In this document: piece after piece, positions 1 to 64,000 of the stretch
Position numbering within the stretch: position 1 is the first letter of the stretch
How the letters are laid out: each line of letters starts with the position of its first letter
Assembly: GCA_016187485.1 (NCBI GenBank)
Contig: JACPJO010000005.1
Span: 71,499 to 135,498, forward strand
Source of the DNA: Candidatus Uhrbacteria bacterium
Lineage (GTDB): Bacteria; Patescibacteriota; Patescibacteriia; UBA9934; UBA10169
Direction of reading: 5' to 3'
DNA length: 64,000 bases
The notes under the pieces: generated by a model
Database searches by the model: none
Told to the model about the DNA's origin: nothing
What the model saw: only the letters and a program-made list of their open reading frames with translations
Position numbers and translations under genes: made by a program

Positions 1-732
1 GGAATTTTTCCTGAAGACATCTCCACGTGGATGGATGCGCTTGCCCTCTGCCCCCATGTACGTGTGGCAGGGATGTACACGCATCTGGCTCGTGCGGAGG
101 AGATCGGGCACCCGATGACACAAAGGCAAGTCGACGTGCTTTACGCGACAGTGGGGAAGGTGGCGGATCGATTGCCAAACCTCTTGTTTGTTCACGCGGC
201 CTCGGCAGCCGCCGTTCTGGCATTTCCCCATGCGCACGGCACGGCGGTGCGCCCTGGCCTTAGTCTTTACGGCTATTGGCCAGAAGAAACATTTGAGCAG
301 TCCGTGCGACTCAAACATCCGTCGCTCACTCTCACGCCCGCTTTGAGTTGGTACTCTCGCATTGCCCAGGTGAAAGATTATCCGGCGGGCACGCCTGTAG
401 GTTACGGGGGTTCAGAGGTGTTGAATCGGCCCACGCGCCTTGCGGTGGTTCCGGTTGGATACTACGATGGGTATGACCGACGGCTCTCCTCGAAGGGAGA
501 AGTTTTGGTGCGTGGAGAGCGATGTCGTGTCATTGGACGCGTGTGCATGAACATGATGATGGTGGATGCCTCCCGTGTGCCTTCGCCTGTCCGCGGAGAG
601 AATGTGACTTTGCTTGGGACGAGTGGAGCGCATAAAGTCTGGGCTGATGAACTTGCCAAACGTTCCGGCACCATCACGTGGGAAATCCTCGCGCGGCTCT
701 CCTCGCACCTCCCACGGCTCATCGTGCCTTAG
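1..732 (+). CDS. alr: Alanine racemase, C-terminal portion (gene begins upstream of the window)
   Basis: The frame is open from nt 1 (the ORF track reports 31..732). The translation carries alanine-racemase C-domain motifs (GLSLYG, PVGYGG, VVPVGYYDGYDRRL, GRVCMNMMMVD). Confidence 0.85.
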   Translation, partial: GIFPEDISTWMDALALCPHVRVAGMYTHLARAEEIGHPMTQRQVDVLYATVGKVADRLPNLLFVHAASAAAVLAFPHAHGTAVRPGLSLYGYWPEETFEQSVRLKHPSLTLTPALSWYSRIAQVKDYPAGTPVGYGGSEVLNRPTRLAVVPVGYYDGYDRRLSSKGEVLVRGERCRVIGRVCMNMMMVDASRVPSPVRGENVTLLGTSGAHKVWADELAKRSGTITWEILARLSSHLPRLIVP

Positions 733-733
733 T

Positions 734-1573
734 ATGCAAAGGCGAAACTTTCTCCACCGTCTTGGGCGAAAAAAGTGGGCGTCGTCGCCTTACAAGAATC
801 CGTATTTTGATGCCAGTGCCCCGCTTGGTTCACGCTTCTCGTTTCAGAGGATGCTCACAGTCGGACTCTGGCTCGTGCTGTTTGTCGCACTCTTTCTTGG
901 CCTTTTTTGGACGCCGATTCTTCGCGTAGACGAGGTTCGTGTCTCTGGCGTGCGCTATATTGACGAAGCAACCGTACAGGCGCGTGTAGAGGAAGCGCTT
1001 TCCGGCGCGTACGTGTGGATTATTCCTCGCAACCACCGTTTTTTTCTTCCTCTCGAACGTATCCGCGAAAGTCTCGGCGAAGCATTTTTGTTAAACACAG
1101 TGGATCTTCGTTCAACGGGGAGGGCTCTTGATGTCGTCATTTCGGAAAAACTTTCTCGTGCCCTTTGGCGCGTCGGGCCGGCTTCCTACATCATGGACGA
1201 GCACGGCGTGATTGTCGGTGAACAAGGTCTTGAACCGCTCCCGCTTGTGTCCATCGTGGACGTGAGAGAGGAGGCCGTTTCTGTTGGACAGCGAGTTTTG
1301 TCAGAAGAGGAAAGCATAAATCTTCTTGAGCTCGTTTCTGTGCTTGGCGAGAGGGGAGTGGCCATCTCAGAGATCCTCTACGACAAGGATCAACCCTACT
1401 TCGTCCAGATTGTCGTTCCACCCGGATACAAAGTCATTGTAGACCCAGCCACACCGTTAGCGGAGCAGTTAGATCGATACACAACGGTTCTGCGGACAGA
1501 TTCACGTGACCCAAGTGTCTACGAATATATAGACGTGCGATTTGGTAACAGAGTGTACGTAAAGGATCGTTAG
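734..1573 (+). CDS. ftsQ: FtsQ/DivIB-like cell division protein (N-terminal TM helix plus POTRA-like region)
   Basis: An in-frame ATG at 734 lies 1 nt after the alr stop. The product has an N-terminal TM segment (LTVGLWLVLFVALFLGLFW) followed by ILRVDEVRVSGVRYIDEATVQARVEE, which is typical of FtsQ POTRA domains. Confidence 0.6.
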   Translation: MQRRNFLHRLGRKKWASSPYKNPYFDASAPLGSRFSFQRMLTVGLWLVLFVALFLGLFWTPILRVDEVRVSGVRYIDEATVQARVEEALSGAYVWIIPRNHRFFLPLERIRESLGEAFLLNTVDLRSTGRALDVVISEKLSRALWRVGPASYIMDEHGVIVGEQGLEPLPLVSIVDVREEAVSVGQRVLSEEESINLLELVSVLGERGVAISEILYDKDQPYFVQIVVPPGYKVIVDPATPLAEQLDRYTTVLRTDSRDPSVYEYIDVRFGNRVYVKDR

Positions 1574-1581
1574 GCCATTGG

Positions 1582-1611
1582 AGGGTCGTCTAATATGCAT
1601 TGTACGACCCT
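1582..1611. terminator. Bidirectional hairpin (AGGGTCGT-14 nt loop-ACGACCCT) between the convergent ftsQ-like and membrane-protein genes, followed by a T-rich tract
   Basis: A perfect 8-bp inverted repeat read directly from the sequence, sitting in convergent intergenic space. Confidence 0.5.
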
Positions 1612-1662
1612 AGATATTTCTCTTTACGCTTGTTTTTAGATACTCCCCCATCTCACGTATTC

Positions 1663-2058
1663 TTAAAACAACAGCGGTGACTCAACGAGTTTACGTATGA
1701 CAAGCAGAAAAATTCCAAGTACGAGTCCCCCGAGTGATCCGAGGACAGCAACCGAGATGGCGTTTGGCATCTTGATGGATTCCTTAATGAATCCCCCACT
1801 CACGTACAAGATGATGATGAGGGGAAACCCGGTAAGCGTGATGCCCAAAATCCGTATAGGCCACCAGGAGACCAGCATGCTTGCTCCGAGAAATAAGAGG
1901 CCGGCAGCGATGGTGAAGCCAAGATATTTAAGGACGACGCCAAAACGTGGCACCTGCCAGACGGCGTCACGCATGAAGAAAAACAGCATGACAATGAGCG
2001 TGAGGAGCGACGCGCCAATAATGAAGTACGCGACGGCTAAGTAGAGAGTTTCGGGCAT
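1663..2058 (-). CDS. Small polytopic membrane protein, unknown function
   Basis: ORF 1663..2184, trimmed to the internal Met (MPETLYLAVAYF...) so that it does not overlap the upstream peptidase gene. It encodes four hydrophobic helices. Confidence 0.4.
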   Translation of the reverse strand: MPETLYLAVAYFIIGASLLTLIVMLFFFMRDAVWQVPRFGVVLKYLGFTIAAGLLFLGASMLVSWWPIRILGITLTGFPLIIILYVSGGFIKESIKMPNAISVAVLGSLGGLVLGIFLLVIRKLVESPLLF

Positions 2059-2071
2059 AGGATACGTTCTG

Positions 2072-3271
2072 TTATGGAGCCGCAATGAGCGGCCACGGGT
2101 CAATGGGGATTCCCCCTTTGCGAATCTCAAAGTGGAGGTGCGGGCCTGTTGAGAGGCCGGCTCCGCGTGTCCCGCGCGCGCCACCGGATTTAGCGATCAC
2201 TTGCCCGCGTGAAACGAATTGGTCAGCGACGACTTCAAAACCGGACAGATGCGCATAGAGCGTTGCCATACCGTCCGTGTGGATGATCATAAGGTAATTC
2301 CCATAGAGTCTTCCCTGCCGCGTCCACGCCACAACACCCGGCGCGGCTGCATACACGTCACTTCCTTGCGGAGTGGCAATATCCAGACCGGAGTGCTCAA
2401 ACAGACGTCTAAAGGGATAGGACGGGTCGCGGAATGTGGTTGTGATACGACGGGACGATATCGGGAGAGGCCAGCTGAACTTGCCTCCAAGCTCGCCGCC
2501 ATCTTGACCGCGCAAACGCGCTTCGATATCGTCCTGCAGACTGGCAATCTCACGCTCGATGGCATTTTGCTCGCGCGCAAGCTCCGCAATGAGTCCCTGG
2601 TATTCGGATTCGGAATCGCGCGTTGCTGTGATGAGAGACTGCTTTGCTATCTCTTCGCGCGCCAAACTCCCCTTTTGCACGTCAAGGTCTTCCGCAAGTT
2701 TCTGTGCCTGTCCCAATCGTTCTTCCCGCTCCTCTTTGTAGGATTCTGTCTCGCTTGTCAGTGTTTTTGTCTCTTCGAGCGTCTCTGCAAGACGGCGATT
2801 AAGTTCTTCGTAGTGCCGTACGCGCTCAAAAAATTCAGAGAACGTCTTTGTCTGCACGAGGAGAAAAAGCCGGCTTTGCTTGTCCGACGCTTGAATAGCT
2901 CGTAGAGTCGCACGGAGCGATGCCTTCTCTCCTTCCCCGCGTTCTCGTAAAAGTTCAATCTCTTCTTCAATCAACGTAAGCTCGTCCGTGAGAGTGGATT
3001 TTTTCAATTCCGTTGCCTCAATGTCAAGCTCAATTTTTGCCAACCGGTTTTCAAGCACAGCCATTTGAGTCTCTAATGTCCGCGCATGCTTTTGAATGGT
3101 CGTGAGTTCTTTTTCCAGCGCCTCAATACGTTCGTTCACGCCAGAAAGATTCTCGCGCTTTTCGCGAATAGCGTTCTCGATAACCGTGATGTCCTCCGTC
3201 TGCGCAAAAACTCCCTTCGTGAACACAAGGGAGAGAACCATCGAGGCAAAAAAGACTCGGTAAAGTATCAT
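2072..3271 (-). CDS. M23 family metallopeptidase with an N-terminal signal peptide and long coiled-coil (EnvC-like)
   Basis: The product has a signal peptide (MILYRVFFASMVLSLVFTKGVFA) and about 250 aa of heptad-rich coiled coil. The C-terminus carries the M23 signature (HTDGMATLYAHL...GPHLHFEIR). Confidence 0.8.
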   Translation of the reverse strand: MILYRVFFASMVLSLVFTKGVFAQTEDITVIENAIREKRENLSGVNERIEALEKELTTIQKHARTLETQMAVLENRLAKIELDIEATELKKSTLTDELTLIEEEIELLRERGEGEKASLRATLRAIQASDKQSRLFLLVQTKTFSEFFERVRHYEELNRRLAETLEETKTLTSETESYKEEREERLGQAQKLAEDLDVQKGSLAREEIAKQSLITATRDSESEYQGLIAELAREQNAIEREIASLQDDIEARLRGQDGGELGGKFSWPLPISSRRITTTFRDPSYPFRRLFEHSGLDIATPQGSDVYAAAPGVVAWTRQGRLYGNYLMIIHTDGMATLYAHLSGFEVVADQFVSRGQVIAKSGGARGTRGAGLSTGPHLHFEIRKGGIPIDPWPLIAAP

Positions 3272-4734
3272 GCAAGGCGCTTACGGGCTTCTTCAAGCCG
3301 ATAGAGCGTCTCTAGTTTACCAAAAACCCAGGCAAGTTCATACGGGCTTGGGGATTGCGCTTTGCCGGAAAGGGCAACACGCATAGGCCAGAGCACTCCC
3401 CCGCGGTCAAGCTGGTTTGCCGCAAGATACGTCTGCACGTTATTCTCAAGAGCCAACACTTCGGAAAATATCTCATCCGCAACTGTGGAAAGATGTTCAA
3501 CGAGTCTTCCGAGTTGTGCAACAGCGTCCTCACGTGTGGACTTCCTCCACACAAGAAGGCCGGGATCGTAGTCCAGCGGTTCAAGATACGGCCCGAGACG
3601 TCCTGGCAATTCGGCAAGGGTTGTTGCCCGTTCGCGCTCGACTGTCAGCGCACGCAAAAGGACAGGATTTTGAAAGTCCAGTGTTTCCGAAAAAGGGTGT
3701 ACGGCGCGCGCGAGTTCCTCGATATTAAGGTGGCGGAGATAGTGGGCGTTCACCCAGTCGAGTTTTTCATAGTTCACAACGGCGCCGGCGCGGTTTACCC
3801 GCGAGAGATCAAACAGAGCGGTAAGTTCTTCTGTGGAGTAAATCTCTTGATCTGATTTTGGATTGAATCCAAGCGTGGCGACAAAGTTATTCAAAGCCGC
3901 GGGAAGATACCCGCGTTTCAAGTAATCCTCCACCGCCACGTCTCCTTGTCGTTTGGAGAGTTTTGTTCGATCGGCATTTAATAAATTCGGTAAGTGGGCA
4001 AACGTCGGGGCCTCCCACCCAAGAGCCGCGTAGAGCATGATTTGCTTAGGTGTGGAAGAAATCCAGTCCTCTCCTCGCAGGACATGCGAAATCTCCATGA
4101 AGTGATCATCCACGACTACCGCAAGATGGTAGGTTGGGAAACCATCGGATTTTAAGAGAACTTGGTCGTCCACGTCGGCGTTGGGAAATTTCATGGCGCC
4201 GTAGACGACGTCCTCAAAAATTGTCTCACCATCGGGGACCAGAAGGCGGATGACATACGACTCCCCCGCTCCCGCGCGACGGTCAGATTCTTCTTTTGAG
4301 AGGTGTAGGCATGTGCGATCGTATTTTGTCATGCGCTTTGCCAGCGTTTGCTCTCGCCGCATGGTCTCTAGTCGTTCGGCGGAACAAAAACACCGATACG
4401 CCGAGCCCACGCGCAACAGTTCTTCCGCCCACTGTTTGTAGGTATCAAGCCGTTTTGATTGGATGTATGGTCCAAAAGATCCTTTCTCTGCGATGTCTCC
4501 CTTGTCGTCGAGGACCGGTCCCTCGTCGTAGGAAATTCCCATCACGTCAAGCGTGCGGATAAGCGCTTCGGTTGCTCCGGGGATGTAGCGCTCGCGATCG
4601 GTGTCTTCGATGCGGAAAACGAGCGATCCCTGATGTTGGCGCGCAAAAAAATAGGCGTAGAGTGCAGTGCGGAGTCCGCCAATGTGCAGATAGCCCGTGG
4701 GAGAAGGAGCAAAACGTGTGCGAACCGGTTTCAT
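3268..4734 (-). CDS. gltX: Glutamyl-tRNA synthetase
   Basis: The translation has a class I HIGH motif (PTGYLHIGGLRTALYAY) and KLSKR (KMSKS-like). The start is set at MKPVRTRFAPSPTG, and its ATG overlaps the upstream stop (ATGA). Confidence 0.9.
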   Translation of the reverse strand: MKPVRTRFAPSPTGYLHIGGLRTALYAYFFARQHQGSLVFRIEDTDRERYIPGATEALIRTLDVMGISYDEGPVLDDKGDIAEKGSFGPYIQSKRLDTYKQWAEELLRVGSAYRCFCSAERLETMRREQTLAKRMTKYDRTCLHLSKEESDRRAGAGESYVIRLLVPDGETIFEDVVYGAMKFPNADVDDQVLLKSDGFPTYHLAVVVDDHFMEISHVLRGEDWISSTPKQIMLYAALGWEAPTFAHLPNLLNADRTKLSKRQGDVAVEDYLKRGYLPAALNNFVATLGFNPKSDQEIYSTEELTALFDLSRVNRAGAVVNYEKLDWVNAHYLRHLNIEELARAVHPFSETLDFQNPVLLRALTVERERATTLAELPGRLGPYLEPLDYDPGLLVWRKSTREDAVAQLGRLVEHLSTVADEIFSEVLALENNVQTYLAANQLDRGGVLWPMRVALSGKAQSPSPYELAWVFGKLETLYRLEEARKRLA

Positions 4735-5495
4735 ATGGATCGCAGTGTACTTCGAATGACAAGGATTGGAAAGAGAATAACCGCGTGATAGATGCGCCGG
4801 AAACGTCGTGGTTCGCAGAGGAGTCGGTACATCCACTCAAGTCCAAACGCGCGCATCCAACGTGGGGCGCGCGTTTGGCGGCCCGAGAGGAATTCCAGAG
4901 CTCCGCCGATACCGATACCGACACGCACAGAAGAAAAACTTTTCAGATGCTCCGCGAGCCACCGCTCTTGTTTGCCATGCCCGAGAGAGACAGCAAGAAT
5001 ATGCGGCTGCCATTCATGGATTGTACGAATAATCTCCTCTCCACCCGACCATACTTCCCCATCCATCGTTATAGGTCCGCCACCCACACCGCGCGCAAGG
5101 AGCCCAGGATACATTCGGGCGAGATTTTCCGCAGCACGAGGTGCATCCTCATTATGCATCCCACCGACAAGCAGAAGTCGCTTTCCCCCCCGTGCTGATT
5201 GACGAGCAAGAGTGTGGAGCGCATCAACACCTGAAAAGCGTACAAGCTTCTTTCCCAGTAAAAATGCGGCGAGGACAAGACCAAAACCGTCTACCAACCG
5301 GAGGTCGGCAGAATTCAACACCTTGCGGAAATGTGGATCTTTTTCGGCCAAAACTAACATTTCCGGGTTTGGCGTGACGACAAGCGCGGCTTTCGTCCCC
5401 TGGAGAAACCCAAAGAGGCGCCCACCCACTTCTTGACGAGTTATAGACTCGAGCCCTACGCCAAGAAGAGCCACAGATTGTTCATTTATCCCCAT
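4731..5495 (-). CDS. WecB/TagA/CpsF family glycosyltransferase
   Basis: The 254-aa translation matches the WecB/TagA/CpsF family (LLGVGL..., VTPNPEMLV, LRLVDGFGLV). Confidence 0.7.
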   Translation of the reverse strand: MGINEQSVALLGVGLESITRQEVGGRLFGFLQGTKAALVVTPNPEMLVLAEKDPHFRKVLNSADLRLVDGFGLVLAAFLLGKKLVRFSGVDALHTLARQSARGGKRLLLVGGMHNEDAPRAAENLARMYPGLLARGVGGGPITMDGEVWSGGEEIIRTIHEWQPHILAVSLGHGKQERWLAEHLKSFSSVRVGIGIGGALEFLSGRQTRAPRWMRAFGLEWMYRLLCEPRRFRRIYHAVILFPILVIRSTLRSI

Positions 5496-5538
5496 AGGAG
5501 CCAGAAAATAATACCAGAATTGCTATAATTTCACTATA

Positions 5539-5567
5539 TTTGACGCGGTACAATTAGCACTCTATAC
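5539..5567 (+). promoter_or_regulatory. Sigma-70-like promoter of clpB (-35 TTGACG, 17-nt spacer, -10 TATACT)
   Basis: Hexamers read from the sequence about 20 nt upstream of the clpB ATG. The -10 element overlaps the CIRCE operator. Confidence 0.55.
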
Positions 5568-5580
5568 TTTCGAGTGCTAA
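5554..5580 (+). promoter_or_regulatory. CIRCE operator (TTAGCACTC-N9-GAGTGCTAA) upstream of clpB
   Basis: A perfect 9-N9-9 inverted repeat matching the HrcA-binding consensus. It is identical to the element upstream of hrcA at 61539..61565. Confidence 0.85.
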
Positions 5581-5587
5581 AACGTTT

Positions 5588-8218
5588 ATGCTCCCAAACA
5601 ATTTTACCCACAAGTCGCAAGAAGCTATTCAGCAAGCGCATATGCTGGCACAGGAAAATGGTCAGCCAGCCATAGAGCCGATTCACCTTTTGGCCTCCCT
5701 CCTCCGTCAGGACGATGGTGTGGTCGTCTCTCTTTTCCAAAAATTGGAGGTGGTGATCTCTGCCCTGCGTGCCGATATTGATGAGATTCTCGATTCCCTT
5801 CCCCGCCAACGTGGTCCGCGGCCCAATGTGCTGGGGCAGGTGTATCTTTCCCAGGAAATGGCCAATGTCTTTGGCGCAGCGGCAGAGTTTGCAAAACAAT
5901 TCAATGATGACTTCATTTCTACCGAGCACCTGTTGCTTGGGCTGCTGCGTGACAAAAACGTGGGAAGTTTTCTTGCAAAGTATAACGTGAATGAAGAGGC
6001 CGTGATGCGCGCGCTCAAAGATATTCGCGGGTCGCAGCGCGTGGATACACAAGAGCCTGAATCTCGTTACCAAGCGCTTGAAAAGTATTCGCGTAACTTA
6101 ACGGAAGAAGCGCGTAAAGGGCGTTTGGATCCTGTGATTGGGCGCGATACAGAAATTCGCCGCGTCATGCAAGTACTTTCGCGCCGCAAGAAGAACAACC
6201 CTGTGTTAATCGGCGAGGCGGGCGTGGGAAAGACCGCCATCATGGAAGGACTTGCCCAGCGTATTGTGGACAGTGACGTCCCAGAGCTTCTCAAAAACAA
6301 AGAGGTCGTCTCGCTTGATCTCGGCGCTCTTGTGGCGGGGACAAAGTATCGTGGAGAGTTCGAGGACCGGCTCAAAGCTGTTCTTAAGGAGATTCACCAA
6401 TCAGGTGACCGTTTCATTTTATTTATTGATGAATTGCACACCGTTGTGGGTGCGGGAACGTCGGAAGGCGGCACGCTGGACGCCTCCAATATGCTGAAAC
6501 CTGCGCTGGCGCGCGGGGAGCTTCGTGCGGTGGGGGCAACAACGCTCAAGGAGTATCAAAAATATATCGAGAAGGATCCGGCGCTTGAACGGCGATTCCA
6601 GCCGGTGTTTGTCGACGAACCGGATGCGGAAGATACGATTGCAATTCTGCGTGGTATCAAAGAAAAGTACGAGGTGCACCACGGAGTGCGCATTACGGAC
6701 CCTGCGCTGGTGTCGGCGGTAGAGTTGTCGGTGCGCTACATTTCTGATCGCCAACTGCCGGATAAAGCGGTGGATTTGATTGATGAAGCCGCCGCGAGTT
6801 TGCGCATGCAGATTGATTCGATGCCAGAAGAGCTCGATAGCATGAAGCGCGATCTTATGCGACTTGAAATTGAAGCGAAGGCTCTCGAAAGCGAGAAAGA
6901 CAAGGTGTCTACCGCGCGGCGGAAAGAGATTGAACGGCTGCTTGGCGATTTGCGCGAGAAGGTCATGGGTCTTGAAGCGCGGTGGCAAAATGAGAAAGAA
7001 AAAATTACAGACATTCACCGTATTAAGGAAGACACGGAAAAACTCAAATTGAAAGCCGAAATTGCCGAGCGTCAACAGAATCTCGAAGAGGTTGCGCGCA
7101 TTCGTTATTCAGAGATTCCAGCAAAGGAGAAAGATTTGCAGAAAGCCGGACGCGCGCTGCGAGAACTTCAAAAAGACCGCGGTATTCTGAAGGAGGAGGT
7201 CACCGAGGAAGATATTGCCGTCGTTGTTTCACGGTGGACGAATATTCCGGTGGCGAAAATGCTTGAATCAGAACGGGCGAAGCTTGTGCGCATGGAAGAG
7301 GAGATCAAGAAACGTGTGGTTGGACAGGATGATGCCATTGTGGCCGTCTCGAATGCCCTTCGCCGTTCACGCGCAGGCGTCGCCGAAGAAAATCGGCCGA
7401 TCGGCTCCTTCATTTTTATGGGGCCGACAGGGGTGGGAAAGACGGAGTTGGCGCGGGCGCTTGCGGAATTCATGTTTAACGACGAGGACGCACTCATCCG
7501 GCTTGATATGAGCGAGTACATGGAGAAGCATGCCACAAGTAAGATGCTCGGTTCCCCGCCGGGGTATGTCGGTTACGAGGAAGGTGGACAGCTGACCGAG
7601 ATTATTCGTCGCCGGCCATACGCGGTCGTGTTATTCGATGAGATAGAGAAGGCGCACCCAGATACGTTTAACGTTCTCCTGCAGATTCTCGATGACGGGC
7701 GACTTACGGATGCGAAAGGGCGTAAAGTAAATTTCAAGAATACGATTGTCATCATGACATCCAACATCGGGTCAGACCTGATCCTTTCTTCTGGCGCGCG
7801 CGGTGCTATTGGATTTACGGCGAGCGAAGGAGCGGCAGGAGAACGCCAGGAAATACATACACGCTTGCAGGAGATGCTGCGTGATCATTTCCGACCGGAG
7901 TTTTTGAATCGCATTGACGACACGATTGTCTTCGATCCTCTTCAACAGGCGGACCTCAGTCACATTGTGGAACTTCAGCTCGCTCGCGTAGCGAAGCGTT
8001 TACATGAGCACCACGACTTGACGCTCGATGTTTCCGATTCAGCGAAGAAAGTGTTGACGCAGCACGGGTTTGATCCGAAATACGGGGCGAGACCGCTCAA
8101 GCGCGCTATACAGACATACCTTCTCAACCCCCTCGCAAAAGAGATTCTTGCGGGCGACATCAAAGACGGCAGTAAGGTTCGTGTGAGTGCAAAGAACGGA
8201 ACATTATTGTTTACCTAA
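5588..8218 (+). CDS. clpB: ClpB disaggregase (two AAA+ domains plus middle coiled coil)
   Basis: The 876-aa product has an N-domain, two Walker A motifs ([16 protein letters not shown]) and a middle coiled-coil region. Confidence 0.95.
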
Positions 8219-8255
8219 ACGAAAGAGAGCCCGGAGGCTCTCAAGAGAGAAGGAA
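8216..8255. repeat. Copy 1 of a ~45-nt direct repeat containing a GAGAGCC-N4-GGCTCTC hairpin
   Basis: TAAACGAAAGAGAGCCCGGAGGCTCTCAAGAGAGAAGGA is about 85% identical to the stretch at 9426..9465. The repeat begins with the clpB stop codon TAA. Confidence 0.7.
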
Positions 8256-8270
8256 CGAGTTTGCAGCGAG

Positions 8271-9278
8271 CTACTTGCTCACTGCCTTGTCCACGGAAAG
8301 GACGAGCCGCGAATCGGCTCCGAGCTCGAAGGAGCTGTCGGCGGTGATGGGCATCACCCGTCCGTTCATCGACCCCATGGCGAGGTAGCCCTGGGCGGTG
8401 AGCTCTGCGAGAAGCTCGGGCCGGACGTGGTATGTGCCGGGCGAGACGATCCAGTAGCCGGCGAGGGCGCTGTTGGACTCGACTGGATTGCCCGCGGCGT
8501 TGTAGAGGGGGTTGTTGGCGGCATCGCGTGCCTGCGACCGTCGCTCGAAGACGATCTGCTCGGACGCGAATTCGAGCAGGTGCTCGTCCGGATCGCCGAA
8601 GGCTGGTGTCACAACTTCGACCACCGGCATTTCGTGCAAGACCACCTCCAACACGTTCTCCATGCCGATCTTGAGGGTGGAGCTGTCGAGCTCGCCCCAG
8701 TAGATGGAGCGGCCGATGGGGCTCGTGCGCAGAACGATGGTTCCCACACCGGCGTAGGTCTGGAAGCGGATCCGGTTCGAGTACTCCTCGGCTTCCTCGG
8801 CGAACTTACGGCCTTCCATCTGGTATTGGTCGCCGCTGTACACCAGGGCGACTTCCCATGTGCTGAGGGAGTCCGTCGTGACTTCCACGGTTGCGCTCCC
8901 GGCGCTCACCGTCACGTTGGCGCGGCACCAGTCGGCGAAACCTGCCTTCTGGAACTTGTCGCTGAGTTCGTTGCAGGCGAGTTCGCCGCTGCTCAACTGG
9001 TAGACCAGCGGAAGGTTGCGGCGGACCATGTAGGCGCCTTCCAGCGTGGCAAGACTTCGCCGACGGATGACCTCCTCGGCCCAGGTCAGATTCCCCACCT
9101 CGCCGGAAGGCTTCTCGGTCACGAGACGCGCCACGACCGTGGCCTTGGTGGGGTCGTCCACCTGCACCGTCGACGTGGTGGTGCCGGACTCCGGCTCGGC
9201 GGCGAAGGCACTCCCGGCGAAGAGCGTGACGCTGGTGATGACGAAGGCGCAGAGCGCCGACAGACTGTGGCTAGACAT
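8271..9278 (-). CDS. Secreted protein of unknown function (signal peptide, ~65% GC)
   Basis: The 335-aa ORF has a signal peptide (MSSHSLSALCAFVITSVTLFAGSAFA). Its composition is balanced, whereas the opposite-strand 413-aa ORF is Gly/Arg/His-rich shadow. Identical hairpin repeats flank the gene. Confidence 0.6.
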   Translation of the reverse strand: MSSHSLSALCAFVITSVTLFAGSAFAAEPESGTTTSTVQVDDPTKATVVARLVTEKPSGEVGNLTWAEEVIRRRSLATLEGAYMVRRNLPLVYQLSSGELACNELSDKFQKAGFADWCRANVTVSAGSATVEVTTDSLSTWEVALVYSGDQYQMEGRKFAEEAEEYSNRIRFQTYAGVGTIVLRTSPIGRSIYWGELDSSTLKIGMENVLEVVLHEMPVVEVVTPAFGDPDEHLLEFASEQIVFERRSQARDAANNPLYNAAGNPVESNSALAGYWIVSPGTYHVRPELLAELTAQGYLAMGSMNGRVMPITADSSFELGADSRLVLSVDKAVSK

Positions 9279-9394
9279 GTACGTTCCTCCGTATGTCCGG
9301 TTTTCCCTCCCGTGGATCCAGTATACCCACGTTCAGGACCAGGAAACATAGGGCAATTTTTCAGAAATGTCAATGTTCAGCCCCTCACATGCCC

Positions 9395-9423
9395 AAAAAT
9401 CAGGAGCTTAGCTCCTGATTTTT
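9395..9423. terminator. Perfect 13-bp-stem hairpin AAAAATCAGGAGC-TTA-GCTCCTGATTTTT (bidirectional rho-independent terminator)
   Basis: Read directly from the sequence. It lies between the XDH-family operon and the secreted-protein gene. Confidence 0.7.
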
Positions 9424-9425
9424 GG

Positions 9426-9465
9426 TAAACGAAAGAGAGCCCGGGGGCTCTCGAGGGAGAAAGGA
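9426..9465. repeat. Copy 2 of the ~45-nt hairpin-containing direct repeat
   Basis: TAAACGAAAGAGAGCCCGGGGGCTCTCGAGGGAGAAAGGA sits immediately 3' of the FAD-subunit gene. On the minus strand it reads as a stem-loop followed by TTTCGTTTA. Confidence 0.7.
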
Positions 9466-10458
9466 CTAGTTTTTACGGGCCAGGTCCATGAGGGCACGGC
9501 GGACCTCGACCTCTGCTTTTGTCGCGCGCCACGTTTGGAAGGATAGATCGCCGTGGACGTTGGTCATGGGCTTTGTGGCCCGACCGACCTTTGCCGCGAT
9601 CTCGCACGCGACCTCTTCGGTCATCTCACGTCCCACGGGCAGTTCGAGTACGCGCGGCTGTGGCCGCACCGAGGAGATGACGATATTCACCCGTTCGCAC
9701 ACAGTGCTCTGGAACCATGCTCCGATCGAGAGCGTCATGGTCGAGAAGCTGATGGCGAGACGTGGAGAGACCTTCACGAACGCCCCACGGAACCCTCTGA
9801 CTGGGCGCGGCACGCGAATGTTGCGAATGAACGTTTCGGACGGAAGAGCAAGGTGGCCCGGGAAGAAGCCGCTTGAAGTGAGGGCATCTGCCAGGCGTAC
9901 GTCACGGATCCCCTTGTGTGTGTGGATTTCGAGGCTGGCACCGTAGAGAAGGAGCGGACCCACCGTGTCGCCCGAACGAGCGGCAACGCAGGCTGTCTGG
10001 CTCCCCGTGACGTGGCATGTATTCCCGTCCTTCTTGAGGCAGCCGCCAAGCGCTGCTCGCCACAAGGAATCCTTGTTGTACCAGTCGCAGCGCGTATCCA
10101 GAGCGATGTTGCCGCCGATCGTGCCGGCACTCCTGTGCTGTGGTGCGCCGACCAGCCCTGCGCTCTTCGCGAGCAGAGGAAGTCGGTCAGTTAACCACCA
10201 CTCCACTTCTGCCAGTGTCGTGAGCGCGCCAATGGAAATGAAGGGCTGACGCGGGTCGTCCGTGGTGCCGCGGAAGCCTCGGATTTCCTCGAGACTCACG
10301 AAGGTCGGCGCCTCCCCGTAGAGGCCGTACTTTGCGTTGTAGAGAACGTCGGTGCCGCCCGCCACGAGGATGGATCCCGGATGCTCCTGCCGTATGGCAA
10401 GGAGAGTGGGGATCGACTGGGGCGTAAGACACCGAGTGCCTAACGGAAGCGGGAGCAT
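9466..10458 (-). CDS. FAD-binding subunit of a xanthine dehydrogenase/CO dehydrogenase-family molybdoenzyme (CoxM/XdhB-like)
   Basis: The start is set at the internal Met (MLPLPLGTRCLTPQSIPTLLAIRQEHPGSILVAGGTDVL...), 1 nt downstream of the large-subunit stop. The product matches the FAD-binding domain of molybdopterin dehydrogenases (GGTDVL, AGTIGGNIA). Confidence 0.8.
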   Translation of the reverse strand: MLPLPLGTRCLTPQSIPTLLAIRQEHPGSILVAGGTDVLYNAKYGLYGEAPTFVSLEEIRGFRGTTDDPRQPFISIGALTTLAEVEWWLTDRLPLLAKSAGLVGAPQHRSAGTIGGNIALDTRCDWYNKDSLWRAALGGCLKKDGNTCHVTGSQTACVAARSGDTVGPLLLYGASLEIHTHKGIRDVRLADALTSSGFFPGHLALPSETFIRNIRVPRPVRGFRGAFVKVSPRLAISFSTMTLSIGAWFQSTVCERVNIVISSVRPQPRVLELPVGREMTEEVACEIAAKVGRATKPMTNVHGDLSFQTWRATKAEVEVRRALMDLARKN

Positions 10459-10459
10459 G

Positions 10460-13105
10460 CTACGTCTCTCCCTTCTTGCGGATGGCGGCGAGAACACGTG
10501 CGCCCGTGAAGGGCATGTCGCTTGCCACTGCGCCGCCGGTGGCGTGCAGGATGGCGTTTCCGATGGCGGGCGGCACGGGAAGGAGCGGCCCCTCCCCCGC
10601 TTCCTTTGCCCCATGCGGACTCATGGGGTCGTGGGTTTCGATGATGAACGATTCAACCTCTGGAGCATCGAGTGCCGTAGCGATGCCATGCAGAAGAAGG
10701 TTGGGCTGCTCCAGGAGTCCCCGCGTGCCATATGTCATGCACTCGAAGCGCGCCTCGGAGTCACCCATGGACACGGATCCCTGGATCTGTCCGTGGACGG
10801 CCGAAGGGTTGATGGGCTTTCCACAATCGTGTGCTGCCCAGACGCGCTCGACCCGCACTTCCCCCGTCTCGTTGTCCACGTGCACAAGAGCCACGACGGC
10901 CGTCATGCTATACGTGGGTGAGGCGCCGATGGTGTTGCCGCGGTAGTCGTGCCCATGCGCTTTCACTGGAATGGTGAAGTAGGTGCCTGTGCATGACGGC
11001 GTGCGCGCTCCGCGGTCGAGTTCACGCCGGATTTCACGCGCGGCGTTTACCGCTGCCGTGCCGAGCATGAATGCGCACCGCGAGGAGTAGGCACCGAGGT
11101 CCACTGGACCCAGGGCCGTATCTCCGGTAGTGACGGTGATCCGTTTGCGAGCGATGCCGGTCTCTGCCTCTGCGAGGAGGATCAGCATCATCTCGAGTCC
11201 TTGGCCGATGTCGTTTGCCTGGGTGCAGATGTAGAGCCGTCCGTCCTCCGCCACCGTCATGGTGACGTTAGACTGTGCATCGTCGCGCTGGCCCAAGATG
11301 GCGCCTGCCGTGCCCGAGATGTAGGCGCCCACGGCACAGCCGAGACCAAAGCCGGAGGGAAGCTCGTGGCGATCTTTCCAGCCGCTTGCTTCCTCCACCA
11401 CACGCAGACACTCGAGGATACCAGAACTTGGCACGTGGAAGCCGTTCACCATCTCCTCGCCAGCAGCGATGGCGCCGCGCCGGCGAACCAGGATCGGATC
11501 CAAGCCGAGCTTGGAGGCCGCCATGTCGAGAAGCGTCTCGAAGGCGAACCGCGGTTGGGGTGTGCCGTGCCCTCGCTTGGGACCTTGCGGCGGCTTGTTC
11601 GTGTAGATGCGCCGCGAACGAGCGCGGTAGGCGCCGATCTTGATGGGCGCACCGAGGAGCTGAAGCAGGTAGTAGACCGTGATGGGACCGAACGAGGCGA
11701 AGGCTCCGCCGTCGAGCAGGATGTCTGACTCCACGCCCAGCACTCGACCACCTGCGTCCATGGCAAGACGCATCTGAATGCTCGTGGTGTGTCGTCCACG
11801 GTGGAAGGTGAAGACCTCCTCGCGCGTGTACTGCATCTTTATGGGCCTCTCCGTGACCTGCGCCAGCTTGGCCGCGCACAAGTCGATTTCGGAGATGTCG
11901 GAGTCCCCGCCGAATGCCCCGCCCTTTTTGAGCTGGGTCACGCGGACGTTTTCCTCTGCGACACCCAGCACGTGCGCCAGAGCAACCTGTAGGTAATGAC
12001 TCACCTGTGTGCCAGAGTAGACGTGCAGCTTTTCCCCCGACCAGACAGCGATGACGGCGTGCGTCTCGAGCGCGGCGTGGTTGGAGCCGGGGTACGTGAA
12101 TGTCCCCTCGACGACCACAGCAGCGTCTCGAAACGCCCCCTCCACATCACCGAAGTCCGGCAATTCGACTTCCTTGTACACGTTGTCCGCCCTTGGCGTT
12201 CCCTTGCGAGGATCCACCGCATGGACAAGCGGGGCACCAGCCGCAAGCGCGTCCTTCATGGTAAGCACGGCGGGCAAAGGCTCGTAGCTCACATGGATGG
12301 CCGCGCATGCACGAAGCGCCGTCTGTTCATCCACGGCTGCGACAGCCGCGACGGCCTGGCCCACGTAGAAGACCTCGTGCTGCGCGAGCGCATGCTCGTC
12401 GGCTGCCCAGGGAATGATCCCGTAGGACACCAGCAAGTCCTTGCCCGTGATGACCGCAAAGACGCCTGGCATGGCCTGTGCGTCCTTCGTATCCACCGAC
12501 AGGATCCGCGCGTGCGCATGAGGCGAACGCAGAACCTTGCCTACCAACATGCCGGGCAGGTGGACGTCGTCCGTGTATCCGGCCGATCCATTGGCCCTCT
12601 CCTGCGCGTCGAACTTCACGATCGCATCACCGGGTGCCTCGCGCATTCCTGCGGCAACCTCTACAGCGTCGAAGATGGGGTTGTACCCCGTGCAGCGGCA
12701 GAGGTTTCCCGAAAGCGCGCGCTTGATGGCCGGGCGCGTGGGGCGCGTGTCACGACGCAGAAGCGCCAACCCCGACATCACCATGCCGGGCGTGCACGCG
12801 CCACATTGCGTTCCCTGACACGTACCCATTGCTGTCTGCAGGGCGTGGCCGCGCGGATCGCGGAACGCTCCCTCGATTGTCTCGACCGAATGTCCCTCGG
12901 TCTGGCGAGCCAACGTGAGGCACGACAGCCGCGGCTTGCCGTCTACGAGGACCGTGCACGTTCCGCACGTTCCACTATCGCACCCCTGTTTCGTTCCCGT
13001 CTGCCCCGCCTTGCGAAGGAGCTCGAGGAGCGTACGGGAGTCCGCGACATCTTCGAACGTCGCCTGATCTCCATTTAGCGTGAAGATGAGAGGCCGGTTG
13101 GCCAT
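10460..13105 (-). CDS. Fused [2Fe-2S] ferredoxin plus molybdopterin-binding subunit of an XDH/aldehyde-oxidase/CoxL-family hydroxylase
   Basis: The N-terminus has a plant-type 2Fe-2S site (CDSGTCGTCTV...C) and a second cluster motif (GNLCRCTGY). About 730 aa of Mo-pterin-binding large-subunit sequence follows. The locus is about 65% GC. Confidence 0.85.
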   Translation of the reverse strand: MANRPLIFTLNGDQATFEDVADSRTLLELLRKAGQTGTKQGCDSGTCGTCTVLVDGKPRLSCLTLARQTEGHSVETIEGAFRDPRGHALQTAMGTCQGTQCGACTPGMVMSGLALLRRDTRPTRPAIKRALSGNLCRCTGYNPIFDAVEVAAGMREAPGDAIVKFDAQERANGSAGYTDDVHLPGMLVGKVLRSPHAHARILSVDTKDAQAMPGVFAVITGKDLLVSYGIIPWAADEHALAQHEVFYVGQAVAAVAAVDEQTALRACAAIHVSYEPLPAVLTMKDALAAGAPLVHAVDPRKGTPRADNVYKEVELPDFGDVEGAFRDAAVVVEGTFTYPGSNHAALETHAVIAVWSGEKLHVYSGTQVSHYLQVALAHVLGVAEENVRVTQLKKGGAFGGDSDISEIDLCAAKLAQVTERPIKMQYTREEVFTFHRGRHTTSIQMRLAMDAGGRVLGVESDILLDGGAFASFGPITVYYLLQLLGAPIKIGAYRARSRRIYTNKPPQGPKRGHGTPQPRFAFETLLDMAASKLGLDPILVRRRGAIAAGEEMVNGFHVPSSGILECLRVVEEASGWKDRHELPSGFGLGCAVGAYISGTAGAILGQRDDAQSNVTMTVAEDGRLYICTQANDIGQGLEMMLILLAEAETGIARKRITVTTGDTALGPVDLGAYSSRCAFMLGTAAVNAAREIRRELDRGARTPSCTGTYFTIPVKAHGHDYRGNTIGASPTYSMTAVVALVHVDNETGEVRVERVWAAHDCGKPINPSAVHGQIQGSVSMGDSEARFECMTYGTRGLLEQPNLLLHGIATALDAPEVESFIIETHDPMSPHGAKEAGEGPLLPVPPAIGNAILHATGGAVASDMPFTGARVLAAIRKKGET

Positions 13106-13175
13106 GAGATCCTCCGATGCAAAGCCACCGTCAGGATTGACGGTGGCCTATCTTATCCATGCAAATCCTCCCCTG

Positions 13176-13943
13176 TCAAAGCTCGCCGGACGCTTTAAGG
13201 GCGCTTGTATAAAGGCAATAATCACACTCTTTCGATCGGGCTGGCAGGCGGCCATCAAGACATGCTCGCGCGTTGACCAACGCTGACTCTACCCAAGCGG
13301 TATTGCCGGTATAGGGAATCACTTTCACGTCGAATTCCAGTTTTCCGTCGAATGCTTTGCGGTCAGTCTTTCCGTTGCAATAGATGAAGTATCCCGTATC
13401 AGAAACCACAAAACCATTTTGCCGGAGTAGCCATTGGTAGATTTCCATTTGATTCTTGTAACTCTTCTGCCACTCGGCATCGAGTCCGACCTCGCCATCT
13501 TTTGCCGTGGACTTATAATCTACGACAATCAATTTCCCATCTCGTCCAACCCACACGTCGTCTACAGCACCAGTCAGAATAAAATTTGTTGGTTCGTGAT
13601 GATACTGCACGCCCACAAAATTTTCTCGCCATGCATCCAAGTCATCGTGAGCAAAAGGAACCGCATCGATGCCATAGGTCTCCATGAGAGGGTGTGGAGT
13701 GCCAGCCGCCCGATGAAGATCGAATTCTTTTTTAAGGAGAGTGTCTACGGCAGAGTTCAGATTAAAGGGAAACCCGGGCGGGCGATCTACACCAAGCCGG
13801 CGATCCACGTAAAAACACCGTGGGCAATTCAAAAAATTTTCGAGCTTTGAGCGCGAGAGCTTGAACGGCTCGGGAGAGGCAGGATCGAAAATGTTTCTTG
13901 TCCGGACGCCCTTGTAGTATTGCGACATATCTAGAGAAGACAA
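13176..13943 (-). CDS. PD-(D/E)XK nuclease, Cas4/RecB-nuclease-like with probable Fe-S cysteines (no CRISPR context)
   Basis: The product has cysteines at both ends: N-terminal CPRCFYVDR and C-terminal C-x12-CDYC. IVVDYKS is a D..EXK-type motif. Confidence 0.6.
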   Translation of the reverse strand: MSSLDMSQYYKGVRTRNIFDPASPEPFKLSRSKLENFLNCPRCFYVDRRLGVDRPPGFPFNLNSAVDTLLKKEFDLHRAAGTPHPLMETYGIDAVPFAHDDLDAWRENFVGVQYHHEPTNFILTGAVDDVWVGRDGKLIVVDYKSTAKDGEVGLDAEWQKSYKNQMEIYQWLLRQNGFVVSDTGYFIYCNGKTDRKAFDGKLEFDVKVIPYTGNTAWVESALVNARACLDGRLPARSKECDYCLYTSALKASGEL

Positions 13944-14524
13944 CCGAGAAGAACTTTTATATCATCAAGAAGGATCGTTTTTTGATGGATATTATAGATG
14001 GCGACGGCGGGATGGTAGAGGGGAACGATGGCAAGGTTTCCCCATGGTGCCGAAACGCGAAAGGTTTTTCCGTGCAAGCGACTGATGGAGGCAAGCTCGG
14101 CCTCAAGCCCAAAACGGCGCAGGAGGTAGTCCATCGAAAAGCGGCCGAGAGTGGCAAGAACTTTGGGACGGATGATGTCTATTTGTCGCTCGAGAAGTGG
14201 GCCATAGAGGGCAATTTCGTCGGGAAATGGGTCGCGATTTTGCGGTGGGCGATCCTTTACGACGTTCGTGATGTAGACCTCCTCGCGTTTGAGGCCGATG
14301 GATTCAATGAGTTCGTCTAAAATACGTCCGGCGGCTCCACAGAACGGTCGTCCCGTCGCCGCTTCGTTCCTCCCCGGCGCCTCACCCACAAACATGATCT
14401 CAGCATCATGATTTCCCTCGCCCAGGACGGGCAGGACGCCATTTTGTCGCCGCTCATCGGCGAGTGTTGACGAGAGTGCCACCACTTCGTCTCGTATCTG
14501 GCGCATGAGATCTTTCTTATCCAT
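13931..14524 (-). CDS. Family 4 uracil-DNA glycosylase
   Basis: The translation carries GEAPGRNEAATGRPFCGAAGRILDEL and the YITNVVKDRPPQNRDP motif. Confidence 0.85.
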   Translation of the reverse strand: MDKKDLMRQIRDEVVALSSTLADERRQNGVLPVLGEGNHDAEIMFVGEAPGRNEAATGRPFCGAAGRILDELIESIGLKREEVYITNVVKDRPPQNRDPFPDEIALYGPLLERQIDIIRPKVLATLGRFSMDYLLRRFGLEAELASISRLHGKTFRVSAPWGNLAIVPLYHPAVAIYNIHQKTILLDDIKVLLGCLL

Positions 14525-14585
14525 ACGCGCCTATTCTACTGGTATTGAAACTTTACGCCAATTCCTTTACAATGCCGGGGCATTT

Positions 14586-14661
14586 CGGGCTATAGCTCAG
14601 TAGGTAGAGCGCTACGTTCGGGTCGTAGAGGCCGTGGGTTCGAGTCCCGCTAGCCCGACCA
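14586..14661 (+). tRNA. tRNA-Pro (anticodon CGG)
   Basis: Manual cloverleaf: acceptor CGGGCTA/TAGCCCG, anticodon loop TTCGGGT, T-loop TTCGAGT, and an encoded CCA. Confidence 0.75.
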
Positions 14662-14679
14662 GAGATGCTTATGTCTTGA

Positions 14680-14755
14680 CGGGCCGTGGCGCAGTTGGTA
14701 GCGCGCTTGCATGGGGTGCAAGAGGTCGCCAGTTCGAGTCTGGTCGGCCCGACCA
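14680..14755 (+). tRNA. tRNA-Pro (anticodon GGG)
   Basis: Manual cloverleaf: acceptor CGGGCCG/CGGCCCG, anticodon stem CTTGC/GCAAG with loop ATGGGGT, T-loop TTCGAGT, and an encoded CCA. Confidence 0.7.
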
Positions 14756-14787
14756 AAAAACAGACCGTGAGGTCCGTTTTTGCTTTA

Positions 14788-15900
14788 CTACTCACTGTTT
14801 GAATCATCTTCCTCGTCATGTACTTTATGCCTAGCCCAACCATAAAGGGCGAGCGCCGCCGCTTTATTAATTGGTTTTCGGTTGACGTCACCAAAAATAG
14901 GGTTTCGGAAGCTTTTCTGTGGTCTTGAAAGAATCGGCCCAGACCCATCATCCATTTGGAGCATAAGGGCGGAATAAATTTTTGACTCCTCAGGAGTCCT
15001 TACCAGCATCTTCAAATGTTCATAGCAAATACGTTTAAGTTCTTTATCCTTTAAACGGATAGCGTATTCTGCTAAAAAGAGCCAATCTTCTCGCTGTAGA
15101 TGATCATGACCGAACTCTGCGAAAGCTACCAACAACTTCTCTAACAAAACACGCTCGACTTTTGTACCCCTTGTACCTTTTGTTTGCTGGCCAGCTTTAG
15201 TTGCAATTTTCTCCCTTAAAAACTTCAAAAAGTCTCTGCCAGACATCTGTTTTGAAAGTCTCCGAAGGTGTCCGAGCAAAGGCCTATGATTGTTTGTTTT
15301 TCTATTCAGAATTACGTTTACGTGTGCTTTCAGGTACTCTTCATCTTCTGGATTTCCTCCAAGTTCCAAGAATCTCTGAAAATACATATCATCATCGCCC
15401 CTTCGCGATGTATTAGCTAGATAGATGCAGTCCTCGAGACTCGTGATATCCGTTATGGGTGTGTTCATGAGCTCTGCACGGTGCTCCTGTAAGCCTGTAG
15501 AACCTTTTGTTGGTTCTTTCTGAGTTTTTTCCCACTCAGGTGCAATTTGAGAAAGACGTTTCTCTAAAAGATACGAATATAGGCCGCGTGCTTCAGTTGA
15601 TCTCGAAAAATCATAAACGTGCAACAATGCCCGGACATTACTCTCGTCTGCCCTATCAAGATGTTTACGAAAGATAGACGTAGCACGACTCTTTAGATCA
15701 TGGTTACTCAACACGACCTTCATAATATTTTTCAGTGTGTCTGGGTTAAACCAATCTACTCGCTCAATAAGAGCAAGTGCCTCTCTTGGTTTATTTTCGT
15801 TTACGAACTGGGTTATAAGTTCTATGATCTGGCGTCGCTGTTCCAGACACAACCTCTCTTCGTCGTTAAGCTCTGCCCAGGATTTCTCATATTTTGCCAT
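14788..15900 (-). CDS. Orphan protein of unknown function in an AT-rich (~42% GC) segment beside the tRNA-Pro pair
   Basis: The 370-aa ORF has no recognisable domain. Its composition is sharply lower in GC than the flanking genes. Confidence 0.6.
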   Translation of the reverse strand: MAKYEKSWAELNDEERLCLEQRRQIIELITQFVNENKPREALALIERVDWFNPDTLKNIMKVVLSNHDLKSRATSIFRKHLDRADESNVRALLHVYDFSRSTEARGLYSYLLEKRLSQIAPEWEKTQKEPTKGSTGLQEHRAELMNTPITDITSLEDCIYLANTSRRGDDDMYFQRFLELGGNPEDEEYLKAHVNVILNRKTNNHRPLLGHLRRLSKQMSGRDFLKFLREKIATKAGQQTKGTRGTKVERVLLEKLLVAFAEFGHDHLQREDWLFLAEYAIRLKDKELKRICYEHLKMLVRTPEESKIYSALMLQMDDGSGPILSRPQKSFRNPIFGDVNRKPINKAAALALYGWARHKVHDEEDDSNSE

Positions 15901-15906
15901 AACGAA

Positions 15907-16488
15907 CTATATCATCTTTTCTACCCCCTCCCAATGAATATTATTTAGGAACGCCTCCAGATACGCCGACTTGTTCGTGCCGTATTGCTTCGCGAAGGCG
16001 TGCTCCCAACAGTCGAGGGCAAGGAGGATTTCGACGCCGGCGGGGACGTTGTTGGCGTGCTCAAAGACGACATAGTGCTCGAGTGTCTCTTCGCCGCGAT
16101 TGTTGACGAGAAGCACCCATCCCGGTGTCGCAGAAGCACAGGCCAGGAGATCCTGCTTCCAGGCATCCATCGAGCCGAAACTTTTCACAAGCGCGACCTC
16201 AAGAACCGATGGAATGACAGATCCGCTTGGGGTGAGCGCGTCAAAATAGAGTTCGTGCAGCTTCGCGCCGTTCCATGCAACAGATTTTCTGCGTACAAGC
16301 TCGCTGTGCGGCGCGTACGAATAATTTCCCTTCTTCTCAACATTTGGAAGCGTCGCGCAAATTTCGTTATACTTTTTTACGTACCCCTCGTAGAGTTTCA
16401 GGTGCTCCTCTATGAGATCCGCGTTGAACCCAGGAAGAGAGCCAATAAGATGCTGGTAATTTTTCACGTCGTGCATACTACTCGACAA
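15907..16488 (-). CDS. sodA: Fe/Mn superoxide dismutase family protein (divergent N-terminal domain)
   Basis: The C-terminal DCWEHAFA (DVWEHAYY-like) and the WNGAKLHELYF region are conserved. In the N-terminal HHxKHH region the histidines are mostly replaced (EEHLKLYEGYV). Confidence 0.7.
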   Translation of the reverse strand: MSSSMHDVKNYQHLIGSLPGFNADLIEEHLKLYEGYVKKYNEICATLPNVEKKGNYSYAPHSELVRRKSVAWNGAKLHELYFDALTPSGSVIPSVLEVALVKSFGSMDAWKQDLLACASATPGWVLLVNNRGEETLEHYVVFEHANNVPAGVEILLALDCWEHAFAKQYGTNKSAYLEAFLNNIHWEGVEKMI

Positions 16489-17002
16489 TCAATGTTCCTC
16501 CCATCGAACCGTGGAAGTTGCAACGAAACGGGAATGTACCAGTGGTGTCTGCGACAAATTCTGTCGTCACAGGCGTTCCCGCGCCGAGCGTAAGGTTCAC
16601 GTTGTATCCCGCGAGCGTGTAGGTGTGCAGCCCATCTATACTCAGTGCTTGCAGAGTGACTGTGGAGCCCTTCTTTACCCGAATGGTGGAAGGTTCGAAC
16701 CCAGAAAACCTCGCCAACACCGTTACACGAGTTTCTTCTGGCTCCGGTTCTGCAGGAGGAGTTTGTGTGGGTTGGTTTTCCTGACCCTGTTGTGGTTCTG
16801 GCTTCGTTGGAGGGGTCTCTGGCGGTGCGGCCTCGTTCCCTTCTGCGGCAGGAACTTCTCCCTGAACATCTTCTACAACGATCGCATTTGCTGGTTCTTC
16901 CTCGTTCGAATCAATCGTTATCTGCGTTTGACTGGCACAACCGGCACCGATAAGGATCACTGCCGCGAGTGCAAAAGCACTATATTTGTTGGGGAATTTC
17001 AT
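16478..17002 (-). CDS. Cupredoxin-like (type-1 copper) lipoprotein with a Pro/Glu-rich linker
   Basis: The start is set at MKFPNKYSAFALAAVILIGAGC, which carries a lipobox. The C-terminus has the LHTYTL ... FRCNFHGSMGG His/Cys/His/Met copper-site pattern. Confidence 0.6.
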   Translation of the reverse strand: MKFPNKYSAFALAAVILIGAGCASQTQITIDSNEEEPANAIVVEDVQGEVPAAEGNEAAPPETPPTKPEPQQGQENQPTQTPPAEPEPEETRVTVLARFSGFEPSTIRVKKGSTVTLQALSIDGLHTYTLAGYNVNLTLGAGTPVTTEFVADTTGTFPFRCNFHGSMGGTLIVE

Positions 17003-17047
17003 AGTAAAGTTATTATAACATACCGCCTCTGGTATAATAGGACTGCT

Positions 17048-18427
17048 ATGCGATTCTTTGCTATTTTTACTGCTCTCGCTGTCTTGTTTGCCCCCTCTCC
17101 CCTTCTTGCCTTCAACCCAAACTATCTTATCTCCGACCACGAATTTACCGATCGATTTGCTCTTGATCTTGGAACGATTCAGAATTTACTTGCGAAGGGG
17201 ACGTTGGCACGCTACGTTGTGGAAGATGTTGACGGCCGCCGCCGTTATGCTGCGGATATTATTTGGCGTGCGGCGCAACGAAACGGGATCTCGCCAAAAG
17301 TGATCATTACCATGTTGCAAAAAGAGCAGAGCCTCGTGGAAGATACTTCGCCCGCTTCCACACAATTTGATTGGGCGATGGGATATGGCATTTGCGACAC
17401 GTGCTCGTACGAAACTCCTTCCGCGCAGCGTTTCAAGGGATTCGCCAAGCAGATCAACTCTGCCACTCTGCAACTTGCGGAAGGATATTTGGCAGATCTT
17501 CTTTCAAAAGGTAAGACCGTTCTTGGTTTTGCGCCCGGCACAGCAAAGACCGTAGACAACACGGTGGTGGTACCAGAGAACAACGCAACGGCGGCACTGT
17601 ACACGTATACACCGCACTTACACGGGAATAAAAATTTTGTGACAATTTTTGATCGTTACTTTGCCAAGCGCCACCCGTCGGGAACACTTCTGCGCGATCC
17701 AGAATCTGGAGGTGTATACCTGATTCAATTTGGAAAAAAGCGCCCGTTCCTTTCGCTGGCGGCGCTTGTGTCGCGCTACGATGTGGCGCGTGTGATTGAC
17801 GCAAGCCCTACTGACCTTGCTGGGTATGAGACAGGCTTGCCCATAGCCTTTCCAAATTACGCGCTCCTTGAAGCTGCTGGTACTGTCTATCTCCTTGTGG
17901 ATGACACCGTCCGCCCGTTTGCGTCCTCGGATGTCCTTCGCGGACTTGGGTTCAATTCGGATGAGATTCTTGCGGTTACCGCCGAAGAACTTGCACCCTA
18001 CGACAAAGGAGAGCCTATTGTGCTTGATAGCTCGTACCCGGAGGGTGCGATCTTCCAGCACGACACAAGCGGCACGTATTACCTCATCCAAAACGGACGT
18101 CGGCATTTGGTCGCTACTGATGAAATTCGCAAACTTACCTGGGGTACGAAGGAGGTCCATCGTGTGGGTGAGGACCGCATTGTTGCGTATCCGGAACGCG
18201 CAGCCGTCAAGCTTCCCGACGGACTTCTAGTTAAATCCTCGGATGATAGTCGTGTATATGTGATTTCTGATGGTACGCGCAGGCTTATTCCCGATGAAGA
18301 AACTTTCCGCGCGCTTGGCTGGAAGTGGGAGCTTGTGAAGACCGTTTTGCCGGAAACCCTGCGTGTCCATCCAGAAGGTCTGCCGCTTGAATCCTCAACT
18401 CAAGCTGTGAGTATTGCCACACCATAG
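17048..18427 (+). CDS. Secreted protein with four ~45-aa C-terminal repeats (G-x-VYLI-x2-G-x-RR-x-I type) and a possible cell-wall-hydrolase-like N-domain
   Basis: The start is set at MRFFAIFTALAVLFAPSPLLA (signal peptide), behind a TGGTATAAT extended -10. The repeats are SGGVYLIQFGKKRPF, AGTVYLLVDDTVRPF, SGTYYLIQNGRRHLV and SRVYVISDGTRRLI. Confidence 0.6.
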   Translation: MRFFAIFTALAVLFAPSPLLAFNPNYLISDHEFTDRFALDLGTIQNLLAKGTLARYVVEDVDGRRRYAADIIWRAAQRNGISPKVIITMLQKEQSLVEDTSPASTQFDWAMGYGICDTCSYETPSAQRFKGFAKQINSATLQLAEGYLADLLSKGKTVLGFAPGTAKTVDNTVVVPENNATAALYTYTPHLHGNKNFVTIFDRYFAKRHPSGTLLRDPESGGVYLIQFGKKRPFLSLAALVSRYDVARVIDASPTDLAGYETGLPIAFPNYALLEAAGTVYLLVDDTVRPFASSDVLRGLGFNSDEILAVTAEELAPYDKGEPIVLDSSYPEGAIFQHDTSGTYYLIQNGRRHLVATDEIRKLTWGTKEVHRVGEDRIVAYPERAAVKLPDGLLVKSSDDSRVYVISDGTRRLIPDEETFRALGWKWELVKTVLPETLRVHPEGLPLESSTQAVSIATP

Positions 18428-18430
18428 TCT

Positions 18431-19222
18431 ATGTTTATCCATGCTGCGTGCATCCCTCACTCCCCTCTTCTTTTACCTTCCATCCATGCGGAAGATACAG
18501 GTCTGCTTGAGCCGACCCGCGCGGCCGTACGCGAGGTTGCCGAGCATCTCTATGTTTTGAAGCCGGATGTTTTATGTATTCTTTCCGGGCACGGTGAGCA
18601 CTATACGGATGCGTTTAGTATAGACGCAGCCCCCTGGTACGAGGCGAATCTTCATGCGTTTGGAGATCTCTCTAGCCCGCAAAAGTTCTCGGCTACACAC
18701 GCGCTTACGGATCGCCTTCAGAGGCGTGTGCGCAAAGAACATACTCCTTTCACTCTTTCGACAAACGCTGTCTTGGAATACGGCACAAGTGTTGCTTTAC
18801 GGCTCCTTGCAGAGAAGCTCCCCGATGTGCACGTTCTCCCGCTCGCATTCAGCGACCTGTCCCGCAAAGAACATTTTCAATTTGGGCAGATTGTCCGCGA
18901 CGTCTTTGATGAAGCGCCTGAGCGTATTGCCGTCATTGCTGCAGGCGATTTGTCCCACGCACTTGAGAGCACCTCGCCCGCAGGCTACGCGCCTGAGGGG
19001 AAACAGTTTGAATCAGCTTTGGTACAGGCGGTGAATCAGGGGAGCGCTGCGCAACTCCTCACCATTCCCGATAATGTCATCGAGCGTGCGCACGAAAGTA
19101 TGTTGCGCCCGCTTCTCATCCTCTACGGGATGCTGGAAAAAACATTGTTCAAAACGGAAGTCCTCTCTTACCAGGCGCCGCTTGGCGTGGGTTATCTTGT
19201 CGCGCAGTTTCATATACGTTGA
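18431..19222 (+). CDS. Class III extradiol dioxygenase (LigB/DODA/MEMO-like) family protein
   Basis: The 263-aa product resembles the LigB superfamily (SGHGEHYTDAFSID, AAGDLSHAL). The assignment is tentative. Confidence 0.5.
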   Translation: MFIHAACIPHSPLLLPSIHAEDTGLLEPTRAAVREVAEHLYVLKPDVLCILSGHGEHYTDAFSIDAAPWYEANLHAFGDLSSPQKFSATHALTDRLQRRVRKEHTPFTLSTNAVLEYGTSVALRLLAEKLPDVHVLPLAFSDLSRKEHFQFGQIVRDVFDEAPERIAVIAAGDLSHALESTSPAGYAPEGKQFESALVQAVNQGSAAQLLTIPDNVIERAHESMLRPLLILYGMLEKTLFKTEVLSYQAPLGVGYLVAQFHIR

Positions 19223-20982
19223 GTATGTTCGCAGACGTTTACCCTCTTGTGCGTCTGCCACGAAGACTCCATGCTTTTACGTATGCGCTTCCTCCAGCCG
19301 GAGACACACAGGTATGCGTGGGAGATCTTGTGGAGGTTCTCTGGCGTGGGCGGCGCGTAGAAGCTGTTGTCGCCCGCCTTTCTGGGGCCGCGCCTTCGCG
19401 TGCGATAAAACCGATCGAACGGCTTGTCGGGCGTTTTTTAAATCCTGAAGAGTTGCGTGTATATGAAGAGGCAGCGGCGTGGACATTCCAGTCCCCTTCC
19501 TCCGTTCTGCTTTCTGCACGGATTTTTACTGAAAAACCGTCTGCCCTTTCACTTATAAAGTCTGATACACATCGTTTTTCGCGCAACGAGCTCGGTCTTT
19601 TGACCTCGGCGCTTGCCGCTTCGGGAAATGCAGGATTTATCCAGACGGCAGATGTCGCGGAAAGCGCCATACTCGCGCTTCTCCTTCATAAAAAACGCCG
19701 TGCCCCCACCCTTCTTCTTGTCCCACATGCGCACGACGCGGGGGTTGCCGCTGGCGTTCTTGCCGGTGCCCTTCCTCGCGTGCGCATCTACGACACCTCG
19801 CAGAAGCTCTCGCAACGGGCAAAGATTGCTTCCCTCTGGCGGAGCGGAGATATTCCAATTCTTGTGGGCACACGTGCAAGTACTCTTCTTCCTCCGCCGC
19901 GTGTGCTGGGGAGTATTGTTGTTGCGCGCAGCACGGTTGCAGAGCATGCCCAGACAGATCGAAATCCGCGCTACGACGCGCGCCGCATCGCCGCGGCATG
20001 GTCTGCCGTGCGCCGATGCCCGATCATTTCCTCGGGTTCCCTTCCGGGCATCCAAGATCTATTTGCTTACAAGACAATGACGAAGCATGAGGGAATTCTC
20101 TCCGTTCTCGCTAATGCCATCGTTGTTCCCATGGCGGCATCTTCGCGTAAGCATCCACTGCTTTCGGATGATCTCCTCTCTGCAGTTCGTGAAACCCTGC
20201 AGTCTCGCAAGACGGCGTGGCTTGTGTTGAACCGCAAAGGCGTGGCTCGCGCGATGACATGTCGTGTCTGCCAGTTTGTGGAGGTATGCGGTACATGCAA
20301 AAAGCGACTGGCCGTCTATGACACACACCTGTGGTGCAACACGTGTGTGCGTGCCACGCGCCGCCCGGAAACCTGCAGACGGTGCGGCGGAGAAGTGCGC
20401 CTTGTTGCTCCAGGCCTTTCGGCGCTTGCGAAGGAGTTAGCACGGCATTTTCCCGACACGCCAATCACCCTCGTCCAAAAAGGAGGAGCGCAGCCGTCCA
20501 TACGTCTAGGAATCCTTCTTACCACAGACTTTTTCTTCGAGAACTTTTTCACTCCAGCCCTCTGTTCGACAGGCCTTGTCGCCCTTGTCTCTTTCGACGA
20601 AGAACTCGCGCGCAGTCCTGCTCGCGTATGCGAGTACGCAGGCGCGGCGTACCGTTTAAGAGCGCGTCTTTTATTACAAACATACGAAACGAGCCTCACG
20701 GACCTTTGGCGATCAGATCCTACAAGTAGCGTCGAGCGCGAATTAGAAGCGCGTAGGCACCTTGACGTTGCCCCCTTTCGTGAGGAAGTCACTCTTCGTC
20801 TTGCTAAAGGCGCGCCCGGGACGTTGGATGCCGTTGTGGAAAAACTTCACGCGGATATGCCCGCGCTCTCGCTTACGCCTCTGTCCGACGGCGCCGTCTC
20901 TCTCGCTCCCCTTTCTCCCGAAGCCGTGCAAGCCTTGCAGAAGCTTCCCGATTCCATTATTCTAGAACGTATATTTCTATGA
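19219..20982 (+). CDS. priA: PriA-like primosomal protein with degenerate helicase motifs
   Basis: The N-terminal 3'BD-like region and the PriA Cys-rich zinc module (CRVCQFVEVCGTCKKRL...CNTCVRATRRPETCRRCGG) are conserved. Neither a GxGKT Walker A nor a DExH motif is found. Confidence 0.6.
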   Translation: MSMFADVYPLVRLPRRLHAFTYALPPAGDTQVCVGDLVEVLWRGRRVEAVVARLSGAAPSRAIKPIERLVGRFLNPEELRVYEEAAAWTFQSPSSVLLSARIFTEKPSALSLIKSDTHRFSRNELGLLTSALAASGNAGFIQTADVAESAILALLLHKKRRAPTLLLVPHAHDAGVAAGVLAGALPRVRIYDTSQKLSQRAKIASLWRSGDIPILVGTRASTLLPPPRVLGSIVVARSTVAEHAQTDRNPRYDARRIAAAWSAVRRCPIISSGSLPGIQDLFAYKTMTKHEGILSVLANAIVVPMAASSRKHPLLSDDLLSAVRETLQSRKTAWLVLNRKGVARAMTCRVCQFVEVCGTCKKRLAVYDTHLWCNTCVRATRRPETCRRCGGEVRLVAPGLSALAKELARHFPDTPITLVQKGGAQPSIRLGILLTTDFFFENFFTPALCSTGLVALVSFDEELARSPARVCEYAGAAYRLRARLLLQTYETSLTDLWRSDPTSSVERELEARRHLDVAPFREEVTLRLAKGAPGTLDAVVEKLHADMPALSLTPLSDGAVSLAPLSPEAVQALQKLPDSIILERIFL

Positions 20983-21455
20983 GCCGCCGGACGATTATCA
21001 CAAATCCTTCCCCCACTCTTCAGGAGAAAAGTCTTCCTGTGGATTCCGCGGAAATTTCCACGACCGAGTTTCAAGTATTTTTGGATGATCTTCTTGAAAC
21101 AATGCACGGGGCCGATGGAGTCGGCATCGCCGCTCCACAGGTTGGTGTACACAAGCGTGTCTTCGTTGGCCTTAAGGGAAACGAGCCCCATGTTTTTATT
21201 AACCCCGAAATCACCCGTGCTTCTTTTCGCAAAGTTGATTCGGAGGAGGGATGCCTTTCGGTGCCAGGAATATGGGGCATCGTACGTCGCCACCGTTGTG
21301 TGACTGTTTCGTATACAGATCGTTTCGGGAACCCCGCCCGCGTTCGTCTGGAAGGACTTCCTGCCATTGTGGCGCAGCATGAGACGGATCACCTTGAGGG
21401 GATTTTGTTTATTGAAAAAGCGACGCGAATTACCACGCCGCCGTCCGCTTTGTGA
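20979..21455 (+). CDS. def: Peptide deformylase
   Basis: The translation has GVGIAAPQVG, EGCLSVPG and HETDHLEG. Confidence 0.9.
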   Translation: MSRRTIITNPSPTLQEKSLPVDSAEISTTEFQVFLDDLLETMHGADGVGIAAPQVGVHKRVFVGLKGNEPHVFINPEITRASFRKVDSEEGCLSVPGIWGIVRRHRCVTVSYTDRFGNPARVRLEGLPAIVAQHETDHLEGILFIEKATRITTPPSAL

Positions 21456-22384
21456 CCATTGTCTTTTTTGGTTCACCCCATCTTGCCGTCCCCTTCCTCA
21501 ATACTCTCATGATTCATGAGGGGTTTACGGTTCTTGCCGTTGTCACGCAACCAGACCGTGCTTCCGGGAGACACAAAATACCTCACCCCTGCCCTGTTGC
21601 CCAAGCGGCCGCTGCCTACAAGGTGAATCTTTTCCAACCGGTCTCTCTCAAGCGCGATAAGAATATCCGAAAAAAACTTGCCGATCTTGGCGCCGATGTG
21701 TTTGTTGTTGTCGCCTACGGGAGCATGATTCCCGATGAGCTTCTCGCGCTCCCCCCCTTTGGCGTCATTAATGTGCACCCGTCCCTTCTTCCTCGACATC
21801 GCGGTCCTACCCCTATGCCTTCGGCGATCCTTGCCGGTGATGAAGTCACGGGAATCAGTATTATGAAACTCGATCACGAGATGGACCACGGACCTATCCT
21901 TGCACAGTTGGAAATTCCTCTCACGTCCGACATGGACACACCGGCTCTTGAACAGATTGTTACCTACAAGGGCCCCGTGCTCCTCGCTGATACGCTGGAG
22001 GCTTATCGAAAAGGGCACCTCAAACCGCGCGAACAAGCACACGAGCGCGCCACCTACTGTCAGCTTCTTACACGAGACTCGGGCCGGCTTGACTGGAAAG
22101 AAAGCGCGGAACAATTGGATCGGACGATCCGCGCGTACCGTCCGTGGCCGGGAACGTGGACGACATGGAAACGCAAACGACTCAAAATTCTCGACGCAGC
22201 GTTAGCGGCGGGAAGCCTGCTCAAACCAGCGGGAACCGTTTATGAAGAAGGGGGGTATGTTTATATTTCCTGTCATCGCGGTTCCATTCTTCTTAAGCAG
22301 CTCCAGCTCGAAGGGGGAAAGCCTCTTTCGATACGGGATTTTTTGCGAGGCTATAAGGATTTTGTCGGCTCTCGCGTAGAATGA
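21452..22384 (+). CDS. fmt: Methionyl-tRNA formyltransferase
   Basis: The product has a formyltransferase N-domain (VVTQPDR, INVHPSLLPRHRGP) and the Fmt C-domain. Its start overlaps the def stop. Confidence 0.9.
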   Translation: MTIVFFGSPHLAVPFLNTLMIHEGFTVLAVVTQPDRASGRHKIPHPCPVAQAAAAYKVNLFQPVSLKRDKNIRKKLADLGADVFVVVAYGSMIPDELLALPPFGVINVHPSLLPRHRGPTPMPSAILAGDEVTGISIMKLDHEMDHGPILAQLEIPLTSDMDTPALEQIVTYKGPVLLADTLEAYRKGHLKPREQAHERATYCQLLTRDSGRLDWKESAEQLDRTIRAYRPWPGTWTTWKRKRLKILDAALAAGSLLKPAGTVYEEGGYVYISCHRGSILLKQLQLEGGKPLSIRDFLRGYKDFVGSRVE

Positions 22385-23789
22385 ACGGTGTTATAAAGAG
22401 GAAAAATCCAAGACCAAGTGGGTGGTTGAGATACGGGGAAAATGCATGGACGACAGCAAGGGTGAGGAGGCCTGCAGAAAAGCCTGCGCGAAGCCAGAAT
22501 GGTTGATCGTCGGCATGCCAGAGAGCTCGGAAATATGCAGCAAAAAGCCACAGAAACGCTACAAGGCCAAGAACCCCCATCTTTAGCCAAAGGTCGAGCC
22601 ACCCCCACTCAAATGCGTGGGTGGTCCACCGCCCCTCCGGATATTGCGCACGGATGCGCGGATCATCGCTCTGCACTTCTAACCCCTTTCCAAATCCATT
22701 TCCTCTCCACAGATGTTCCTGCGTACCATCCCACATGATGGGGAGAAGCTTCCACCGACTTGAGATGGCGGCATCGCCAAATTCCGTACCGCGCTTTGTA
22801 AATACATCCTGCAGATTGGAGACACGCGTGGGAAGGGGAAAAACGAGAAAGACCAGCGCGACAATCAAAAGAAGGCTTCCCCCTACGTGTGCAACAAGAC
22901 GACCAGCGAGGCGGAGCGTACGAGAAAAAGATTTCCGTACAAGCAGGAGGAAAAGAAATGTGCCGCCAACCATTCCACCAAGCCAGAAACTTCGTGAAAG
23001 ACTAAGAACAATACCTGCTAGTAGAAGGCTCCACACCCACGTTCTCTCTGCCCGACTCCGTTCCCACGCAAAGGCCACAAGAAGGAAGAGTGTGGGAATA
23101 AGGATGATCTGGCTCTGAAGGAATATGCGCCAGTACCCTCCGCTCATGAGGGTAATTTCTCCAATGCGCGCATCACGAATAAATTTATACAGAGGAACGA
23201 GGGCTATACCATCAAGATGAGTAAAAAGATAGAGGGTACCAAGCGAAAAGATGGCGACCCAAAGGGCTGTAGCCGTGAATACGTGGAGAAGTTGCCGGCA
23301 CATATCGCGTGACCAGGCCACAGACGCAAGAGGGAGAAGGTACAGGGCGAAGAAGTATCCGTTGGCATCGTCCAAAGCCGTGAGAGGATTATTTTCCTGC
23401 ATGCCGACAAGAAGACCACTCACGACAGCTCCCGCGACCAAGACCCAGGGCTGGAGGATAAGGTCACGCAGATGTGGCACCTCGCGCTTCCACAGAACGC
23501 GTACGCCCCACCCAAGAAGGATTCCGGCAAAAATGACAATGCGCTCCGTAAGGACAACGGGCCCAATATTCGCCTCGATGAGATGCCCGTGGGAAAAAGC
23601 GAAAAGTTCGGCAAAGGCAACGAGAAGGGCCGCAGACGGACGGCGAATGTAGAGCCACGCTGCCCCCACACCCAGAGCGAAAAGAATGGGGAGAGCGAGA
23701 GGGGTGTACCGCACCAGTATGGAAAGAATGACGGCCGCCGCTAACCCGCCGAACGTGACCCATGTTGTTTTCCCAAAAAATTGCTCCAT
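22293..23789 (-). CDS. O-antigen ligase/Wzy-like polytopic membrane protein
   Basis: The product has about 12 TM helices and a large periplasmic loop. The start is set at MEQFFGKTTWVTF so that it abuts the upstream GT2 stop. The long ORF upstream of this Met is unlikely to be coding. Confidence 0.55.
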   Translation of the reverse strand: MEQFFGKTTWVTFGGLAAAVILSILVRYTPLALPILFALGVGAAWLYIRRPSAALLVAFAELFAFSHGHLIEANIGPVVLTERIVIFAGILLGWGVRVLWKREVPHLRDLILQPWVLVAGAVVSGLLVGMQENNPLTALDDANGYFFALYLLPLASVAWSRDMCRQLLHVFTATALWVAIFSLGTLYLFTHLDGIALVPLYKFIRDARIGEITLMSGGYWRIFLQSQIILIPTLFLLVAFAWERSRAERTWVWSLLLAGIVLSLSRSFWLGGMVGGTFLFLLLVRKSFSRTLRLAGRLVAHVGGSLLLIVALVFLVFPLPTRVSNLQDVFTKRGTEFGDAAISSRWKLLPIMWDGTQEHLWRGNGFGKGLEVQSDDPRIRAQYPEGRWTTHAFEWGWLDLWLKMGVLGLVAFLWLFAAYFRALWHADDQPFWLRAGFSAGLLTLAVVHAFSPYLNHPLGLGFFLFITPFILRESRQNPYSLAKNPVSKEAFPLRAGAA

Positions 23790-23790
23790 A

Positions 23791-24630
23791 TTAATAACGT
23801 TTGACGAAATCGGCGATACGGCCGAGAATCCACAGAAGCGGGTGGAAGAAGACAAATATCGCCCACGCTCCCCAGCCGAAATGCTTGCGGATGTAACGGC
23901 GGAGGCTTCGACGGATGACAGCTTGTTTTTCCCGCGTACGCACCTGACTAAACGATCCACCCTTCGCGTGCCGTGCCTGGACATCTGCATAGTAGCGAAT
24001 TTTCCAGCCCGCGTCTTTTGCACGCTTACAGTAATCCACTTCCTCAAACCAGTAGAAAAATCCCTCGTCGAGCAACCCAATATCTTCTATGAGCGCGCGC
24101 CGAATGAGGAAATACGCGCCCATGACTTGGTCTACGTCCTGTGTCTTGCGATAATCGAAGTCTGTTTTGAGGTAGTGTTTGAGAATCTTTGGGAAAAGGT
24201 GCGGAAGTTTTAGCAGGACAACAAGTTGATTGAGAGGGGTGGGAAAAGCTCGGACCGACGGCTGTGGCGAACCGTCTGGATTAGAGAGGCGCACGCCGGC
24301 AATACCCACCTCCGTGTCTTGATTAAGGTGACCAAGAAGTGTCGCAAGACTGTCGTCTGTGAGTTCGATGTCGGGATTAAGCAAGAGAAGGTACTTTCCT
24401 GTGGCTTCACGAATTCCGCGATTGCAACCGCTGGCAAATCCTCTGTTCTCCTGTGTAAGGAGGTGGATCCGCGCGTCCGAAACGACGTCCGAGAGATCCT
24501 CCTCTTTGGAGTGGTTAATAATAAACAATTCCCACGACAACGATGTCGCGTGGCGGAGAAGAGAGGCGACCATGCGCCGCAGATGATCTGCCGATCGATA
24601 ATTTACCGAAATAATGCTTATATCCGTCAT
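23791..24630 (-). CDS. Glycosyltransferase family 2
   Basis: The start is set at MTDISIISVNYRSADHL. The product carries DxD-type GT-A motifs. Confidence 0.7.
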   Translation of the reverse strand: MTDISIISVNYRSADHLRRMVASLLRHATSLSWELFIINHSKEEDLSDVVSDARIHLLTQENRGFASGCNRGIREATGKYLLLLNPDIELTDDSLATLLGHLNQDTEVGIAGVRLSNPDGSPQPSVRAFPTPLNQLVVLLKLPHLFPKILKHYLKTDFDYRKTQDVDQVMGAYFLIRRALIEDIGLLDEGFFYWFEEVDYCKRAKDAGWKIRYYADVQARHAKGGSFSQVRTREKQAVIRRSLRRYIRKHFGWGAWAIFVFFHPLLWILGRIADFVKRY

Positions 24631-25337
24631 AGACCATGCTTGTGGATGATAGCATCGCGCGCGCTTTCGTATGCGCGAACCGATCGGGGTGTCCAGCCGA
24701 AGAGCTTCCAGGGAAGCCGATAGAGCCCCGACGGCCGCCACGAGGAAATTCCCTGTCGCCCATGTCCCACACGGACGTGAAACAACTCCTCGGGAACATA
24801 AACTCCCCTCCCCCCTTTTTGAAGAATAGAAAGCCACACATCCCAATCTTGGAAACGCTTCACTTCTTCGTCAAATCTCGGAAACCATTCGCGGCGAATG
24901 AGCGCCGACGTATGGACGTAATTCATCTTTCGCAAGCGCTCTCTCGAAAATGGGAAACTTTTAAATTGCTTCCACCCAAAACGAAATCCCGAGTAGGCGT
25001 AGGCGGCTGTGGCGTCACTCTTAAGGACTCGCAGGAGCTTTTCAAGCATGCCTGGCTTCATGACGATATCTGCATCAAGGAACAGGACATACGGGCTCTT
25101 TGTACGATCAAAACCAACATTTCGCGCACGGTTGCTTCCTTGATTCGTCTGCTCGATGATGATAACCCCCTTCGCCTTATAGGGAGCAAGAACCGTGCGG
25201 GTATTGTCGGTGGATCCGTCATCTACAACAATAATCTCGGCGGGTGGGAGGGTTTGTGCCAACACAGAGTCAAGACACGCCGTCAGGGTACTGGCATGTT
25301 GATAGGTAGGGATGATGATGCTGATGTCAGAGGACAT
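24627..25337 (-). CDS. Glycosyltransferase family 2
   Basis: The start is set at MSSDISIIIPTYQHASTL. The product has a VDDGSTD motif. Confidence 0.7.
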   Translation of the reverse strand: MSSDISIIIPTYQHASTLTACLDSVLAQTLPPAEIIVVDDGSTDNTRTVLAPYKAKGVIIIEQTNQGSNRARNVGFDRTKSPYVLFLDADIVMKPGMLEKLLRVLKSDATAAYAYSGFRFGWKQFKSFPFSRERLRKMNYVHTSALIRREWFPRFDEEVKRFQDWDVWLSILQKGGRGVYVPEELFHVRVGHGRQGISSWRPSGLYRLPWKLFGWTPRSVRAYESARDAIIHKHGL

Positions 25338-26349
25338 ACGGGGACAACTGCTCGTACAGACGTTCTTTAAGGAACCCTTTTTGTACAAACGCACGATTCG
25401 CCTCTCCCATCTTTCGGCGTCTTTCTGGATCACACGAAAGCTCTTGGATGGCATCGACAAGAGCGCGCGTATCCTGCGAGGGGACGTGTATAGCCCCGTC
25501 AGGAGATACAGCTTCGCCAATCGCTTTCTCGTTTGAGGCAATAATAGGAAGGCCGGCGGCTCCAGCCTCGAGATACACAATACCAAACCCTTCGACATCC
25601 TGCGTTGTTGAGGAAGGGATAAAGGTAAATATATCAGCCGACCGCCATACATCCAGTAGAGCGCGATCGTCCTCTGGGGTAAGAAAATGTACCCGCGAAG
25701 AAACACCCAGCTCACGCGCCTGTTTTTCCAGAGATGCGCGCTCCGGCCCCTCCCCAACAATGGTGTACGTGACGTCTGGAAGTTCTACAAGTGCCTCAAG
25801 GATTCGTCCATGATTTTTTCTTGCGACAAGCCGTGACACAGTGAGAAGCCGGCAAGGCGCGGACATTGCAGCGGAGACAGGGTGCGAGAGAAGCGGCTCC
25901 ATAGACACGGGAAGAGTCGGCCGTACAGGGAGAACTGCGCAAGAATTATCAAATTGCCGGATTTCCTCTGCGAGCGTTTCGGAATTACACACCACAAGAC
26001 GCGCTCCCCGCAGGATTCTCCGTGTAAGCCATCGCTTCCAGGCATTGCGCGTCCCGAGGCGAAAATCCATACCGTGTAAAATCACGATGTACGAGACTCG
26101 GCGAAATAATCGCGTGATAAAAGCGACACTCCCCATCGGGTGCACATGGCTCACCCAAAGAGTCGTTTTGCCAGGCAGCCGAATGGTGCGCAAAAGAGCC
26201 GGCAGCCAGGCAGGCCATGCTCTGTGTGTGAGAAGTCTCGACGACCAGACCTCAAAGGATTGGGGGAAACATTTCACCACGGCTTCAAGATAGCGTGCGA
26301 TGCCGCCTTTTTGCGGAGGGTATTCAAGCGTGAGCAAAATATGCTGCAT
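25327..26349 (-). CDS. Glycosyltransferase family 4 (GT-B)
   Basis: The translation has MQHILLTLEYPPQKGGIARYL and a C-terminal EGFGIVYLEAGAAGLPIIAS motif. Confidence 0.8.
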   Translation of the reverse strand: MQHILLTLEYPPQKGGIARYLEAVVKCFPQSFEVWSSRLLTHRAWPAWLPALLRTIRLPGKTTLWVSHVHPMGSVAFITRLFRRVSYIVILHGMDFRLGTRNAWKRWLTRRILRGARLVVCNSETLAEEIRQFDNSCAVLPVRPTLPVSMEPLLSHPVSAAMSAPCRLLTVSRLVARKNHGRILEALVELPDVTYTIVGEGPERASLEKQARELGVSSRVHFLTPEDDRALLDVWRSADIFTFIPSSTTQDVEGFGIVYLEAGAAGLPIIASNEKAIGEAVSPDGAIHVPSQDTRALVDAIQELSCDPERRRKMGEANRAFVQKGFLKERLYEQLSPYVL

Positions 26350-26352
26350 AAC

Positions 26353-27783
26353 TCAAGGGCGGCAGAGGGCAAGGAGAGTCTTTACGCGTTCGCGAGAAAG
26401 CACACGCACAATCCAAAGACCCCCTACGTAGACAATGGCGCCAAAAGTAATAGCAAAGAATAGTCCTATCGTGTCGAGGGCGAGGTAAACAATCAAGGCC
26501 ATTACTCCTCCAACCAGCAGGATACGGGAGAGTTTTCCAAGAAGGCGTCTCGTGTGAAGAGTAGTTATGCGCGGAACGAACAAAAGACCCGAGAAAAAGA
26601 GAAAGAGGAAGCTTCCGAGAGCGGCTGTGGCAGCTCCGGTGGTGCCGAAACGCGGGACAAGAAAAATGTTTGCTGCCGCATTCATGATGAACGTCGCACC
26701 CATAAGACTTGTCTTGAGGGTCTGGCGGTGCGCAGCATTCAAAAGCGAGCCGACAGGAAAGTCTAAGAAGAGTGGGATCGTCGCAAAAACGAGAATTTGC
26801 AGAGGGGCGACAGCGCCAAGAAATTCCTGCCCAACGGTTTGCACGATAAGCTCTGGCGCAACCGCCCAGATGCCAAATGCAATGGGGGTTGCCAGCACCA
26901 TCATATACTCCACCGCATCCTCAAACGCACCGGAAAGTTTTTCGCGCTCCTTTGCTACATACGCACTCATTGCTGGATAAAGCGCCGCCGCAAAGGCCAT
27001 AGGCAAAAACTGGAAGGCGTAGGTCAACTTGTAGGCAACAGCGTAGTACCCTACGTCAGTAGCCGTAAAGTACGTAGAGAGAAGGATCGTATCCAGATAG
27101 GAATAGCCCTTCACGAAAATGCCGGAGAGGGCGAAGGGGACGGCAAGGTAAAGGAGGTGTCTCATACCCTGCAAAGACAAGGCGGGACGAAGAAGAGAAA
27201 TACCGAAGCGGCGGACAACGATAACGGTCGAAAAAACAGCGTTCCATGCACTTCCGGCAAGAAGGGCGACCACAAGCCACACAAGCGGAGCATGGAGGAT
27301 AAGAGCGATTACTCCCACAACAACCGTGATCCCCTGCCCCACGAACATCCCAACAGACTCGAATGTGAGAACCTGTACGCCCCGAAGAAGCCCGTACATG
27401 GTAAGGGTAATGGCATCCACAAGCATGACAAGGATTGCAACTCCCACAAGTGCGCGCACAGACTCCGCATAACCCATTGCCGAGACAAAAAGCAGGACAA
27501 GAAGTGCCGCAAGAAGGGAAAAAACCACTTTCAGGGTAATAGTTTGTGCGAACATCTCTCGCCAACTCTCTGAGCCCTTTGCAACCGTGCGAATCAGGAC
27601 CGGCTGAAGACCCATGTCTGTAAGAACAGAGAACATCGTTGTAACAGAAAGCGCCAAGAAGTAATCCCCGGTGTTTTCTGTGCCCACCAGACGAGCGAGA
27701 AAAAGAAAATACAAAAACGCCAGCGCTTTCTGTACGACAGAGGCTAGCGTTAATTGCAGGGTGTTTTTCCCAAGCCGGCTCAT
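26353..27783 (-). CDS. wzx: Wzx-type polysaccharide flippase (MOP superfamily)
   Basis: The product has 12-14 TM helices. The start is set at MSRLGKNTLQL to avoid overlap with rpsI. Confidence 0.75.
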   Translation of the reverse strand: MSRLGKNTLQLTLASVVQKALAFLYFLFLARLVGTENTGDYFLALSVTTMFSVLTDMGLQPVLIRTVAKGSESWREMFAQTITLKVVFSLLAALLVLLFVSAMGYAESVRALVGVAILVMLVDAITLTMYGLLRGVQVLTFESVGMFVGQGITVVVGVIALILHAPLVWLVVALLAGSAWNAVFSTVIVVRRFGISLLRPALSLQGMRHLLYLAVPFALSGIFVKGYSYLDTILLSTYFTATDVGYYAVAYKLTYAFQFLPMAFAAALYPAMSAYVAKEREKLSGAFEDAVEYMMVLATPIAFGIWAVAPELIVQTVGQEFLGAVAPLQILVFATIPLFLDFPVGSLLNAAHRQTLKTSLMGATFIMNAAANIFLVPRFGTTGAATAALGSFLFLFFSGLLFVPRITTLHTRRLLGKLSRILLVGGVMALIVYLALDTIGLFFAITFGAIVYVGGLWIVRVLSRERVKTLLALCRP

Positions 27784-27803
27784 GGCCGTATGGTACCCAA
27801 TTT

Positions 27804-28208
27804 CTAGCGTTTTGCCCACTGCGGAGCTCTGCGAGCTTTTTTCAAACCGTACTTTTTCCGCTCTTTTCGGCGCGCGTCACGCGTGAGCATCCCTTCTTTT
27901 TTGAGGACGGGTCGGAAGTCCGGATTCCAAGCAATAAGAGCGCGCGCAATACCAAGTCGGATCGCTCCCGCTTGTCCGGCAACACCTCCGCCGGAGGTCT
28001 TCACAGCCACCTCGACCTGCCCTTCCATGCCGGTTTGCCGCAGAGGCGCAGTAATCATAGCTTGGTAGGCAAGCTGTGGAAAATACGCTTTGACGTCACG
28101 GCCGTTGACATGAATAGCGCCTGTAGTTCCTCGGACAAGCTTCACCTGCGCAACCGCGCGCTTGCGCCGTCCAATACCATGATCGTTGTTGGTCACTGCT
28201 GTCGTCAT
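27804..28208 (-). CDS. rpsI: 30S ribosomal protein S9
   Basis: The C-terminus (ARRKERKKYGLKKARRAPQWAKR) and GGGVAGQAGAIRLGIARAL are S9 signatures. Confidence 0.9.
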   Translation of the reverse strand: MTTAVTNNDHGIGRRKRAVAQVKLVRGTTGAIHVNGRDVKAYFPQLAYQAMITAPLRQTGMEGQVEVAVKTSGGGVAGQAGAIRLGIARALIAWNPDFRPVLKKEGMLTRDARRKERKKYGLKKARRAPQWAKR

Positions 28209-28567
28209 ACGGAGGAATCAAATTTTAACCGTTTCATGCGATTGGTTCGCAATTTATTCTGTGGGAGCATCGAGTACACCGCGTGCGAAATCAACTGTGT
28301 GGGATCCATTTCTTTCACGCGCGAAAGCGACACCTTCCGAAATCCGCCCGGATGTCCACTATGGCGAATATGGAAAGTTTCGGCCGCTTTTTTCGCATCA
28401 AGCTTCACTTGGCCTGCATGCAAAACCACGACGACGTCACTGCTGTCTATATGCGGCGTGTAGTCCGGACGATGCTTACCCTGGAGAATGTGGGCAACTT
28501 CCGATGCCACGCGTCCAATGGCGCGTCCGGAGGCATCAATCGTATGTGTTTCCGTTGGACGATTCAT
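28205..28567 (-). CDS. rplM: 50S ribosomal protein L13
   Basis: The translation has HIDASGRAIGRVASEVAHILQGKHRPDYTPH. Confidence 0.9.
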   Translation of the reverse strand: MNRPTETHTIDASGRAIGRVASEVAHILQGKHRPDYTPHIDSSDVVVVLHAGQVKLDAKKAAETFHIRHSGHPGGFRKVSLSRVKEMDPTQLISHAVYSMLPQNKLRTNRMKRLKFDSSV

Positions 28568-28569
28568 AA

Positions 28570-28920
28570 TTACAGAAGCTCGATTTGCATAACTTCCGCG
28601 CCATCTCCTTTGCGCGGGGGGAGATTTGTTAGACGAACATATCCGCCCGTACGCTGCATATACCGCGGACCGAGGACTTCAATAGTCTTTTTTACCGCAA
28701 GCTCGTCTGGGAGTTCCGCCAAAAGTTTCCGCCGGCCGGCAAGCGTGCCTTCTTTTCCGTATTCAATCAAACGTTCCAGATACGGGCGCACCGCCTTTGC
28801 CTTTCCGCGGGTTGTTTGAACCCTTTCGTAAAGAATAACGCTTTGCGCTAAACCGGAAAGGAGCGCGCGGCGCGCGGCGCTTTTTCTATCAAGAGTTACT
28901 TTTGTGCTTCGATGACGCAT
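28570..28920 (-). CDS. rplQ: 50S ribosomal protein L17
   Basis: The translation has MRHRSTKVTLDRKSAARRALL...TTRGKAKAVRPYLERLI. Confidence 0.9.
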   Translation of the reverse strand: MRHRSTKVTLDRKSAARRALLSGLAQSVILYERVQTTRGKAKAVRPYLERLIEYGKEGTLAGRRKLLAELPDELAVKKTIEVLGPRYMQRTGGYVRLTNLPPRKGDGAEVMQIELL

Positions 28921-28922
28921 AG

Positions 28923-29633
28923 TTAGGAGGTCGCCTCCGTTTCCCCAAGACCGTTTGATACCGTTGTGAAGTAGTCCATCAGAATTTTTGTGGAGTCGCG
29001 CACAGCATCTTTTGGAGAAATTGTTCCGTCCGTCTCAATCGTCATGATGAGCTTGTCGTAATCCGTGATCTCCCCTACGCGAGTCGCTTCTACGCGATAA
29101 GACACATTGCGGACGGGCGAAAAGAGAGCGTCCACCGCGATGGTGCCCAGATCTTCCCCACCCTTGCGCACTTTTTCCGTTGGCCGGAATCCGCGTCCTT
29201 TTTCCACCGTAATTTCCATTTCCAGCCCTGCTTTTGCCTCCGTCATGGTGCAGAGCACGTGCGCGGGGTTAACGACTTCCACTTCGGCATTCGGCTCGAT
29301 ACTTGCCCCCGTCACTTCTCCTTCTCCTGTCGCGCGCAGCATGAGCTTTACCGGCTCGTCCGTGTGCAAACGCACACGCAGCTGCTTCAAATTCAAAATG
29401 ATCTGGAGCACGTCTTCCTTCACGCCCGGAATCGCTTGGAACTCATGCGTCACGCCCTTAATTTTCACCGCCGTCACCGCAGCCCCGACAAGCGAGGAGA
29501 GAAGAACGCGACGGAGCGCATTGCCTGCAGTCGTTCCATAGCCGTGAAAGCATGGCTCGACAACGAGCTGGGCCTCACGGGGGGTGGCGCCTTCCTCTAC
29601 GCTCACCTTGGTTGGCAAGAGAATATTCTCCAT
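28923..29633 (-). CDS. rpoA: DNA-directed RNA polymerase alpha subunit, N-terminal domain only (no alpha-CTD)
   Basis: The start is set at MENILLPTKVSVEE. The alpha-NTD is about 237 aa, and rplQ begins 3 nt after the stop, so no CTD can be encoded in cis. Confidence 0.8.
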   Translation of the reverse strand: MENILLPTKVSVEEGATPREAQLVVEPCFHGYGTTAGNALRRVLLSSLVGAAVTAVKIKGVTHEFQAIPGVKEDVLQIILNLKQLRVRLHTDEPVKLMLRATGEGEVTGASIEPNAEVEVVNPAHVLCTMTEAKAGLEMEITVEKGRGFRPTEKVRKGGEDLGTIAVDALFSPVRNVSYRVEATRVGEITDYDKLIMTIETDGTISPKDAVRDSTKILMDYFTTVSNGLGETEATS

Positions 29634-29637
29634 AAAA

Positions 29638-30255
29638 TTAGCGGGAATAAAATTCCACGATAAGTGTTGGGTCAAAAATTTGCTTGAGGTCTTCGCCCGC
29701 AGGGATAGAGGTTACTTTTCCTGTAGTGCTTGCCGGATCCACATGAAGCCATGAGGGTGTTTTCTGCTTTGCAAGACGCTCAGAGAGCGTGGAGAAGACA
29801 GGCTTTTGGCGCTTGTTCTCTTTGATGGTGACCGTGTCTCCAACACCCGTGTGGTAGGACGGGATGTCAACCTTCTTCCCATTCACCATGAAAAATCCAT
29901 GATTTACCAACTGACGAGCGTGCCGGCGAGAGAGACCGAATCCAAGACGATAAATAACATTGTCAAGGCGCATCTCAAGCGCCTGAACCAAATACTCTGA
30001 CGTATTTCCTTTCTTCCGCGTTGCTTTCTCAAAATAGTTGCGGAACTGGCGCTCCAGAATACCGTATTGACGCTTTGCTTTTTGCTTTTCGCGCAACTGA
30101 ATGCCGTATCCAGAAGAACGCTTTGGACGTGCCTGCACAGCCCCATGCTGGCCCGGACCTCCCGGGCGGCGACGCGCGGCGTTCTTTGGATTATCGTCGA
30201 GCGCCACTCCCTCGCGGCGGCTCATCTTTCCAATGGGTTTGAGAATGCGTGCCAT
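29638..30255 (-). CDS. rpsD: 30S ribosomal protein S4
   Basis: The translation has MARILKPIGKMSRREG and an S4 domain. Confidence 0.9.
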   Translation of the reverse strand: MARILKPIGKMSRREGVALDDNPKNAARRRPGGPGQHGAVQARPKRSSGYGIQLREKQKAKRQYGILERQFRNYFEKATRKKGNTSEYLVQALEMRLDNVIYRLGFGLSRRHARQLVNHGFFMVNGKKVDIPSYHTGVGDTVTIKENKRQKPVFSTLSERLAKQKTPSWLHVDPASTTGKVTSIPAGEDLKQIFDPTLIVEFYSR

Positions 30256-30260
30256 AAGGT

Positions 30261-30710
30261 TTAGAGACGGCGGGGCCGCGGAGGACGGCAGCCGTTATGC
30301 GGAATAGGGGTCAGATCCTTAATGGAGAGCACGTTAAAACCCTGTGCATTAATACTGCGCACCGCGGAGTCGCGTCCGGAACCTATACCTTTCACGAACA
30401 CGTGTACATCTTTGAGTCCGGTGTCCTTCAGCTTTTCGGCAAGTGTTTTCAAAATAACCGTTGCCGCATAAGGTGTGGATTTCCGCGGCCCCTTGAATCC
30501 ACAGTTCCCAGAGCTCGCCCACGCAAGTGCGTTCCCATTCAAATCGGTAGCCGTCACAATCGTGTTGTTGAAGGTCGCCTGAATATACATATTTCCAACG
30601 CTCACCTGGCGCATGGTTTTCTTGCGCGCCTTTGCTCGTGTAGCAGGCGCGGCCGATTTCGCCTTGCCTTCTTTGATCTCTGCTGGTTGTGCTTGTGTGG
30701 TTTCTGACAT
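30261..30710 (-). CDS. rpsK: 30S ribosomal protein S11
   Basis: The translation has YIQATFNNTIVTATDLNGNALAWASSG. Confidence 0.9.
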   Translation of the reverse strand: MSETTQAQPAEIKEGKAKSAAPATRAKARKKTMRQVSVGNMYIQATFNNTIVTATDLNGNALAWASSGNCGFKGPRKSTPYAATVILKTLAEKLKDTGLKDVHVFVKGIGSGRDSAVRSINAQGFNVLSIKDLTPIPHNGCRPPRPRRL

Positions 30711-30715
30711 ACAGA

Positions 30716-31108
30716 TTAAGTCTTGGTAAGCACACGGCGTCCAGATCCGGTAGTCTTACGGACGTTTCCACGCACGGTGCGAGAGTTGGTTCGTGTCCGT
30801 TGTCCGCGAACAGGAAGGTTCTTCCCGTGGCGCGAGCCGCGATAACTGCCGATTTCTCGCAAGCGCTTCACATTGCCGAGTACTTCACGGCGCAATTCCC
30901 CTTCTACACGCAGCTTCTTTTCAATCTGGTCGCGGATTTTCGTCACCTGCACGTCGGTAAGCTCCTTTGTGCGGAGTTTGGCGTCCACGCCCGCTTGCGA
31001 GAGCACACGGCCTGCCGTTGCTCGGCCGACTCCATAGATAGCCGTAAGCGCAATGTGAATGGGCTTTTCGGAAGGAAGACTGACGCCGGCGATACGTGCG
31101 GTTGCCAT
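30716..31108 (-). CDS. rpsM: 30S ribosomal protein S13
   Basis: The translation has MATARIAGVSLPSEKPIHIALTAIYGVG. Confidence 0.9.
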   Translation of the reverse strand: MATARIAGVSLPSEKPIHIALTAIYGVGRATAGRVLSQAGVDAKLRTKELTDVQVTKIRDQIEKKLRVEGELRREVLGNVKRLREIGSYRGSRHGKNLPVRGQRTRTNSRTVRGNVRKTTGSGRRVLTKT

Positions 31109-31111
31109 AGG

Positions 31112-31225
31112 TTAGCCCTGACGCTGCTTATGTTTAGGATTCTTACAAATAACAATGACGCGGCCGTTGCGACGGCCGACTTTGCAATCACGACAAATCT
31201 TTTTTACAGAGGCGCGGACTTTCAT
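31112..31225 (-). CDS. rpmJ: 50S ribosomal protein L36
   Basis: Manual translation of the minus strand gives [37 protein letters not shown]. This gene is not in the ORF track. Confidence 0.85.
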
Positions 31226-31240
31226 GTTCACGTCTTGCCC

Positions 31241-31459
31241 TTAGAAACGATAGACCACGCGACCCTTCGTTAGGTCGTACGGGCTCATTTCAACTTTGAC
31301 CTCATCCCCCGGCAATAGGTGGATGCGGTGCATACGCATTTTTCCCGCCAAGTGACCATGGATCACCTGACCGCTTTCAAGTCGAATCTTGAATTGCGCA
31401 CTTGGTAAAAGCTCCTCCACGACTCCGCGAACCTCAATAAACTGCTTGTTCGAATCCAT
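31241..31459 (-). CDS. infA: Translation initiation factor IF-1
   Basis: The start is set at MDSNKQFIEVRGVVEEL. The product has an S1-like fold (GHLAGKMRMHRIHLLPGDEVKVEMSPYDLTKGR). Confidence 0.85.
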   Translation of the reverse strand: MDSNKQFIEVRGVVEELLPSAQFKIRLESGQVIHGHLAGKMRMHRIHLLPGDEVKVEMSPYDLTKGRVVYRF

Positions 31460-31552
31460 AGGCTTGCGGAAGTCTATCATTTTAGCCAAAAAATGCAAGA
31501 GAGTTGTGGATAGGGCGAAGTGCCGATAGGTTACGCGTTCTGTTTTCTGCTG

Positions 31553-33325
31553 TCAAGCACTCAAAATTGCCTTGATACGGCGAACGCCAGCCGAAACAGC
31601 CTCCTCCTTTAAGATACGGAAATGCCCTAATTCTTTTGTGTTCTCCACATGCGGTCCGCCACAAACTTCTTTAGAGAAATGTCCGGCCTCCTCACTTCCA
31701 ACAAAGTAAACTTTCAGCTTCTCGCCAATCTGTGCGTATTTATCCTCGAACAGCCCAATAGCTCCTCTCGCTTTTGCTTCCTCAAATGTAAGCATTTCAA
31801 AACGGACCGGGAGAGTCTTTTCTATGTGCTCATTAACGATTTCTTCGACACGCTGTTTTTCTTCCTCGGTCATTTTTTGCGGGTGCGAGAAGTCAAAACG
31901 AAGTCGCTCTTGGGTAATATTAGACCCACGCTGCTCTACATGATCTCCAAGAACAGTACGCAAGGCCTGATGGAGCAGGTGCGTTGCAGTATGCAGACGC
32001 TTGGATTCCTCCGAATGATCAGCTAGTCCACCAGTAAATTTTTGCTCCGATCCCGCACGGGAGAGGTCTTGGTGTTTACGAAACTCGGCCTCGAAGGTGG
32101 CACGATCGATCGTCTGTCCCCTCTCACGGGCAAGCTCCTCTGTAAGCTCCAAAGGAAACCCAAAGGTCGTGTAGAGAGTGAAAGCATCCTCCCCGCTGAC
32201 AAATTCTTTTGCGGAGAAGATTCGTTCAAACTCTTTGAGACCTTTTTGAAGTGTTCCAGAAAACTTTTTTCCTTCCTGCTCAACAACCCCAACAATATGC
32301 TCAGCTTTTTCGACAAGCATCGGGTAGGGTTCCTTAAGCGTATCAATAATAGCGTCAAGGATTTCGCGAACTTCTGCAGGAGCGTGTGCAAGACGCGAGA
32401 TTTCACGAATAGACCGACGAATGAGGCGTCGTAGGATGTATCCTTGATCTTTGTTCGAAGGTTCAACACCATCGGCAACGATCATCACCGCCGCACGTAG
32501 GTGGTCAGCAATGATGCGCAAAGAGCGCAGATGGCCTTTGGCACGTGCGGCTGTTACGCGCTCGATAGTTTTCAAGATGGGAGCAAAAAGCTCTGTTTCG
32601 TAGACACTTGTGTGCCCGTTAAGAACCGCAAGGGTGCGCTCAAAACCCATGCCGGTGTCTACATTGGGTTTTGCGAGAAGCTCAAAGCGTCCGTCGGCTG
32701 TTTTGTTGTACTGCATGAATACGTCATTCCAAATCTCCACCCAGTGTTTGTCGCTTGAGTCAAAAGTGGCTGGTGCCGTCTCGGCGCCCGTCCAATAAAA
32801 CATCTCGGTGTCTGGTCCGCAGGGTCCCGTTTGTCCTGCCGGCCCCCACCAATTATCTTTCCGTCCAAGATAAGCGATACGCTCCACCGGCACACCAAAC
32901 GACTTCCATAGCCCGGCCGATTCTTCGTCGCGCGGGATTCCCTCTTCACCGGCAAAGACACTCACGGCAAGTTTTTCAAGCGGAATGCCGAGCTCCTTCG
33001 TGAGAAAAGTAAAGCTCCACTCAATAGCTTCACGTTTGAAATAATCTCCAAGAGACCAGTTGCCAAGCATCTCAAAAAACGTGAGGTGCGTGCTATCTCC
33101 CACCTCGTCAATATCGCCCGTGCGCACGCATTTTTGTACATCCACAAGACGCTTGCCGGCAGGATGAGGCTCGCCCAAAAGATACGGCACCAGCGGGTGC
33201 ATACCGGCCGTCGTAAACAGCACGGTGGGATCATTCTCTGGGATAAGGGAAGCCGAGGGGATACGTTTGTGGCCCTTAGATTCAAAGAAAGAAATGTATT
33301 TCTCTCGAAGTTCCTGCGCTGTCAT
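31553..33325 (-). CDS. alaS: Alanyl-tRNA synthetase, short form (catalytic, tRNA-binding and editing domains; no C-Ala domain)
   Basis: The start is set at MTAQELREKYISFFESKGH. The editing-site motifs HTATHLLHQALR and CGGPHV are present. The product is about 590 aa. Confidence 0.9.
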   Translation of the reverse strand: MTAQELREKYISFFESKGHKRIPSASLIPENDPTVLFTTAGMHPLVPYLLGEPHPAGKRLVDVQKCVRTGDIDEVGDSTHLTFFEMLGNWSLGDYFKREAIEWSFTFLTKELGIPLEKLAVSVFAGEEGIPRDEESAGLWKSFGVPVERIAYLGRKDNWWGPAGQTGPCGPDTEMFYWTGAETAPATFDSSDKHWVEIWNDVFMQYNKTADGRFELLAKPNVDTGMGFERTLAVLNGHTSVYETELFAPILKTIERVTAARAKGHLRSLRIIADHLRAAVMIVADGVEPSNKDQGYILRRLIRRSIREISRLAHAPAEVREILDAIIDTLKEPYPMLVEKAEHIVGVVEQEGKKFSGTLQKGLKEFERIFSAKEFVSGEDAFTLYTTFGFPLELTEELARERGQTIDRATFEAEFRKHQDLSRAGSEQKFTGGLADHSEESKRLHTATHLLHQALRTVLGDHVEQRGSNITQERLRFDFSHPQKMTEEEKQRVEEIVNEHIEKTLPVRFEMLTFEEAKARGAIGLFEDKYAQIGEKLKVYFVGSEEAGHFSKEVCGGPHVENTKELGHFRILKEEAVSAGVRRIKAILSA

Positions 33326-33413
33326 AATAAGGGGCAGTTTATCATCTTGCGGACATTTAACAAGACGAAACCACCCTGTGGGGTGGTAAAAGAAAGGGTG
33401 AGCTGCTCCTTGC

Positions 33414-34022
33414 CTATTCGTAGGCAAGGACGAGTTCAATCAGGGAACGTTCTGCTCTTGTCGGAAACGTCATCTGCTTGAAGATGCCTGTGACGCACTC
33501 CTCGACCGTTGGCGTTGTGGACACGCTCGTCTCCACGTTGGCGCCGTCTACACTACCGTCTACCCTGATGCGCAGATATATGATGAGACGGACGAATCCG
33601 CTCACCCTGTCGACAACCGGATCGAAGGCGAAGCAGGCCGTCAGTTTTTTCTCGGCCTTATCCACAACCTGGTAGAACGGATCTGCGGTTCTCGGATCGC
33701 CCGAGAGAAGATTGGGAACGAGAGGGCCGATTCCGATCGTGTTCCCAATGATCAGCTGCCTGCTCCTTGCCGTCGGCGGTGCCTCACGCTTCTTGAGCTC
33801 GATGACGATCTCCTCCATCCGGGAGCGGATCACCGCAGCCTTGTCGATGAGCGCGTCGTGCTCGCTCTTCAGTCGGAAGAACTCTGCCGCCAGGTCCTCG
33901 GTTGCGGCCTGCCAGAGAGGGACGACGATGGGGTTTCCGGCCTCCCCGCTCACTGCCGGCAGCGGCAGGGAGAGCGTGACAAGAAAGAGGAAGACAGCGG
34001 AAAAAAGCGCGGTTTTTTGCAT
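33414..34022 (-). CDS. Secreted protein of unknown function
   Basis: The product has a signal peptide (MQKTALFSAVFLFLVTLSLPLPAVSG). Confidence 0.5.
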   Translation of the reverse strand: MQKTALFSAVFLFLVTLSLPLPAVSGEAGNPIVVPLWQAATEDLAAEFFRLKSEHDALIDKAAVIRSRMEEIVIELKKREAPPTARSRQLIIGNTIGIGPLVPNLLSGDPRTADPFYQVVDKAEKKLTACFAFDPVVDRVSGFVRLIIYLRIRVDGSVDGANVETSVSTTPTVEECVTGIFKQMTFPTRAERSLIELVLAYE

Positions 34023-34046
34023 GACGTATTCCCTTCTTTCTTCACC

Positions 34047-35672
34047 CTACAAAACTTGCTCGTTATTGGCAACAGGCAGGGCCTCGGCGGGGCGGAAGCG
34101 ACGGAAAAGATGGCGATGAACGAGGGCACGGAGTTCGCCAAACTCTTCGACATGAAATAGGGAGGAAAGCGAGAGATAGATAGCGGTGCCGATGCTTCCA
34201 ACGACGGCTGTTTGAAGAAAGACGCCGGCAAAAGTGTCCAGGGGCGCGAACCAGACGGTGAGCGGTTTTGAAACTTGCATACCGATGGCCATAAAAAGCC
34301 CTGCGACAGTCATCTTGAGAAGGCTCCGGAGAAGTTTAGATTCATGAATGGCACCAACTTTTACACGCAGCATTGCCCAAAGCAAGATAAGCTCCACCAC
34401 TTGCGCCAGCGAGAAAGCAATACCGAGACCGACAATACCCAGCATCTCTGTAAGGCGGCCGGCGCTCAAAAGGAGTACCAGCGTGGAGAGTGCACCAGCC
34501 ACAAGCGGAGTGACAGAATCACGATAGGCAAAAAATGCGCGGATGAAAAGAAGATTGAGTGCTTGCGCAAAAAGGCTCATAACTAAGAAGGCAAGCGTGT
34601 CAGCGACCAGAAGCGTCTCCTCCCAGCCGAATGTTCCCGCGCCAAGTACGAGACGCACCGTTTGCGCACGCAAGAGCAGAAGGAAGAGCGTGGCAGGAAT
34701 AATGAGATAGAGAATCTGGCGCACCGCTTCAGACATTATATCGGCAAAGCGAGATGTGTCCCCCTCCACTCCCGCACGGCTAAGAAGCGGGAAGGCAGAA
34801 ATGGCAAAACTCACGGCAAGAATGCCGACCGGAAGCGAGGTAAGGTTGTAGGCAAATTGAAAGACCGTCACACTGCCCGCGGCAAGTGCCGAGGCGAGAA
34901 CGCCAAGAATGATGAACTGGATCTGTGACATGCCAATGCCGAGTACACGTGGCCCAAACAAGAGAAGCGCTGAAGACACGTCGGCGTGAAACCACGGTTT
35001 TGGCCAATGAGGGCGATACCCCATTTTCCACGATCCCCACACGGGAATCGCCATATGGAGAAAGGCGCCAAGCACTACACCCCATGCGAGACCAATAGCA
35101 CCCACAGCGGGGACAAAAAACACGGCTCCAAGAATAATACCGATGTTGTAGAGAACGGGGGAAAGCGCAAACAGGGCGAATCGCTGCGTCGCCTGAAGAA
35201 CGTTGCTGAAGACAGAGGAGACGGCGATGAGTCCTTCCGCGAGAAAGAGCACGCGCATAAAGAACGCCACGTGCTGCTGCTTGTCAGACGAAAAACCTGG
35301 TGCAACAAGCTCTGCGAGGAGAGGAGCAAAGAGAATGCCCAGGAGCGCACCGGCGCCGAAAAGTACCCCAAGCCCAATGAGCATGCGATTTGTGAACGCC
35401 CATCCTTCGTCTGCCACTCCATCAGAGCGGAGATGACGGACGAAGAGCGGAATGAAGCTTGCGGAGAGCGCACCCGTGATCAGCAGAGCAAAAAGAAGGT
35501 CGGGAATGCGAAATGCCGCATAGTAAACATCGAGCGTATCTCCGGCCCCGAATGTCCCTGCCAGGACACGATCGCGCCATAGTCCAAATAGACGACTTAC
35601 AAAGGAAAAAAAACCTAGAACAAGCGCTCCACCAGCCAAACTTTCTATAGGCTTTTGGAACCAACTAAGCAT
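34047..35672 (-). CDS. murJ: Lipid II flippase MurJ/MviN
   Basis: The translation has LGLWRDRVLAGTFGAGDTLDVYYAAFRIPDLLF and 14 TM helices. Confidence 0.85.
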   Translation of the reverse strand: MLSWFQKPIESLAGGALVLGFFSFVSRLFGLWRDRVLAGTFGAGDTLDVYYAAFRIPDLLFALLITGALSASFIPLFVRHLRSDGVADEGWAFTNRMLIGLGVLFGAGALLGILFAPLLAELVAPGFSSDKQQHVAFFMRVLFLAEGLIAVSSVFSNVLQATQRFALFALSPVLYNIGIILGAVFFVPAVGAIGLAWGVVLGAFLHMAIPVWGSWKMGYRPHWPKPWFHADVSSALLLFGPRVLGIGMSQIQFIILGVLASALAAGSVTVFQFAYNLTSLPVGILAVSFAISAFPLLSRAGVEGDTSRFADIMSEAVRQILYLIIPATLFLLLLRAQTVRLVLGAGTFGWEETLLVADTLAFLVMSLFAQALNLLFIRAFFAYRDSVTPLVAGALSTLVLLLSAGRLTEMLGIVGLGIAFSLAQVVELILLWAMLRVKVGAIHESKLLRSLLKMTVAGLFMAIGMQVSKPLTVWFAPLDTFAGVFLQTAVVGSIGTAIYLSLSSLFHVEEFGELRALVHRHLFRRFRPAEALPVANNEQVL

Positions 35673-36903
35673 GCGGTGGCTCTATCTTCTTACGTGGCCG
35701 TTTTGACGCAGGGGCCACTCCCGTACTCGTGGGCGCACTCCGATACGCAGCCACAAGTCCCAACACAATAGCAAGACCAAGAACAATCAACAGCATGCGT
35801 ACGGTGCCGTTCTCTAAGTCGAAGAATGGTACGAAAATCTCCACTTGGTCTTCTACAACGTCACCCTCGGGCGACGTCATCTTCAGCGTGACAAGATACT
35901 CTCCTGACTCAGCATATGTGTGTACAACTTCGCGTCGGCGTGACGTTGTATCGTCTCCAAAATCCCAATTGTATGCATATCCTTCGTCGCGGCTTGGGGC
36001 AACGGCGTAGAAGTTGTACGTAGACCAGCGCACCTGTTCAAAGGAAAACTTTGTATCCTGTGACGATCCGCGGGTTGCTTCAGATTCCTCTTGAGCAGTC
36101 GTCTCGTCACTCTCTTCTGCCAAAGATGCCTCCGTGTCTCCCGTGACTTCTACCGCCTGCTCCTCTCCTGGTGCAGGAGGAGATGACAGAGCGGGAGCCG
36201 CGTCCGCGCTCGTGGGCGGCGTGGTTGTCGTTGTCTTTGCGGGAGATTGTGCTGGCGCGGGAGGTACAGGAGCAGGCTTTGGGGCCGGTGGCGGTTCCCC
36301 AAGCGGCGTTGTGTCAACCGCGTCGGATTTTCCATCGTCGTCGGTATCGACATCACGCGGGTCGGTTCCCTTCATGGCCTCCTGTTCGTTGGAAAGTCCG
36401 TCGCCGTCAATATCCGCGTCGCAAGCATCTCCATCCGTATCTGTGTCCATGTTTTTTTGGTCTGCATTCGTTGCTGCCGGGCAGTTATCATTTTGATCCA
36501 GCACCCCGTCACGGTCTTTGTCCGGAACGGGAGTCGCAAGCGCCGTGATGACGACATTATCATTCTTGTTCGTGTCCGGCGGATCTACGTTCGTCACCTC
36601 CACGCGGACATTAAACGTCCCCTCCGGAATAAGAAGATCCACAAACACCTCCTCCTTCACGCCACCGGCACGAAGCGAGATCACCTGCGGAGTTCCGCTG
36701 ATCGCCGTCCCGATATAAAAACTCACATCCCCCGTGACATCCACATCGCCGGTGTTTCTCAGTGTCGCATAGACACGCACGGTGTCCCCCACGTACAGAA
36801 TGTCTTTTGAAAAAGTCACCTCCGGGAGGATCTGCACTTCCGCCGCGGCGTGCGCAAAAAAAGGAAAGGCAAGAAACAGGACGGTAAGAACGGGTATGCG
36901 CAT
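35665..36903 (-). CDS. Cell-surface protein with thrombospondin type-3 calcium-binding repeats, a PKD domain and a C-terminal TM anchor
   Basis: The product has a signal peptide and an N-terminal Ig-like region with a Gly-Asp-Val motif. Repeated DxDxDGxxD motifs (DTDGDACDADIDGDG, DVDTDDDGKSD) follow, then WDFGDD (PKD) and a C-terminal hydrophobic helix with a basic tail. Confidence 0.65.
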   Translation of the reverse strand: MRIPVLTVLFLAFPFFAHAAAEVQILPEVTFSKDILYVGDTVRVYATLRNTGDVDVTGDVSFYIGTAISGTPQVISLRAGGVKEEVFVDLLIPEGTFNVRVEVTNVDPPDTNKNDNVVITALATPVPDKDRDGVLDQNDNCPAATNADQKNMDTDTDGDACDADIDGDGLSNEQEAMKGTDPRDVDTDDDGKSDAVDTTPLGEPPPAPKPAPVPPAPAQSPAKTTTTTPPTSADAAPALSSPPAPGEEQAVEVTGDTEASLAEESDETTAQEESEATRGSSQDTKFSFEQVRWSTYNFYAVAPSRDEGYAYNWDFGDDTTSRRREVVHTYAESGEYLVTLKMTSPEGDVVEDQVEIFVPFFDLENGTVRMLLIVLGLAIVLGLVAAYRSAPTSTGVAPASKRPRKKIEPPHA

Positions 36904-36927
36904 ATAGGCACAAGGATACCTGGCGAG

Positions 36928-37518
36928 TTAGGTATGAACAAGTTGAATGTGGACACCGGGAGAGAGCCATGCCCCAGGAGCTGAACCCAGCATAACGTGA
37001 AAGACGCTTTGATAAGAGGGATGGATGCGCACAAGGACGTTGTCAAATGTCTCGCGTGGATCATGCGCAAGGCAGACGCGTACGCGCTGGCCATTTTGTA
37101 CATGAAAATCTTCCGCGTCGTTTGGCGAGAGGTGAAGGTGCGGAAGTGGAATCAGTACACCCTGCGTGAGATCTATGGCACCTGCCGGTCCTTGCAAGCG
37201 GACAGACGGAGATTTCCTTGTGTCACCGGAATCACGATCGGGAATTTCAAGACCAAGCACACGTGCATCCCCAAGAGAAAGTTCCAGCTGGGTTTCTTCC
37301 CACGCGGGACCGATGATCGTCACATGTGCCAACATACCGCTCGGACCTGCCACCCGCACATCTTCACGATACACAAACTGTCCGTCAAGATACGGACGCG
37401 GACGCAGAAAAGAGAAGGCGTGCGTTTCCCCAAATAAAAGTCGGCCGTGCCGCTCGCTCAAGTGCACATGCGGGGTCTGAGCTTCAACGGGAATGCTCTG
37501 GTGCAACAGTGTGCCCAT
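36928..37518 (-). CDS. PduL-type phosphate acyltransferase (phosphotransacetylase-like)
   Basis: Two PduL half-site motifs are present (PHVHLSERHGRLLFGE and LPHLHLSPNDAEDFHVQNGQRV). The start is tentative (MGTLLHQ) and overlaps the corA 3' end by about 35 nt. Confidence 0.55.
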   Translation of the reverse strand: MGTLLHQSIPVEAQTPHVHLSERHGRLLFGETHAFSFLRPRPYLDGQFVYREDVRVAGPSGMLAHVTIIGPAWEETQLELSLGDARVLGLEIPDRDSGDTRKSPSVRLQGPAGAIDLTQGVLIPLPHLHLSPNDAEDFHVQNGQRVRVCLAHDPRETFDNVLVRIHPSYQSVFHVMLGSAPGAWLSPGVHIQLVHT

Positions 37519-38425
37519 ACGGACGGTGCTGGAATAAATAAAACAAGCAGAAGGTTGTGAAAAAGGAAATGATAAGAAGCAGGGCGACGACAAGCGGGTG
37601 CTGGATGAAGGGAAGCCACGGCACATTCATGCCGTAAAGCCCCGCAACAAGGGTTGGGGGCATGAATGCGGCCGCGATAGCCGTAAAAATACTCATAACT
37701 TCATTTGTGCGGTGCGTAAGAAGAGCTTCGTTGACCTCGAAGAGGCCGTCAATGATTTGCTTAATATTATCCGACGCCGCCCACATGGAGTCGAGAATGT
37801 CACGTACGTCATCAAAGTACACATGCGCCTCCGGCGGTAGGTATTCGCGTTCCATCGTAATCATATTCCCCAGCATCACGCGCTCTGGGTCCAAGCTTGT
37901 GCGCAAAAAAAGAACGTTGCGACGAATGCGCGCCAGCTCCAGCGTTGTCGCGCGGTCCCGCTCGTTGTACACGCCATCCTCCACCTTTGTGACGTGTGTC
38001 ATCAGCTCCTCCACAACGTCATGCGACTGCGTAAAGAGTACGCGCAAAATGCGGTAGAGAAGATAGGCAGGATCACGACCCATCACGTCCGCGCGAAATT
38101 TCGGATTGCGAGAGGCGCGTAGGAAAAAGCGCTCCAGAGCATCGAATGGCCGCTTTGTGACAGTGACCAAGTATTCTGACCCGAGAAAAATCTCGATGTC
38201 GTCCGTGATGATCCGCCCCCCGTCCGAAAAGCGTGGAATATGAAACACGGCAAACAAGTAATGTTTGTAGACATCGAGTTTTGGAATAGAGTTTGTTTGC
38301 GCAAGATCTTCAAAGTCGAGAACGTGAAATTGAAACTGTGTACGCAAAAATTCCACATCGGCTGAATCAAGTCCGTTGATGTGGTGCCAGATGAACTTCC
38401 TCCCTTTCACGTTGTTCTGACTCAT
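37484..38425 (-). CDS. corA: Magnesium/cobalt transporter CorA
   Basis: The translation has the YGMNVPWLPF (GMN) motif and two C-terminal TM helices. Confidence 0.85.
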   Translation of the reverse strand: MSQNNVKGRKFIWHHINGLDSADVEFLRTQFQFHVLDFEDLAQTNSIPKLDVYKHYLFAVFHIPRFSDGGRIITDDIEIFLGSEYLVTVTKRPFDALERFFLRASRNPKFRADVMGRDPAYLLYRILRVLFTQSHDVVEELMTHVTKVEDGVYNERDRATTLELARIRRNVLFLRTSLDPERVMLGNMITMEREYLPPEAHVYFDDVRDILDSMWAASDNIKQIIDGLFEVNEALLTHRTNEVMSIFTAIAAAFMPPTLVAGLYGMNVPWLPFIQHPLVVALLLIISFFTTFCLFYLFQHRPYGHTVAPEHSR

Positions 38426-38446
38426 GGGTGATAGTGTACCAAATTC

Positions 38447-39154
38447 TTACACTTTTTTCTTGTAACCAAACCGATAATGAAATAGATCCGAGCGGATCGG
38501 CCCGAAAAAGAGAACGTGGATGCCAGAAAGAGTGTAGACTGCTGCAGAGCGGAGATACCCATCACGTTCGAAACGGCGGGGCGGAGTGAAAATCAACTCA
38601 TGAAGGAAACCAAAGGACCCACGTTTGCTGGCTCGAACCCCATAGTCGTTGTCTTCGGCTAGTTTAATAGCCTCATCAAAACCGCCAAGTCCCTCGTGAA
38701 ATACGCGGCGGACAAAAATACATGTGCCGATAACATGAGGATGTATCGAGAGCAAGAGGTGTGTATAGGTGTTGTAGGCAGAAAAGAAAAGTCGCGCAAG
38801 ACGACCACGTGTCGCTTGGATGTCGGGACAGGCAATATCGAGGCGTCGAGAGACAAACTCCGCGAGTGCACGCTCCAAAAAAAACTTGTCGGGAAATTTT
38901 GCGTCGGCGTCCAGAAAAAGGAGAATGTCGCCGGACGCTGCTTTTGCTCCGCGGTTGCGTCCTTGCGCCGGCAACCCTCCGTCAACCACTCGTGCGCCAA
39001 ACGCTGTGGCAACCTTGCACGTCTGGTCTGTTGAATGCGCATCAGCCACAATTACCTCGATCGGCTGATAGGTCTGCGCGCGGATCCCTTGAAGGAGCTC
39101 TGGCAGTTCCCGGTCCTCATTGTAAGCAGGAATAACAATGGAGAGGGTTGGCAT
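38447..39154 (-). CDS. Glycosyltransferase family 2
   Basis: The translation has MPTLSIVIPAYNEDRELP and a DAD motif. Confidence 0.75.
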   Translation of the reverse strand: MPTLSIVIPAYNEDRELPELLQGIRAQTYQPIEVIVADAHSTDQTCKVATAFGARVVDGGLPAQGRNRGAKAASGDILLFLDADAKFPDKFFLERALAEFVSRRLDIACPDIQATRGRLARLFFSAYNTYTHLLLSIHPHVIGTCIFVRRVFHEGLGGFDEAIKLAEDNDYGVRASKRGSFGFLHELIFTPPRRFERDGYLRSAAVYTLSGIHVLFFGPIRSDLFHYRFGYKKKV

Positions 39155-39186
39155 AGAGACATAAACAGTATAGCATTGAACCCGCT

Positions 39187-40311
39187 ATGCCCTTCTGTCC
39201 AAAACCAGACGTCTGTGGATCGTGCGGGTGGGCGCATATTCCCTATCCTAAGCAACTCCAGCAAAAGCTCTCCGACATCAATGGCTCGTTTAAGTTGAAG
39301 AAACTCGCTACCCGTGTCGAAGAAATCTTTCCCTCTCCAAAAATCGAGCATTACCGTAACCGGATGGATTTTGTGATTGACTTCGAGGGCCGTGTCGGAC
39401 TTCGAGAAAAGGGCAAATGGTGGAAAGTCATTGATAACCACACATGTTTTCTTGGGGATGAGCGTATTGAGGAGCTCTTTGTCGCTGTGCGCGAATGGGT
39501 GCACTCCTGCGGTCTTTCTTTTTACGACCGAAAAGCACACACGGGACTTTTGCGTTACGCGGTGATCCGCGCCACAACAACAGGAGATGCGATGATCACC
39601 ATTGTGACAAGCAAACCGGCCGAGAATGAGCGGCAAAAAATTGCTTCGTCGCTTGCCCTCCTCGTTCCTCGCTCGAACACGTGCGAGATCATTTGGTCCG
39701 TGAACGACACAGAGAGCGACGTGTCCCACGTGGGCGTGCTCGAAACAATCCGCGGGAAAGGCTACGTGGAGGAGACGATCAACCAAAACCGCTATCGCAT
39801 CACGCCAAATGCGTTCTTTCAAACGAACTCACATGCCGCCGCGCTCCTTCAACAGACGGTTTTAGATTTTGCTGGTGCCGTTCACGATAAAAGAGTTCTT
39901 GATTTGTACTGTGGGAGCGGTTTTTTCTCTATCCCGTTTGCAAAACACGGCGCGCATGTCGTGGGAATGGAGAGCGTGGAGGAAGCCATCCGAGACGCGC
40001 GGGTGAATGCCGAACTCAACGGAGCCGAAATTGCATTCACCACCGCCGTTGTAGAGGAGACCGACTGGAGCATTCACAAACCTGAACTCCTTCTTTTGGA
40101 CCCCCCGCGCATGGGGCTGCACGATCGCGCGCTTGAAGCTGTAATCAAACACGCCCCGCCTGCCATTGTTTACGTGTCTTGTAACTATAAAAATTTTGCC
40201 CGCGAGCTTGTCATTCTTGAAAAAACGTATAGAGTGTCCGCCATGCGCGCGATTGATATGTTTCCGCACACGCCGCATGTCGAACTTGTTAGTTTGCTCA
40301 CGAAACGCTAG
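39187..40311 (+). CDS. 23S rRNA (uracil-C5)-methyltransferase RlmD/RumA family
   Basis: The N-terminus has an Fe-S Cys cluster (CGSCGWAH). A SAM-binding motif (DLYCGSGFFS) and a C-terminal catalytic Cys region follow. Confidence 0.75.
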   Translation: MPFCPKPDVCGSCGWAHIPYPKQLQQKLSDINGSFKLKKLATRVEEIFPSPKIEHYRNRMDFVIDFEGRVGLREKGKWWKVIDNHTCFLGDERIEELFVAVREWVHSCGLSFYDRKAHTGLLRYAVIRATTTGDAMITIVTSKPAENERQKIASSLALLVPRSNTCEIIWSVNDTESDVSHVGVLETIRGKGYVEETINQNRYRITPNAFFQTNSHAAALLQQTVLDFAGAVHDKRVLDLYCGSGFFSIPFAKHGAHVVGMESVEEAIRDARVNAELNGAEIAFTTAVVEETDWSIHKPELLLLDPPRMGLHDRALEAVIKHAPPAIVYVSCNYKNFARELVILEKTYRVSAMRAIDMFPHTPHVELVSLLTKR

Positions 40312-40316
40312 ACCCT

Positions 40317-41165
40317 ATGAAATCAGGCCTCGTTGCTCTCATTGGCCGATCCAACGTCGGTAAATCCACTCTCCTCAATAATCTCATTGGGTCGAAGGTT
40401 GCGATTACCTCACCTAAAGCACAAACGACGCGGCACTCCATTCAGGGCGTGTTAAACGACGCGCGCGGACAGATGGTCTTTGTGGACACGCCCGGCATCC
40501 TTCAAAAGCGAGATCGCCTTACGAAGCGACTCCTGCACATCGCGAAAAGCACGCTCGACAACGTGGACGTCATTGTTTATGTGGTGGATCCCACGCGCTC
40601 GATCGGGAGCGAAGAAAAGTTTGTCCTGAACCTTGCGCGCTCATCGCCAACGAAGAAGATTTTATGCATCAACAAAATTGATGATCCGCGGCCTGATTTC
40701 ATTGAATCCTATCGTGCTCTTGCGGAAGAGATAGGTACCGTTGTAGAGGTATCGGCTTTGCGTGGAACAAATTTAAAGCTTCTCATAAATATTCTCTTCG
40801 AGCTTCTTCCAGAGGGTGAACCGTTGTACCCCGAAGGCCAGCTGACAAACCTTACGAACGAAGAACTCATCGCAGAGCTTATCCGTGAAAAACTTTTTCT
40901 GCGTCTCCACGATGAAGTTCCTTACGGTCTCCACGTAGTCGTGGACGATGTCAAGGAACGGGAGAATGGGGACCTCTACATTCACGCCTTGATTCTCACA
41001 AACGATGAGCGCCACAAGCGTTACATTATCGGCAGTGGCGGTCGCGGGATTAAAGAAATCGGGCAATCGGCCAGAAAAGATCTTGAATCTATCATGCAAA
41101 AACATGTCTACCTTGAGCTTGAGGTGGAATTCGACGAACATTGGGTGGAGCGGCTAGCGGCGTGA
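40317..41165 (+). CDS. era: GTPase Era
   Basis: The translation has G1 GRSNVGKST and DTPG motifs and a C-terminal KH domain. Confidence 0.9.
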   Translation: MKSGLVALIGRSNVGKSTLLNNLIGSKVAITSPKAQTTRHSIQGVLNDARGQMVFVDTPGILQKRDRLTKRLLHIAKSTLDNVDVIVYVVDPTRSIGSEEKFVLNLARSSPTKKILCINKIDDPRPDFIESYRALAEEIGTVVEVSALRGTNLKLLINILFELLPEGEPLYPEGQLTNLTNEELIAELIREKLFLRLHDEVPYGLHVVVDDVKERENGDLYIHALILTNDERHKRYIIGSGGRGIKEIGQSARKDLESIMQKHVYLELEVEFDEHWVERLAA

Positions 41166-42188
41166 AGTGAGCGCATCAATAATACGCTTTGCTACGGCAA
41201 TGGGGTGTCCAGGATGATCGTTAAGTCCCGTCTCGCGGCAGAGCATGATACCGTCTGCTCCATCAAAAATGGCATTGGATAAATCCAGAATGTCTGAGCG
41301 GCGAGGAATATACTGATCAATGCTTGATTCGAGCATTTGCGTGGAGACAATCACCGGCTTGGCGGCGGCACGGCAGAGCGCCGTGATCTTTTTTTGAGCC
41401 AGCGCCAGCTCCTCCATCGGCACATTGAGCCCCAGGTCCCCTCGCGCAATCAATACCCAATCCGTTTCCTCGATGATTTCACGAATATGTTCCACACCTT
41501 TGGGTGATTCTACTTTGGAAACAATGAGCGGGTGCGCCCATTCCGTTGTAAATCGCTCCGCGAGCTCCGCTTTACAACGACGGAGCATTTCCTTCGAATT
41601 TACAAACGAGAATGCGACAAGTTCCGGTTTGGCCTCGGAGAGAATATCCATCATGGCTCTCGTCGTATCATTGCAGTGGTCAAGGTCATCAATAAGCGGG
41701 CCAAAGTTGAGACCTTTAAAGTTCTTATGTGTGCCCGTGACGAGGGACTTGGCACGAACCTCGCTTGGCGACACTATGTGCGTTACCTCAAAAGCCACCT
41801 CACCGTCACCTGTGGTGAAAATACTGCCGACCTTAAGATATATAGCAAAGTGTTCTAAATTTACGGGGATGTACTCCTTCCATCCAGGACTTTCTTTTCC
41901 TGTGCGAAAAGTAACAATCTCTCCCTCCTCAATAGGTGCCTCCTTCTCCGGAAAATCACCCGTGCGGATCTTTGCCCCGGGGAGATCCGCTAAGAGGCGC
42001 ACGCGTCTGCCCGATGCGGCAATCACCTCTCTTGCCGTACAAAGTTTCCCGCGGTTCTCCTCTGGCTCCCCGTGCGAAAGGTTATAGCGAAGAATAGTCG
42101 CGCCCGCATCCACAATCTCACGTACCTTGTCTCTGGCAAAAGTCTTGCGAGAAACAGTAGCAATAATTTCCATAAGGAGGCTAAGCAT
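41154..42188 (-). CDS. pyk: Pyruvate kinase, short form lacking the C-terminal regulatory domain
   Basis: The translation has RYNLSHG, ARGDLG and STQMLESS motifs. It is about 344 aa. Confidence 0.8.
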   Translation of the reverse strand: MLSLLMEIIATVSRKTFARDKVREIVDAGATILRYNLSHGEPEENRGKLCTAREVIAASGRRVRLLADLPGAKIRTGDFPEKEAPIEEGEIVTFRTGKESPGWKEYIPVNLEHFAIYLKVGSIFTTGDGEVAFEVTHIVSPSEVRAKSLVTGTHKNFKGLNFGPLIDDLDHCNDTTRAMMDILSEAKPELVAFSFVNSKEMLRRCKAELAERFTTEWAHPLIVSKVESPKGVEHIREIIEETDWVLIARGDLGLNVPMEELALAQKKITALCRAAAKPVIVSTQMLESSIDQYIPRRSDILDLSNAIFDGADGIMLCRETGLNDHPGHPIAVAKRIIDALTSRR

Positions 42189-42230
42189 TGATACAATAAG
42201 GATGCCCTCCTCCAGGGAACATGAAAATCT

Positions 42231-42917
42231 ATGCCCATAGCTTACGGCACAACACGTCTTCTTGTCACGCTTCTTGTCCTTATCTCTTTTGGGGTTCTCC
42301 TATGGCAGAGATTCGCCCCAACGATTGAACCTGCCCGTTGGCACGGAAGTGTGCTTGAGGGCGGTTCGGCAGAAACGCTCCGGCGCGGTTCCGCGCTTGA
42401 TTCTGGAGAGGAATTTCTTTTGGTGGAGCTCGAAGGAGTAAAATTTGCCCTTGCCGCGCGCACGGAACTGATATGGGAAGGAATGGAAGAGGAGACACCT
42501 GTAGTGAAGCTCGTCGGGGGACGAATCCTCACGAACGGCCCGGCCATTATCCGAACTCCCTGGATTACGGTAACGGCGCCAGAATCCGTTTCCGTTGTGA
42601 ACTATAGTTTTGATGATCGCGTCCAAATTCTGCCCATGAGTAAGACTGTGATGGCAAGCAACTCGACCATCGGTATCCTTCCCATAGTAAATTCCGCCGA
42701 GTGGGTAGAACGCGAGCGTGACCTCGTCACATCGCTCGAACCGTTTGACGCGTCCGCGTCGAGCGAAAAAGAATTCTACCAGTGGGCGCTCCCGCGCATT
42801 TCTCCTAGAGAATCGCTCGCTCGTCCATCTTTGGAACGAGTACTTCGGTTCCGAGTGTGGCGCGCAGATGCTCCGCAAACGCCTTTTTTTGTTCGGGATC
42901 CCCGTGCACAAGAATAA
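42231..42917 (+). CDS. Membrane-anchored protein of unknown function
   Basis: A 228-aa ORF with an N-terminal TM helix. Its 3' end overlaps the convergent beta-CASP gene by about 110 nt, so the true end is uncertain. Confidence 0.35.
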   Translation: MPIAYGTTRLLVTLLVLISFGVLLWQRFAPTIEPARWHGSVLEGGSAETLRRGSALDSGEEFLLVELEGVKFALAARTELIWEGMEEETPVVKLVGGRILTNGPAIIRTPWITVTAPESVSVVNYSFDDRVQILPMSKTVMASNSTIGILPIVNSAEWVERERDLVTSLEPFDASASSEKEFYQWALPRISPRESLARPSLERVLRFRVWRADAPQTPFFVRDPRAQE

Positions 42918-44157
42918 TTTTCTTTGGCGTCTTGCCATCTTCCGGCTGAAGCCATCGTGTCAACTTGTCCTTATCTCCATGCGCAGAAAAAGCGCCGATC
43001 GCCGAGACGGTCGCGGCAACAGGCACACGTTCGCCAAAAATTTTCACCTCTTTTGCGCCATCGAAAATTTTTCGACCGGTCGTTCCCCGTGCTTGGTAGC
43101 CAATAATAAGAAGGTGGGTCGAGGCATGCGGGAGATACCGACGAAGATGGTGCATGATCCGCCCACCGTTCATCATCCCGCTTCCTGCGATAATCACTTT
43201 GGGTGCTGCAACATCGTTGATCGCCTTTGATTCCTCTACACGGAGAGTTTCTCGCAAATTCGGGAAGGAAAAGAAGTCGCCATCGGGAGACATTGGAACG
43301 TCGAAGCGCAAATATTCTTTACTGTCGCGATATGTCTGCGTGGCGCGAATTGCCATGGGCGAGTCAAGAAAGATCGGCACGTTTGTTTTCAAGTCCTGCA
43401 AGAGGATCTGATCAATTTCATAAAGAAGTTCCTGCGTGCGTTCAATAGAAAATGCGGGGATAAGGAGGACACCGCGCTTGGCAACCGTATCGGAAATTGC
43501 CGCCATAAGCTTTGCCCGCCGCCGGCTCATCGCTTCGTGCGTGCGATCGCCATATGTGGACTCGCACACGACGACGTCTGCTTTGGAAAGCGGCTCCGTT
43601 GGCGGGAGAATGGGTACATCATCATTGCCAATGTCGCCAGAAAAAACGATGCGCTGGCCTTCCGTCTCGATGGAAATATAGGCGGAACCGAGCACGTGTC
43701 CCGCTTCGTGGAACATCACAGAAACTCCCGGCAGTGGTTGAACGGCTGTGTGATACCCCACGGTCTCGACACATTCATACACGTGAGCCACGTCGGCGGC
43801 AGAAAAAAGCGCGGTCACTCCCTCACGCTCTGCTTCCTCGGCCATGATCTGTACCGAGTCCTCAAGAATAAGACGCGAGAGCGGACGGCACGGAGGCACC
43901 ATGTACACCGTGCCCACAAACCCCTCCTTCAAGAGTTTCGGCAATCGTCCTGTGTGGTCTGCGTGTGGATGCGTAATGAAAACGGCACGCACCTCTTTTG
44001 GATCAAAACCAAAAGCCCGTGCGTTGTCACGAGAGGCAAATACGTCCCCTTGAAACATGCCACAATCCACGAGGATCTTCCCCGCGGGCGTAGTTACAAG
44101 GTGGCAGGATCCGGTGACGCCTTCGGCGGCTCCGTGGAAGGAAACTTCAAGAGCCAT
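42805..44157 (-). CDS. Beta-CASP family metallo-beta-lactamase ribonuclease (RNase J/CPSF-like)
   Basis: The start is set at MALEVSFHGAAEGVTGSCHLV. The HPHADHTG motif and beta-CASP and RMMBL regions are present. Confidence 0.75.
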   Translation of the reverse strand: MALEVSFHGAAEGVTGSCHLVTTPAGKILVDCGMFQGDVFASRDNARAFGFDPKEVRAVFITHPHADHTGRLPKLLKEGFVGTVYMVPPCRPLSRLILEDSVQIMAEEAEREGVTALFSAADVAHVYECVETVGYHTAVQPLPGVSVMFHEAGHVLGSAYISIETEGQRIVFSGDIGNDDVPILPPTEPLSKADVVVCESTYGDRTHEAMSRRRAKLMAAISDTVAKRGVLLIPAFSIERTQELLYEIDQILLQDLKTNVPIFLDSPMAIRATQTYRDSKEYLRFDVPMSPDGDFFSFPNLRETLRVEESKAINDVAAPKVIIAGSGMMNGGRIMHHLRRYLPHASTHLLIIGYQARGTTGRKIFDGAKEVKIFGERVPVAATVSAIGAFSAHGDKDKLTRWLQPEDGKTPKKIILVHGDPEQKKAFAEHLRATLGTEVLVPKMDERAIL

Positions 44158-44558
44158 AGGCTGGCGAGAAGAGAGAGGGTAATAAGGATCTGCGAAGTGA
44201 TGCACAGAACACACCATGCGCGCAGGACAAAGGCCTCAACCCCTGTAAGGTAAAGGCTGAAAAGAAAACCGGCTGCAGATGTGGCGATGAGAAACCAACT
44301 CGCAAAACGATCGGCTGGCGCACGCCATTTTACGAGCGCGCCGGCGAGAAGAAAAAGATACCCGATAAATCCAAGACCCGCCACGGGAATACCGAAAAAC
44401 TTAGCATATGCGCTTCGATTAACAAGATCGCAGTTGACCGTCTCATTAAGGTTACAGAATGTTCCTGTCACGACGTACTGATTATGCAGATAGGAATAGA
44501 CAGAGATGCCAAGACCAATAAGCGCAACTGCAATGATGACGCTGAGAAGTCGGCGCAT
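44094..44558 (-). CDS. Vitamin K epoxide reductase (VKOR) family membrane oxidoreductase
   Basis: The product has 4-5 TM helices and CNLNETVNC plus WCVLC (CXXC) motifs. Confidence 0.75.
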   Translation of the reverse strand: MRRLLSVIIAVALIGLGISVYSYLHNQYVVTGTFCNLNETVNCDLVNRSAYAKFFGIPVAGLGFIGYLFLLAGALVKWRAPADRFASWFLIATSAAGFLFSLYLTGVEAFVLRAWCVLCITSQILITLSLLASLWLLKFPSTEPPKASPDPATL

Positions 44559-44559
44559 A

Positions 44560-45075
44560 CTACTCTGCGCTCTCTACCTGAATGTCCTTGATTTGCAAGC
44601 CGCTGGATGCCTCTTCATCTACATCAACCGTAACGCCAATGGGGGTGGGGGCATCCTGTACCGGCTCTCCAGCCGGCACGGCATTTGCCTGTGGCGCAGC
44701 ATCAAGGGAGCAAACAGATTTTTCGCTCAGCGTCTCGAGAGTCTGTACACCTGTAAGACGGCTCCCGTCGGGAAACTCCCACGTCGGAACGCCAGTGATG
44801 TTGTCGTTCGCGCAAAGAGCAAACGAACGTTGTCCCTGCGGAGAACATTCCTTGTAGGGCACAAAGCGGAAGGCGTTGCCGAACATCTCTTTTTGTCTGG
44901 CGCAGTTAGGGCACCAATATGTGCCGTACATCTTCACCTCCTTTGAGGCAAGACACTGCGCAAAGCCGTCATAGGCCGACGGCGCGCGTTTATTATAGAT
45001 GGCAAGGGCGATGAGCAGGACGACGACCACGGCGGCAAGCACAAAGAGCCACCATGAAGATGAGCGAGTTTGCAT
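44560..45075 (-). CDS. Membrane-anchored thioredoxin-fold protein (DsbA-like partner of VKOR)
   Basis: The start is set at MQTRSSSWWLFVLAAVVVV. The active site is WCPNC. Confidence 0.7.
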   Translation of the reverse strand: MQTRSSSWWLFVLAAVVVVLLIALAIYNKRAPSAYDGFAQCLASKEVKMYGTYWCPNCARQKEMFGNAFRFVPYKECSPQGQRSFALCANDNITGVPTWEFPDGSRLTGVQTLETLSEKSVCSLDAAPQANAVPAGEPVQDAPTPIGVTVDVDEEASSGLQIKDIQVESAE

Positions 45076-45106
45076 ATTGCAGATATGATACCCGACCAGA
45101 GAAGGG

Positions 45107-46123
45107 ATGACAACGAGGGGGAAATTTGGTAGCCTCACTCCCACTATGATTGACTGGAAGGCTCTCCCACGCCCCATCATCGCCCTCTCCCCCATGGCGG
45201 ATATGACCGACTCGTCGTTTTGTCAAATCGTCAAATCCATCGCTTCGCCTATTGTTTTCCGCGAGATGATTTCAAGCGAGGCGCTCGTGCGCGGGAATGA
45301 AAAAACACTTGGCATGGCAGACTTTGTCCCTGCCGAGCGGCCTATTGTCCAGCAGCTTTTCGGGTCGGACCCTGCAACGATGGCCGAGGCGGCGCGTATT
45401 ATCGAGGAGAAGTTCGCCCCAGACGGACTCGATGTAAATATGGGTTGTCCCGTGTATAAAATTACGTGCAACTTCAACGGCGCAGCACTCATGAAAGAAC
45501 CGGCGCGCGCCACGGAAATTGTCCGACGCATGAAAGCGGCCGTGCGAGCACCCGTATCGGTGAAGATTCGACTTGGGTGGAGGGAAAAGACGGAGGCCAT
45601 CGGGTTTGCAAAATGCCTTGAAGATGCCGGGGCGGATCTTCTCACCGTGCACGGACGCACAAAAGAACAAGGCTACAGTGGCATGAGTGACTGGGAGATG
45701 ATCGGTCGCGTGAAAGCAGCAGTGAAAATTCCCGTACTCGCAAACGGCGACATCAATACTCCCGAGGCGGCGCGCGCGGCGCTTAGCATGAGCAGATGCG
45801 ACGGAGTTCTCATTGCGCGCGGCGGACTGGGAAACCCCTGGATTTTTGCACGCATGGAGGCAATGCTCTCTGGGGGGAGGATCCCAGAAGAACCGGCGCT
45901 TCTTGAACGGCTGCGCGTTCTGCGTGCTCACGCTGCCTTGCATGTCGCAGAGTACGGCCCACGCGGCATTGTCACCTTCCGCAAACATATTAGCTGGTAT
46001 GTAAAAGGCATCCCCGGTATCCGCCATTTTCGCGAGCGGCTGCACCAAGTATCGTCTCTAGAGGATCTTGATACACAACTACACACAATCACCGTCTCTC
46101 TTAGTGACCACTTAGAGAGATAG
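45107..46123 (+). CDS. dus: tRNA-dihydrouridine synthase
   Basis: The translation has LSPMADMTDSSF, VDVNMGCP and GRTKEQ motifs. The start could alternatively be at 45146. Confidence 0.8.
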   Translation: MTTRGKFGSLTPTMIDWKALPRPIIALSPMADMTDSSFCQIVKSIASPIVFREMISSEALVRGNEKTLGMADFVPAERPIVQQLFGSDPATMAEAARIIEEKFAPDGLDVNMGCPVYKITCNFNGAALMKEPARATEIVRRMKAAVRAPVSVKIRLGWREKTEAIGFAKCLEDAGADLLTVHGRTKEQGYSGMSDWEMIGRVKAAVKIPVLANGDINTPEAARAALSMSRCDGVLIARGGLGNPWIFARMEAMLSGGRIPEEPALLERLRVLRAHAALHVAEYGPRGIVTFRKHISWYVKGIPGIRHFRERLHQVSSLEDLDTQLHTITVSLSDHLER

Positions 46124-46173
46124 TAAGCGTCTTTTTGCGTTTCAGCCAAGCTCATGTTACCATCGCGCCATAC

Positions 46174-46247
46174 TCCGGGATCGTCTAGAGGCAGGACGCC
46201 AGGTTCTGGCCCTGGTAACCGTGGTTCGAATCCACGTCCCGGAACCA
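46174..46247 (+). tRNA. tRNA-Gln (anticodon CUG) with a Glu-like D-arm
   Basis: Manual cloverleaf: acceptor TCCGGGA/TCCCGGA, D-arm GTCTAGAGGCAGGAC, anticodon loop TTCTGGC, T-loop TTCGAAT, and an encoded CCA. Confidence 0.7.
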
Positions 46248-46251
46248 GGGT

Positions 46252-46614
46252 ATGACTATTTCAGGTGTTGTCGTGAAAGGACAGGGTTTAGGCAGAGTGC
46301 TTGGTTTTCCCACTGCTAATCTTGCATTCTTTCCCGCTCTTCCCCCGGGTGTCTATCTCGCATACGTTCGTACAAAAGAAGGTCTGTTCCCTGGTGTGCT
46401 TGCGCAAGGAAAGAAAACAGAGGTTCACCTCCTAGATTTTACCGGGGATCTTTACGGGAGCAAGATAGAGATTGAGGTAGACGAGCGTATTTCCGATATG
46501 ATTCCGTGGACGACGCTCGAGGAGTTGCGAGAAAAAATTTCACACGATATTGAGAACGCCCGATATGTTTTCCGGCATCGTCCGCGCAAAGGGAGAGATT
46601 GCGAACATCAATGA
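46252..46614 (+). CDS. Riboflavin kinase (monofunctional, RibF C-domain type)
   Basis: The translation has GQGLGRVLGFPTANL. The 3' end overlaps ribE. Confidence 0.7.
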   Translation: MTISGVVVKGQGLGRVLGFPTANLAFFPALPPGVYLAYVRTKEGLFPGVLAQGKKTEVHLLDFTGDLYGSKIEIEVDERISDMIPWTTLEELREKISHDIENARYVFRHRPRKGRDCEHQ

Positions 46615-47164
46615 CTTCGGCATTGCGCGACAATTCATTGTGCGTGCTCCCCAGTCGGTGCTTTTACGACTTCGTCCAAAGGACTCCGTGCTCCTGGGCG
46701 GTATTTGTTTTACGGTCCACACGAAAGATGAACAAACATTTCAGGTAGAGGCCATGCCGCAGACCCTCCGACTGACAACCGCAGCGTCGTGGAAGCAGGG
46801 AGACTCTATTAATATAGAAATGTCGCTGCGGATGGGGGACACGATAGGAGGGCACTTCGTTTACGGCCACGTAGACGAGGTCGGTACCGTGAAGAAGTGC
46901 GCACGCGAAGGAAATGCGCTCATCGCGACAATCCAGGCCTCACCCGCTGTCATCAAACAAGTGTTTCCTCGTGCCTCTGTCGCAATCGACGGCGTAAGCC
47001 TCACGGTTGTTTCCGTGGAAGGAGACCAGTTTACTGTTTCGCTTATTCCAGATACGGTTGAGGCAACAACGCTTGGGACTCTCGGGTCTGGGTCGCGGGT
47101 AAATGTGGAAACAGACATGATGATCAAATATGCACAGCAACACCTACAAACACATAAAGAGTGA
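46565..47164 (+). CDS. ribE: Riboflavin synthase alpha subunit
   Basis: The start is set at MFSGIVRAKGEI. The product has two lumazine-binding repeats. Confidence 0.8.
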   Translation: MFSGIVRAKGEIANINDFGIARQFIVRAPQSVLLRLRPKDSVLLGGICFTVHTKDEQTFQVEAMPQTLRLTTAASWKQGDSINIEMSLRMGDTIGGHFVYGHVDEVGTVKKCAREGNALIATIQASPAVIKQVFPRASVAIDGVSLTVVSVEGDQFTVSLIPDTVEATTLGTLGSGSRVNVETDMMIKYAQQHLQTHKE

Positions 47165-47621
47165 GGGGGTTCGTGCGGGAATTGTGCGCGCACGGTTTAA
47201 CGAAGACGTGACAGGCGGCCTTCTTGATGGCGCGCACGAGGCATTAGTGGATGCAGGTGTGAAGCCTGAAGACATTACCCTTGTGGAAGTTCCTGGGTCG
47301 CTTGAGATTCCCACTGCAGCAAGCATCCTTCTTGAACACAAAACCCTCGATGTCGTCGTTACCCTCGGCTGTATCGTTAAAGGAGAAACGGCGCATGACG
47401 AATATATCGCCACGTCGGTGTATCAGGCCCTCGTGCGCCTTGCTATGCACACGGGTGTGCCCATTACGATGGGAATCTTAACAGTGAATACGATCGAACA
47501 AGCGCGCGCGCGGTCTGGCACAGGGGGGATGAATCGTGGACGCGAGGCGGCGCTTTCCGGGCTGGAAATGGTGCAGGCGCTTAAGCCCCTAAAAACAGAA
47601 AAGCGAGACGGGCTCGCTTGA
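47130..47621 (+). CDS. ribH: 6,7-dimethyl-8-ribityllumazine synthase
   Basis: The translation has RAGIVRARFNEDVTGGLL and VPGSLEIP. Confidence 0.85.
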   Translation: MHSNTYKHIKSEGVRAGIVRARFNEDVTGGLLDGAHEALVDAGVKPEDITLVEVPGSLEIPTAASILLEHKTLDVVVTLGCIVKGETAHDEYIATSVYQALVRLAMHTGVPITMGILTVNTIEQARARSGTGGMNRGREAALSGLEMVQALKPLKTEKRDGLA

Positions 47622-47634
47622 AGAAAAGGATGAG

Positions 47635-47964
47635 CTACTTTTTGGACTTGGCGTCTTTGGCGCCAAGTTTGTCTGCGTGCCGCAGGAAGGCCTTTGTTTC
47701 ACGCTCGGCAAGGAGCCGGCGGCGGTGCAGACAGGCCATGTCGTGAGAGTTGAATGGACCGCCCGGGGCACACAGAAGCCTCCACGTGTGCCAGAACGTT
47801 CCCATCCCCACGATGATGCATCCCAGCGGGAACACCCAGGTGATATGTGGGATCCGTCGAACCTCGAGCCCTCCACCGAGAAAGAGAAGGAACGCACCAA
47901 TCAGGATGAGAACTATAGGTCCGTACTCACGTTCTTCTGGATCATCCACTCCCTGCGTCAGCAT
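47635..47964 (-). CDS. Small membrane protein, unknown function
   Basis: ORF 47635..48144, trimmed to MLTQGVDDPEE. It has two TM helices. Confidence 0.3.
   Translation of the reverse strand: MLTQGVDDPEEREYGPIVLILIGAFLLFLGGGLEVRRIPHITWVFPLGCIIVGMGTFWHTWRLLCAPGGPFNSHDMACLHRRRLLAERETKAFLRHADKLGAKDAKSKK
47646..47668. terminator. Hairpin ACTTGGCG-7 nt-CGCCAAGT after ribH, shared with the convergent minus-strand gene
   Basis: An 8-bp perfect inverted repeat followed by TTTGTCTG. Confidence 0.45.
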
Positions 47965-48088
47965 GATCACCTCCGGAGGATGGAGAGACGACTCCACGGA
48001 CAGTTGAACAAAAAAGATGCCACCTGTCAAGTAGCAAAACGCCAATTCGAAAGCCAGGCGGAAGGCCTGGCGAGGCAAGGAGCAAGAA

Positions 48089-49771
48089 CTAGTACTGCTC
48101 CTCGAGACGAAGAACTTTCTTGAACACGCCGCCGGGAGCCACACTCACGGCAAGGGAATGGTCGTGCGTCGTGCACACAGCACAACGCAGGGTAAGCAGG
48201 TAGTCGCCGGAGGGAACCTCGATCTCGAGCGGCGTGCGGCCGATCACGCGGTCGCCGAGCACGACATCCGCCGGCGGGCTCGTGTAGAGATCGAGCGTTG
48301 CGGGAAGTGCCTCTGGAAGTGCGGGAGACACACTCTCAGTGGGATTCTTGATGGCCGGCATCTCTTCTGTCCGTGCCGTTCGAGCAGGCATGAACGCTGC
48401 GGGCGAAGGAGGATCCGGCTCCACCATGATGGACGGAAGCCCAGCCGCTGAAGAAGTCGGCGCTACGACAGCCGTGAGGCGAGCACCTCCCACCGGCTCT
48501 TCCGTCTCCGACGTGGGCAGCACGGCACCGACCATGAGCACAAGCGCAAGAGCTGCCGCGAAGACAACCAACTCGAACCTCCGAGAGGACGGTTCCTTCC
48601 AGAGCAGCGGGGAATGGACCTCGTTGACCGTGACTGTCCTGGGCTCCTCAAGCACCGCCGGGCGTGCGCGCTGGCGGAGACCACGGTCGGAAGGCGGAGC
48701 AGGGACATCCCACTCGTCCACCTCTTCGGGTGCGGGGGGCGACGCTCCAATCGGTGCCACGAACATCGTATGGATCTCTTCCGTCGAGTCTTCCACGGGC
48801 TCCGGCGGCTTCTCCCCCGAGAAGAAGCCGTTGGGCCGCTCGGGCGGGAGGAGAAGCATCAGGCTTGCCCACCACGTCGTATGCACGAGTTCGTTGTCCG
48901 TAAACTGCAGGAGCTCGCGCAGATCGAGCAGGAGCTCTTCGGCTGATTGATAGCGAGCCGAGGAGTCACGCTGCCAGAGCCGTTCGAGGATGGCACCAGC
49001 CATGGGATGGATGGAGTGAATCTCCGCCACCTTGCCCGCCATGTCGTCCTTGATGACCGACATGAGCGTGCGCAGCGAGTCGTCTTCGTCGAACGCCCGG
49101 TTGAGCGAGAGGAGCTCGTAGAAGATGCTTCCCATGGCGAAGAGGTCCGAACGCGCGTCCAGGTCCTCGCCCTTCACCTGCTCGGGCGACATGTACGAGG
49201 GCGTACCCTTCGTCGTGCCGTCGCGAGTGAGGGTGAGGCGCTGGGTGTGGCGCGCGATGCCGAAGTCGGTGATGCGCACCGCACCCGTGCGGTCTACCAG
49301 GAGGTTGGCGGGCTTCAGGTCGCGGTGCACAAGACCGAGCGGCTGTCCGTCACGGTCCGCGAGCGTATGGAGATAGGCGAGTCCTTCGCAGATCTCAATG
49401 GCAACGCGCAGCGCCGAGGCCAGCGACACCGTAAGTTGCGTGTCGCGGCAGATGTCCACCAGCCGATCAAGGGGCCACCCGTCCACGTACTCCATTGCCA
49501 GGTAGAAATGGTCATCGCGGACAACACCGAAGTCGTACACGGTTACCACGTTCTTGTGCGCAAACAGCGCTCCGACGCGCGCCTCATCCGAGAGCGCACG
49601 GAGCTGATCCGGATCCGCAGCTTGACGAAGGAGCTTGAGCGCCACCGTCCGCCGGAACCCCATCGAACCACCGTGCTCTGCACGGTAGACAGCGCCAGAA
49701 GCGCCGCGGCCGAGCAGAGCCGAGATGTTGTAGGGCCCAAAAGGAATGGGCGCAAACGGCTTCGTCGTCAC
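48089..49771 (-). CDS. Ser/Thr protein kinase with a Pro-rich linker, a TM helix and an extracytoplasmic PEGA-like domain (high GC)
   Basis: The translation has GRGASGAVY...ALK and HRDLKPANLLV motifs and a single TM (LVVFAAALALVLMVGAVL). The C-terminal LYTSPPADVVLGDRVIGRTPLEIEVPSGDYLLTL is a PEGA pattern. The gene is about 65% GC. Confidence 0.8.
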   Translation of the reverse strand: MTTKPFAPIPFGPYNISALLGRGASGAVYRAEHGGSMGFRRTVALKLLRQAADPDQLRALSDEARVGALFAHKNVVTVYDFGVVRDDHFYLAMEYVDGWPLDRLVDICRDTQLTVSLASALRVAIEICEGLAYLHTLADRDGQPLGLVHRDLKPANLLVDRTGAVRITDFGIARHTQRLTLTRDGTTKGTPSYMSPEQVKGEDLDARSDLFAMGSIFYELLSLNRAFDEDDSLRTLMSVIKDDMAGKVAEIHSIHPMAGAILERLWQRDSSARYQSAEELLLDLRELLQFTDNELVHTTWWASLMLLLPPERPNGFFSGEKPPEPVEDSTEEIHTMFVAPIGASPPAPEEVDEWDVPAPPSDRGLRQRARPAVLEEPRTVTVNEVHSPLLWKEPSSRRFELVVFAAALALVLMVGAVLPTSETEEPVGGARLTAVVAPTSSAAGLPSIMVEPDPPSPAAFMPARTARTEEMPAIKNPTESVSPALPEALPATLDLYTSPPADVVLGDRVIGRTPLEIEVPSGDYLLTLRCAVCTTHDHSLAVSVAPGGVFKKVLRLEEQY

Positions 49772-49829
49772 GTTGAGTTCCTTCCATGCTAAAGGTCTAC
49801 CTTGACCTTAACACGCGCTCCTGTTCCTT

Positions 49830-51338
49830 TCAAGAAATCTCTGTACCGCCGAACTCTTCCAATAGGTCTCCGACGATTTCATCCGCTTTCCCGTGGACAT
49901 ACTCTCCACGCACACGAATCGGGACGGAGAAAATGCGCGCGAGCACAGATTCAAGTTTCTCACGATTACGCGGCGCATTTACCGTGTCCGCGTGAAATTT
50001 GAAATGGAACCCCATCGTGAGCGTGTCCCCCTCCATAGCAAGAGGCTCTGCTGATTTAAGTAAAAACCCAAGCGAGGCATGCGCTTCGGTGACTTTCGCG
50101 AAAATATCATTCCACCCCTGCTGAATTTTTGAAAACTCTACAACCGGAGACTCGTCTTTTTTCCCCGGTGTTTGCACGGGAAGTCCCTCCTCTACCTGTG
50201 GTGGAGGGGCAGAACCCTCTTCCACAGACGTGCTTCGTTCCCCTGATGCAGGAGTAAAAGGAGTAGCAGCTTTTACCACGGCAATCTCCAGGGGGAGAGA
50301 AGGAATGGAACTTTCCTCTGAAACGGCGGAGGAAAAAAGATTGATCATTTCCGTCCACTGCACGGGAGAACAGGTGTGTGCAAGAGCGCGTACGGTGGGA
50401 AGCAGATGCTGAGGCCAAGCAAGAGCAAGAGCGGACTCGTCTCCAAGACACGCAAGCATAAGATGGCGAGCGTAGGAAACTATTTCCTCTGCAAGACGAG
50501 AAGGGTCTCCTCCACTTTCTACAAAACGATGTAGGTGTCCCATCGCTTCCTTCGTTTGTGCATTCACGATGAAAGAAAGAAGGGCAAGAGCTTCTTCCAG
50601 ATAGCGACGTGGCAGAACAAGAGCGGCCTCCTCCATATGGATAACTCCATCACCGACAGCCAAAACCTGCGCCAGAAGACTCTCCGCATCACGCTGGCTT
50701 CCCTCCGACAGACGTGCGATCTCTTCTATCACGGCTCGGTCCACTTTTACTTTCTCCTTTTTGCAGAGCTCTTCCAAGCGCAGAGCAAGTTCGGCCAGAG
50801 GAATACGATGAAAATCAAACCGCTGCGTGCGTGAAATAATCGTCTCGGGAAGTTTATGCACCTCGGTTGTGGCAAGAATAAACAGCGCGTGAGTAGGCGG
50901 TTCTTCCAGCGTCTTTAAAAGTGCATTGAAGGCGCTTGTCGAAAGCATGTGTACTTCATCGATGATGAACACCTTGTACGGAGCGGCGTGCGGGGTGAAG
51001 CGAATCGCTTCGATGATGTGTTCGCGCACATGGTCCACCCCTGTGTGGCTTGCGGCATCCATCTCCACAACGTCAAGACTCCGCCCCTCTGTGATCTGCG
51101 TGCAAGAATCACATGCATTGCACGGTTCGCCCTGCTTTGAACGTTTGGCGCAGTTTACGGCTTTCGCAAGCAGTCGAGCCGTCGTCGTCTTTCCCACCCC
51201 CCGTGGTCCCGTAAACAAATACGCGTGTCCCACCGTGCCGCATGCCAACTGGTGGAGAAGCGTTGTGGAAATATGCGGCTGGCCGATCAGCGCAGAAAAG
51301 GTTTGCGGGCGGTATTTTCGGTAGAGGGTTTCAGACAT
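49830..51338 (-). CDS. dnaX: DNA polymerase III subunit gamma/tau
   Basis: The translation has GPRGVGKTT and the Zn module CNACDSC. Confidence 0.9.
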   Translation of the reverse strand: MSETLYRKYRPQTFSALIGQPHISTTLLHQLACGTVGHAYLFTGPRGVGKTTTARLLAKAVNCAKRSKQGEPCNACDSCTQITEGRSLDVVEMDAASHTGVDHVREHIIEAIRFTPHAAPYKVFIIDEVHMLSTSAFNALLKTLEEPPTHALFILATTEVHKLPETIISRTQRFDFHRIPLAELALRLEELCKKEKVKVDRAVIEEIARLSEGSQRDAESLLAQVLAVGDGVIHMEEAALVLPRRYLEEALALLSFIVNAQTKEAMGHLHRFVESGGDPSRLAEEIVSYARHLMLACLGDESALALAWPQHLLPTVRALAHTCSPVQWTEMINLFSSAVSEESSIPSLPLEIAVVKAATPFTPASGERSTSVEEGSAPPPQVEEGLPVQTPGKKDESPVVEFSKIQQGWNDIFAKVTEAHASLGFLLKSAEPLAMEGDTLTMGFHFKFHADTVNAPRNREKLESVLARIFSVPIRVRGEYVHGKADEIVGDLLEEFGGTEIS

Positions 51339-51373
51339 AGCCGCGCCATTGTAGCACGCTCTCTTCCCTCCTC

Positions 51374-52009
51374 CTACCCCTTTGCCTGGCGGATAACATT
51401 CTCCACTGCCGCCCAGGTACTTGGCGTATTTTTTGGCACTAAAACAATAATCTGATCGCCTTCCTGGCCCTTAAAAAACGTCACGCTCGCGGTGAGAACC
51501 TTCCAGACATGCTCGTGAGATTCATCAATAGCAACGTATCCGTTCGCCGACGCATCCCATGCCAGAGATGCTTGTAAACGTCGCCGCTCGATAGGTCCTA
51601 CTTGTTTGTACAAAAACGTTCCGTCCGCACGAATAGTGAGTTTCAATATATCGCCCTCCACGAGACGCGATTTAGACGCGTAGTTCGGCGGCACAACATA
51701 GCTTTGTCCATCCGAGCCGATCATCTGTTCCCCATCAAAAACACCTTCGACAACTTTTTCCGCTTGTAGACGCGCAAGCTCTGGCGTGTGCGCCGACTGC
51801 TTTGCAAGAAGCTCTACAAGAATTTGTCGCCCCTGCGCTTCGGTCCCAGACTCAAGAAGATCAATGGCATTTTGCATGGCCTCCTTTGCGTGGCGAAGAA
51901 TACGCAAAACCAATTCGGTGCGCGCACCTTCGCCCGCGCGGACAGGCTCCTCGCCAAACCCCGGCTCTGGCTCAAAAGACGTTTCCTCTTGATCTGTCAT
52001 GTGGGACAT
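51374..52009 (-). CDS. Acidic protein of unknown function
   Basis: A 211-aa ORF sitting 4 nt upstream of the VirD4-like gene fragment. Confidence 0.5.
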   Translation of the reverse strand: MSHMTDQEETSFEPEPGFGEEPVRAGEGARTELVLRILRHAKEAMQNAIDLLESGTEAQGRQILVELLAKQSAHTPELARLQAEKVVEGVFDGEQMIGSDGQSYVVPPNYASKSRLVEGDILKLTIRADGTFLYKQVGPIERRRLQASLAWDASANGYVAIDESHEHVWKVLTASVTFFKGQEGDQIIVLVPKNTPSTWAAVENVIRQAKG

Positions 52010-52012
52010 ACG

Positions 52013-54467
52013 CTAGAATTCCCCAACCGGCACTGGTTGTGCCTCCCCCACGCCTCCAAGCGCAGAGCGCTCAAGTATCTCTTCTTCCACGAGTACACGT
52101 TCACGGCCGTACTTCAACCGAGAAAGTTCTTTGATGGCAGCGGCAAGCTCAGGGTTCCCCTTGGGTGGCAGGACCGTGTGAAGGGTAAACGGTTTCTGCG
52201 CATCGTTATCAATAATCATTTTGGAGTACCACGTAAATTTCTCGGCATTAATAAGATCGTAGCCGGAGAAAAGGGGCGCAAATTCTTTTTCCAGTACCTC
52301 TGCATCTTCTACGCCGATGCGCGAAACAAACATCGTTCCCACGTTTCCGAGCACCGCGTCCCGTACTTCCGTTTTGTTGTCCTTAACCAACTGCCCCATA
52401 TATTGGTGCGCCATAATGAGGTCCAGACGATATTTACGCGCCTCAGAAAGGATGGTAGCGATCGAGTCCGTAATAAAGTTTTGGAACTCGTCAATATAGA
52501 GATAGAAATCCTTGCGCTGTTCCTCGGGCATATCGGCGCGCGCCAGCGCCGCCATTTGAAGCTTCGCGACGATGATGAGACCCAAAAGCGAAGCGTTCAC
52601 TTCGCCCGTCTTCCCTTTGGAAAGATTCACAATGAGGATCTTGCTCTGATCCATGATCTCGCGAATGGAGAACCCTGAATGCGACTGGCCAATGATGTTA
52701 CGTATCATGGTGTTTTCCACAAATCGTCCGACTTTGGAGATCAGATAGCCGAGCATCTCAGACTTGTGGAAGTCACTCGTTTTCGCCATCTCTTTTTCCC
52801 AGAACGCACGCACAACCGGGTCTTTCACCTTTGCGACCCATTGTTTTTGGTATGCTTCGTCACTGAACATGCGCGGGATCTCCGCCACCGTGCCCGGATT
52901 TCCCAGATCCGACATGAGCGTCAGCATCACATTACGCATGTTGTGCTCAAACATGGGACCGATCATCTCTGGCGGGAACAACTTGTAAAAGATCGCAATC
53001 ATTTCTTGCACGGCAAAGTCCACTTGTGATTCACTCTCGGCCTCAAGCATATTAAGTCCCACCGGCCGATCCAGGTCTGACGGGTCAAAGACGACAACGT
53101 CATCCACGCGCTCTTTAGGAATGTTCCCAAGCACCTGCTCAGCGAGATCTCCGTGTGGATCAATCACGCACAGGCCATGCAGTCTTGATGAAGACGGGTT
53201 TCGTCCCCCCGCGGTAGATGTTGTTGCCAAGAAACAATCCTTCGATCGGCGTATTTATCGGCGCCGGAGCGCGGCGCGCGCGAAGCCAATAAATATTCGG
53301 GGTGTCGGTCCACGGAAGTGGCGGGTGCCAAAGGGATGCCATCTCTTGCGTATTGAAGACAACTCTCTGCCCACCCTCCCAATCGCGGAAGATGAACTTA
53401 CGAATCACGCGCTTCTTTGAATGCGGGATTGCCCGTTCAAATTTATTGCCGTATTCATAAATGTTGAATTGAGAAAAAGCGTTCACTGTGTTTTGGAGAA
53501 TTGCTTCTGCGCGCGCTCCTGCCGCCGCGCTTACGACGATACGGATATTCACCTCCATACCGGATTTAGACGCTTTTTCCTCGATACGCTTCACCGTCTC
53601 CTCTTCCTGCGGAGACAAGCGGTGTTCGTCACGCGTAGATTGACGCTTCTGTACTTCTTCTTTCGTGCGAAGGTCATCAAGAAGCCCGCGTTCATTCTTC
53701 TTTTTTCCCGCCAGCGCCTCTGCAAGCGACATGCCTGACTGTATGCGCCGCGCGATGGCTAATCCCTCATCACGCCATGAAGGCTTCGCCGTGCGCACGA
53801 TGTATTGAACGGCAGTTCCTTCCCCCTCCTCTATCTTCGAGAAGGTATTGGTGATGGCGCTCATCGGATCAGACTCGATGTCCTTGTACGTGCGGATAGG
53901 AAAACCGACAGGGCGTGCAAACTGTAAATAGGCGCCAAGAATCACGCCGGTGGGGGTAAATAAGTTGTAATCCTCTGTCTCCTCGATGTGCGCATCAGGA
54001 TACTGCGCCAAGATTTGCTGCTCAATAAGTTCTGCAAAACGCACAGGCGCCGCAATGTAGAATTTAATAAGCTTCTGATGGCAGACAATCTCAAAGGAAA
54101 AGTGATCGTCGCGTCCAAAAAGCCACGCAAAAAAACCATGCTGATGTTTGATGCCTCCGATGGAGGCAAACAAACTCTCCGCCACGGCTATCGCCTCGTT
54201 TTTTTGTTCCTTCGTTACCTGCTTGGATGTTTCTTCTTCCGAACGAAACTTTGGTACCGCTAACAAAAATAATTTCATGGCATACTGCCCCTGGCGCCGA
54301 TGTCCCACAAAGATCATGAACGCGCGAAAAGCAAAGAGAACGAGGATGGTCGCAAGAACAAGGCCCCAAAACCAAAACACGGCGGCCACTAACCACGACG
54401 CGCCTCCGGCAGGAACGGATGAAGCAAAATTCTCTTCAGTGAACGTTGTTGCGGCGAGCAAGCTCAT
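52013..54467 (-). pseudogene. VirD4/TraG/TraD-like type IV coupling protein gene, split into two overlapping ORFs at a G6 homopolymer and lacking a Walker A motif
   Basis: ORF 53160..54467 encodes an N-terminal TM segment plus about 400 aa. ORF 52013..53230 begins with a TTG start and carries VIDPHGDL, YIDEFQNF and HQYMGQL, which are family hallmarks. The frame switch lies within TACCGCGGGGGGACGAAA at about 53187..53204. No GxxGxGK[ST] occurs in any frame. Confidence 0.6.
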
Positions 54468-54933
54468 GGATTTTGTCTGTTTTTATTTTTGCCTCCTGTT
54501 CGAGAAAAAATTTGTTCACGCCGGGAATCATCTGCAACCACCCGCGAATCATCCCAATTACTTTGCGCAAGGAAAGTTTTGCTCCTGCCATCATAACGCG
54601 GAGTCTCCCCGCTACTTCTTCTCCTTTCGCGCGAAAAACCTTTTGTGTCTCCGGGTCCATGTGTCCGTAAACCTCGCCTAAGTCCTCCTCTAGAACTCCC
54701 TCGATCGCTTCCGAGAGAGGATCCTTCGCGGGCGCAGCCGTAGCAACAGATTCCGCCGGGGCGGGAAGGGAGACGGGTGCTGCAGGTTCGGCGCCCTCAT
54801 GTAACGGAGAGGGCGTCTCCACAGGCGCCGGCGACGCAACTTCATGATCCTCCGCACGCTGCTCAACCGGTGCGTCAACATCAACCCGCGGCTGCTCTGG
54901 TGATGCCTCGTTCTTCCTCAGTAATTCAGCCAT
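54436..54933 (-). CDS. Acidic Pro/Ala-rich protein of unknown function
   Basis: A 165-aa ORF immediately upstream of the VirD4-like gene on the same strand. Confidence 0.45.
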   Translation of the reverse strand: MAELLRKNEASPEQPRVDVDAPVEQRAEDHEVASPAPVETPSPLHEGAEPAAPVSLPAPAESVATAAPAKDPLSEAIEGVLEEDLGEVYGHMDPETQKVFRAKGEEVAGRLRVMMAGAKLSLRKVIGMIRGWLQMIPGVNKFFLEQEAKIKTDKIHELARRNNVH

Positions 54934-54989
54934 ACGGGAATAGTATAGCAGATAAATATTTTCCTAGCCGATTCGTTAGCACCCAACCA

Positions 54990-55018
54990 TTGACAGAACA
55001 GCTAAAATGTGGTACTTT
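54990..55018 (+). promoter_or_regulatory. Candidate sigma-70 promoter (TTGACA-17 nt-TACTTT) for the high-GC orphan gene
   Basis: Read from the sequence. An AAGGAG RBS precedes the ATG at 55071. Confidence 0.35.
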
Positions 55019-55070
55019 CGCCATAGTTTCGCACCTCTAACACCACACCCAGGCCGAAGGAGAGCTACCC

Positions 55071-55499
55071 ATGACTGCGAACACGTACCCTGACTGGAGG
55101 TCACCCACATCGGATCTGGCAAAGCTCGCTCTCATCAAGAGGGAGTGGGGCGCACAGATCGACAACACCTACCTCTGGTACGAGATCGGGCCCATCACTC
55201 GGCTCACCAACGAGGAGGTCGCCACCATCGTGAAGCAGTGCTTCGTTCACCACACCGTCGGCTTCGGCGACGTGGAGATCCACCCGTCCATGCTCATCCA
55301 GGGAGCAATGTTGCTGCGCCTGCGCGGCACCCTCTTCCTCCAGCCCGCCCTCACGATTCGCAACCGTTACTGCCCGCTCTACCAGGTGGGCCACGGGGGC
55401 GGATTCGTCACGACGGCGGACGACGATTGCGTCAACTTCCACCGCGTGTGGGAACTGGACGCGAAGGAGACCGAGGTGGGGCCCATCGTCCTGCACTGA
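55071..55499 (+). CDS. High-GC orphan protein of unknown function
   Basis: A 142-aa ORF with a good RBS in a patch of about 65% GC. A Gly/Arg-rich shadow ORF lies on the opposite strand. Confidence 0.55.
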   Translation: MTANTYPDWRSPTSDLAKLALIKREWGAQIDNTYLWYEIGPITRLTNEEVATIVKQCFVHHTVGFGDVEIHPSMLIQGAMLLRLRGTLFLQPALTIRNRYCPLYQVGHGGGFVTTADDDCVNFHRVWELDAKETEVGPIVLH

Positions 55500-55634
55500 C
55501 GAGGCCACGAGGCCAAGGGGTGTGGTGATGTGGTTCCCGATCATCGGGCTGACATCTCCCTCTGGGACAGCCGACAAGCTGTCCCAACCCCTTCTTTTGT
55601 ACACCAAATCATGTTGTTCAGAAGAAGTGGTGAA

Positions 55635-55671
55635 AACACAAACCCATCGCGTAATGCGATGGGTTTGTGTT
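55635..55671. terminator. Perfect 16-bp-stem hairpin AACACAAACCCATCGC-GTAAT-GCGATGGGTTTGTGTT between the convergent orphan gene and cysS
   Basis: Read from the sequence. A T-rich tract follows on the minus strand. Confidence 0.6.
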
Positions 55672-55689
55672 GCTTCCAAGATGGGGTAT

Positions 55690-57078
55690 TTAGTCCCCCT
55701 TTTGCACTTTTGTCCCTGTGGGAGTATCCACGACATCAAACCCGTGCGAGGCAATCTCCTCGCGCAGGCGGTCGGATTCTTTCCAGTCCTTTTGCGCCCG
55801 CGACGCATCTCGCGCCTGCACAAGTTGCTGAACCGCTTGGGAAATTTCCAATGGTTTGCCCAAAGTTTGCGAAAGATGAAGACCAAGCACCTCGTCGAAT
55901 TTCAACAGAGTCCGCGCCCGTGCCCTCGTCGGCATTGTTCCATCATCAACCAGCTTCCACAAAACTGAAAGGGCCTGCGGGGTATTAAGATCGTCATTGA
56001 GCGCCGCCATAAACTCCTCCTCATATCCTGCGCAACCGGCAACACCCGGCGCATCCCAGTCCCGCAATGTCTCGCGCAAACGCCGAAGCGTTGCATCCGC
56101 TGCCAAAAGCGACTCGAAAGTAAAATTCAGTTTATGCCGATAATGAGTGCCATGTGCAAGAAGACGGTAGGACGTCGGGTCGAATCCCTTCTTTGCAAGA
56201 TCATCCAGCGTATAGAGATTTCCAAGCGACTTCCCCATCCTCCCTCCGTCCACCGTAAGAAATTCGCTATGCATCCACACGCGTGCTTGCGGCACCCCAT
56301 AGGCCCCTTTTGTTTGCGCGATCTCGTTCTCGTGGTGGACAGGGATATGATCCACGCCACCGGTGTGAATATCGAATGTGTGTCCTAAATATTTGGTAGA
56401 CATGGCTGAACATTCAATGTGCCAGCCTGGAAACCCTACACCCCACGGAGATTCCCACTCCATTTGTCGCGTGGATCCTTTTGGAGAAAACTTCCACAAG
56501 GCGAAATCCGTTGCGTGGCGTTTTTGCGTGTTAATGGCGACTCGTGCGCCCTCTTCCTTCTCTTCGAGCGGCTGACCACTCAACTCCCCATAGCTTGGGA
56601 GCTTTGCTGTATCGAAATACACGCCATCGTCTATGCGATACGTATATCCGTTCTTCTCGAGTGTCTGGATCATCTCGATCTGTTCGGCGATATGATCTGT
56701 TGCCTTTACAAGTTTGGAAGGGGCTAAAATACCGAGCCGTTCCGTGTCGCGCAGAAATGCCTCCGTATAAAATGCGGCGACCTCCCACGCGGTCTTCCCT
56801 TCACGTTTTGCTCCCACCTCCAGCTTATCCTCTCCTTCATCGCCGTCGGAAACGAGGTGACCGACATCGGTGATATTCATCACGTGATCAACATCTAAAC
56901 CATTCGCCATGAGCACGCGTTTGAGAATATCAGCAAAAAGGTACGCGCGAAGATTGCCGATGTGCGCATACCAGTACACTGTAGGACCGCATGTATAGAG
57001 GCCGACATGGCCCTGGCGGATGGGTTCAAAGGGCTCTTTCTTGCGCGTAAGTGTGTTGAACAACGTAAGAGTACTCAT
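55690..57078 (-). CDS. cysS: Cysteinyl-tRNA synthetase
   Basis: The translation has [12 protein letters not shown] and KMGKSLGN. Confidence 0.9.
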
Positions 57079-57135
57079 ACGTCGAGAATCATAGCATATC
57101 CCATGAAATAGTGGCCCTTACTAGGGAGCCGCCGA

Positions 57136-58200
57136 TTATTCGTTCAGGCCGAGATCTTCGAGCAGTCGTCTTTGGTCTTTTGTGAGTTTCTCTGGCGTCA
57201 CAACCCGCACGGTCACAAAGTGGTCGCCACGCACACTGCCTTGCGGAACTCCTTTGCCGCGTAGACGAAGCTCCATACCGCTTTGTGTTCCCGCGGGGAC
57301 ATGCATAAGCACAGTGCCGCCATCCACCGTCGGCACTTCCACTTCTGCGCCAAGAGCGGCTTGCGTAAATCCGAGACGCGTTTCGCTTCGAATATGTTCT
57401 CCGTCACGAGAAAAGCGGTGATCTGGTTTTACATGTATGCGTAGATAGAGATCGCCTGCCTTCGCTCCGCGCGGACCCGCCTCTCCTTCGCCGCGCACAC
57501 GGATGGTGTCGCTCTCATCTACACCGGCGGGGATTTTCACGCTCAACGTCTTACGCCCGCGGTCAAGCCCGCTCCCCCTGCACATGCCGCACGTCCGTTC
57601 CGGCGCCTGTCCCTCCCCCTGGCATGCGGCGCACGTTCTTTGCGTGCGAATGTTCCCAAGAATAGTGCGCTCAATATGCGAGACGATTCCTTCCCCCTTA
57701 CACTCCGAACAAGTCTTCATCTTTGATCCTGGCTCTGCGCCCGTTCCCCCGCACCGTTCGCAGGAAATAGTTTTCGTCAATGCAACATCTCTCTCTACCC
57801 CAAAGATGGCTTCGCGAAACTCAAGCGTTACATCCGCTTGAATATCCGCTCCGCGCGGCGCCTGCCCCCTTCGCCCTCCCCCCATGCCAAAGGCGTCCCC
57901 AAAAATATCTCCTAAATCAAAGGAGAAATCTCCAAAGCCTCCCCTGCCGCCAAACCCGTGCGCCCCGCCGAATCCACCGCTGTTTTGTTCAAAGGCAGCA
58001 CTTCCAAATTGATCATACTTTCGACGCTTCTCCGGATTACTAAGTACTTGATACGCCTCGTTGATTTCTTTGAACTTTGCTTCGTCTCCTGTTTTTTTAT
58101 CGGGGTGATGCGCATGCGCCAAACGACGGAAGGCTTTTTTAATATCCTCCGCCGATGCGCTCCGCTCGACGCCAAGTACGTTGTAGTAATCTTTTGGCAT
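57136..58200 (-). CDS. dnaJ: Chaperone DnaJ
   Basis: The start is set at [11 protein letters not shown]. The product has a J-domain with HPD, a G/F region and four CxxCxGxG zinc motifs. Confidence 0.9.
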
Positions 58201-58243
58201 GTATCCAAGAAGTGCCGTCATGGGCGCAGGGTCCCTCGGTGAT

Positions 58244-58462
58244 CTAGTGTCCGCTGTGATGTCCACCAAATACCATTGTCGACACGAAAAACAGTAAGAG
58301 GAAAAACGCGCCGATCACTATCCACGAAATAAGGTGTGTTTCCGCTACGAATTCTAGCATCTGTACGGTATTGCCGCAGGTATCCGGCGGAGGGTACGTA
58401 AACGTACGCGCACAACCAGATGCTATCTCCGCTCTCGCAAGGAGCGCCATCTCGATAGACAT
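58244..58462 (-). CDS. Possible small membrane protein between dnaK and dnaJ
   Basis: A 72-aa ORF with one TM helix. It occupies an otherwise unexplained 266-nt gap inside the operon. The call is speculative. Confidence 0.25.
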
Positions 58463-58466
58463 AACC

Positions 58467-60353
58467 TTACTCCTCTTTTTTCTCTTTGAATTCTGCGTCC
58501 TTCACATTGTCCGCTTCCCCTGTCTCCCCGCTTTTCGCCTCTTCTCCCTTTGGCACATTTTCATAGAGCTTTGCGCCGACGGCCTGGGATTGCGTTGCGA
58601 GTTCATCGGCCGCTTTGCGAATCGCCGGCGCATCATCTCCCTCTTTTGCTTTTTTCACCGCCTCGATCTTTTCTTCCAACTCTTTTTTCTGTTCTGCCGT
58701 AACTCTGTCCCCAGCGTCCTTCAGCATCTTTTCTACCGTATAGATCATCGTGTCCGCAAGATTCCGCACCTCCACAAGTTCCTTGCGTTTGTGATCATCC
58801 GCCGCATGCGCCTCGGCATCACGCTTCATACGCTCCACTTCCTCTTTGCTCAACCCCGTCGATGCCTGAATGGTAATCTCTTGGCTTTTCCCTGTCGCTT
58901 TATCCTTCGCGGAAACTTTCAGAATGCCGTTTGCGTCAATATCAAACGACACCTCCACCTGCGGCACACCGCGGGGAGCCGTCGGGATCCCCGACAAAAT
59001 GAACCGTCCCAGGCTTTTATTCCCCTCCGCCATCTCTCGCTCCCCCTGCAGCACATGAATCTCCACCGACGTCTGATTATCAGCGGCTGTTGAGAACACT
59101 TGTGACTTGGATGTAGGAATTGTTGTGTTGCGCTCGATCAACTTGGTCATGACGCCCCCAAGCGTTTCGATGCCAAACGAGAGAGGGGTCACATCAAGCA
59201 GAAGGACATCCTTCACTTCGCCCTGCAGAACTCCCGCTTGCACCGCTGCGCCAAGCGCCACGACCTCGTCCGGATTTACACTGATGTTGGGTTTCTTCCC
59301 GAAGAATTCTTCTACAAGCTTCAAGACAAGCGGCATACGCGTCATCCCCCCCACCATAATCACTTCCTCAATGTCGCCCGTGCCCATCTTCGCATCCTCG
59401 AGCGCCTTCTTGACCGGCCCAAGTGTGTTTTCCGCCAAGTCTCGCACAAGCTCTTCAAGTTTCGCGCGCGTGAGTTTTAACACAAGGTGCTTGGGACCAT
59501 CCGCACCCGACGTAATAAACGGCTGGTTGATTTCGGTCTCTTGCGTCGTGGAAAGTTCAATTTTCGCACGCTCGGCCGCATCCTTGATGCGTTGAAGCGC
59601 AAGGGGGTCACGGCCCAAATCCACTCCTTCCTGCGATTGAAACTCTTTAATAATCCAATCAATCACGCGGCGATCAAAATCGTCACCGCCTAAATGCGTG
59701 TCGCCGTTTGTCGACTTCACTTCCACGGTGTCCTCGGAAACCTCCAGAACCGATACATCGAACGTTCCGCCACCGAGATCATACACACACACTTTCTGTC
59801 CCTTCTTCTTGTCGAACCCATACGCAAGAGCGGCGGCCGTGGGCTCGTTGATGATGCGCAACACTTTGAGCCCCGCGATTTCGCCCGCAACTTTTGTCGC
59901 TTGGCGCTGGGCGTCGTCAAAATACGCCGGTACCGTAATCACCGCCTCGGAAACCTTTTCTCCTAGCCGTTCCTCGGCATCTGCTTTCAACTTCCCAAGC
60001 ACCATCGCAGAAATTTCTTCGGGAGTGTATTCCTTTCCTTCCATCTTTACCGCGACCCCTTCCCCGCGTTCCAAAATTTCATAGGGCATGATCTTTTTAT
60101 CATGCACAACCTCTGTATCATCATGCCGGCGTCCCATGAGGCGTTTGATAGAGTACAAAGTATTTTTCGGATTCGTTACCGCCTGGCGTTTTGCAGAAAT
60201 ACCGACAATTCGTTCGCCGCTTTTCGCAATAGCGATAATCGAGGGCGTCGTGCGATGACCTTCTTTGTTTTCTAAGATCTTCGGCTGGCCACCTTCCATG
60301 ATAGCCATGGCCGAATTTGTTGTCCCAAGATCGATGCCGAGAATTTTTGCCAT
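58467..60353 (-). CDS. dnaK: Chaperone DnaK (Hsp70)
   Basis: The start is set at [14 protein letters not shown]. The Hsp70 signature motifs are present. Confidence 0.95.
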
Positions 60354-60358
60354 AAAAT

Positions 60359-60832
60359 TTATGTAAGAGTTACTTTTGCCGGTCGAAGAACTTTTCCGTT
60401 CAACTTCCACCCGCGTGACTGAAGGTTTGCGACAGATCCCCCTTCGCCGTCCACGGGTTCGTGAACCTCCGGATTAAAGGGGTCGCCCGGCGCGGGGGCG
60501 ATGCTTTCAAGTCCCCAGCGTTTGATGGCCTCTTCGAACGCTGTGTGGATGTGGACGAGACCGTCCTTCCATGCTCGAAGTTTTTTCTGGACATCTTCGG
60601 CACAAGAATCAAACGGTGGCGTGTGCGCAAGAGCCTGATCGAAATGGTCTAAGACGCGCAAGAGGTCGTGTGTTAGTTCTTCAAGCAGGAAAACGCGTGC
60701 TTCCTCACGCTCCCGCTTCAAATCTTTTTTCAGATTATCGTAATCGGCAAGAGCGCGTTTCCACCCCGCAAGATACTCCTCTGCCATCTTCTCGGGGGAA
60801 AGGGATTCGTTTGGTAAAGGATTATCGTTCAT
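60359..60832 (-). CDS. grpE: Nucleotide exchange factor GrpE (short)
   Basis: A 157-aa product with the GrpE coiled-coil and a C-terminal beta domain. Confidence 0.85.
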
Positions 60833-61535
60833 AAGAAGGAGATGGCTGATTCAGGAGTTCGTGGGCCAGCTGGACGAGCCCAACGTTACGGTTGTAGTCC
60901 ATGCGCATGGGGCCGATGAGTCCGATAATACCTGACATCTGGGGACTCGCGCGGTAACGGATAAAGACAGAGGAAAACGAGGAGCCAAAAGGATTCTTTG
61001 TGCCAATCAAAACGATCGGCTCGTCCGTGATGGTCCCGAAAAGCGCATGAAGAATTCCCTCCATCTCATCGAATACGCGCGCAAGTTCTGCAAGTATCTG
61101 CGCGTCAGAAAAATCTGGTTTACCAAACAAGTTCGCCATGCCGGCATAATAGCTTCCCCCCTGTTCCGTCGCCATAACTGCCGTCTCTCCGGAAAGGTCG
61201 CCGAGCGTACGTGCCACGCGTCGGAGAGTATTCTCTGTGCTGCTTGACTCCGCCATCACCGACTCCAAACGGCGCCGCGCAGAAGCAACCGGAGCCAGAT
61301 GAAGAAAGTTCGCCAAATAATAGCGGTACCCCAACTCTGTGGGAACACGCCCTGCAGATGTGTGCGGTTGCGTGAGGTAGCCGGCTTCTTCAAGTACACA
61401 CATGTCATTGCGAACCGTCGCGGGAGAAACGTCGAGATCAAACTGCGACACAATATGAAGAGAGGCCACGGGCTCTGCCGAGCGGATATACTCTTCAACC
61501 ACCAGCTTCAAAATGGTTTCTTGCCGTGAAATCAT
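60822..61535 (-). CDS. hrcA: Heat-inducible transcription repressor HrcA
   Basis: The translation begins MISRQETILKLVVEEYIRSAEPVAS, which is a winged-helix region. Confidence 0.85.
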   Translation of the reverse strand: MISRQETILKLVVEEYIRSAEPVASLHIVSQFDLDVSPATVRNDMCVLEEAGYLTQPHTSAGRVPTELGYRYYLANFLHLAPVASARRRLESVMAESSSTENTLRRVARTLGDLSGETAVMATEQGGSYYAGMANLFGKPDFSDAQILAELARVFDEMEGILHALFGTITDEPIVLIGTKNPFGSSFSSVFIRYRASPQMSGIIGLIGPMRMDYNRNVGLVQLAHELLNQPSPSYER

Positions 61536-61538
61536 AAT

Positions 61539-61565
61539 TTAGCACTCATATATTACGAGTGCTAA
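61539..61565 (-). promoter_or_regulatory. CIRCE operator (TTAGCACTC-N9-GAGTGCTAA) of the hrcA-grpE-dnaK-dnaJ operon
   Basis: A perfect inverted repeat 4 nt upstream of the hrcA start codon. Confidence 0.9.
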
Positions 61566-61578
61566 GCCTCCCTGTCAA
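61550..61578 (-). promoter_or_regulatory. Sigma-70 promoter of the hrcA operon (-35 TTGACA, 17-nt spacer, -10 TAATAT) overlapping CIRCE
   Basis: Read on the minus strand: gcTTGACAgggaggcttagcactcgTAATATat. Confidence 0.6.
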
Positions 61579-62291
61579 GCAGGCCGGCGGTTCTCAAAAT
61601 CTCTCTTTGCTCGCACATGATCAATAAGCGCGGCGGAGTCCGCTCCGTGGGGTCCGGGAATCAACTCTTCCGCAAGTTTCAAGGCTTCGCGCCGGGCAAT
61701 CTCCTCACGTTCCCCCCCAAATGTATCCCACCCTCTTTCCGCTTCCTGCCATTTAGCATAGGCATTCCGCCCATCGGGAGTCTCCCATGTAGAAGCATCC
61801 GCCGCATGCACATCACGTTGTTTTAACGATTCCCCACGGTCTACAGCCGCTTGATTGTAAAGCACATAGGTTCGGCGCGGCGCGTCAAAGCGCAGCACCT
61901 TCCAGTCCTTCAGGTTCCAGCTCCCCGCCGCTTTGTCCCACACAGGGACTTCTTCTCCGACGCGGCGCTCCCGAAGCGGGGATACGGCTTTCGTCAACGC
62001 GTATTCTTTTTCTGCCAACTTCATTTCTTTAAAACGCAAGACCTCTGTAGCTCGTTCCTTTGTATCCATGCCATGAAGAGTCGGATTGCGCACGGCGATA
62101 CGCGCCTGGCGCACTTCCGCCTGGAGGGCGTCTCTTTCCTTGCGGAGTTTTGCCACTTCGTCATCTACTTCTTCAAAAACAAGCCCTTCGTCTTCGGCTT
62201 TCGGTTCCTCGACTTCCTCAAAAATCGGTTCGTCTTCCGGTTTTGATTTCGGTTGTTCTTTGCGCGCAAAAAGCCGTTCCAAAAATCTCAT
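61575..62291 (-). CDS. Acidic coiled-coil protein of unknown function
   Basis: A 238-aa ORF. Confidence 0.5.
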   Translation of the reverse strand: MRFLERLFARKEQPKSKPEDEPIFEEVEEPKAEDEGLVFEEVDDEVAKLRKERDALQAEVRQARIAVRNPTLHGMDTKERATEVLRFKEMKLAEKEYALTKAVSPLRERRVGEEVPVWDKAAGSWNLKDWKVLRFDAPRRTYVLYNQAAVDRGESLKQRDVHAADASTWETPDGRNAYAKWQEAERGWDTFGGEREEIARREALKLAEELIPGPHGADSAALIDHVRAKRDFENRRPA

Positions 62292-62321
62292 ATGCGGACA
62301 GTATAATCTAAAAAATCGAAA

Positions 62322-62341
62322 CCGGGGAGAGATGTCCCCGG
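62322..62341 (-). terminator. Hairpin CCGGGGA-GAGATG-TCCCCGG, followed on the minus strand by TTTCGATTTTTT
   Basis: Read from the sequence, 3' of the 62360..62842 gene. Confidence 0.55.
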
Positions 62342-62359
62342 TATTGCGCCAGAATCGCT

Positions 62360-62842
62360 CTAGCGCAGAGAAGAAAGGGCCACGGGCCGCGAAAGGTGCG
62401 CATGCGGCTCCGGCGCTTGCAAGCGCAGCATCCCTGTGGGGACGCGCGGATGGTGGAAGGCCCGCGCGAATGGCGGGTCACCGACCTGCATCCGCATGAA
62501 CACGCTCGTGGTGATGGCGACGACATCAGGCAGCTCGATCTCTGCGTGCGTGCCCATGGCAACATCTGTCCCCCCGGTAGTGCCGAGAAGGAATCTCACA
62601 TGGCGCTCGAGCGCCACGACCTCTCTAGCCGTCGCGCTCTTGGCGAGCCGCACACGGACGAGATTTCCCATCCGTGTCTGCACAATCGAGAGCACGCGCA
62701 CTCCGGTCAGAAACCGGTAGTCACGCACATCGGCTGTGCCGGCCACGATGACGCGGCGAGGTTGCCCTCGCCGGCTCGGGTGATCTTCACCCGGTTGTCT
62801 GTCCGTCGTGAAAAGTTCGTAGACCTTCGCCTGATGGTCCAT
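62360..62842 (-). CDS. High-GC protein of unknown function
   Basis: ORF 62360..62902, trimmed to MDHQAKVYELF. The patch is about 65% GC. Confidence 0.45.
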   Translation of the reverse strand: MDHQAKVYELFTTDRQPGEDHPSRRGQPRRVIVAGTADVRDYRFLTGVRVLSIVQTRMGNLVRVRLAKSATAREVVALERHVRFLLGTTGGTDVAMGTHAEIELPDVVAITTSVFMRMQVGDPPFARAFHHPRVPTGMLRLQAPEPHAHLSRPVALSSLR

Positions 62843-62876
62843 CGCAGCCTCCCAAGGGGAAATGCGAGGGGTGAGC

Positions 62877-64000
62877 TTAAACGAGGGTCGGCTTGCTGTC
62901 AACCCCTCCTTTCGCGGGGGGAGGGATCAAGCGTCGCCAGTGTGCCGTGGAAAGCTTTGCCCGTGAAAGAAGCTCGGCAAATTTTTGCCCGCCTAAGACC
63001 GTGGGAACGATGACGTAGTCCGCTCCTGCGGCGTAGGCAACCTCCGCTTGGGCGGGATACTTCACCGTGACAATAACATTTCCTTTAAATTTTCGTGCGG
63101 CGAGATACTCAAGAATCGTTGTCGTATCCCCCATGTCCTGCACCGTCGAAATAATCAGACGCGCCTTATGCGCCCGAATGTCCTCTAGTAAATCCTCGTC
63201 GCCCACATCACCATAGAGAGCGTGAATCCCGCGCTCCCGCAAGCGCTCCACCGCTTCTGGGTGGAAATCCACAACCGTGAAGGATTTTTTGAGTGCCTGC
63301 ACGGCGGGGAGAATCGTCTCCCCTGTCCGGTGGCATCCAAAGAGAAAAATCTCCGGTGTGTTTTGCGCTACTTCATGCCGGAGTTTGGCGTGCGGCTCAA
63401 GGAATCGCGTAGCCGGGCGAACAAAACGGTAGAGAAGATCGCTATATTTTATGAGATAACTCGAAATGGTAATCGTCAGAAACCCAACGGCAGCGGTAAG
63501 AGAGAGAAGAGACGACTCCACAAGACCCTGTGCCGCCGCAAGACCAACAAGAATGAAAGAGAATTCACTCACCTGCGCGAGTGTGGACCCTGTAAGCCAT
63601 CCGGTGCGCGGGTGGAAACCAAGTATGCGCGTAAGAAGAAGGACCACGACAGGGTTAAGAATCAAAACAAGAAGAGAAAAAGCGAGGATGTAAGGGAGGA
63701 TGCCAGGCATGGCACTAAGGTCGAGGTTTGTGCCAAGAACAATGAAGAAAATGATGAGAAAGAAGTCACGGAGATTGCGCACGCGCGCAAGAATTTCCCT
63801 TTGGAAAGCGGTACCAGAGAGTGCGATACCGGCAAGAAGCGCGCCAATCCCCATACTAAAACCCGCGAGCTGAAGCGCGCTTGCAGCGGCGAAACACCAC
63901 CCAATAGCAAACAGGAGAAGAAGTTCCTGCGACCGCGCGGCGTATCGCACAATGGGCGGCAAGAGCCAAACACCAAAGGCAGCGAGAACCACTACGGCAA
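62877..64000 (-). CDS. Kef-type cation/proton antiporter with a C-terminal TrkA-N (RCK) domain, N-terminus beyond the window
   Basis: The product has multiple TM helices, then a Rossmann motif (IFLFGCHRTGE) and an RCK fold. The ORF is open to the window end. Confidence 0.75.
   Translation of the reverse strand, partial: AVVVLAAFGVWLLPPIVRYAARSQELLLLFAIGWCFAAASALQLAGFSMGIGALLAGIALSGTAFQREILARVRNLRDFFLIIFFIVLGTNLDLSAMPGILPYILAFSLLVLILNPVVVLLLTRILGFHPRTGWLTGSTLAQVSEFSFILVGLAAAQGLVESSLLSLTAAVGFLTITISSYLIKYSDLLYRFVRPATRFLEPHAKLRHEVAQNTPEIFLFGCHRTGETILPAVQALKKSFTVVDFHPEAVERLRERGIHALYGDVGDEDLLEDIRAHKARLIISTVQDMGDTTTILEYLAARKFKGNVIVTVKYPAQAEVAYAAGADYVIVPTVLGGQKFAELLSRAKLSTAHWRRLIPPPAKGGVDSKPTLV

What the first reader, a model, noticed from the sequence alone, without database searches (positions are those of the whole stretch)
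8216..13110. High-GC island encoding an XDH/CoxSML-family molybdo-flavoenzyme in an otherwise reduced genome
The segment is about 65% GC against roughly 55% for the housekeeping background. Strong GC3 bias produces long spurious antisense ORFs. The island encodes a fused 2Fe-2S plus Mo-pterin subunit (881 aa) and a CoxM-like FAD subunit, plus a secreted protein. Mo-hydroxylases need a full molybdopterin cofactor pathway and are not expected alongside the short RpoA, AlaRS and PK and the dead PriA seen elsewhere. This looks like a horizontally acquired catabolic module (purine, aldehyde, CO or N-heterocycle oxidation) of unknown substrate.
Basis: partly seen in the sequence, partly recalled or inferred. 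Interest (0 to 1): 0.7.

Follow-up and report, generated by a model that had tools for sequence, protein, structure and literature searches.

The report
Acquired 4-hydroxybenzoyl-CoA-reductase-like enzyme island in Uhrbacteria
A 5-kb GC-rich insert in a small-genome Candidatus Uhrbacteria (CPR) bacterium carries intact, selectively maintained genes for a molybdenum-flavin-iron-sulfur enzyme that most resembles the reductive 4-hydroxybenzoyl-CoA reductase, not a CO or xanthine dehydrogenase; its substrate and its molybdenum-cofactor source are unknown.

Summary
Window 8219-13175 is a 4,957-nt block of 62-65% GC (GC3 0.73-0.86) in a 53.6% GC genome (GC3 0.56 +/- 0.06). It is the only tetranucleotide outlier in the 64 kb.

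It is a real insertion. Independent assemblies reproduce both junctions. Three related Uhrbacteria share the flanking gene order but lack the block. In one of them the ClpB and PD-(D/E)XK nuclease stop codons are 2 nt apart.

The host is Candidatus Uhrbacteria. The block holds a fused [2Fe-2S]+Mo-pterin subunit (881 aa), a translationally coupled FAD subunit (330 aa) and an orphan secreted protein.

The FAD subunit is not CoxM-like. It carries the four-cysteine [4Fe-4S] loop so far described only in Thauera 4-hydroxybenzoyl-CoA reductase, which is the best structural and HMM match for all three parts. It still fails the equivalog cut-offs and falls in a different subclade: a widespread, uncharacterised fused family.

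Cofactor ligands are intact and dN/dS is about 0.1, so the genes are functional.

Codon usage is closest to the one high-GC (63%) Uhrbacterium compared.

No Moco biosynthesis or maturation gene lies in the DNA I could reach. The rest of the genome could not be searched.

Verdict: a genuine, moderately interesting new member of a known enzyme kind.

The parts
8219..13175 (.). Inserted GC-rich island (4,957 nt) between the convergent ClpB and PD-(D/E)XK nuclease genes
   Evidence: Window 5587-8170 aligns to L173 10000-12586 and window 13312-13929 to L173 12782-13399. In L173 the two stop codons are 2 nt apart. GC, GC3 and tetranucleotide composition are outliers.
10460..13105 (-). Fused gamma-alpha subunit, 881 aa. 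Residues 1-155 hold two [2Fe-2S] domains (Cys 42/47/50/62 and 101/104/136/138). The rest is a/b-hammerhead plus two Moco-binding domains (Gln367, Glu838).
   Evidence: Pfam. NCBIfam best hit is TIGR03194 at 643.5 bits. PDB best hits are 1rm6_A at 443 bits and 1rm6_C at 147 bits. Residue positions. dN/dS 0.09 against L088.
9466..10458 (-). Beta subunit, 330 aa, FAD-binding, translationally coupled to the large gene (1-nt gap)
   Evidence: FAD_binding_5. TIGR03195 at 154.6 bits. 1rm6_B at 94.5 bits. Gene call in independent contig L001. dN/dS 0.12.
9988..10089 (-). Codons for the [4Fe-4S] loop of the beta subunit: Cys124-x15-Cys140-x7-Cys148-x8-Cys157
   Evidence: All four Cys align with those of Thauera HcrB in the HMMER alignment. 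The loop was found in 70 of 76 beta genes of the family; most of the six misses were over-long, wrongly picked ORFs. Positions.
8271..9278 (-). Orphan secreted protein, 335 aa, GC3 0.86; a separate cassette inside the island
   Evidence: No Pfam or NCBIfam hit. Only two database matches, both Uhrbacteria: itself and one at 86%. dS 0.14 and dN/dS 0.44 against L088.
8216..8262 (.). Copy 1 of a 47-nt direct repeat containing terminator hairpin GAGAGCCTCCGGGCTCTC + TTTCGTTTA (8225-8242); lies between the secreted-protein gene and ClpB
9426..9472 (.). Copy 2 of the 47-nt direct repeat (87% identical) with the same hairpin (9435-9452), overlapping the stop codon of the beta gene. The two copies bracket the 1,210-nt secreted-protein cassette.
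   Evidence: (0 matches expected by chance).
9393..9425 (.). Perfect 16+16-nt palindrome CCAAAAATCAGGAGCT/AGCTCCTGATTTTTGG (bidirectional terminator-like). Logan contigs break here.
   Evidence: I3. Contig ends of L001 and L089-L092.
13106..13179 (-). Leader of the large gene: promoter-like TTGACA-18-TAAGAT (13179-13150), hairpin 13124-13147, GGAGG ribosome-binding site, ATG at 13105
   Evidence: These are consensus matches only.
5588..8218 (+). Left flank: native ClpB
   Evidence: Pfam. Closest homologues are 77% identical, from Candidatus Uhrbacteria.
13176..13943 (-). Right flank: native PD-(D/E)XK (Cas4-like) nuclease, followed by UDG at 13931-14524
   Evidence: Syntenic in L093, L173 and L174.

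Best explanation
The window comes from a Candidatus Uhrbacteria (CPR/Patescibacteria) genome. Into the convergent ClpB | PD-(D/E)XK junction of a conserved backbone, this lineage received about 5 kb of foreign DNA. Codon usage is closest to the one high-GC (63%) Uhrbacterium compared, so another, GC-richer Uhrbacterium is a plausible donor. The insert is composite: a two-gene enzyme operon, plus a later-moving orphan secreted-protein cassette bracketed by 47-nt repeats. The operon encodes a cytoplasmic molybdenum-flavin-iron-sulfur enzyme with the cofactor layout of 4-hydroxybenzoyl-CoA reductase: Mo-pterin, two [2Fe-2S], FAD, and an extra [4Fe-4S] on the FAD subunit. Shown here: the architecture, the ligand conservation, the purifying selection and the insertion. 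Inferred: as in Thauera 4-HBCR, the extra cluster accepts low-potential electrons (reduced ferredoxin) and passes them [4Fe-4S] -> FAD -> 2x[2Fe-2S] -> Mo. The enzyme would then reduce a substrate, most likely by removing a hydroxyl group from an activated aromatic acid or aryl-CoA, giving a fermentative cell an electron sink. The substrate is probably not 4-hydroxybenzoyl-CoA itself. The Uhrbacteria proteins form their own clade beside an uncharacterised fused family, far from Thauera HcrA.
For: Host identity: the ClpB and Mo-enzyme nearest hits are named Candidatus Uhrbacteria.

Real junctions: L001 and L002 span UDG-PDDEXK-alpha-beta. L089-L092 span the secreted-protein gene and ClpB. L088 (GCA_016177675.1) has alpha-beta-sec in the same order at 83.6% nt identity.

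Empty site: L173, L174 and L175 keep M23-GltX-ClpB ... LigB-PriA-Def-Fmt-Wzy but lack the block.

Composition. Codon-fraction distance of alpha/beta is 0.75/1.02 to a 63%-GC Uhrbacterium, 1.68/1.75 to the window's own genes and 1.09-1.25 to Myxococcota.

Enzyme identity: the best NCBIfam hits for all three parts are the 4-HBCR alpha, beta and gamma models, and the best PDB hits are 1rm6 A, B and C. The four-Cys loop aligns residue for residue with HcrB, at Cys124/140/148/157. PMC11760930 singles this loop out as the feature of 4-HBCR beta that its relative UcdC lacks.

Integrity: 8 Fe-S cysteines, Gln367 and Glu838 are present. dN/dS is 0.09 for alpha and 0.12 for beta.

Phylogeny: the Uhrbacteria clade has 100% bootstrap support and is sister (99%) to the fused non-CPR clade.
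Against: Direction of catalysis and substrate are inferred only from homology. The scores are below every equivalog cut-off: 643.5 of 994.55, 154.6 of 404.55 and 159.4 of 257.8. Thauera HcrA lies in the other half of the tree and shares 38.6% identity over the aligned columns. All Uhrbacteria copies lack a 41-residue segment that most of the family keeps, and they differ at 18-23 of 165 near-invariant columns. No aryl-CoA ligase, ferredoxin, MocA, XdhC, MoaB or other Moco gene occurs in the window or in the Uhrbacteria loci. In other phyla, MocA, XdhC or MoaB genes often sit next to the module. The fused family is common in aerobes such as Myxococcota, Gemmatimonadota and Poseidoniales, which fits poorly with a strictly anaerobic ferredoxin-driven role. 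The donor inference rests on codon fractions of short genes, is dominated by GC3, and compares only one high-GC Uhrbacterium. No integrase, transposase or target-site duplication marks the island ends.
Confidence: 0.6

Rival explanations
1. It is an ordinary oxidative Mo-hydroxylase (xanthine, aldehyde, N-heterocycle or CO dehydrogenase). Electrons would flow from substrate at Mo outwards to FAD and the extra cluster, and on to ferredoxin or another acceptor.
For: Most characterised members of the superfamily are oxidative (stated in PMC12771579). XDH, aldehyde oxidoreductase and CODH models all give significant hits. The catalytic Glu and Gln typical of hydroxylases are conserved. The fused family occurs in many aerobes.
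Against: The 4-HBCR models outscore every oxidative model for all three parts: 643 bits against at most 457 for whole-protein models. The [4Fe-4S] loop is the feature that PMC11760930 uses to distinguish reductive 4-HBCR, and it is conserved here and across the family. At the position I take to be homologous to the CoxL Cu-binding loop (recalled from memory, not aligned here), the protein reads KRGHGTPQ with no Cys, by reading the sequence.
Confidence: 0.25
2. The genes are an inactive passenger: an apo-enzyme that cannot mature because the CPR host lacks Moco synthesis. They would be carried only because the transfer is recent.
For: No Moco biosynthesis, MocA or XdhC gene is in the 64-kb window or in the related Uhrbacteria loci. 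Such genes flank the module in other phyla. The Uhrbacteria clade has long branches, a 41-aa deletion and more changes at conserved columns.
Against: dN/dS is 0.09 and 0.12 over dS 0.6-0.9 between two Uhrbacteria species, which shows long-term purifying selection. At least five diverged Uhrbacteria-clade copies all keep full length and the beta partner. All metal ligands are intact. Flavin supply genes are present: ribE and ribH in the window, and FAD synthetase just outside it. Most of the genome was not examined.
Confidence: 0.08
3. The block is ancient and vertically inherited in Uhrbacteria and has merely moved or been lost in relatives. Its high GC would reflect amino-acid composition or local mutation bias, not transfer.
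For: The Uhrbacteria copies are monophyletic with deep internal divergence of 58-65% identity. In L003 and L007 the module is also GC-richer than its flanks, with little or no GC3 excess, so part of the signal is GC1/GC2.
Against: Three backbone-syntenic relatives lack it at this site, one with a 2-nt gap. Here GC3 is 3-5 sd above the genome mean. Codon usage is far from the host's and close to that of a 63%-GC Uhrbacterium. The module sits in three unrelated contexts in three lineages. An ancient entry into Uhrbacteria followed by a recent intra-phylum transfer reconciles both sets of facts.
Confidence: 0.07
4. The block is an assembly or binning artefact: a chimeric contig joining CPR DNA to DNA from a high-GC organism.
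For: There is a sharp compositional step. Several Logan contigs end inside the island near 9400-9420.
Against: Independent assemblies from different runs cross both outer junctions. The internal break coincides with a perfect 33-nt palindrome, a known weak point for de Bruijn assemblers (established knowledge), and it is bridged by the NCBI 303-kb contig and by the sister species contig L088. The closest relatives of all three genes are Uhrbacteria.
Confidence: 0.02

Closest known systems
4-hydroxybenzoyl-CoA reductase HcrCAB of Thauera aromatica (PDB 1RM6/1SB3; HbaBCD in Rhodopseudomonas palustris)
   Same: Same cofactor-binding modules: two [2Fe-2S], Mo-pterin domains and an FAD domain. The beta-subunit insertion has four Cys with identical spacing, C-x15-C-x7-C-x8-C. 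It is the best PDB and NCBIfam match for all three parts. The active-site Gln and Glu are conserved.
   Different: Gamma and alpha are fused into one 881-aa chain. Identity to HcrA is only about 39% over aligned columns, and the protein falls in a different half of the family tree. It scores below the equivalog cut-offs. A 41-residue segment corresponding to HcrA 549-590 is missing. There is no aryl-CoA ligase or benzoyl-CoA pathway context. The host is a CPR bacterium, not a denitrifier or phototroph.
Uncharacterised fused gamma-alpha + beta[4Fe-4S] two-gene family, database-labelled '4-hydroxybenzoyl-CoA reductase subunit alpha' (Myxococcota, other Proteobacteria, Kiritimatiellia, Gemmatimonadota)
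   Same: Same fusion, same alpha-then-beta gene pair and same Cys loop. Identity is about 50%, and this clade is sister to the Uhrbacteria clade with 99% bootstrap support. In the contigs examined it is often an orphan pair in housekeeping surroundings.
   Different: Non-CPR members are 920-950 aa, keep the 41-aa segment, and score 828-852 bits on TIGR03194 against 633-678 for the Uhrbacteria clade. Across the wider family, including unfused forms, the module often has MocA, XdhC or MoaB neighbours, and sometimes acyl-CoA dehydrogenase or enoyl-CoA hydratase neighbours. These are absent from the Uhrbacteria loci. I found no experimental function for this family.
Urolithin C dehydroxylase Ucdh/UcdCFO of Enterocloster bolteae
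   Same: It is the second xanthine-oxidase-family enzyme shown to carry out reductive phenol dehydroxylation, and it acts on a non-CoA substrate with an electron-withdrawing para group (PMC12771579, PMC11760930). This shows that 4-HBCR relatives need not use CoA esters.
   Different: Ucd has three separate subunits and lacks the [4Fe-4S] loop (PMC11760930). It is 32.7% identical to 4-HBCR (PMC12771579).
Aerobic CO dehydrogenase CoxSML and bacterial xanthine dehydrogenases
   Same: Same superfamily and domain set.
   Different: HMM scores are far below the cut-offs: CODH 239-272 against 950-991, XDH 235-407 against 780-916. CoxM/CutM flavoproteins match only weakly, at 33.7-35.3 bits, with no stretch passing the threshold, and they do not have the four-Cys loop.

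Membership tests
Xanthine oxidase / Mo-hydroxylase superfamily | Two [2Fe-2S] domains with eight ligand cysteines | tested here: met
   Fer2 and Fer2_2 hits. Cys 42/47/50/62 and 101/104/136/138 are present.
Xanthine oxidase / Mo-hydroxylase superfamily | a/b-hammerhead plus two Moco-binding domains, full length | tested here: met
   Ald_Xan_dh_C residues 173-278, MoCoBD_1 307-543, MoCoBD_2 573-815. The alignment to 1rm6_A covers residues 165-873.
Xanthine oxidase / Mo-hydroxylase superfamily | Conserved active-site Gln and catalytic Glu (bovine XO Gln767 and Glu1261, numbering from memory) | tested here: met
   TQV (Gln367) aligns with TQV of HcrA. GAKEAGEG (Glu838) aligns with GAKEASEG.
Xanthine oxidase / Mo-hydroxylase superfamily | FAD-binding subunit or domain of the FAD_binding_5 type | tested here: met
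   PF00941 at 93.2 bits.
Xanthine oxidase / Mo-hydroxylase superfamily | Host can supply a matured Mo-pterin (MCD) cofactor | not testable with these tools
   No Moco, MocA or XdhC gene lies in 64 kb plus about 45 kb of Uhrbacteria loci.
4-hydroxybenzoyl-CoA reductase (HcrCAB/HbaBCD) in the strict sense | About 40-residue beta-subunit insertion with four Cys binding a [4Fe-4S] cluster | tested here: met
   RCDWYNKDSLWRAALGGCLKKDGNTCHVTGSQTAC aligns Cys for Cys with HcrB RCTFYNQSEWWRSGNGYCLKYKGDKCHVIVKSDRC. The Cys are at 124/140/148/157.
4-hydroxybenzoyl-CoA reductase (HcrCAB/HbaBCD) in the strict sense | Scores above the NCBIfam equivalog cut-offs (TIGR03194, TIGR03195, TIGR03193) | tested here: not met
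   643.5 against 994.55, 154.6 against 404.55, and 159.4 against 257.8. Other Uhrbacteria copies score 633-678.
4-hydroxybenzoyl-CoA reductase (HcrCAB/HbaBCD) in the strict sense | Clusters phylogenetically with experimentally proven HcrA | tested here: not met
   NJ tree on 703 columns with 100 bootstraps. Thauera HcrA groups (100%) with unfused forms in the other half of the tree. The Uhrbacteria clade is sister (99%) to the fused clade. This was NJ only, and the HcrA sequence was retyped from the alignment.
4-hydroxybenzoyl-CoA reductase (HcrCAB/HbaBCD) in the strict sense | Genomic association with 4-hydroxybenzoate-CoA ligase or benzoyl-CoA pathway genes | tested here: not met
   None appears among the Pfam annotations of the window ORFs or of L003 and L007. 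Only local DNA was tested.
4-hydroxybenzoyl-CoA reductase (HcrCAB/HbaBCD) in the strict sense | Ferredoxin-dependent reductive dehydroxylation activity | not testable with these tools
   Needs biochemistry.
Aerobic CO dehydrogenase CoxSML | CoxL-level HMM score, and the Cys-containing active-site loop (VAYRCSFR in form I, from memory) | tested here: not met
   TIGR02416 scores 238.9 against 991.15 and NF040766 scores 272.3 against 950. No such loop is seen in the sequence: the position I take to be homologous (from memory, not aligned here) reads KRGHGTPQ.
Ucdh/UcdCFO urolithin dehydroxylase | Sequence relatedness to UcdhC, with three separate subunits and no [4Fe-4S] loop | not tested
The architecture differs (fused, loop present) according to PMC11760930.

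The most novel reading that the evidence does not exclude
A CPR episymbiont that cannot make molybdopterin nevertheless maintains, under strong purifying selection, a ferredoxin-driven 4-HBCR-like reductase. It would load the enzyme with Moco scavenged from its host. The enzyme would serve as a fermentative electron sink on an aromatic or other activated substrate not yet known for this enzyme family. To my knowledge that would be the first case of inter-bacterial Moco dependence, and it would give a function to the large uncharacterised fused family.
Probability: 0.1. Interest if true: 0.85.

Novelty: new member of a known kind. Interest (0 to 1): 0.5.

Why it matters
CPR/Patescibacteria are thought to live by simple fermentation with few cofactor-demanding enzymes. 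A selectively maintained enzyme with five redox centres, including Mo-pterin, in Uhrbacteria has two consequences. Either these cells make Moco, which would be an unrecognised capacity, or they obtain it from elsewhere. Each alternative can be tested on existing genomes.

It also gives a clean, dated example of gene flow into a reduced genome: an empty site in relatives, foreign codon usage, and no mobile-element genes.

Finally, it draws attention to a very large, widely distributed family. This family has the fused gamma-alpha subunit and a [4Fe-4S]-bearing flavoprotein, and databases label it '4-hydroxybenzoyl-CoA reductase'. It fails the equivalog thresholds, often lacks any aromatic-pathway context in the contigs examined, and has no experimentally shown function that I could find. 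After Ucdh, it is a plausible reservoir of further reductive xanthine-oxidase-family enzymes.

Tried and rejected
It returned only non-CPR genomes at 50% identity or less, so it gave no census of CPR carriers.

2. The metagenome scan with the PD-(D/E)XK protein gave 80 CPR loci. Only L093 is syntenic, and its contig ends 251 nt past the gene, so it gave no empty-site information. The ClpB route solved this.

3. An AlphaFold2 single-sequence model of the orphan secreted protein had mean pLDDT 35.3 and was unusable. No fold search was run.

4. Rfam found only three tRNAs at gathering thresholds. The 70-nt leader before the large gene is too short for a Moco riboswitch, and none was detected.

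5. Literature searches for Mo enzymes or Moco in Uhrbacteria, Parcubacteria or CPR found nothing relevant. The Structure 2004 paper on 4-HBCR is not held, so substrate-channel residues could not be compared.

6. The GC-rich Ser/Thr kinase was compared with kinases that flank the module in Myxococcota. Identity was only a generic 30-36%, so there is no link.

7. No direct repeats or att-like sequences were found at the two island ends, and no integrase or transposase lies in or beside it.

8. A first bootstrap tree with Biopython's distance calculator timed out. A first tree was distorted by truncated ORF picks. Both were replaced.
Full report
**1. Observation**

The window averages 54.1% GC. 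Two-kb windows between 8 and 13 kb reach 0.61-0.64, while almost all others lie between 0.48 and 0.56.

I split the window into 61 likely genes. The three genes in the flagged segment have GC 0.646, 0.623 and 0.639, and GC3 0.860, 0.734 and 0.757. The other 58 have GC 0.536 +/- 0.031 and GC3 0.564 +/- 0.060. Tetranucleotide distance to the rest of the window exceeds mean + 2 sd only for the 5-kb windows 7501-12500 and 10001-15000.

The segment is not the only GC-rich gene. A Ser/Thr kinase at 48089-49771 has GC 0.641 and GC3 0.754, and two short ORFs have GC3 above 0.71.

**2. Gene content**

All three genes are on the minus strand.
- ORF 10460-13105 (881 aa) carries Fer2, Fer2_2, Ald_Xan_dh_C, MoCoBD_1 and MoCoBD_2.
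- The next gene starts 1 nt after its stop codon (9466-10458, 330 aa; gene call confirmed on an independent contig). It has FAD_binding_5.
- After a 187-nt spacer comes ORF 8271-9278 (335 aa). It has a signal-peptide-like N-terminus and no family hit.

**3. Host and reality of the locus**

The nearest homologues of the Mo subunit are named Candidatus Uhrbacteria (a 92% partial hit, then 58-63%). Next comes a very large set of fused proteins at about 50% identity from other phyla. ClpB next door is 77% identical to Uhrbacteria ClpB, and the top 120 hits that carry names are Uhrbacteria or Patescibacteria.

The rest of the window is typical CPR. RpoA has no C-terminal domain hit, AlaRS is 628 aa, pyruvate kinase is barrel only, PriA has only its 3'BD domain recognised, and there are many glycosyltransferases and orphan ORFs.

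Independent Logan assemblies reproduce UDG-PDDEXK-alpha-beta (L001 in five samples, and L002). Others reproduce the secreted-protein gene next to ClpB (L089-L092). Those contigs end at a perfect 16+16-nt palindrome at 9393-9425, which I take to be an assembler weak point. The gap is bridged by the 303-kb NCBI contig and by a sister species contig, L088 (GCA_016177675.1). L088 has alpha-beta-sec in the same order at 83.6% nucleotide identity. Chimerism is therefore excluded for practical purposes.

**4. It is an insertion**

Three Uhrbacteria contigs share the backbone on both sides: SerRS-Alr-...-M23 peptidase-GltX-WecG-ClpB on the left, and PDDEXK-UDG-...-SOD-...-LigB-PriA-Def-Fmt-Wzy on the right (the third relative, L175, keeps a shorter version of each side).
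- In L173 (135-kb contig, GC 0.537), the ClpB stop and the PDDEXK stop are 2 nt apart. Window 5587-8170 and 13312-13929 align to L173 10000-12586 and 12782-13399, with nothing matching 8219-13175.
- L174 has a different small insert there: a 153-aa PaaX_M-domain ORF in a spacer of GC 0.42.
- L175, from a 63%-GC Uhrbacterium, has other genes there.

So a 4,957-nt block entered this convergent junction in the lineage of the window and its sister species.

The module occurs in other Uhrbacteria-clade genomes, but in unrelated contexts: next to the S6-SSB-S18 operon in L003, and next to YchF in L007.

No integrase, transposase or terminal repeat marks the ends, so the mechanism of entry is unknown.

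**5. Origin**

I built an NJ tree on 703 alpha-region columns with 100 bootstraps.
- The five Uhrbacteria-clade sequences form a 100%-supported clade on a long stem.
- That clade is sister (99%) to fused proteins from Proteobacteria, Myxococcota, Kiritimatiellia and Gemmatimonadota.

Because the family is otherwise spread over many non-CPR phyla, the simplest history is a single old entry into Uhrbacteria.

The GC3 excess here (3-5 sd) cannot be that old. In L007 the module's GC3 equals its neighbour's, and in L003 the excess is small.

Within-amino-acid codon fractions of alpha and beta are closest to genes of the 63%-GC Uhrbacterium (distances 0.75 and 1.02). They are far from the window's own genes (1.68 and 1.75) and intermediate to Myxococcota (1.09-1.25). 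Named Uhrbacteria MAGs span 40-63% GC.

I therefore infer a recent transfer from a GC-richer Uhrbacterium. This is inference from short genes, dominated by GC3, and rests on a single high-GC comparison genome.

**6. The island is composite**

A 47-nt direct repeat (87% identical) lies at 8216-8262 and 9426-9472. Each copy contains the same terminator hairpin, and the pair brackets the 1,210-nt secreted-protein cassette. No such match is expected by chance.

Against the sister species, the secreted-protein gene has dS 0.14, while alpha and beta have 0.61 and 0.94. Its only database relatives are those two Uhrbacteria. It looks like a later addition, or a recently exchanged cassette. I found no evidence that it works with the enzyme.

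**7. What the enzyme is**

NCBIfam ranks the three 4-hydroxybenzoyl-CoA reductase models first: alpha 643.5 bits, beta 154.6, gamma 159.4. Se-dependent XDH (456.6), XdhA (407), aldehyde oxidoreductase (384) and CODH (239-272) follow. The best solved structures are 1rm6/1sb3 chains A (443 bits), C (147) and B (94.5).

The decisive detail is in the flavoprotein. Its segment RCDWYNKDSLWRAALGGCLKKDGNTCHVTGSQTAC aligns cysteine for cysteine with the HcrB segment RCTFYNQSEWWRSGNGYCLKYKGDKCHVIVKSDRC. The Cys lie at 124/140/148/157. PMC11760930 describes that loop as the [4Fe-4S]-binding extra of 4-HBCR beta, which its relative UcdC lacks. The title of Unciuleac et al. 2004, cited there, links it to an inverted electron flow.

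**8. Is it a true 4-HBCR?**

It is not, by the tests I could run.
- All three scores are below the equivalog cut-offs of 994.55, 404.55 and 257.8. The fused non-CPR relatives also fail (828-852), and other Uhrbacteria copies score 633-678.
- Thauera HcrA, retyped from the alignment, groups with unfused forms in the other half of the tree. It shares 38.6% identity with the window protein over the kept columns.
- No aryl-CoA ligase or benzoyl-CoA pathway gene is nearby.
- The Uhrbacteria clade has lost a 41-residue segment after residue 702, which corresponds to the unaligned HcrA 549-590. It has also lost 10 residues of the gamma-alpha linker, and it differs at 18-23 of 165 columns that are at least 95% conserved in the rest of the family.

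The whole family shares the alpha-then-beta gene pair. The four-Cys loop was found in 70 of 76 beta genes, and most of the six misses were over-long, wrongly picked ORFs.

In other phyla the module is often flanked by a MobA-like NTP transferase (14 loci, several phyla), XdhC (11), MoaB/Mog (11), acyl-CoA dehydrogenase (9) or enoyl-CoA hydratase (8). This fits an MCD cofactor and, in some lineages, CoA-ester substrates. In Myxococcota contigs the pair can also sit alone among housekeeping genes. I found no experimental work on this fused family.

**9. Is it functional here?**

All eight [2Fe-2S] cysteines, the four [4Fe-4S] cysteines, Gln367 and Glu838 are present. Between the window and the sister species, dN/dS is 0.09 for alpha (dS 0.61) and 0.12 for beta (dS 0.94). 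The genes are translationally coupled. They are preceded by a promoter-like TTGACA-18-TAAGAT, a hairpin and a GGAGG site. Riboflavin synthase and lumazine synthase are in the window, and an FAD synthetase lies just beyond its left end.

This is not a decaying passenger.

**10. The open problem: Moco**

No MoaA, MoaC, MoeA, MoCF_biosynth, NTP_transf_3 or XdhC domain appears in any window ORF I scanned. HMMs built from the family's own MocA, XdhC and MoaB neighbours find nothing, even at E <= 10, in six-frame translations of the window and of L003, L007, L088, L089 and L093.

That covers about 110 kb, not a genome. The tools did not let me search the remainder.

**11. Mechanism proposed**

Shown: the cofactor sites and their order in the polypeptides, the conservation, the selection and the insertion.

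Inferred from 4-HBCR: low-potential electrons enter at the [4Fe-4S] cluster of the beta subunit. They pass through FAD and the two [2Fe-2S] clusters to Mo-pterin, where an oxygen atom is removed from the substrate. For a fermentative CPR cell this would act as an electron sink.

The discovery of Ucdh shows that relatives of 4-HBCR can dehydroxylate non-CoA phenols (PMC12771579). I therefore leave the substrate as an activated hydroxy-aromatic acid or aryl-CoA. I give the reductive reading roughly two to one over an oxidative hydroxylase.

**12. Verdict**

This is a real, recently inserted, functional gene island in a Uhrbacterium. It encodes a divergent member of the 4-HBCR-like branch of the xanthine-oxidase superfamily.

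It is a new member of a known kind. Interest is moderate, and would rise sharply if the carrier genomes prove to lack Moco synthesis.

Noticed in passing
window 8216-8262 and 9426-9472: A 47-nt direct repeat (87% identical) brackets the 1,210-nt orphan secreted-protein cassette. Each copy carries the same terminator hairpin. That gene's dS against the sister species is 0.14, compared with 0.6-0.9 for the adjacent enzyme genes, which suggests separate and more recent movement or exchange of the cassette.
   Followed up: partly
window 9393-9425: A perfect 16+16-nt palindrome (CCAAAAATCAGGAGCT/AGCTCCTGATTTTTGG) coincides with the ends of several independent Logan contigs. It is probably a bidirectional terminator that breaks de Bruijn assemblies.
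   Followed up: partly
window 48089-49771 (also 33414-34022 and 62360-62902): A second compositional outlier: a 560-aa Ser/Thr protein kinase with GC 0.641 and GC3 0.754. Its codon usage is also closest to a 63%-GC Uhrbacterium (distance 0.90, against 1.62 to the host). Two short ORFs without family hits have GC3 0.72-0.73. These may be further imports from the same kind of donor.
   Followed up: partly
L174 12641-13422 (same ClpB | PDDEXK junction in a relative): A different small insert occupies the same junction in a related Uhrbacterium: a 153-aa PaaX_M-domain ORF in a spacer of GC 0.42. L175 has yet other genes there. The junction appears to be a recurrent insertion spot.
   Followed up: partly
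window 46550-47621; L089 11101-11152: Riboflavin synthase (Lum_binding) and lumazine synthase genes are in the window, and an FAD synthetase-like gene lies just beyond the left end. Flavin cofactor genes in a CPR genome are relevant to a flavoenzyme.
   Followed up: no
window 52013-53230: A 405-aa ORF has weak T4SS coupling-protein/TraG-D_C hits and is surrounded by ORFs with no family hits (51374-55886). It may be a remnant of a conjugative or DNA-transfer element in the same contig.
   Followed up: no
window 18157-18251: ARAGORN calls a 95-nt tRNA-Arg(ccg) inside the 638-aa ORF 16511-18427. Rfam does not report it at gathering threshold, so it is probably a false positive. The tandem tRNA-Pro(cgg)/tRNA-Pro(ggg) pair at 14586-14755 is confirmed by both tools.
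   Followed up: partly
L008-L087 (family loci): The 4-HBCR-like module with the four-Cys flavoprotein loop is widespread in aerobic or facultative lineages (Myxococcota, Gemmatimonadota, Poseidoniales/MGII archaea, Marinimicrobia, Planctomycetota). Recurrent neighbours are MocA, XdhC, MoaB, acyl-CoA dehydrogenase, enoyl-CoA hydratase and a small Rieske protein. Poseidoniales copies have extra cysteines in the loop (CHKCDCGTxADC).
   Followed up: partly
window 18431-19222 and 15907-16488: A LigB/MEMO-family protein and an Fe/Mn superoxide dismutase (C-terminal domain hit only) are conserved in the Uhrbacteria backbone. In L173 a cupredoxin/COX2-like ORF lies next to the SOD.
   Followed up: no

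Follow-up and report, generated by a model that had tools for sequence, protein, structure and literature searches.

The closest described systems to the locus analysed here are the hypervariable slots or genomic islets that flank tRNA genes, the TPR/alpha-solenoid scaffolds (the TPR domain of KLC, designed CTPR proteins, IFIT and Acl4), and the HEPN abortive-infection or toxin proteins with their Rx4-6H motif. For the first of these, the literature was searched for tRNA-linked islands in Patescibacteria, without a relevant result. The DNA analysed is a stretch of 64,000 nucleotides from a Candidatus Uhrbacteria contig (the window), in which a 370-aa open reading frame (ORF370) adjoins a pair of tRNA-Pro genes; the features of the locus are collected in Table 1. 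We consider it moderately probable that ORF370 was inserted at the slot beside tRNA-Pro(GGG), that the resulting block was inverted, and that the gene product is a TPR-like scaffold or adaptor of a sparse, Patescibacteria-type protein family.

Table 1. Features of the tRNA-Pro locus and its surroundings, in positions of the window.
Feature	Position	Strand	Basis or remark
Stand-alone PD-(D/E)XK (Cas4-like) nuclease gene	13176-13943	-	PDDEXK_1, 1.5e-15
UDG-superfamily uracil-DNA glycosylase gene (UDG)	13931-14524	-	Pfam PF03167, 1.3e-31
Promoter-like TTGAAA-17-TACAAT	14545-14573	+	12 nt upstream of tRNA-Pro(CGG); consensus match only
tRNA-Pro(CGG)	14586-14661	+	ARAGORN; Rfam RF00005, 68.4 bits
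tRNA-Pro(GGG)	14680-14755	+	ARAGORN and Rfam
Bidirectional intrinsic-terminator hairpin (A-run, stem-loop, T-run)	14756-14781	both	common to the tRNA pair (+) and ORF370 (-)
ORF370 (NCBI HYW18_03170, 'hypothetical protein')	14788-15900	-	370 aa; ORF call and identity to NCBI protein
Promoter-like TTGGGA-17-TATAGT	15906-15934	-	overlaps the SOD stop codon, with 5 nt left to the ORF370 ATG; consensus match only
Fe/Mn superoxide-dismutase-like gene (SOD)	15907-16488	-	Pfam Sod_Fe_C

ORF370 is a real accessory gene that codes for a protein, and this protein is identical in 11 Logan contigs from at least eight sequencing runs, indicating that it is stable in the population. The source samples are groundwater (runs SRR121133xx–SRR121134xx). 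With a GC content of 42.5% (GC1 0.53, GC2 0.35, GC3 0.40), it is the lowest in GC among the 58 ORFs of the window, with z values of −5.3 for GC and −3.0 for GC3 relative to 51 ORFs of native composition (53.2 ± 2.0% GC). The first-pass annotation had set about 42% GC for the ORF against at least 55% for its neighbours; the low value stands, but the figure for the neighbours is more accurately given as about 53%, those immediately adjacent having 49.5–54%. The gene follows the SOD gene on the same strand after a gap of 6 nt and runs convergently to both tRNA genes, with 32 nt between its stop codon and the 3' end of tRNA-Pro(GGG). The tandem arrangement of two tRNA-Pro genes next to the ORF, already recognised in the first reading, was recovered for both genes by ARAGORN as well as Rfam. 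The hairpin in between folds with −10.5 kcal/mol on the plus strand and −13.1 kcal/mol on the minus strand (z of about −2.3 each), with a U-run after the stem on either strand. A promoter-like sequence is similarly placed before tRNA-Pro(CGG) in the closest relative (L087, see below), as read by eye rather than by a scan. Transcription of ORF370 from the promoter-like site next to its start codon would yield a leaderless or near-leaderless transcript; alternatively, the gene may be transcribed by read-through from SOD.

The site between SOD and UDG was compared with three related Uhrbacteria loci (L087, L088 and L009), of which L087 is the closest relative, with a SOD 76% identical to that of the window. 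All three show the order SOD, tRNA-Pro(CGG), tRNA-Pro(GGG), a variable slot and UDG, with the tRNA pair on the strand of SOD and UDG, and ORF370 is absent from the site in each of them with the gene order otherwise kept; in the window, the tRNA pair lies on the opposite strand. From 1663 to 25652 (about 24 kb), the window is collinear with L009, the exceptions being the inversion of the tRNA-Pro pair and the cargo that L009 has in its slot. Only ORF370 and a high-GC molybdenum-hydroxylase block (8271–13105) lack a counterpart in L009 over this stretch, every other gene having an orthologue there. The conserved upstream neighbour of ORF370 is SOD (65–76% identity, position kept in L009, L088 and L087), and on the far side of the tRNA pair, the UDG gene (70–82% identity) and the nuclease gene beside it (70–71% in L009 and L088) are likewise conserved core neighbours. 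A Cas4-like nuclease and a UDG had been predicted there from the letters alone, and both assignments hold in that the proteins belong to the PD-(D/E)XK and PF03167 families; the two are core genes whose order is kept in the relatives, and not part of an island. An assignment of the nuclease as a CRISPR-associated Cas4 was rejected, as it scored 27.5 bits with TIGR00372 against a cutoff of 65 and the window is without repeat arrays.

The variable slot corresponds to the 3' flank of tRNA-Pro(GGG), a gene whose sequence is identical in the window and in L087. Its cargo differs in each relative, the slot being either empty or occupied by a 156-aa ORF or by a tRNA-Leu gene with a NUDIX gene and a 133-aa ORF. 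Moreover, the 3' ends of tRNA-Pro genes are repeated perfectly over 27 nt in L087 and over 59 nt in L009, and these duplicated fragments look like att scars. Judged from these sequence comparisons, the tRNA-Pro locus behaves as a recombination hotspot in the lineage, and the earlier proposal of an integration hotspot is thereby borne out. The explanation we favour, taken as a whole with the inversion and the scaffold function and held with somewhat more than even confidence, is that ORF370 represents a lineage-specific insertion at this tRNA-flank hotspot. In this Uhrbacteria lineage, the variable slot 3' of tRNA-Pro(GGG) would first have received the gene, and the block of tRNA-Pro pair and ORF370 would then have been inverted, which would have left ORF370 immediately downstream of SOD, co-directional with it and convergent with the tRNA genes over the shared terminator. 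We infer this order of events, insertion before inversion, by parsimony over four genomes whose SOD proteins are only 65–76% identical.

The position at a tRNA 3' flank, the deviant GC content and the absence from relatives would also be expected of a degraded island or prophage integrated at the tRNA, with ORF370 as its surviving cargo, possibly serving abortive infection or defence. The att-like duplicates in L087 and L009 indicate that integrase-type events probably occurred at the locus in the lineage, and the preference of the family for tRNA neighbourhoods described below points the same way. The window itself argues against such a remnant. No att repeat of either tRNA-Pro 3' end, including the direct repeat looked for downstream of 15900, was found in the 64 kb by exact and 3-mismatch pattern searches, a repeat finder and blastn-short, the longest repeat of at most 12 nt being at chance level, and no inverted repeats were found in the window at the presumed inversion breakpoints. 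Neither Pfam searches nor the comparison with L009 identified an integrase or other phage, plasmid or mobile-element gene among the neighbours of ORF370, and the insert consists of a single ORF between syntenic core genes. An origin from phages or plasmids was rejected as well, because tblastn found no relative of ORF370 in 50,697 phage records (INPHARED) or 72,556 plasmid records (PLSDB), and none was found in IMG/VR. Homologues elsewhere stand as single genes among housekeeping genes, and one pair of them is vertically inherited in synteny. We therefore regard a mobile-element remnant as very unlikely; of the small foreign island proposed in the first-pass annotation, the deviant, lineage-specific insert at a tRNA remains, but not the integrated element.

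The suggested cargo function in defence or abortive infection fared no better. The single R-x4-H string pointed out earlier (RKTNNH), and called not diagnostic there, is present as R200–H205; it lies in a predicted loop between helices 187–199 and 206–218, falls into variable, gapped columns of the family alignment (A1) and is not conserved among homologues. ORF370 itself matched nothing in PADLOC or PHROGs, and its neighbours are housekeeping genes. Three sporadic PADLOC matches occurred among the 29 aligned homologues, one member each, and wherever a PADLOC or PHROG family was matched, it was by a single one of the 30 members. ORF370 thus resembles HEPN abortive-infection and toxin proteins in being alpha-helical with one R-x4-H string, but differs from them in the placement of this string in a loop and in non-conserved columns, in giving no HEPN or PADLOC match, and in a locus without a partner antitoxin or defence neighbourhood. 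The HEPN reading was consequently discarded, and no feature of ORF370 identifies it as a gene for defence or as what is left of a phage or integrative element.

Although ORF370 had been described as an orphan, phmmer, run in full against 1.84 billion representative proteins, returned 31 further proteins at E ≤ 1e-3, of which two (P0010 and P0017) were excluded as unrelated repeat proteins. The remaining 29 are full-length homologues of about 350 aa with 20–32% identity, encoded on Patescibacteria-type contigs. The family is sparse; when clustered at 50% identity, its members in the whole set of representatives form about 30 clusters. Aligning the full-length homologues revealed the conserved motifs PxWDG, RYxELGG...YLK, DWxHIA, NPIW and PVN and an invariant glycine (G182); the motifs PxWDG, RYxELGG-YLK, DWxHIA and NPIW were matched by none of the libraries searched. 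Queried with all 30 members, Pfam, NCBIfam, PHROGs and PADLOC likewise yielded nothing consistent. A word-indexed search that used the alignment of the family found three proteins and did not extend the family, and a related-locus search with a narrower family alignment gave two metagenome loci. By these sequence searches, the proteins constitute a previously undescribed family seen only on Patescibacteria-type contigs. Its genes lack a conserved partner and evolve faster than their syntenic neighbours (42% vs. 63–70% identity).

The composition of the family genes bears on a further explanation, namely that ORF370 is an ordinary native gene, present here ancestrally and since lost from the relatives sampled, whose low GC content reflects weak constraint, AT-biased mutation and fast evolution. 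In 7 of 11 loci, the GC content of the family gene is lower than that of its neighbours by 4 points or more, among them those of the homologues P0005 and P0008, which share their synteny, are vertically inherited and yet are about 10 GC points lower than the genes around them. Because of this pair, a low GC content is by itself a weak indicator that a gene was transferred recently; the remaining four loci match their hosts, so that low GC is not a universal trait of the family. The tight spacing behind SOD on the same strand and the identical protein in all Logan contigs would also suit a native gene. Such a history, however, needs the gene to have been lost three times independently, or once in an ancestor shared by relatives that include L087, together with the inversion of the tRNA genes; it also has to accommodate a GC deviation of more than five standard deviations, the most extreme of the window, and the very sparse occurrence of the family among Patescibacteria. 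We consider it unlikely and retain the insertion at the slot as the preferred explanation.

As had been stated at the outset, ORF370 has no recognisable domain, its sequence being without a match in Pfam, PADLOC, PHROGs and NCBIfam, and matches to TPR, HEAT, Sel1 or PPR repeat models did not go beyond the weak ones given below. Structure prediction with AlphaFold (AF2) produced a confident all-alpha solenoid with a mean pLDDT of 87.2 and a pTM of 0.68, consisting of 18 helices and no strands, with the helices arranged in tandem antiparallel hairpins; the conserved NPI(F/W) segment (residues 321–344) is disordered. The best structural neighbours in Foldseek searches of the PDB and BFVD were all TPR or solenoid proteins, though weak ones (E ≥ 0.02, TM 0.2–0.3), and a profile search of the PDB matched only designed TPRs (E 6e-4), confined to residues 15–80. 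Pfam TPR_14 weakly matched 2 of the 30 family members (best E 0.0015). The product of ORF370 is accordingly predicted from the model to be a cytoplasmic, mildly basic, non-enzymatic protein of the TPR-like alpha-solenoid type. Most likely, it would be a scaffold or adaptor that binds a protein or nucleic acid by means of the groove of its helical repeats, as suggested by the fold class and the absence of conserved residues of catalytic type.

Nucleic-acid partners were considered in particular, because the surroundings of the family genes could reflect function instead of insertion bias. In 5 of 12 loci, the family gene is less than 250 nt away from a tRNA gene, compared to a background of 4.8–13%, and in three of these five, it follows the tRNA gene 20–225 nt downstream on the same strand. 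Other members follow the gene of an HGTP_anticodon-domain protein (gap of 1 nt) or rpoD, or are located near the genes for S20 or an alanyl-tRNA synthetase (tRNA-synt_2c). Basic proteins predominate in the family, whose median pI is 9.0 and in which 24 of 30 members exceed 8.5; several Arg and Lys columns are conserved (R115, R176, K191, R229), and the weak fold matches include the RNA-binding solenoids IFIT2 and spliceosomal HAT-repeat proteins. These features would be consistent with a helical-repeat factor binding RNA or tRNA, similar in principle to PPR, HAT or IFIT proteins. The neighbouring tRNA species differ, however (Pro, Tyr, Arg and His), and their orientation is mixed, co-directional or convergent, a pattern more in keeping with an insertion hotspot than with co-regulation. 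In this small sample, the enrichment is modest (P of about 0.001 to 0.05, by the background used), and six members are acidic (pI 5.2–6.0), close relatives of ORF370 among them. A rare and patchy family is also unexpected for a core RNA-processing factor, and no RNA-binding domain was detected, which leaves this function improbable in our view. A broader variant, which we hold to be quite unlikely, would make the family a class of basic helical-repeat proteins not described before and tied specifically to tRNA loci, either as RNA- or tRNA-binding factors or as a minimal, integrase-free cassette targeting tRNA flanks. It would account at once for the frequent tRNA adjacency, the persistently low GC content, the rapid evolution and the patchy occurrence.

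If the favoured history of insertion and inversion is correct, the locus offers a clean, small example of the gain of a single gene in the streamlined genomes of CPR/Patescibacteria. Two apparent insertions of opposite compositional bias would then lie within an otherwise collinear 24 kb, one of them at a tRNA-Pro flank that seems to be scarred in sister genomes. The protein family, with its confidently predicted fold and conserved motifs, could enter the domain databases, and the defence or HEPN function is removed as a false lead. Should a survey of more loci uphold the association with tRNA genes, this would suggest either an RNA-binding scaffold of a new kind or an unusual mobility of genes in episymbiotic bacteria.

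Compared to the known TPR/alpha-solenoid scaffolds, ORF370 shares the all-alpha architecture of stacked helical hairpins, but differs in the irregular lengths of its helices, the low TM scores and the conserved motifs of its own family. With the hypervariable slots and genomic islets at tRNA genes, the locus has in common the position in a tRNA 3' flank, the deviant composition, the absence of the gene from syntenic relatives, a cargo that changes from genome to genome and the att-like tRNA 3' duplicates in relatives. It differs from them as a single-gene insert of 1.15 kb in a window without an integrase, att site or mobility genes, and in that the tRNA pair itself is inverted with respect to the relatives.

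The window belongs to a metagenome-assembled genome of Candidatus Uhrbacteria (Patescibacteria/CPR). The product of ORF370, the AT-rich gene under study, is identical to the NCBI entry 'hypothetical protein HYW18_03170'. Its position at a pair of tRNA-Pro genes is confirmed, but the strand had to be corrected: the gene runs opposite to the tRNAs and is therefore convergent with them (see table). The tRNA-Pro(GGG) 3' end is 32 nt away from its stop codon. The spacer contains a hairpin with an A-run and a T-run on its flanks; since either strand folds stably (-10.5 and -13.1 kcal/mol, z ~ -2.3), this is a bidirectional intrinsic terminator common to the tRNA pair and ORF370. A gap of 6 nt separates the start of ORF370 from the stop codon of the Fe/Mn-SOD-like gene. 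Because a promoter-like site (TTGGGA-17-TATAGT, a consensus match only) overlaps this stop codon and ends 5 nt upstream of the ATG, transcription of ORF370 could either give a leaderless mRNA or reach it by read-through from the SOD gene; ORF370 is probably expressed. Its GC content of 42.5% (GC1 0.53, GC2 0.35, GC3 0.40) is the lowest among the 58 ORFs of the window; relative to the 51 ORFs whose composition is 'native' (53.2 +/- 2.0% GC), z is -5.3 (GC) and -3.0 (GC3). The described AT-richness beside the tRNA pair is therefore real, but the adjoining genes are at 49.5-54% GC rather than the 55% or more assigned to them before. A tRNA-Arg(CCG) called by ARAGORN within a conserved ORF nearby was not recovered by Rfam even at E <= 0.1 and is probably a false positive.

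Features of the ORF370 window and of the loci compared with it
Locus	Feature	Position	Strand	Remarks
Window	Region collinear with L009	1663-25652		
Window	ClpB gene	5588-8218		
Window	High-GC block	8271-13105		61-65% GC, GC3 0.73-0.86
Window	UDG-(acylphosphatase)-PD-(D/E)XK set	13176-14524		
Window	tRNA-Pro(CGG)	14586-14661	+	ARAGORN and Rfam concordant
Window	tRNA-Pro(GGG)	14680-14755	+	ARAGORN and Rfam concordant
Window	Spacer hairpin	14756-14781		
Window	ORF370	14788-15900	-	370 aa
Window	Fe/Mn-SOD-like gene	15907-16488	-	same strand as ORF370
Window	459-aa ORF	17048-18427		57-75% identical in relatives
Window	tRNA-Arg(CCG) call	18157-18251		95 nt, within 459-aa ORF
Window	ORF	33414-34022		GC3 0.73
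Window	ORF	37021-37437		GC3 0.73
Window	tRNA-Gln(CTG)/riboflavin-kinase region	46174-46614		
Window	Riboflavin-kinase gene	46252-46614		48.2% GC, GC3 0.43
Window	Ser/Thr protein kinase gene	48089-49663		Pkinase, 5.6e-38; 64% GC, GC3 0.76
Window	ORF	55071-55499		GC3 0.87
Window	ORF	62360-62842		GC3 0.73
L009	51-nt tandem repeat	10730-10831		with tRNA 5' fragments
L009	59-nt duplicate	10858-10916, 10942-11000		3' part of tRNA-Pro(GGG)
L009	UDG-(acylphosphatase)-PD-(D/E)XK set	12230-13895		
L088	UDG-(acylphosphatase)-PD-(D/E)XK set	11340-13017		
L087	27-nt repeat	4729-4755, 4888-4914		
L077	Surroundings of P0007	9579-18020		

Related loci were collected via the adjacent SOD protein and compared gene by gene using tblastn. 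Positions 1663-25652 of the window run collinear with locus L009 from Uhrbacteria UBA10169, and from ClpB onward also with locus L088, except for the tRNA-Pro pair, which is inverted, and for the slot cargo peculiar to each relative; the only two window blocks without a counterpart are the high-GC block and ORF370. All three relatives, L087, L088 and L009 (SOD 76, 69 and 66% and UDG 82, 70 and 71% identical to the window genes, respectively), show the order SOD, tRNA-Pro(CGG), tRNA-Pro(GGG), variable slot, UDG, (acylphosphatase) and PD-(D/E)XK nuclease. The slot is empty in L087 (45 nt), holds a 156-aa ORF without known domain in L088, and contains a tRNA-Leu, a NUDIX gene and a 133-aa ORF in L009, and nothing like ORF370 is encoded in any of these loci (tblastn at E <= 10 gave noise only). 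On present evidence, the alignments indicate that ORF370 is an insertion, and its absence from syntenic relatives is a stronger argument for this than its low GC content in the window. All three relatives have the tRNA pair in the direction of SOD and UDG; it is inverted in the window, where ORF370 still abuts the 3' end of tRNA-Pro(GGG) and has its terminator in common with that tRNA. As the simplest history, we infer that ORF370 would have entered the slot on the 3' flank of tRNA-Pro(GGG) and that the block of tRNA pair and ORF370 would have been inverted afterwards; no inverted repeats were found at the presumed breakpoints. The Cas4-like nuclease and UDG, previously regarded as neighbours within an island, are core neighbours conserved in the relatives and not cargo; the nuclease scores 27.5 bits against a Cas4 trusted cutoff of 65, and no repeat array occurs anywhere in the window. 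The UDG-(acylphosphatase)-PD-(D/E)XK pair or trio is conserved in Uhrbacteria without a CRISPR array and may be a module dedicated to uracil/DNA-end repair. A further match of the nuclease is to phrog_31195 (2.4e-20), an uncharacterised phage family.

The tRNA-Pro locus itself carries traces of recombination in the relatives. L087 carries two perfect 27-nt copies of the tRNA-Pro(CGG) 3' end with 6 flanking bases, separated by a 132-nt filler, and L009 contains a perfect 59-nt duplicate and a tandem repeat, all of which are att-like scars. The locus is therefore a recombination and integration hotspot in this lineage. These scars would also suit what is left of a mobile element carrying defence cargo, but we regard this origin as very unlikely: neither tRNA-Pro 3' end is repeated over more than 12 nt within the whole 64 kb, so that the search for an att repeat was negative; the surroundings of ORF370 in the window yielded neither an integrase nor any other mobile-element gene; and searches of 50,697 phage and 72,556 plasmid records and of IMG/VR turned up no relative of its protein. 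All eight listed Logan contigs with ORF370 (L001-L008; 11 on record, SRR12113383-SRR12113432) end about 90 nt past the ORF370 stop codon, inside tRNA-Pro(GGG), which is identical in sequence in the window and L087. This suggests an assembly-graph branch between co-occurring relatives which share the tRNA and differ in its flanks, consistent with a hotspot. ORF370 is a lineage-specific insert of one gene at a hotspot flanking a tRNA, lacking in three syntenic relatives and deviant in GC, and this part of the first-pass annotation holds.

The gene is not an orphan, as had been assumed. While a word-indexed protein search returned only the ORF370 product itself, phmmer over 1.84 billion cluster representatives yielded 31 more proteins at E <= 1e-3, and 15 of the listed proteins, including the query's own entry, reached E <= 1e-10. 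Two matches (P0010 and P0017) were dropped as unrelated repeat proteins. The remaining 29 homologues (307-395 aa) align end to end at 17-28% identity and share the motifs PxWDG, DPxxCL, RYxELGG(D/N)xxDxxYLK with an invariant G182, FLR, DWx(H/Y)IA, NPI(W/Y/F) and PVNxxA. The family is sparse, fast-evolving and seen only on Patescibacteria-type contigs.

We recovered 12 loci for 11 distinct family members, all of which look like Patescibacteria housekeeping neighbourhoods (e.g., dnaG-rpoD, S20-ruvA-murligase, gatCA, the ATP synthase operon, or pth with a signal peptidase and an HGTP_anticodon protein) with one family gene per locus, no conserved partner and no integrase. The members P0005 and P0008 lie in a common gene order, tRNA-Arg(CCG) > gene > S20 < ruvA > mur ligase, and are only 42% identical, compared to 63-70% for the S20, RuvA and Mur-ligase neighbours, indicating that the family is sometimes vertically inherited and evolves fast; a fourth neighbour, an LTD-domain protein, is ~40% identical. 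The family gene lies at least 4 GC points under its neighbours in seven of 11 loci, including this pair, and equals them in the other four. Low GC is therefore, alone, weak evidence of recent transfer and would also suit an ancestral native gene lost in the relatives; we regard such a history as improbable for ORF370. A tRNA gene occurs within 250 nt of the family gene in five of the 12 loci (Pro, Tyr, His, and Arg twice in shared synteny), against backgrounds of 4.8% over all collected loci and 13% within family loci (P ~0.001 to 0.05), an enrichment which merits a larger survey. Because the tRNA species differ and orientations are mixed, permissive insertion sites fit better than a functional link, and we consider it unlikely that ORF370 is an RNA- or tRNA-binding factor. 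The context of P0007 from a Patescibacteria MAG, between a Phage_holin_4_2 holin-like gene and a 916-aa DUF8128/DUF87 (HerA/VirB4-type) ATPase followed by a 1344-aa protein, is the sole one hinting at a secretion or mobile module and is unshared by the others.

No Pfam, NCBIfam, PHROG or PADLOC family consistently matched the 30 members (TPR_14 hit two, other families one each), and the suggested defence or abortive-infection cargo found no backing. The proposed HEPN motif was rejected, as its R-x4-H string (R200-H205) falls in a loop of the predicted structure and in alignment columns that are variable and gapped. AlphaFold2 modelling with the family alignment gave a confident model (mean pLDDT 87.2, pTM 0.68) of 18 helices and no strands, in which residues 321-344 are disordered and bear the conserved NPI(F/W) motif. 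From PDB and BFVD, Foldseek retrieved only TPR/solenoid proteins (KLC1 TPR, designed CTPR, IFIT2, Acl4, OGT TPR and spliceosomal HAT repeats), with weak scores (E >= 0.02, TM-scores 0.2-0.3), and a PDB profile search matched designed TPRs only, at residues 15-80. This places the predicted fold among irregular TPR-like alpha-solenoids. Judged by eye, the N-terminus shows no evident signal peptide, and ORF370 is a real gene for a cytoplasmic protein of this modelled class. The family is mostly basic (median pI 9.0; ORF370 8.5; six members acidic), and its alignment reveals no evident conserved constellation of catalytic-type residues. The protein would act as a non-catalytic binding scaffold or adaptor that would take up a partner, protein or nucleic acid, in a conserved helical groove, and the NPI(F/W) peptide may serve as a self- or partner-binding element. 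We regard the combination of a lineage-specific insert at a tRNA flank with a solenoid scaffold or adaptor as reasonably probable.

The high-GC block is a stronger candidate for horizontal transfer than ORF370. It exceeds the native genes in GC3 (0.56 in the latter), lies as an insert precisely at the junction of ClpB and the PD-(D/E)XK gene, and is lacking at that position in L009 and L088. It encodes a molybdenum hydroxylase of the xanthine-dehydrogenase/CO-dehydrogenase type, consisting of a fused 2Fe-2S and MoCo-binding protein (881 aa), an FAD-binding subunit (382 aa) and a 335-aa ORF without Pfam match, a gene set metabolically unusual in a CPR bacterium. A Ser/Thr protein kinase gene is a second high-GC outlier of this 53% GC genome, and four further ORFs have high GC3. 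The second most AT-rich window ORF, a riboflavin-kinase gene, begins 5 nt past tRNA-Gln(CTG), a further case of low GC in a gene on the 3' side of a tRNA.

The ORF370 protein family is undescribed, but its fold is generic, and the presence of an accessory gene in a variable slot beside a tRNA is a phenomenon ordinary in kind.

What the first reader, a model, noticed from the sequence alone, without database searches (positions are those of the whole stretch)
51374..54933. Decayed type IV coupling protein (VirD4/TraG-like) module with a homopolymer frame break and no P-loop
Two overlapping ORFs together encode a VirD4/TraG/TraD-type protein. It has N-terminal TM helices, an IDPxGD motif, a DEF Walker B and an HQxxxQL motif. 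The reading frame switches inside a G6 run (about 53190-53200), and no Walker A exists in any frame, even after a one-base correction. Uncharacterised acidic proteins flank it (51374-52009 and 54436-54933), and a high-GC orphan gene follows. This could be a relic of a conjugative or DNA-uptake element, or a repurposed non-ATPase scaffold. Either way it is unusual.
Basis: partly seen in the sequence, partly recalled or inferred. Interest (0 to 1): 0.6.

Follow-up and report, generated by a model that had tools for sequence, protein, structure and literature searches.

The report
Coupling-protein gene broken by assembly error
The gene looks broken and lacks its ATP-binding loop only in this assembly: 95 bases are missing here, while nine independent assemblies of the same Uhrbacteria population carry an intact, ordinary VirD4-like gene that sits in a conserved housekeeping neighbourhood.

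Summary
The two overlapping minus-strand ORFs (53160-54467 and 52013-53230) are real, and no Walker A exists in any frame. The cause is not a slip in the G6 run (53205-53210). Exactly 95 nt are missing between 53181 and 53180. Those bases encode PDRQRHMYIIGRSGSGKSQFIANMAIQDVQAG, the whole P-loop segment.

Per-run assemblies from nine SRA runs carry the same locus. Their 11.8 kb of flanking sequence is 100% identical to the window, but the gene is one intact 849-aa ORF with a canonical P-loop. Next to the gap the window has 15 differences within 97 nt. All are third-codon-position and synonymous.

This pattern points to a local chimeric mis-join at a strain-variable site in the deposited MAG (about 0.7). 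A rare recombinant deletion allele is the main alternative (about 0.2).

The gene belongs to the known Patescibacteria VirD4-type T4CP homologues (TM helix, DUF8128, TrwB-like ATPase). It lies in a conserved cassette, cysS / ~165-aa protein / T4CP-like / ~210-aa tandem-OB protein / dnaX, seen in 84 related loci. It is therefore not a relic of a mobile element. Interest is low.

The parts
54436..54933 (-). Upstream cassette gene, 165 aa (NCBI HYW18_03405). It has a Pro/Ala-rich disordered N-terminus and a helical C-terminal half. Its 3' end overlaps the T4CP-like start by 32 nt.
   Evidence: 1499 homologues, with a 100% match to HYW18_03405; a homologue lies directly upstream of the T4CP-like gene in 80 of 84 loci. 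No Pfam or NCBIfam family.
53181..54467 (-). 5' part of the T4CP-like gene, codons 1-429: TM helix (54303-54395) plus the DUF8128 N-domain, ending ...YRGGTKPVFIKT.
   Evidence: tblastn of P0001 aa 2-431 maps to 54467-53184. This stretch is 100% identical to the Logan contigs up to 53181. DUF8128 (PF26449) is precomputed for the intact 849-aa product.
53180..53181 (-). Junction where 95 nt are missing relative to the population allele. The missing bases, CCTGACCG...CAGGCCGG, encode PDRQRHMYIIGRSGSGKSQFIANMAIQDVQAG, which includes the Walker A P-loop. The join is blunt, with no microhomology.
   Evidence: L085 3735-3829 is absent from the window. (30-33 residues missing relative to all homologues).
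53160..53180 (-). Out-of-frame tail of the first ORF (AWPVRD, then stop), created by the 95-nt gap.
53063..53159 (-). Divergent patch of 15 differences from the population allele. All are third-codon-position and synonymous (13 transitions, 2 transversions). It is flanked by 6753 nt and 5063 nt of 100% identity.
52013..53180 (-). 3' part of the T4CP-like gene: TrwB-like ATPase domain without its P-loop. It contains IDPHGD (53147-53164), Walker B DEF (52475-52504) and HQxxxQL (52388-52411). NCBI calls it MBI2485164.1, 384 aa, from a GTG at 53167.
53205..53210 (-). G6 run (C6 on the + strand). It is not the site of the frame break.
   Evidence: One search gives the position. One search shows the same run in the intact allele L085, read through in frame.
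51374..52009 (-). Downstream cassette gene, 211 aa (NCBI HYW18_03390): acidic tail, helical hairpin and two tandem OB-like beta-barrels (aa 83-206, 51392-51763). It starts 3 nt after the T4CP-like stop.
   Evidence: 2334 homologues; present downstream in 52 of 84 loci. AF2 model with pLDDT 85. Foldseek hits to RNase R cold-shock domains, the Mpa coiled-coil plus double-OB region, and IF1.
49830..51338 (-). dnaX, the synteny anchor downstream of the cassette.
   Evidence: dnaX lies downstream in 63 of 84 loci.
55690..57078 (-). cysS, the synteny anchor upstream of the cassette.
   Evidence: found in 65 of 84 loci, on the upstream side in all, on the opposite strand in five.
55071..55499 (+). 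142-aa gene on the opposite strand with locally high GC (0.60-0.66); HYW18_03410. It belongs to a small unnamed protein family and is not part of the conserved cassette.
   Evidence: It is absent from this position in L002 and L004.

Best explanation
The locus is the ordinary chromosomal copy of the Patescibacteria VirD4-type coupling-protein homologue. The protein has an N-terminal membrane helix, a DUF8128 domain and a TrwB-like FtsK/HerA-superfamily ATPase. It is the middle gene of a tight three-gene cassette: a ~165-aa helical protein, the T4CP-like ATPase, and a ~210-aa tandem-OB protein. The cassette lies between cysS and dnaX.

In the natural population the gene is one intact 849-aa ORF with a canonical P-loop (GRSGSGKS). 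In the deposited MAG contig that this window comes from, 95 nt carrying the P-loop are missing, and the next ~118 nt come from a different, synonymously diverged allele.

The most likely cause (inferred) is a local mis-join. At a strain-variable site the assembler or scaffolder abutted the shared upstream contig to a 5'-truncated contig of a variant allele, without inserting Ns. That created a false frameshift and two false CDSs, MBI2485165.1 and MBI2485164.1.

The intact protein would act (inferred from fold and family) as a membrane-anchored hexameric NTP-driven translocase, probably with the OB-fold partner. It does not appear to depend on a conjugative VirB4/relaxase system.
For: Shown:
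- Contigs from nine independent SRA-run assemblies (SRR12113433, 419, 425, 401, 383, 426, 432, 428, 385) span the site. All carry the identical intact allele.
- The 849-aa product is on 10 Logan contigs. The 435-aa and 384-aa split products are each on only one contig, the 303,146-nt NCBI contig.
- The window is 100% identical to these contigs over 6753 nt upstream and 5063 nt downstream. It differs only by the 95-nt gap and 15 substitutions within 97 nt next to it, all third-position and synonymous. Random error cannot produce this pattern, so the patch is real sequence from another functional allele.
- The junction is blunt, with no microhomology to the intact allele.
- In run SRR12113428 the contigs break inside this patch, which is compatible with strain variation there.
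- 80 of 80 related loci scored have a single ORF with a Walker A, and none of the 20 closest homologues lacks the segment.

From the literature:
- Local assembly errors are common in uncurated MAGs, notably with IDBA-UD. Thirteen were found in one 1.13-Mb CPR genome (PMC7111523).
- A large groundwater CPR study that deposited similarly named Uhrbacteria MAGs used MEGAHIT plus IDBA-UD scaffolding (PMC7906910).

Family assignment. Synteny.
Against: - No reads were available, so the junction has not been shown to lack read support.
- I could not verify that the MAG's own source run is among the nine runs. I also could not verify that the MAG or the runs belong to the study whose pipeline I cite.
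- The donor of the 118-nt patch was not found. The best of 84 loci is only 73.5% identical, and no protein above 71% identity other than the same species appears.
- A genuine minority allele could in principle be assembled in a single sample.
- Abutting contigs without Ns is not the documented default behaviour of a scaffolder, so the exact artefact mechanism is conjecture.
Confidence: 0.72

Rival explanations
1. A real deletion allele. A strain in the population acquired a short tract of diverged DNA from a close relative. One end joined by homologous recombination (near 53062) and the other by illegitimate joining (at 53180/53181). This deleted 95 nt and recently inactivated the T4CP-like gene, as in homology-facilitated illegitimate recombination in naturally transformable bacteria.
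For: The diverged tract lies on one side of the deletion only, and identity returns to 100% at its far end. That is the geometry expected for one-sided homology plus an illegitimate join (mechanism as described in PMC3240628). Both gene halves are otherwise undamaged, which fits a very recent event. The paper reports that the T4CP homologue of Ca. Southlakia epibionticum was not essential for epibiotic growth, so loss could be tolerated. The contig break in SRR12113428 hints that a second allele exists.
Against: No independent assembly shows the deletion: 0 of 9 runs, and the split products are on one contig only. There is no microhomology at the junction. The gene is intact in 80 of 80 related loci scored.
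Confidence: 0.2
2. A homopolymer (G6) slip, from sequencing error or phase variation, splits an otherwise complete gene.
For: The G6 run lies within the 71-nt overlap of the two ORFs.
Against: Homology to intact proteins continues in the first frame for nine codons past the G6. The intact allele has the same G6. The difference from the intact allele is a 95-nt block, not one base. No one-base correction yields a Walker A.
Confidence: 0.01
3. A decaying relic of a conjugative or DNA-uptake element, or a P-loop-less protein kept as a non-catalytic scaffold.
For: The window copy has no Walker A. No partner VirB4 or relaxase gene is nearby.
Against: The gene sits in a housekeeping neighbourhood conserved across at least four candidate phyla-level lineages of Patescibacteria. 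GC content is not anomalous. The same population encodes the intact ATPase. The missing segment forms the core beta1/P-loop/alpha1 of the fold, and the frame is also shifted, so the fused protein cannot be made.
Confidence: 0.03

Closest known systems
Patescibacteria VirD4-type T4CP homologues (Microb Genom 2025, PMC12102498)
   Same: The domain matches are the same (T4SS-DNA_transf, TrwB_AAD_bind, TraG-D_C) and so is the taxon. As in that survey, the gene is encoded far from any virB4 or relaxase. The survey found 5,713 homologues in 2,918 genomes, only 148 of them near virB4, and raised possible exaptation.
   Different: Nothing essential differs once the intact allele is considered. This report adds the conserved neighbours (the ~165-aa protein, the tandem-OB ~210-aa protein, cysS and dnaX) and the DUF8128 N-domain for this Uhrbacteria/Magasanikbacteria-type subgroup.
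TrwB of plasmid R388 (PDB 1e9r, 1e9s, 1gki), the prototype T4CP
   Same: It is the only PDB hit by sequence, and the match falls on the P-loop to DPxGD stretch. The ATPase half of the modelled homologue superposes with TM 0.61-0.64 (normalised to TrwB), rmsd 5.3-6 A, 16-17% identity. Both have an N-terminal membrane anchor, Walker A and B, and an all-alpha insertion between them.
   Different: This protein has an extra ~370-aa DUF8128 domain between the TM helix and the ATPase. There is no relaxase, oriT or mating-pair-formation genes in the neighbourhood. It is a chromosomal core gene rather than plasmid-borne.
VirB4/TrwK (PDB 7o42, 8rtd)
   Same: It gives the best Foldseek E-values for the full-length model (1.6e-13), with about 920 aligned columns. 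That suggests a similar two-part layout of N-domain plus C-terminal ATPase.
   Different: Global TM is only 0.27-0.31 and rmsd 15-17 A. No VirB4-family Pfam or NCBIfam model matches. The N-domain resemblance was not tested on its own.
Cagbeta/VirD4 (8dol), DotL (6sz9) and HerA (4d2i)
   Same: They share the FtsK/HerA-superfamily RecA-like hexameric translocase fold, with TM 0.53-0.55 normalised to the target. There is also a weak DUF87 (HerA central domain) Pfam match in intact homologues.
   Different: These are more distant than TrwB. HerA has no membrane anchor and works with the NurA nuclease.
Local assembly errors in MAGs (Chen et al. 2020, PMC7111523)
   Same: A short stretch of consensus is unsupported elsewhere and corrupts a protein-coding gene in an uncurated MAG.
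   Different: Here the error, if it is one, carries a recognisable signature: a 5'-truncated variant allele abutted to the shared contig. Read-level proof is missing.

Membership tests
VirD4/TraG/TrwB-type type IV coupling protein (T4CP) | Match to T4CP profile HMMs above the curated cut-offs | tested here: met
   Window C-terminal ORF: PF02534 35.0 bits (cut-off 20.1), PF12696 26.7 (22), PF10412 23.9 (20.5). Intact homologues P0001 and P0010 also pass.
VirD4/TraG/TrwB-type type IV coupling protein (T4CP) | Walker A P-loop (GxxGxGK[ST]) | tested here: not met
   Absent from the window in all frames. Present as GRSGSGKS in the population allele, L085 and eight other runs, and in 80 of 80 related loci scored.
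VirD4/TraG/TrwB-type type IV coupling protein (T4CP) | Walker B (hhhhDE) and the conserved C-terminal HQ motif | tested here: met
   YLYIDEFQNF at 52475-52504 and AHQYMGQL at 52388-52411. Both are invariant in the 90-sequence alignment.
VirD4/TraG/TrwB-type type IV coupling protein (T4CP) | N-terminal transmembrane anchor | tested here: met
   Hydrophobic stretch at aa 25-55. It forms a single long helix, H24-55, in the model of the homologue.
VirD4/TraG/TrwB-type type IV coupling protein (T4CP) | Nucleotide-binding domain with an inserted all-alpha domain; TrwB-like fold | tested here: met
   Tested on the model of homologue P0001 (71% identical). Eight helices at aa 514-627 lie between the Walker A and Walker B strands. 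TrwB superposes with TM 0.61-0.64. The window protein itself was not modelled.
VirD4/TraG/TrwB-type type IV coupling protein (T4CP) | Genetic association with a relaxase and/or VirB4 mating-pair-formation genes | tested here: not met
   None appears among the 20 large ORFs of the window that were scanned. The neighbours in 84 loci are cysS, dnaX and two small conserved proteins. The rest of the genome was not available.
VirD4/TraG/TrwB-type type IV coupling protein (T4CP) | Match to a named NCBIfam conjugative T4CP equivalog (TraD F-type, SXT TraD, CD1115, MobC) | tested here: not met
   The best is CD1115 at 24.3 bits against a cut-off of 250. All others are far below their cut-offs.
DUF8128-containing T4CP-like proteins of Patescibacteria | DUF8128 (PF26449) N-domain followed by a T4CP ATPase in one ~850-aa protein | tested here: met
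   The precomputed Pfam annotation for the intact 849-aa product of this species lists PF26449, as it does for all 120 listed homologues. The local Pfam copy gave no DUF8128 hit for the window N-terminal ORF, so this rests on the precomputed annotation.
DUF8128-containing T4CP-like proteins of Patescibacteria | Conserved cassette: ~165-aa protein upstream, ~210-aa protein downstream, next to dnaX | tested here: met
   Of 84 loci, the upstream homologue is present in 80, the downstream homologue in 52 and dnaX in 63.
Genuine pseudogene (real genomic lesion) | The lesion is reproduced in independent data from the same organism | tested here: not met
   0 of 9 independent run assemblies carry it. 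The split products are on record from one contig only. Reads were not available.
VirB4-type T4SS ATPase | VirB4-family HMM match and VirB4-like N-domain | tested here: inconclusive
   No VirB4-family HMM hit. Foldseek gives its best E-value to TrwK/VirB4, but TM is only about 0.3. A domain-level comparison was not possible.

The most novel reading that the evidence does not exclude
The 95-nt deletion and the adjoining 118-nt synonymously diverged tract are one genuine event. A fragment of DNA from a close relative was integrated with homology at one end and an illegitimate join at the other. This knocked out the P-loop of the T4CP-like gene in a sub-population. It would be a natural footprint of transformation-type recombination inactivating a conserved core gene in an uncultivated CPR bacterium.
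Probability: 0.18. Interest if true: 0.35.

Novelty: already known. Interest (0 to 1): 0.12.

Why it matters
The main value is as a correction. Two public protein records are probably fragments of one ordinary 849-aa protein: MBI2485165.1 ('hypothetical', 435 aa) and MBI2485164.1 ('type IV secretory system conjugative DNA transfer family protein', 384 aa). The apparent P-loop-less T4CP should not be taken as biology without read support.

There is also a side result. The intact gene is part of a very widely conserved cassette next to dnaX in Uhrbacteria-type Patescibacteria: a small helical protein, the DUF8128-T4CP ATPase, and a tandem-OB protein. No VirB4 or relaxase is nearby. This fits the published suggestion that these T4CP homologues have been exapted. 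It also names two candidate partner proteins that could be tested.

Tried and rejected
- **G6 slip or phase variation:** rejected.
- **Second, intact paralogue in the window:** none. tblastn of P0001 finds only this locus.
- **Same organism in JGI metagenome contigs:** a degenerate 80-nt pattern covering DPHGD...FDP gave 0 hits.
- **Same species in the GTDB representative genomes:** absent, best 60% identity.
- **Exact look-up of the 435-aa product among encoding contigs:** returned nothing, although the cluster table later showed it on one NCBI contig. The two indexes disagree.
- **Donor of the divergent patch:** none of the 84 fetched loci is close. The best is 73.5% nt identity, against 87% between the two alleles.
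- **Repeats or microhomology that could explain the 95-nt loss:** none at the junction, and only chance 10-mers of the 95-nt block occur elsewhere in the window.
- **Linking the SRR12113xxx runs or the MAG to He et al. 2021:** the run numbers were not found in that paper's supplements, so the link stays an inference.
- **PDB by sequence:** only TrwB, at E = 0.006.
- **NCBIfam:** nothing near the cut-offs.
Full report
**What is in the window**

Four genes lie head to tail on the minus strand between cysS (55690-57078) and dnaX (49830-51338):
- a 165-aa ORF (54436-54933);
- a 435-aa ORF (53160-54467);
- a 405-aa ORF (52013-53230, from a TTG);
- a 211-aa ORF (51374-52009).

The 405-aa ORF passes the Pfam gathering cut-offs for T4SS-DNA_transf, TraG-D_C and TrwB_AAD_bind. 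NCBIfam's named conjugative T4CP families are far below their cut-offs. No Walker A exists in any frame of 51000-55500 apart from dnaX.

**Where the frame really breaks**

A fusion of the two ORFs finds more than 2000 homologues. The listed ones are mostly single proteins of about 850 aa, mainly from Candidatus Uhrbacteria and other Patescibacteria. The best is 71% identical.

Aligned with the 20 closest, the window lacks about 30 residues between ...VFIKT and HGLCVIDPHGDL.... In the homologues that segment reads (P)DRQRHMYIIGKSGSGKSxFxxxMAIQDIxxG, which is the whole P-loop region. tblastn places P0001 aa 2-431 on 54467-53184 and aa 465-852 on 53179-52019.

The G6 run is at 53205-53210 and encodes R-G-G. 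Homology continues in frame for nine more codons after it. The homopolymer explanation is therefore wrong.

**Independent assemblies of the same organism**

The two flanking proteins are 100% identical to NCBI HYW18_03390 and HYW18_03405, from a Candidatus Uhrbacteria MAG contig of 303,146 nt. They also occur on 13-15 contigs, most of them Logan per-run assemblies.

Contigs from nine runs span the site: SRR12113433, 419, 425, 401, 383, 426, 432, 428 and 385. All nine carry the same allele, a single 849-aa ORF reading ...VFIKTPDRQRHMYIIGRSGSGKSQFIANMAIQDVQAGHGLCVIDPHGDL....

Compared with these contigs, the window shows the following:
- 100% identity over 6753 nt upstream, ending at 53181;
- exactly 95 nt missing;
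- 15 substitutions between 53159 and 53063;
- 100% identity again over 5063 nt.

All 15 substitutions are at third codon positions and synonymous (13 transitions, 2 transversions), so the encoded peptide is unchanged.

The intact product is on 10 Logan contigs. The split products, MBI2485165.1 (435 aa) and MBI2485164.1 (384 aa, 'type IV secretory system conjugative DNA transfer family protein'), are each on record from the NCBI contig alone.

**Interpretation of the lesion**

Fifteen purely synonymous changes packed into 97 nt, inside 11.8 kb of otherwise perfect identity, cannot be sequencing noise. They are real sequence from another functional allele. That sequence is joined at its 5' end to a non-homologous position of the main allele, by a blunt junction without microhomology.

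Two processes could produce this geometry.

The first, which I favour at about 0.7, is a local assembly or scaffolding error at a strain-variable site. The shared upstream contig ends where the alleles diverge, and it was abutted to a 5'-truncated contig of the variant allele. Support for this:
- The deletion is absent from every independent assembly.
- In run SRR12113428 the contigs break inside this patch.
- Such errors are documented as frequent in uncurated MAGs. Thirteen were found in one 1.13-Mb CPR genome, and IDBA-UD was singled out (PMC7111523).
- A large groundwater CPR study that deposited similarly named MAGs used MEGAHIT followed by IDBA-UD scaffolding (PMC7906910).

I could not verify that this MAG or these runs belong to that study.

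The second, at about 0.2, is a genuine recombinant allele formed by homology at one end and an illegitimate join at the other, as described for naturally transformable bacteria (PMC3240628). It would be carried by a strain that happened to be assembled once. Only reads can decide between the two.

**What the gene is**

Every listed homologue carries DUF8128 (PF26449) followed by the T4CP ATPase domains, and so does the intact product of this species.

An AlphaFold model of P0001 (pLDDT 85.6) shows these parts in order:
- one long N-terminal helix;
- a mixed alpha/beta N-domain;
- a RecA-like domain with an eight-helix insertion between Walker A and Walker B.

The ATPase half superposes on TrwB with TM 0.61-0.64, and less well on Cagbeta, DotL and HerA. 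The best full-length E-values go to TrwK/VirB4, but TM is only about 0.3. By sequence, TrwB is the only PDB match, and the match falls exactly on the P-loop to DPxGD stretch. The piece missing from the window is therefore beta1/P-loop/alpha1 of the catalytic core.

**Context**

In 84 fetched loci from Uhrbacteria, Magasanikbacteria, Falkowbacteria, Kuenenbacteria and unnamed Patescibacteria, the following are present:

| Feature | Loci (of 84) |
|---|---|
| ~165-aa homologue upstream | 80 |
| ~210-aa homologue downstream | 52 |
| dnaX | 63 |
| cysS | 65 |

All 80 loci that could be scored have a single ORF with a Walker A.

The 20 large ORFs scanned in the window hold housekeeping, cell-envelope and metabolic genes and no VirB4, VirB6 or relaxase. 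This matches the published survey of Patescibacteria: 5,713 VirD4-type homologues in 2,918 genomes, only 148 near virB4, and a suggestion of exaptation (PMC12102498). The locus is a core chromosomal cassette, not a relic of a mobile element.

**The flanking proteins**

- The 211-aa protein (2334 homologues) models with pLDDT 85 as an acidic tail, a helical hairpin and two tandem five-stranded barrels with OB topology. The nearest solved folds are the RNase R cold-shock domains, the coiled-coil plus double-OB region of the Mpa ATPase, and IF1. Scores are modest.
- The 165-aa protein (1499 homologues) has a disordered Pro/Ala-rich N-terminus and a helical C-terminal half. It matches no family.
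- The overlaps and 3-nt spacing indicate one operon.

I infer, without a direct test, that the intact system is a membrane-anchored hexameric NTP-driven translocase working with an OB-fold substrate-binding or ring-forming partner.

**Verdict**

- The gene family and this very protein are already in public data. The anomaly is most likely an assembly artefact.
- Interest is low, at 0.12.

Noticed in passing
window 8000-13100: This block has GC 0.60-0.65, against about 0.53 elsewhere. It holds an 881-aa fused xanthine dehydrogenase/aldehyde oxidase-type molybdoenzyme (10460-13105, minus strand) with 2Fe-2S, hammerhead and two MoCo-binding domains. This is unusual content for a small CPR genome and may be a horizontally acquired island.
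   Followed up: partly
window 55071-55499 (+): A 142-aa gene on the opposite strand, HYW18_03410, sits in a local GC peak (0.60-0.66). It has no Pfam or NCBIfam family, but it has 68 homologues of 93-1751 aa (most 110-240 aa) in the representative library, all unnamed. It is absent from this position in distant relatives, so it looks like an insertion between cysS and the cassette.
   Followed up: partly
L001 2691-5426: In the closest relative (71% identical T4CP-like protein), two extra genes of 287 and 622 aa occupy the same cysS/cassette gap that holds the 142-aa gene in the window. Neither has a Pfam match. This intergenic slot seems to be a hotspot for variable cargo.
   Followed up: no
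L096 end and L088 start (run SRR12113428); window about 53062-53080: In this one run the contigs break inside the 15-variant patch. L096 ends at the position equivalent to L085 3932, and L088 starts at window 53062, one base past the last variant site. This may mean a second allele coexists in that sample.
   Followed up: partly
window 51374-52009 homologues (P0153, P0240): Some public records name homologues of the 211-aa tandem-OB protein '50S ribosomal protein L7/L12'. The predicted fold (helical hairpin plus two OB barrels) does not support that name, so it looks like a propagated mis-annotation.
   Followed up: partly
P0001 model (homologue of window 52013-54467): The best full-length Foldseek E-values are to TrwK/VirB4 rather than to T4CPs, with about 920 aligned columns but TM about 0.3. 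The DUF8128 N-domain might therefore resemble the VirB4 N-domain. This was not tested at domain level.
   Followed up: no
window 48089-49771 (-): A 560-aa Ser/Thr protein kinase with raised GC (0.61-0.63) lies directly downstream of dnaX. The same arrangement occurs in L001 but in none of the other 83 related loci.
   Followed up: no
window 35665-36903 (-): A 412-aa secreted-looking protein has PKD, thrombospondin type 3 and CARDB domains and lies next to murJ. It could be a cell-surface adhesin of this episymbiont-type bacterium.
   Followed up: no
The exact-product look-up reported the 435-aa ORF as not on record, but the cluster table lists it as MBI2485165.1 on the 303-kb NCBI contig. The two indexes are not equivalent, so a negative exact look-up should be read with care.
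   Followed up: yes
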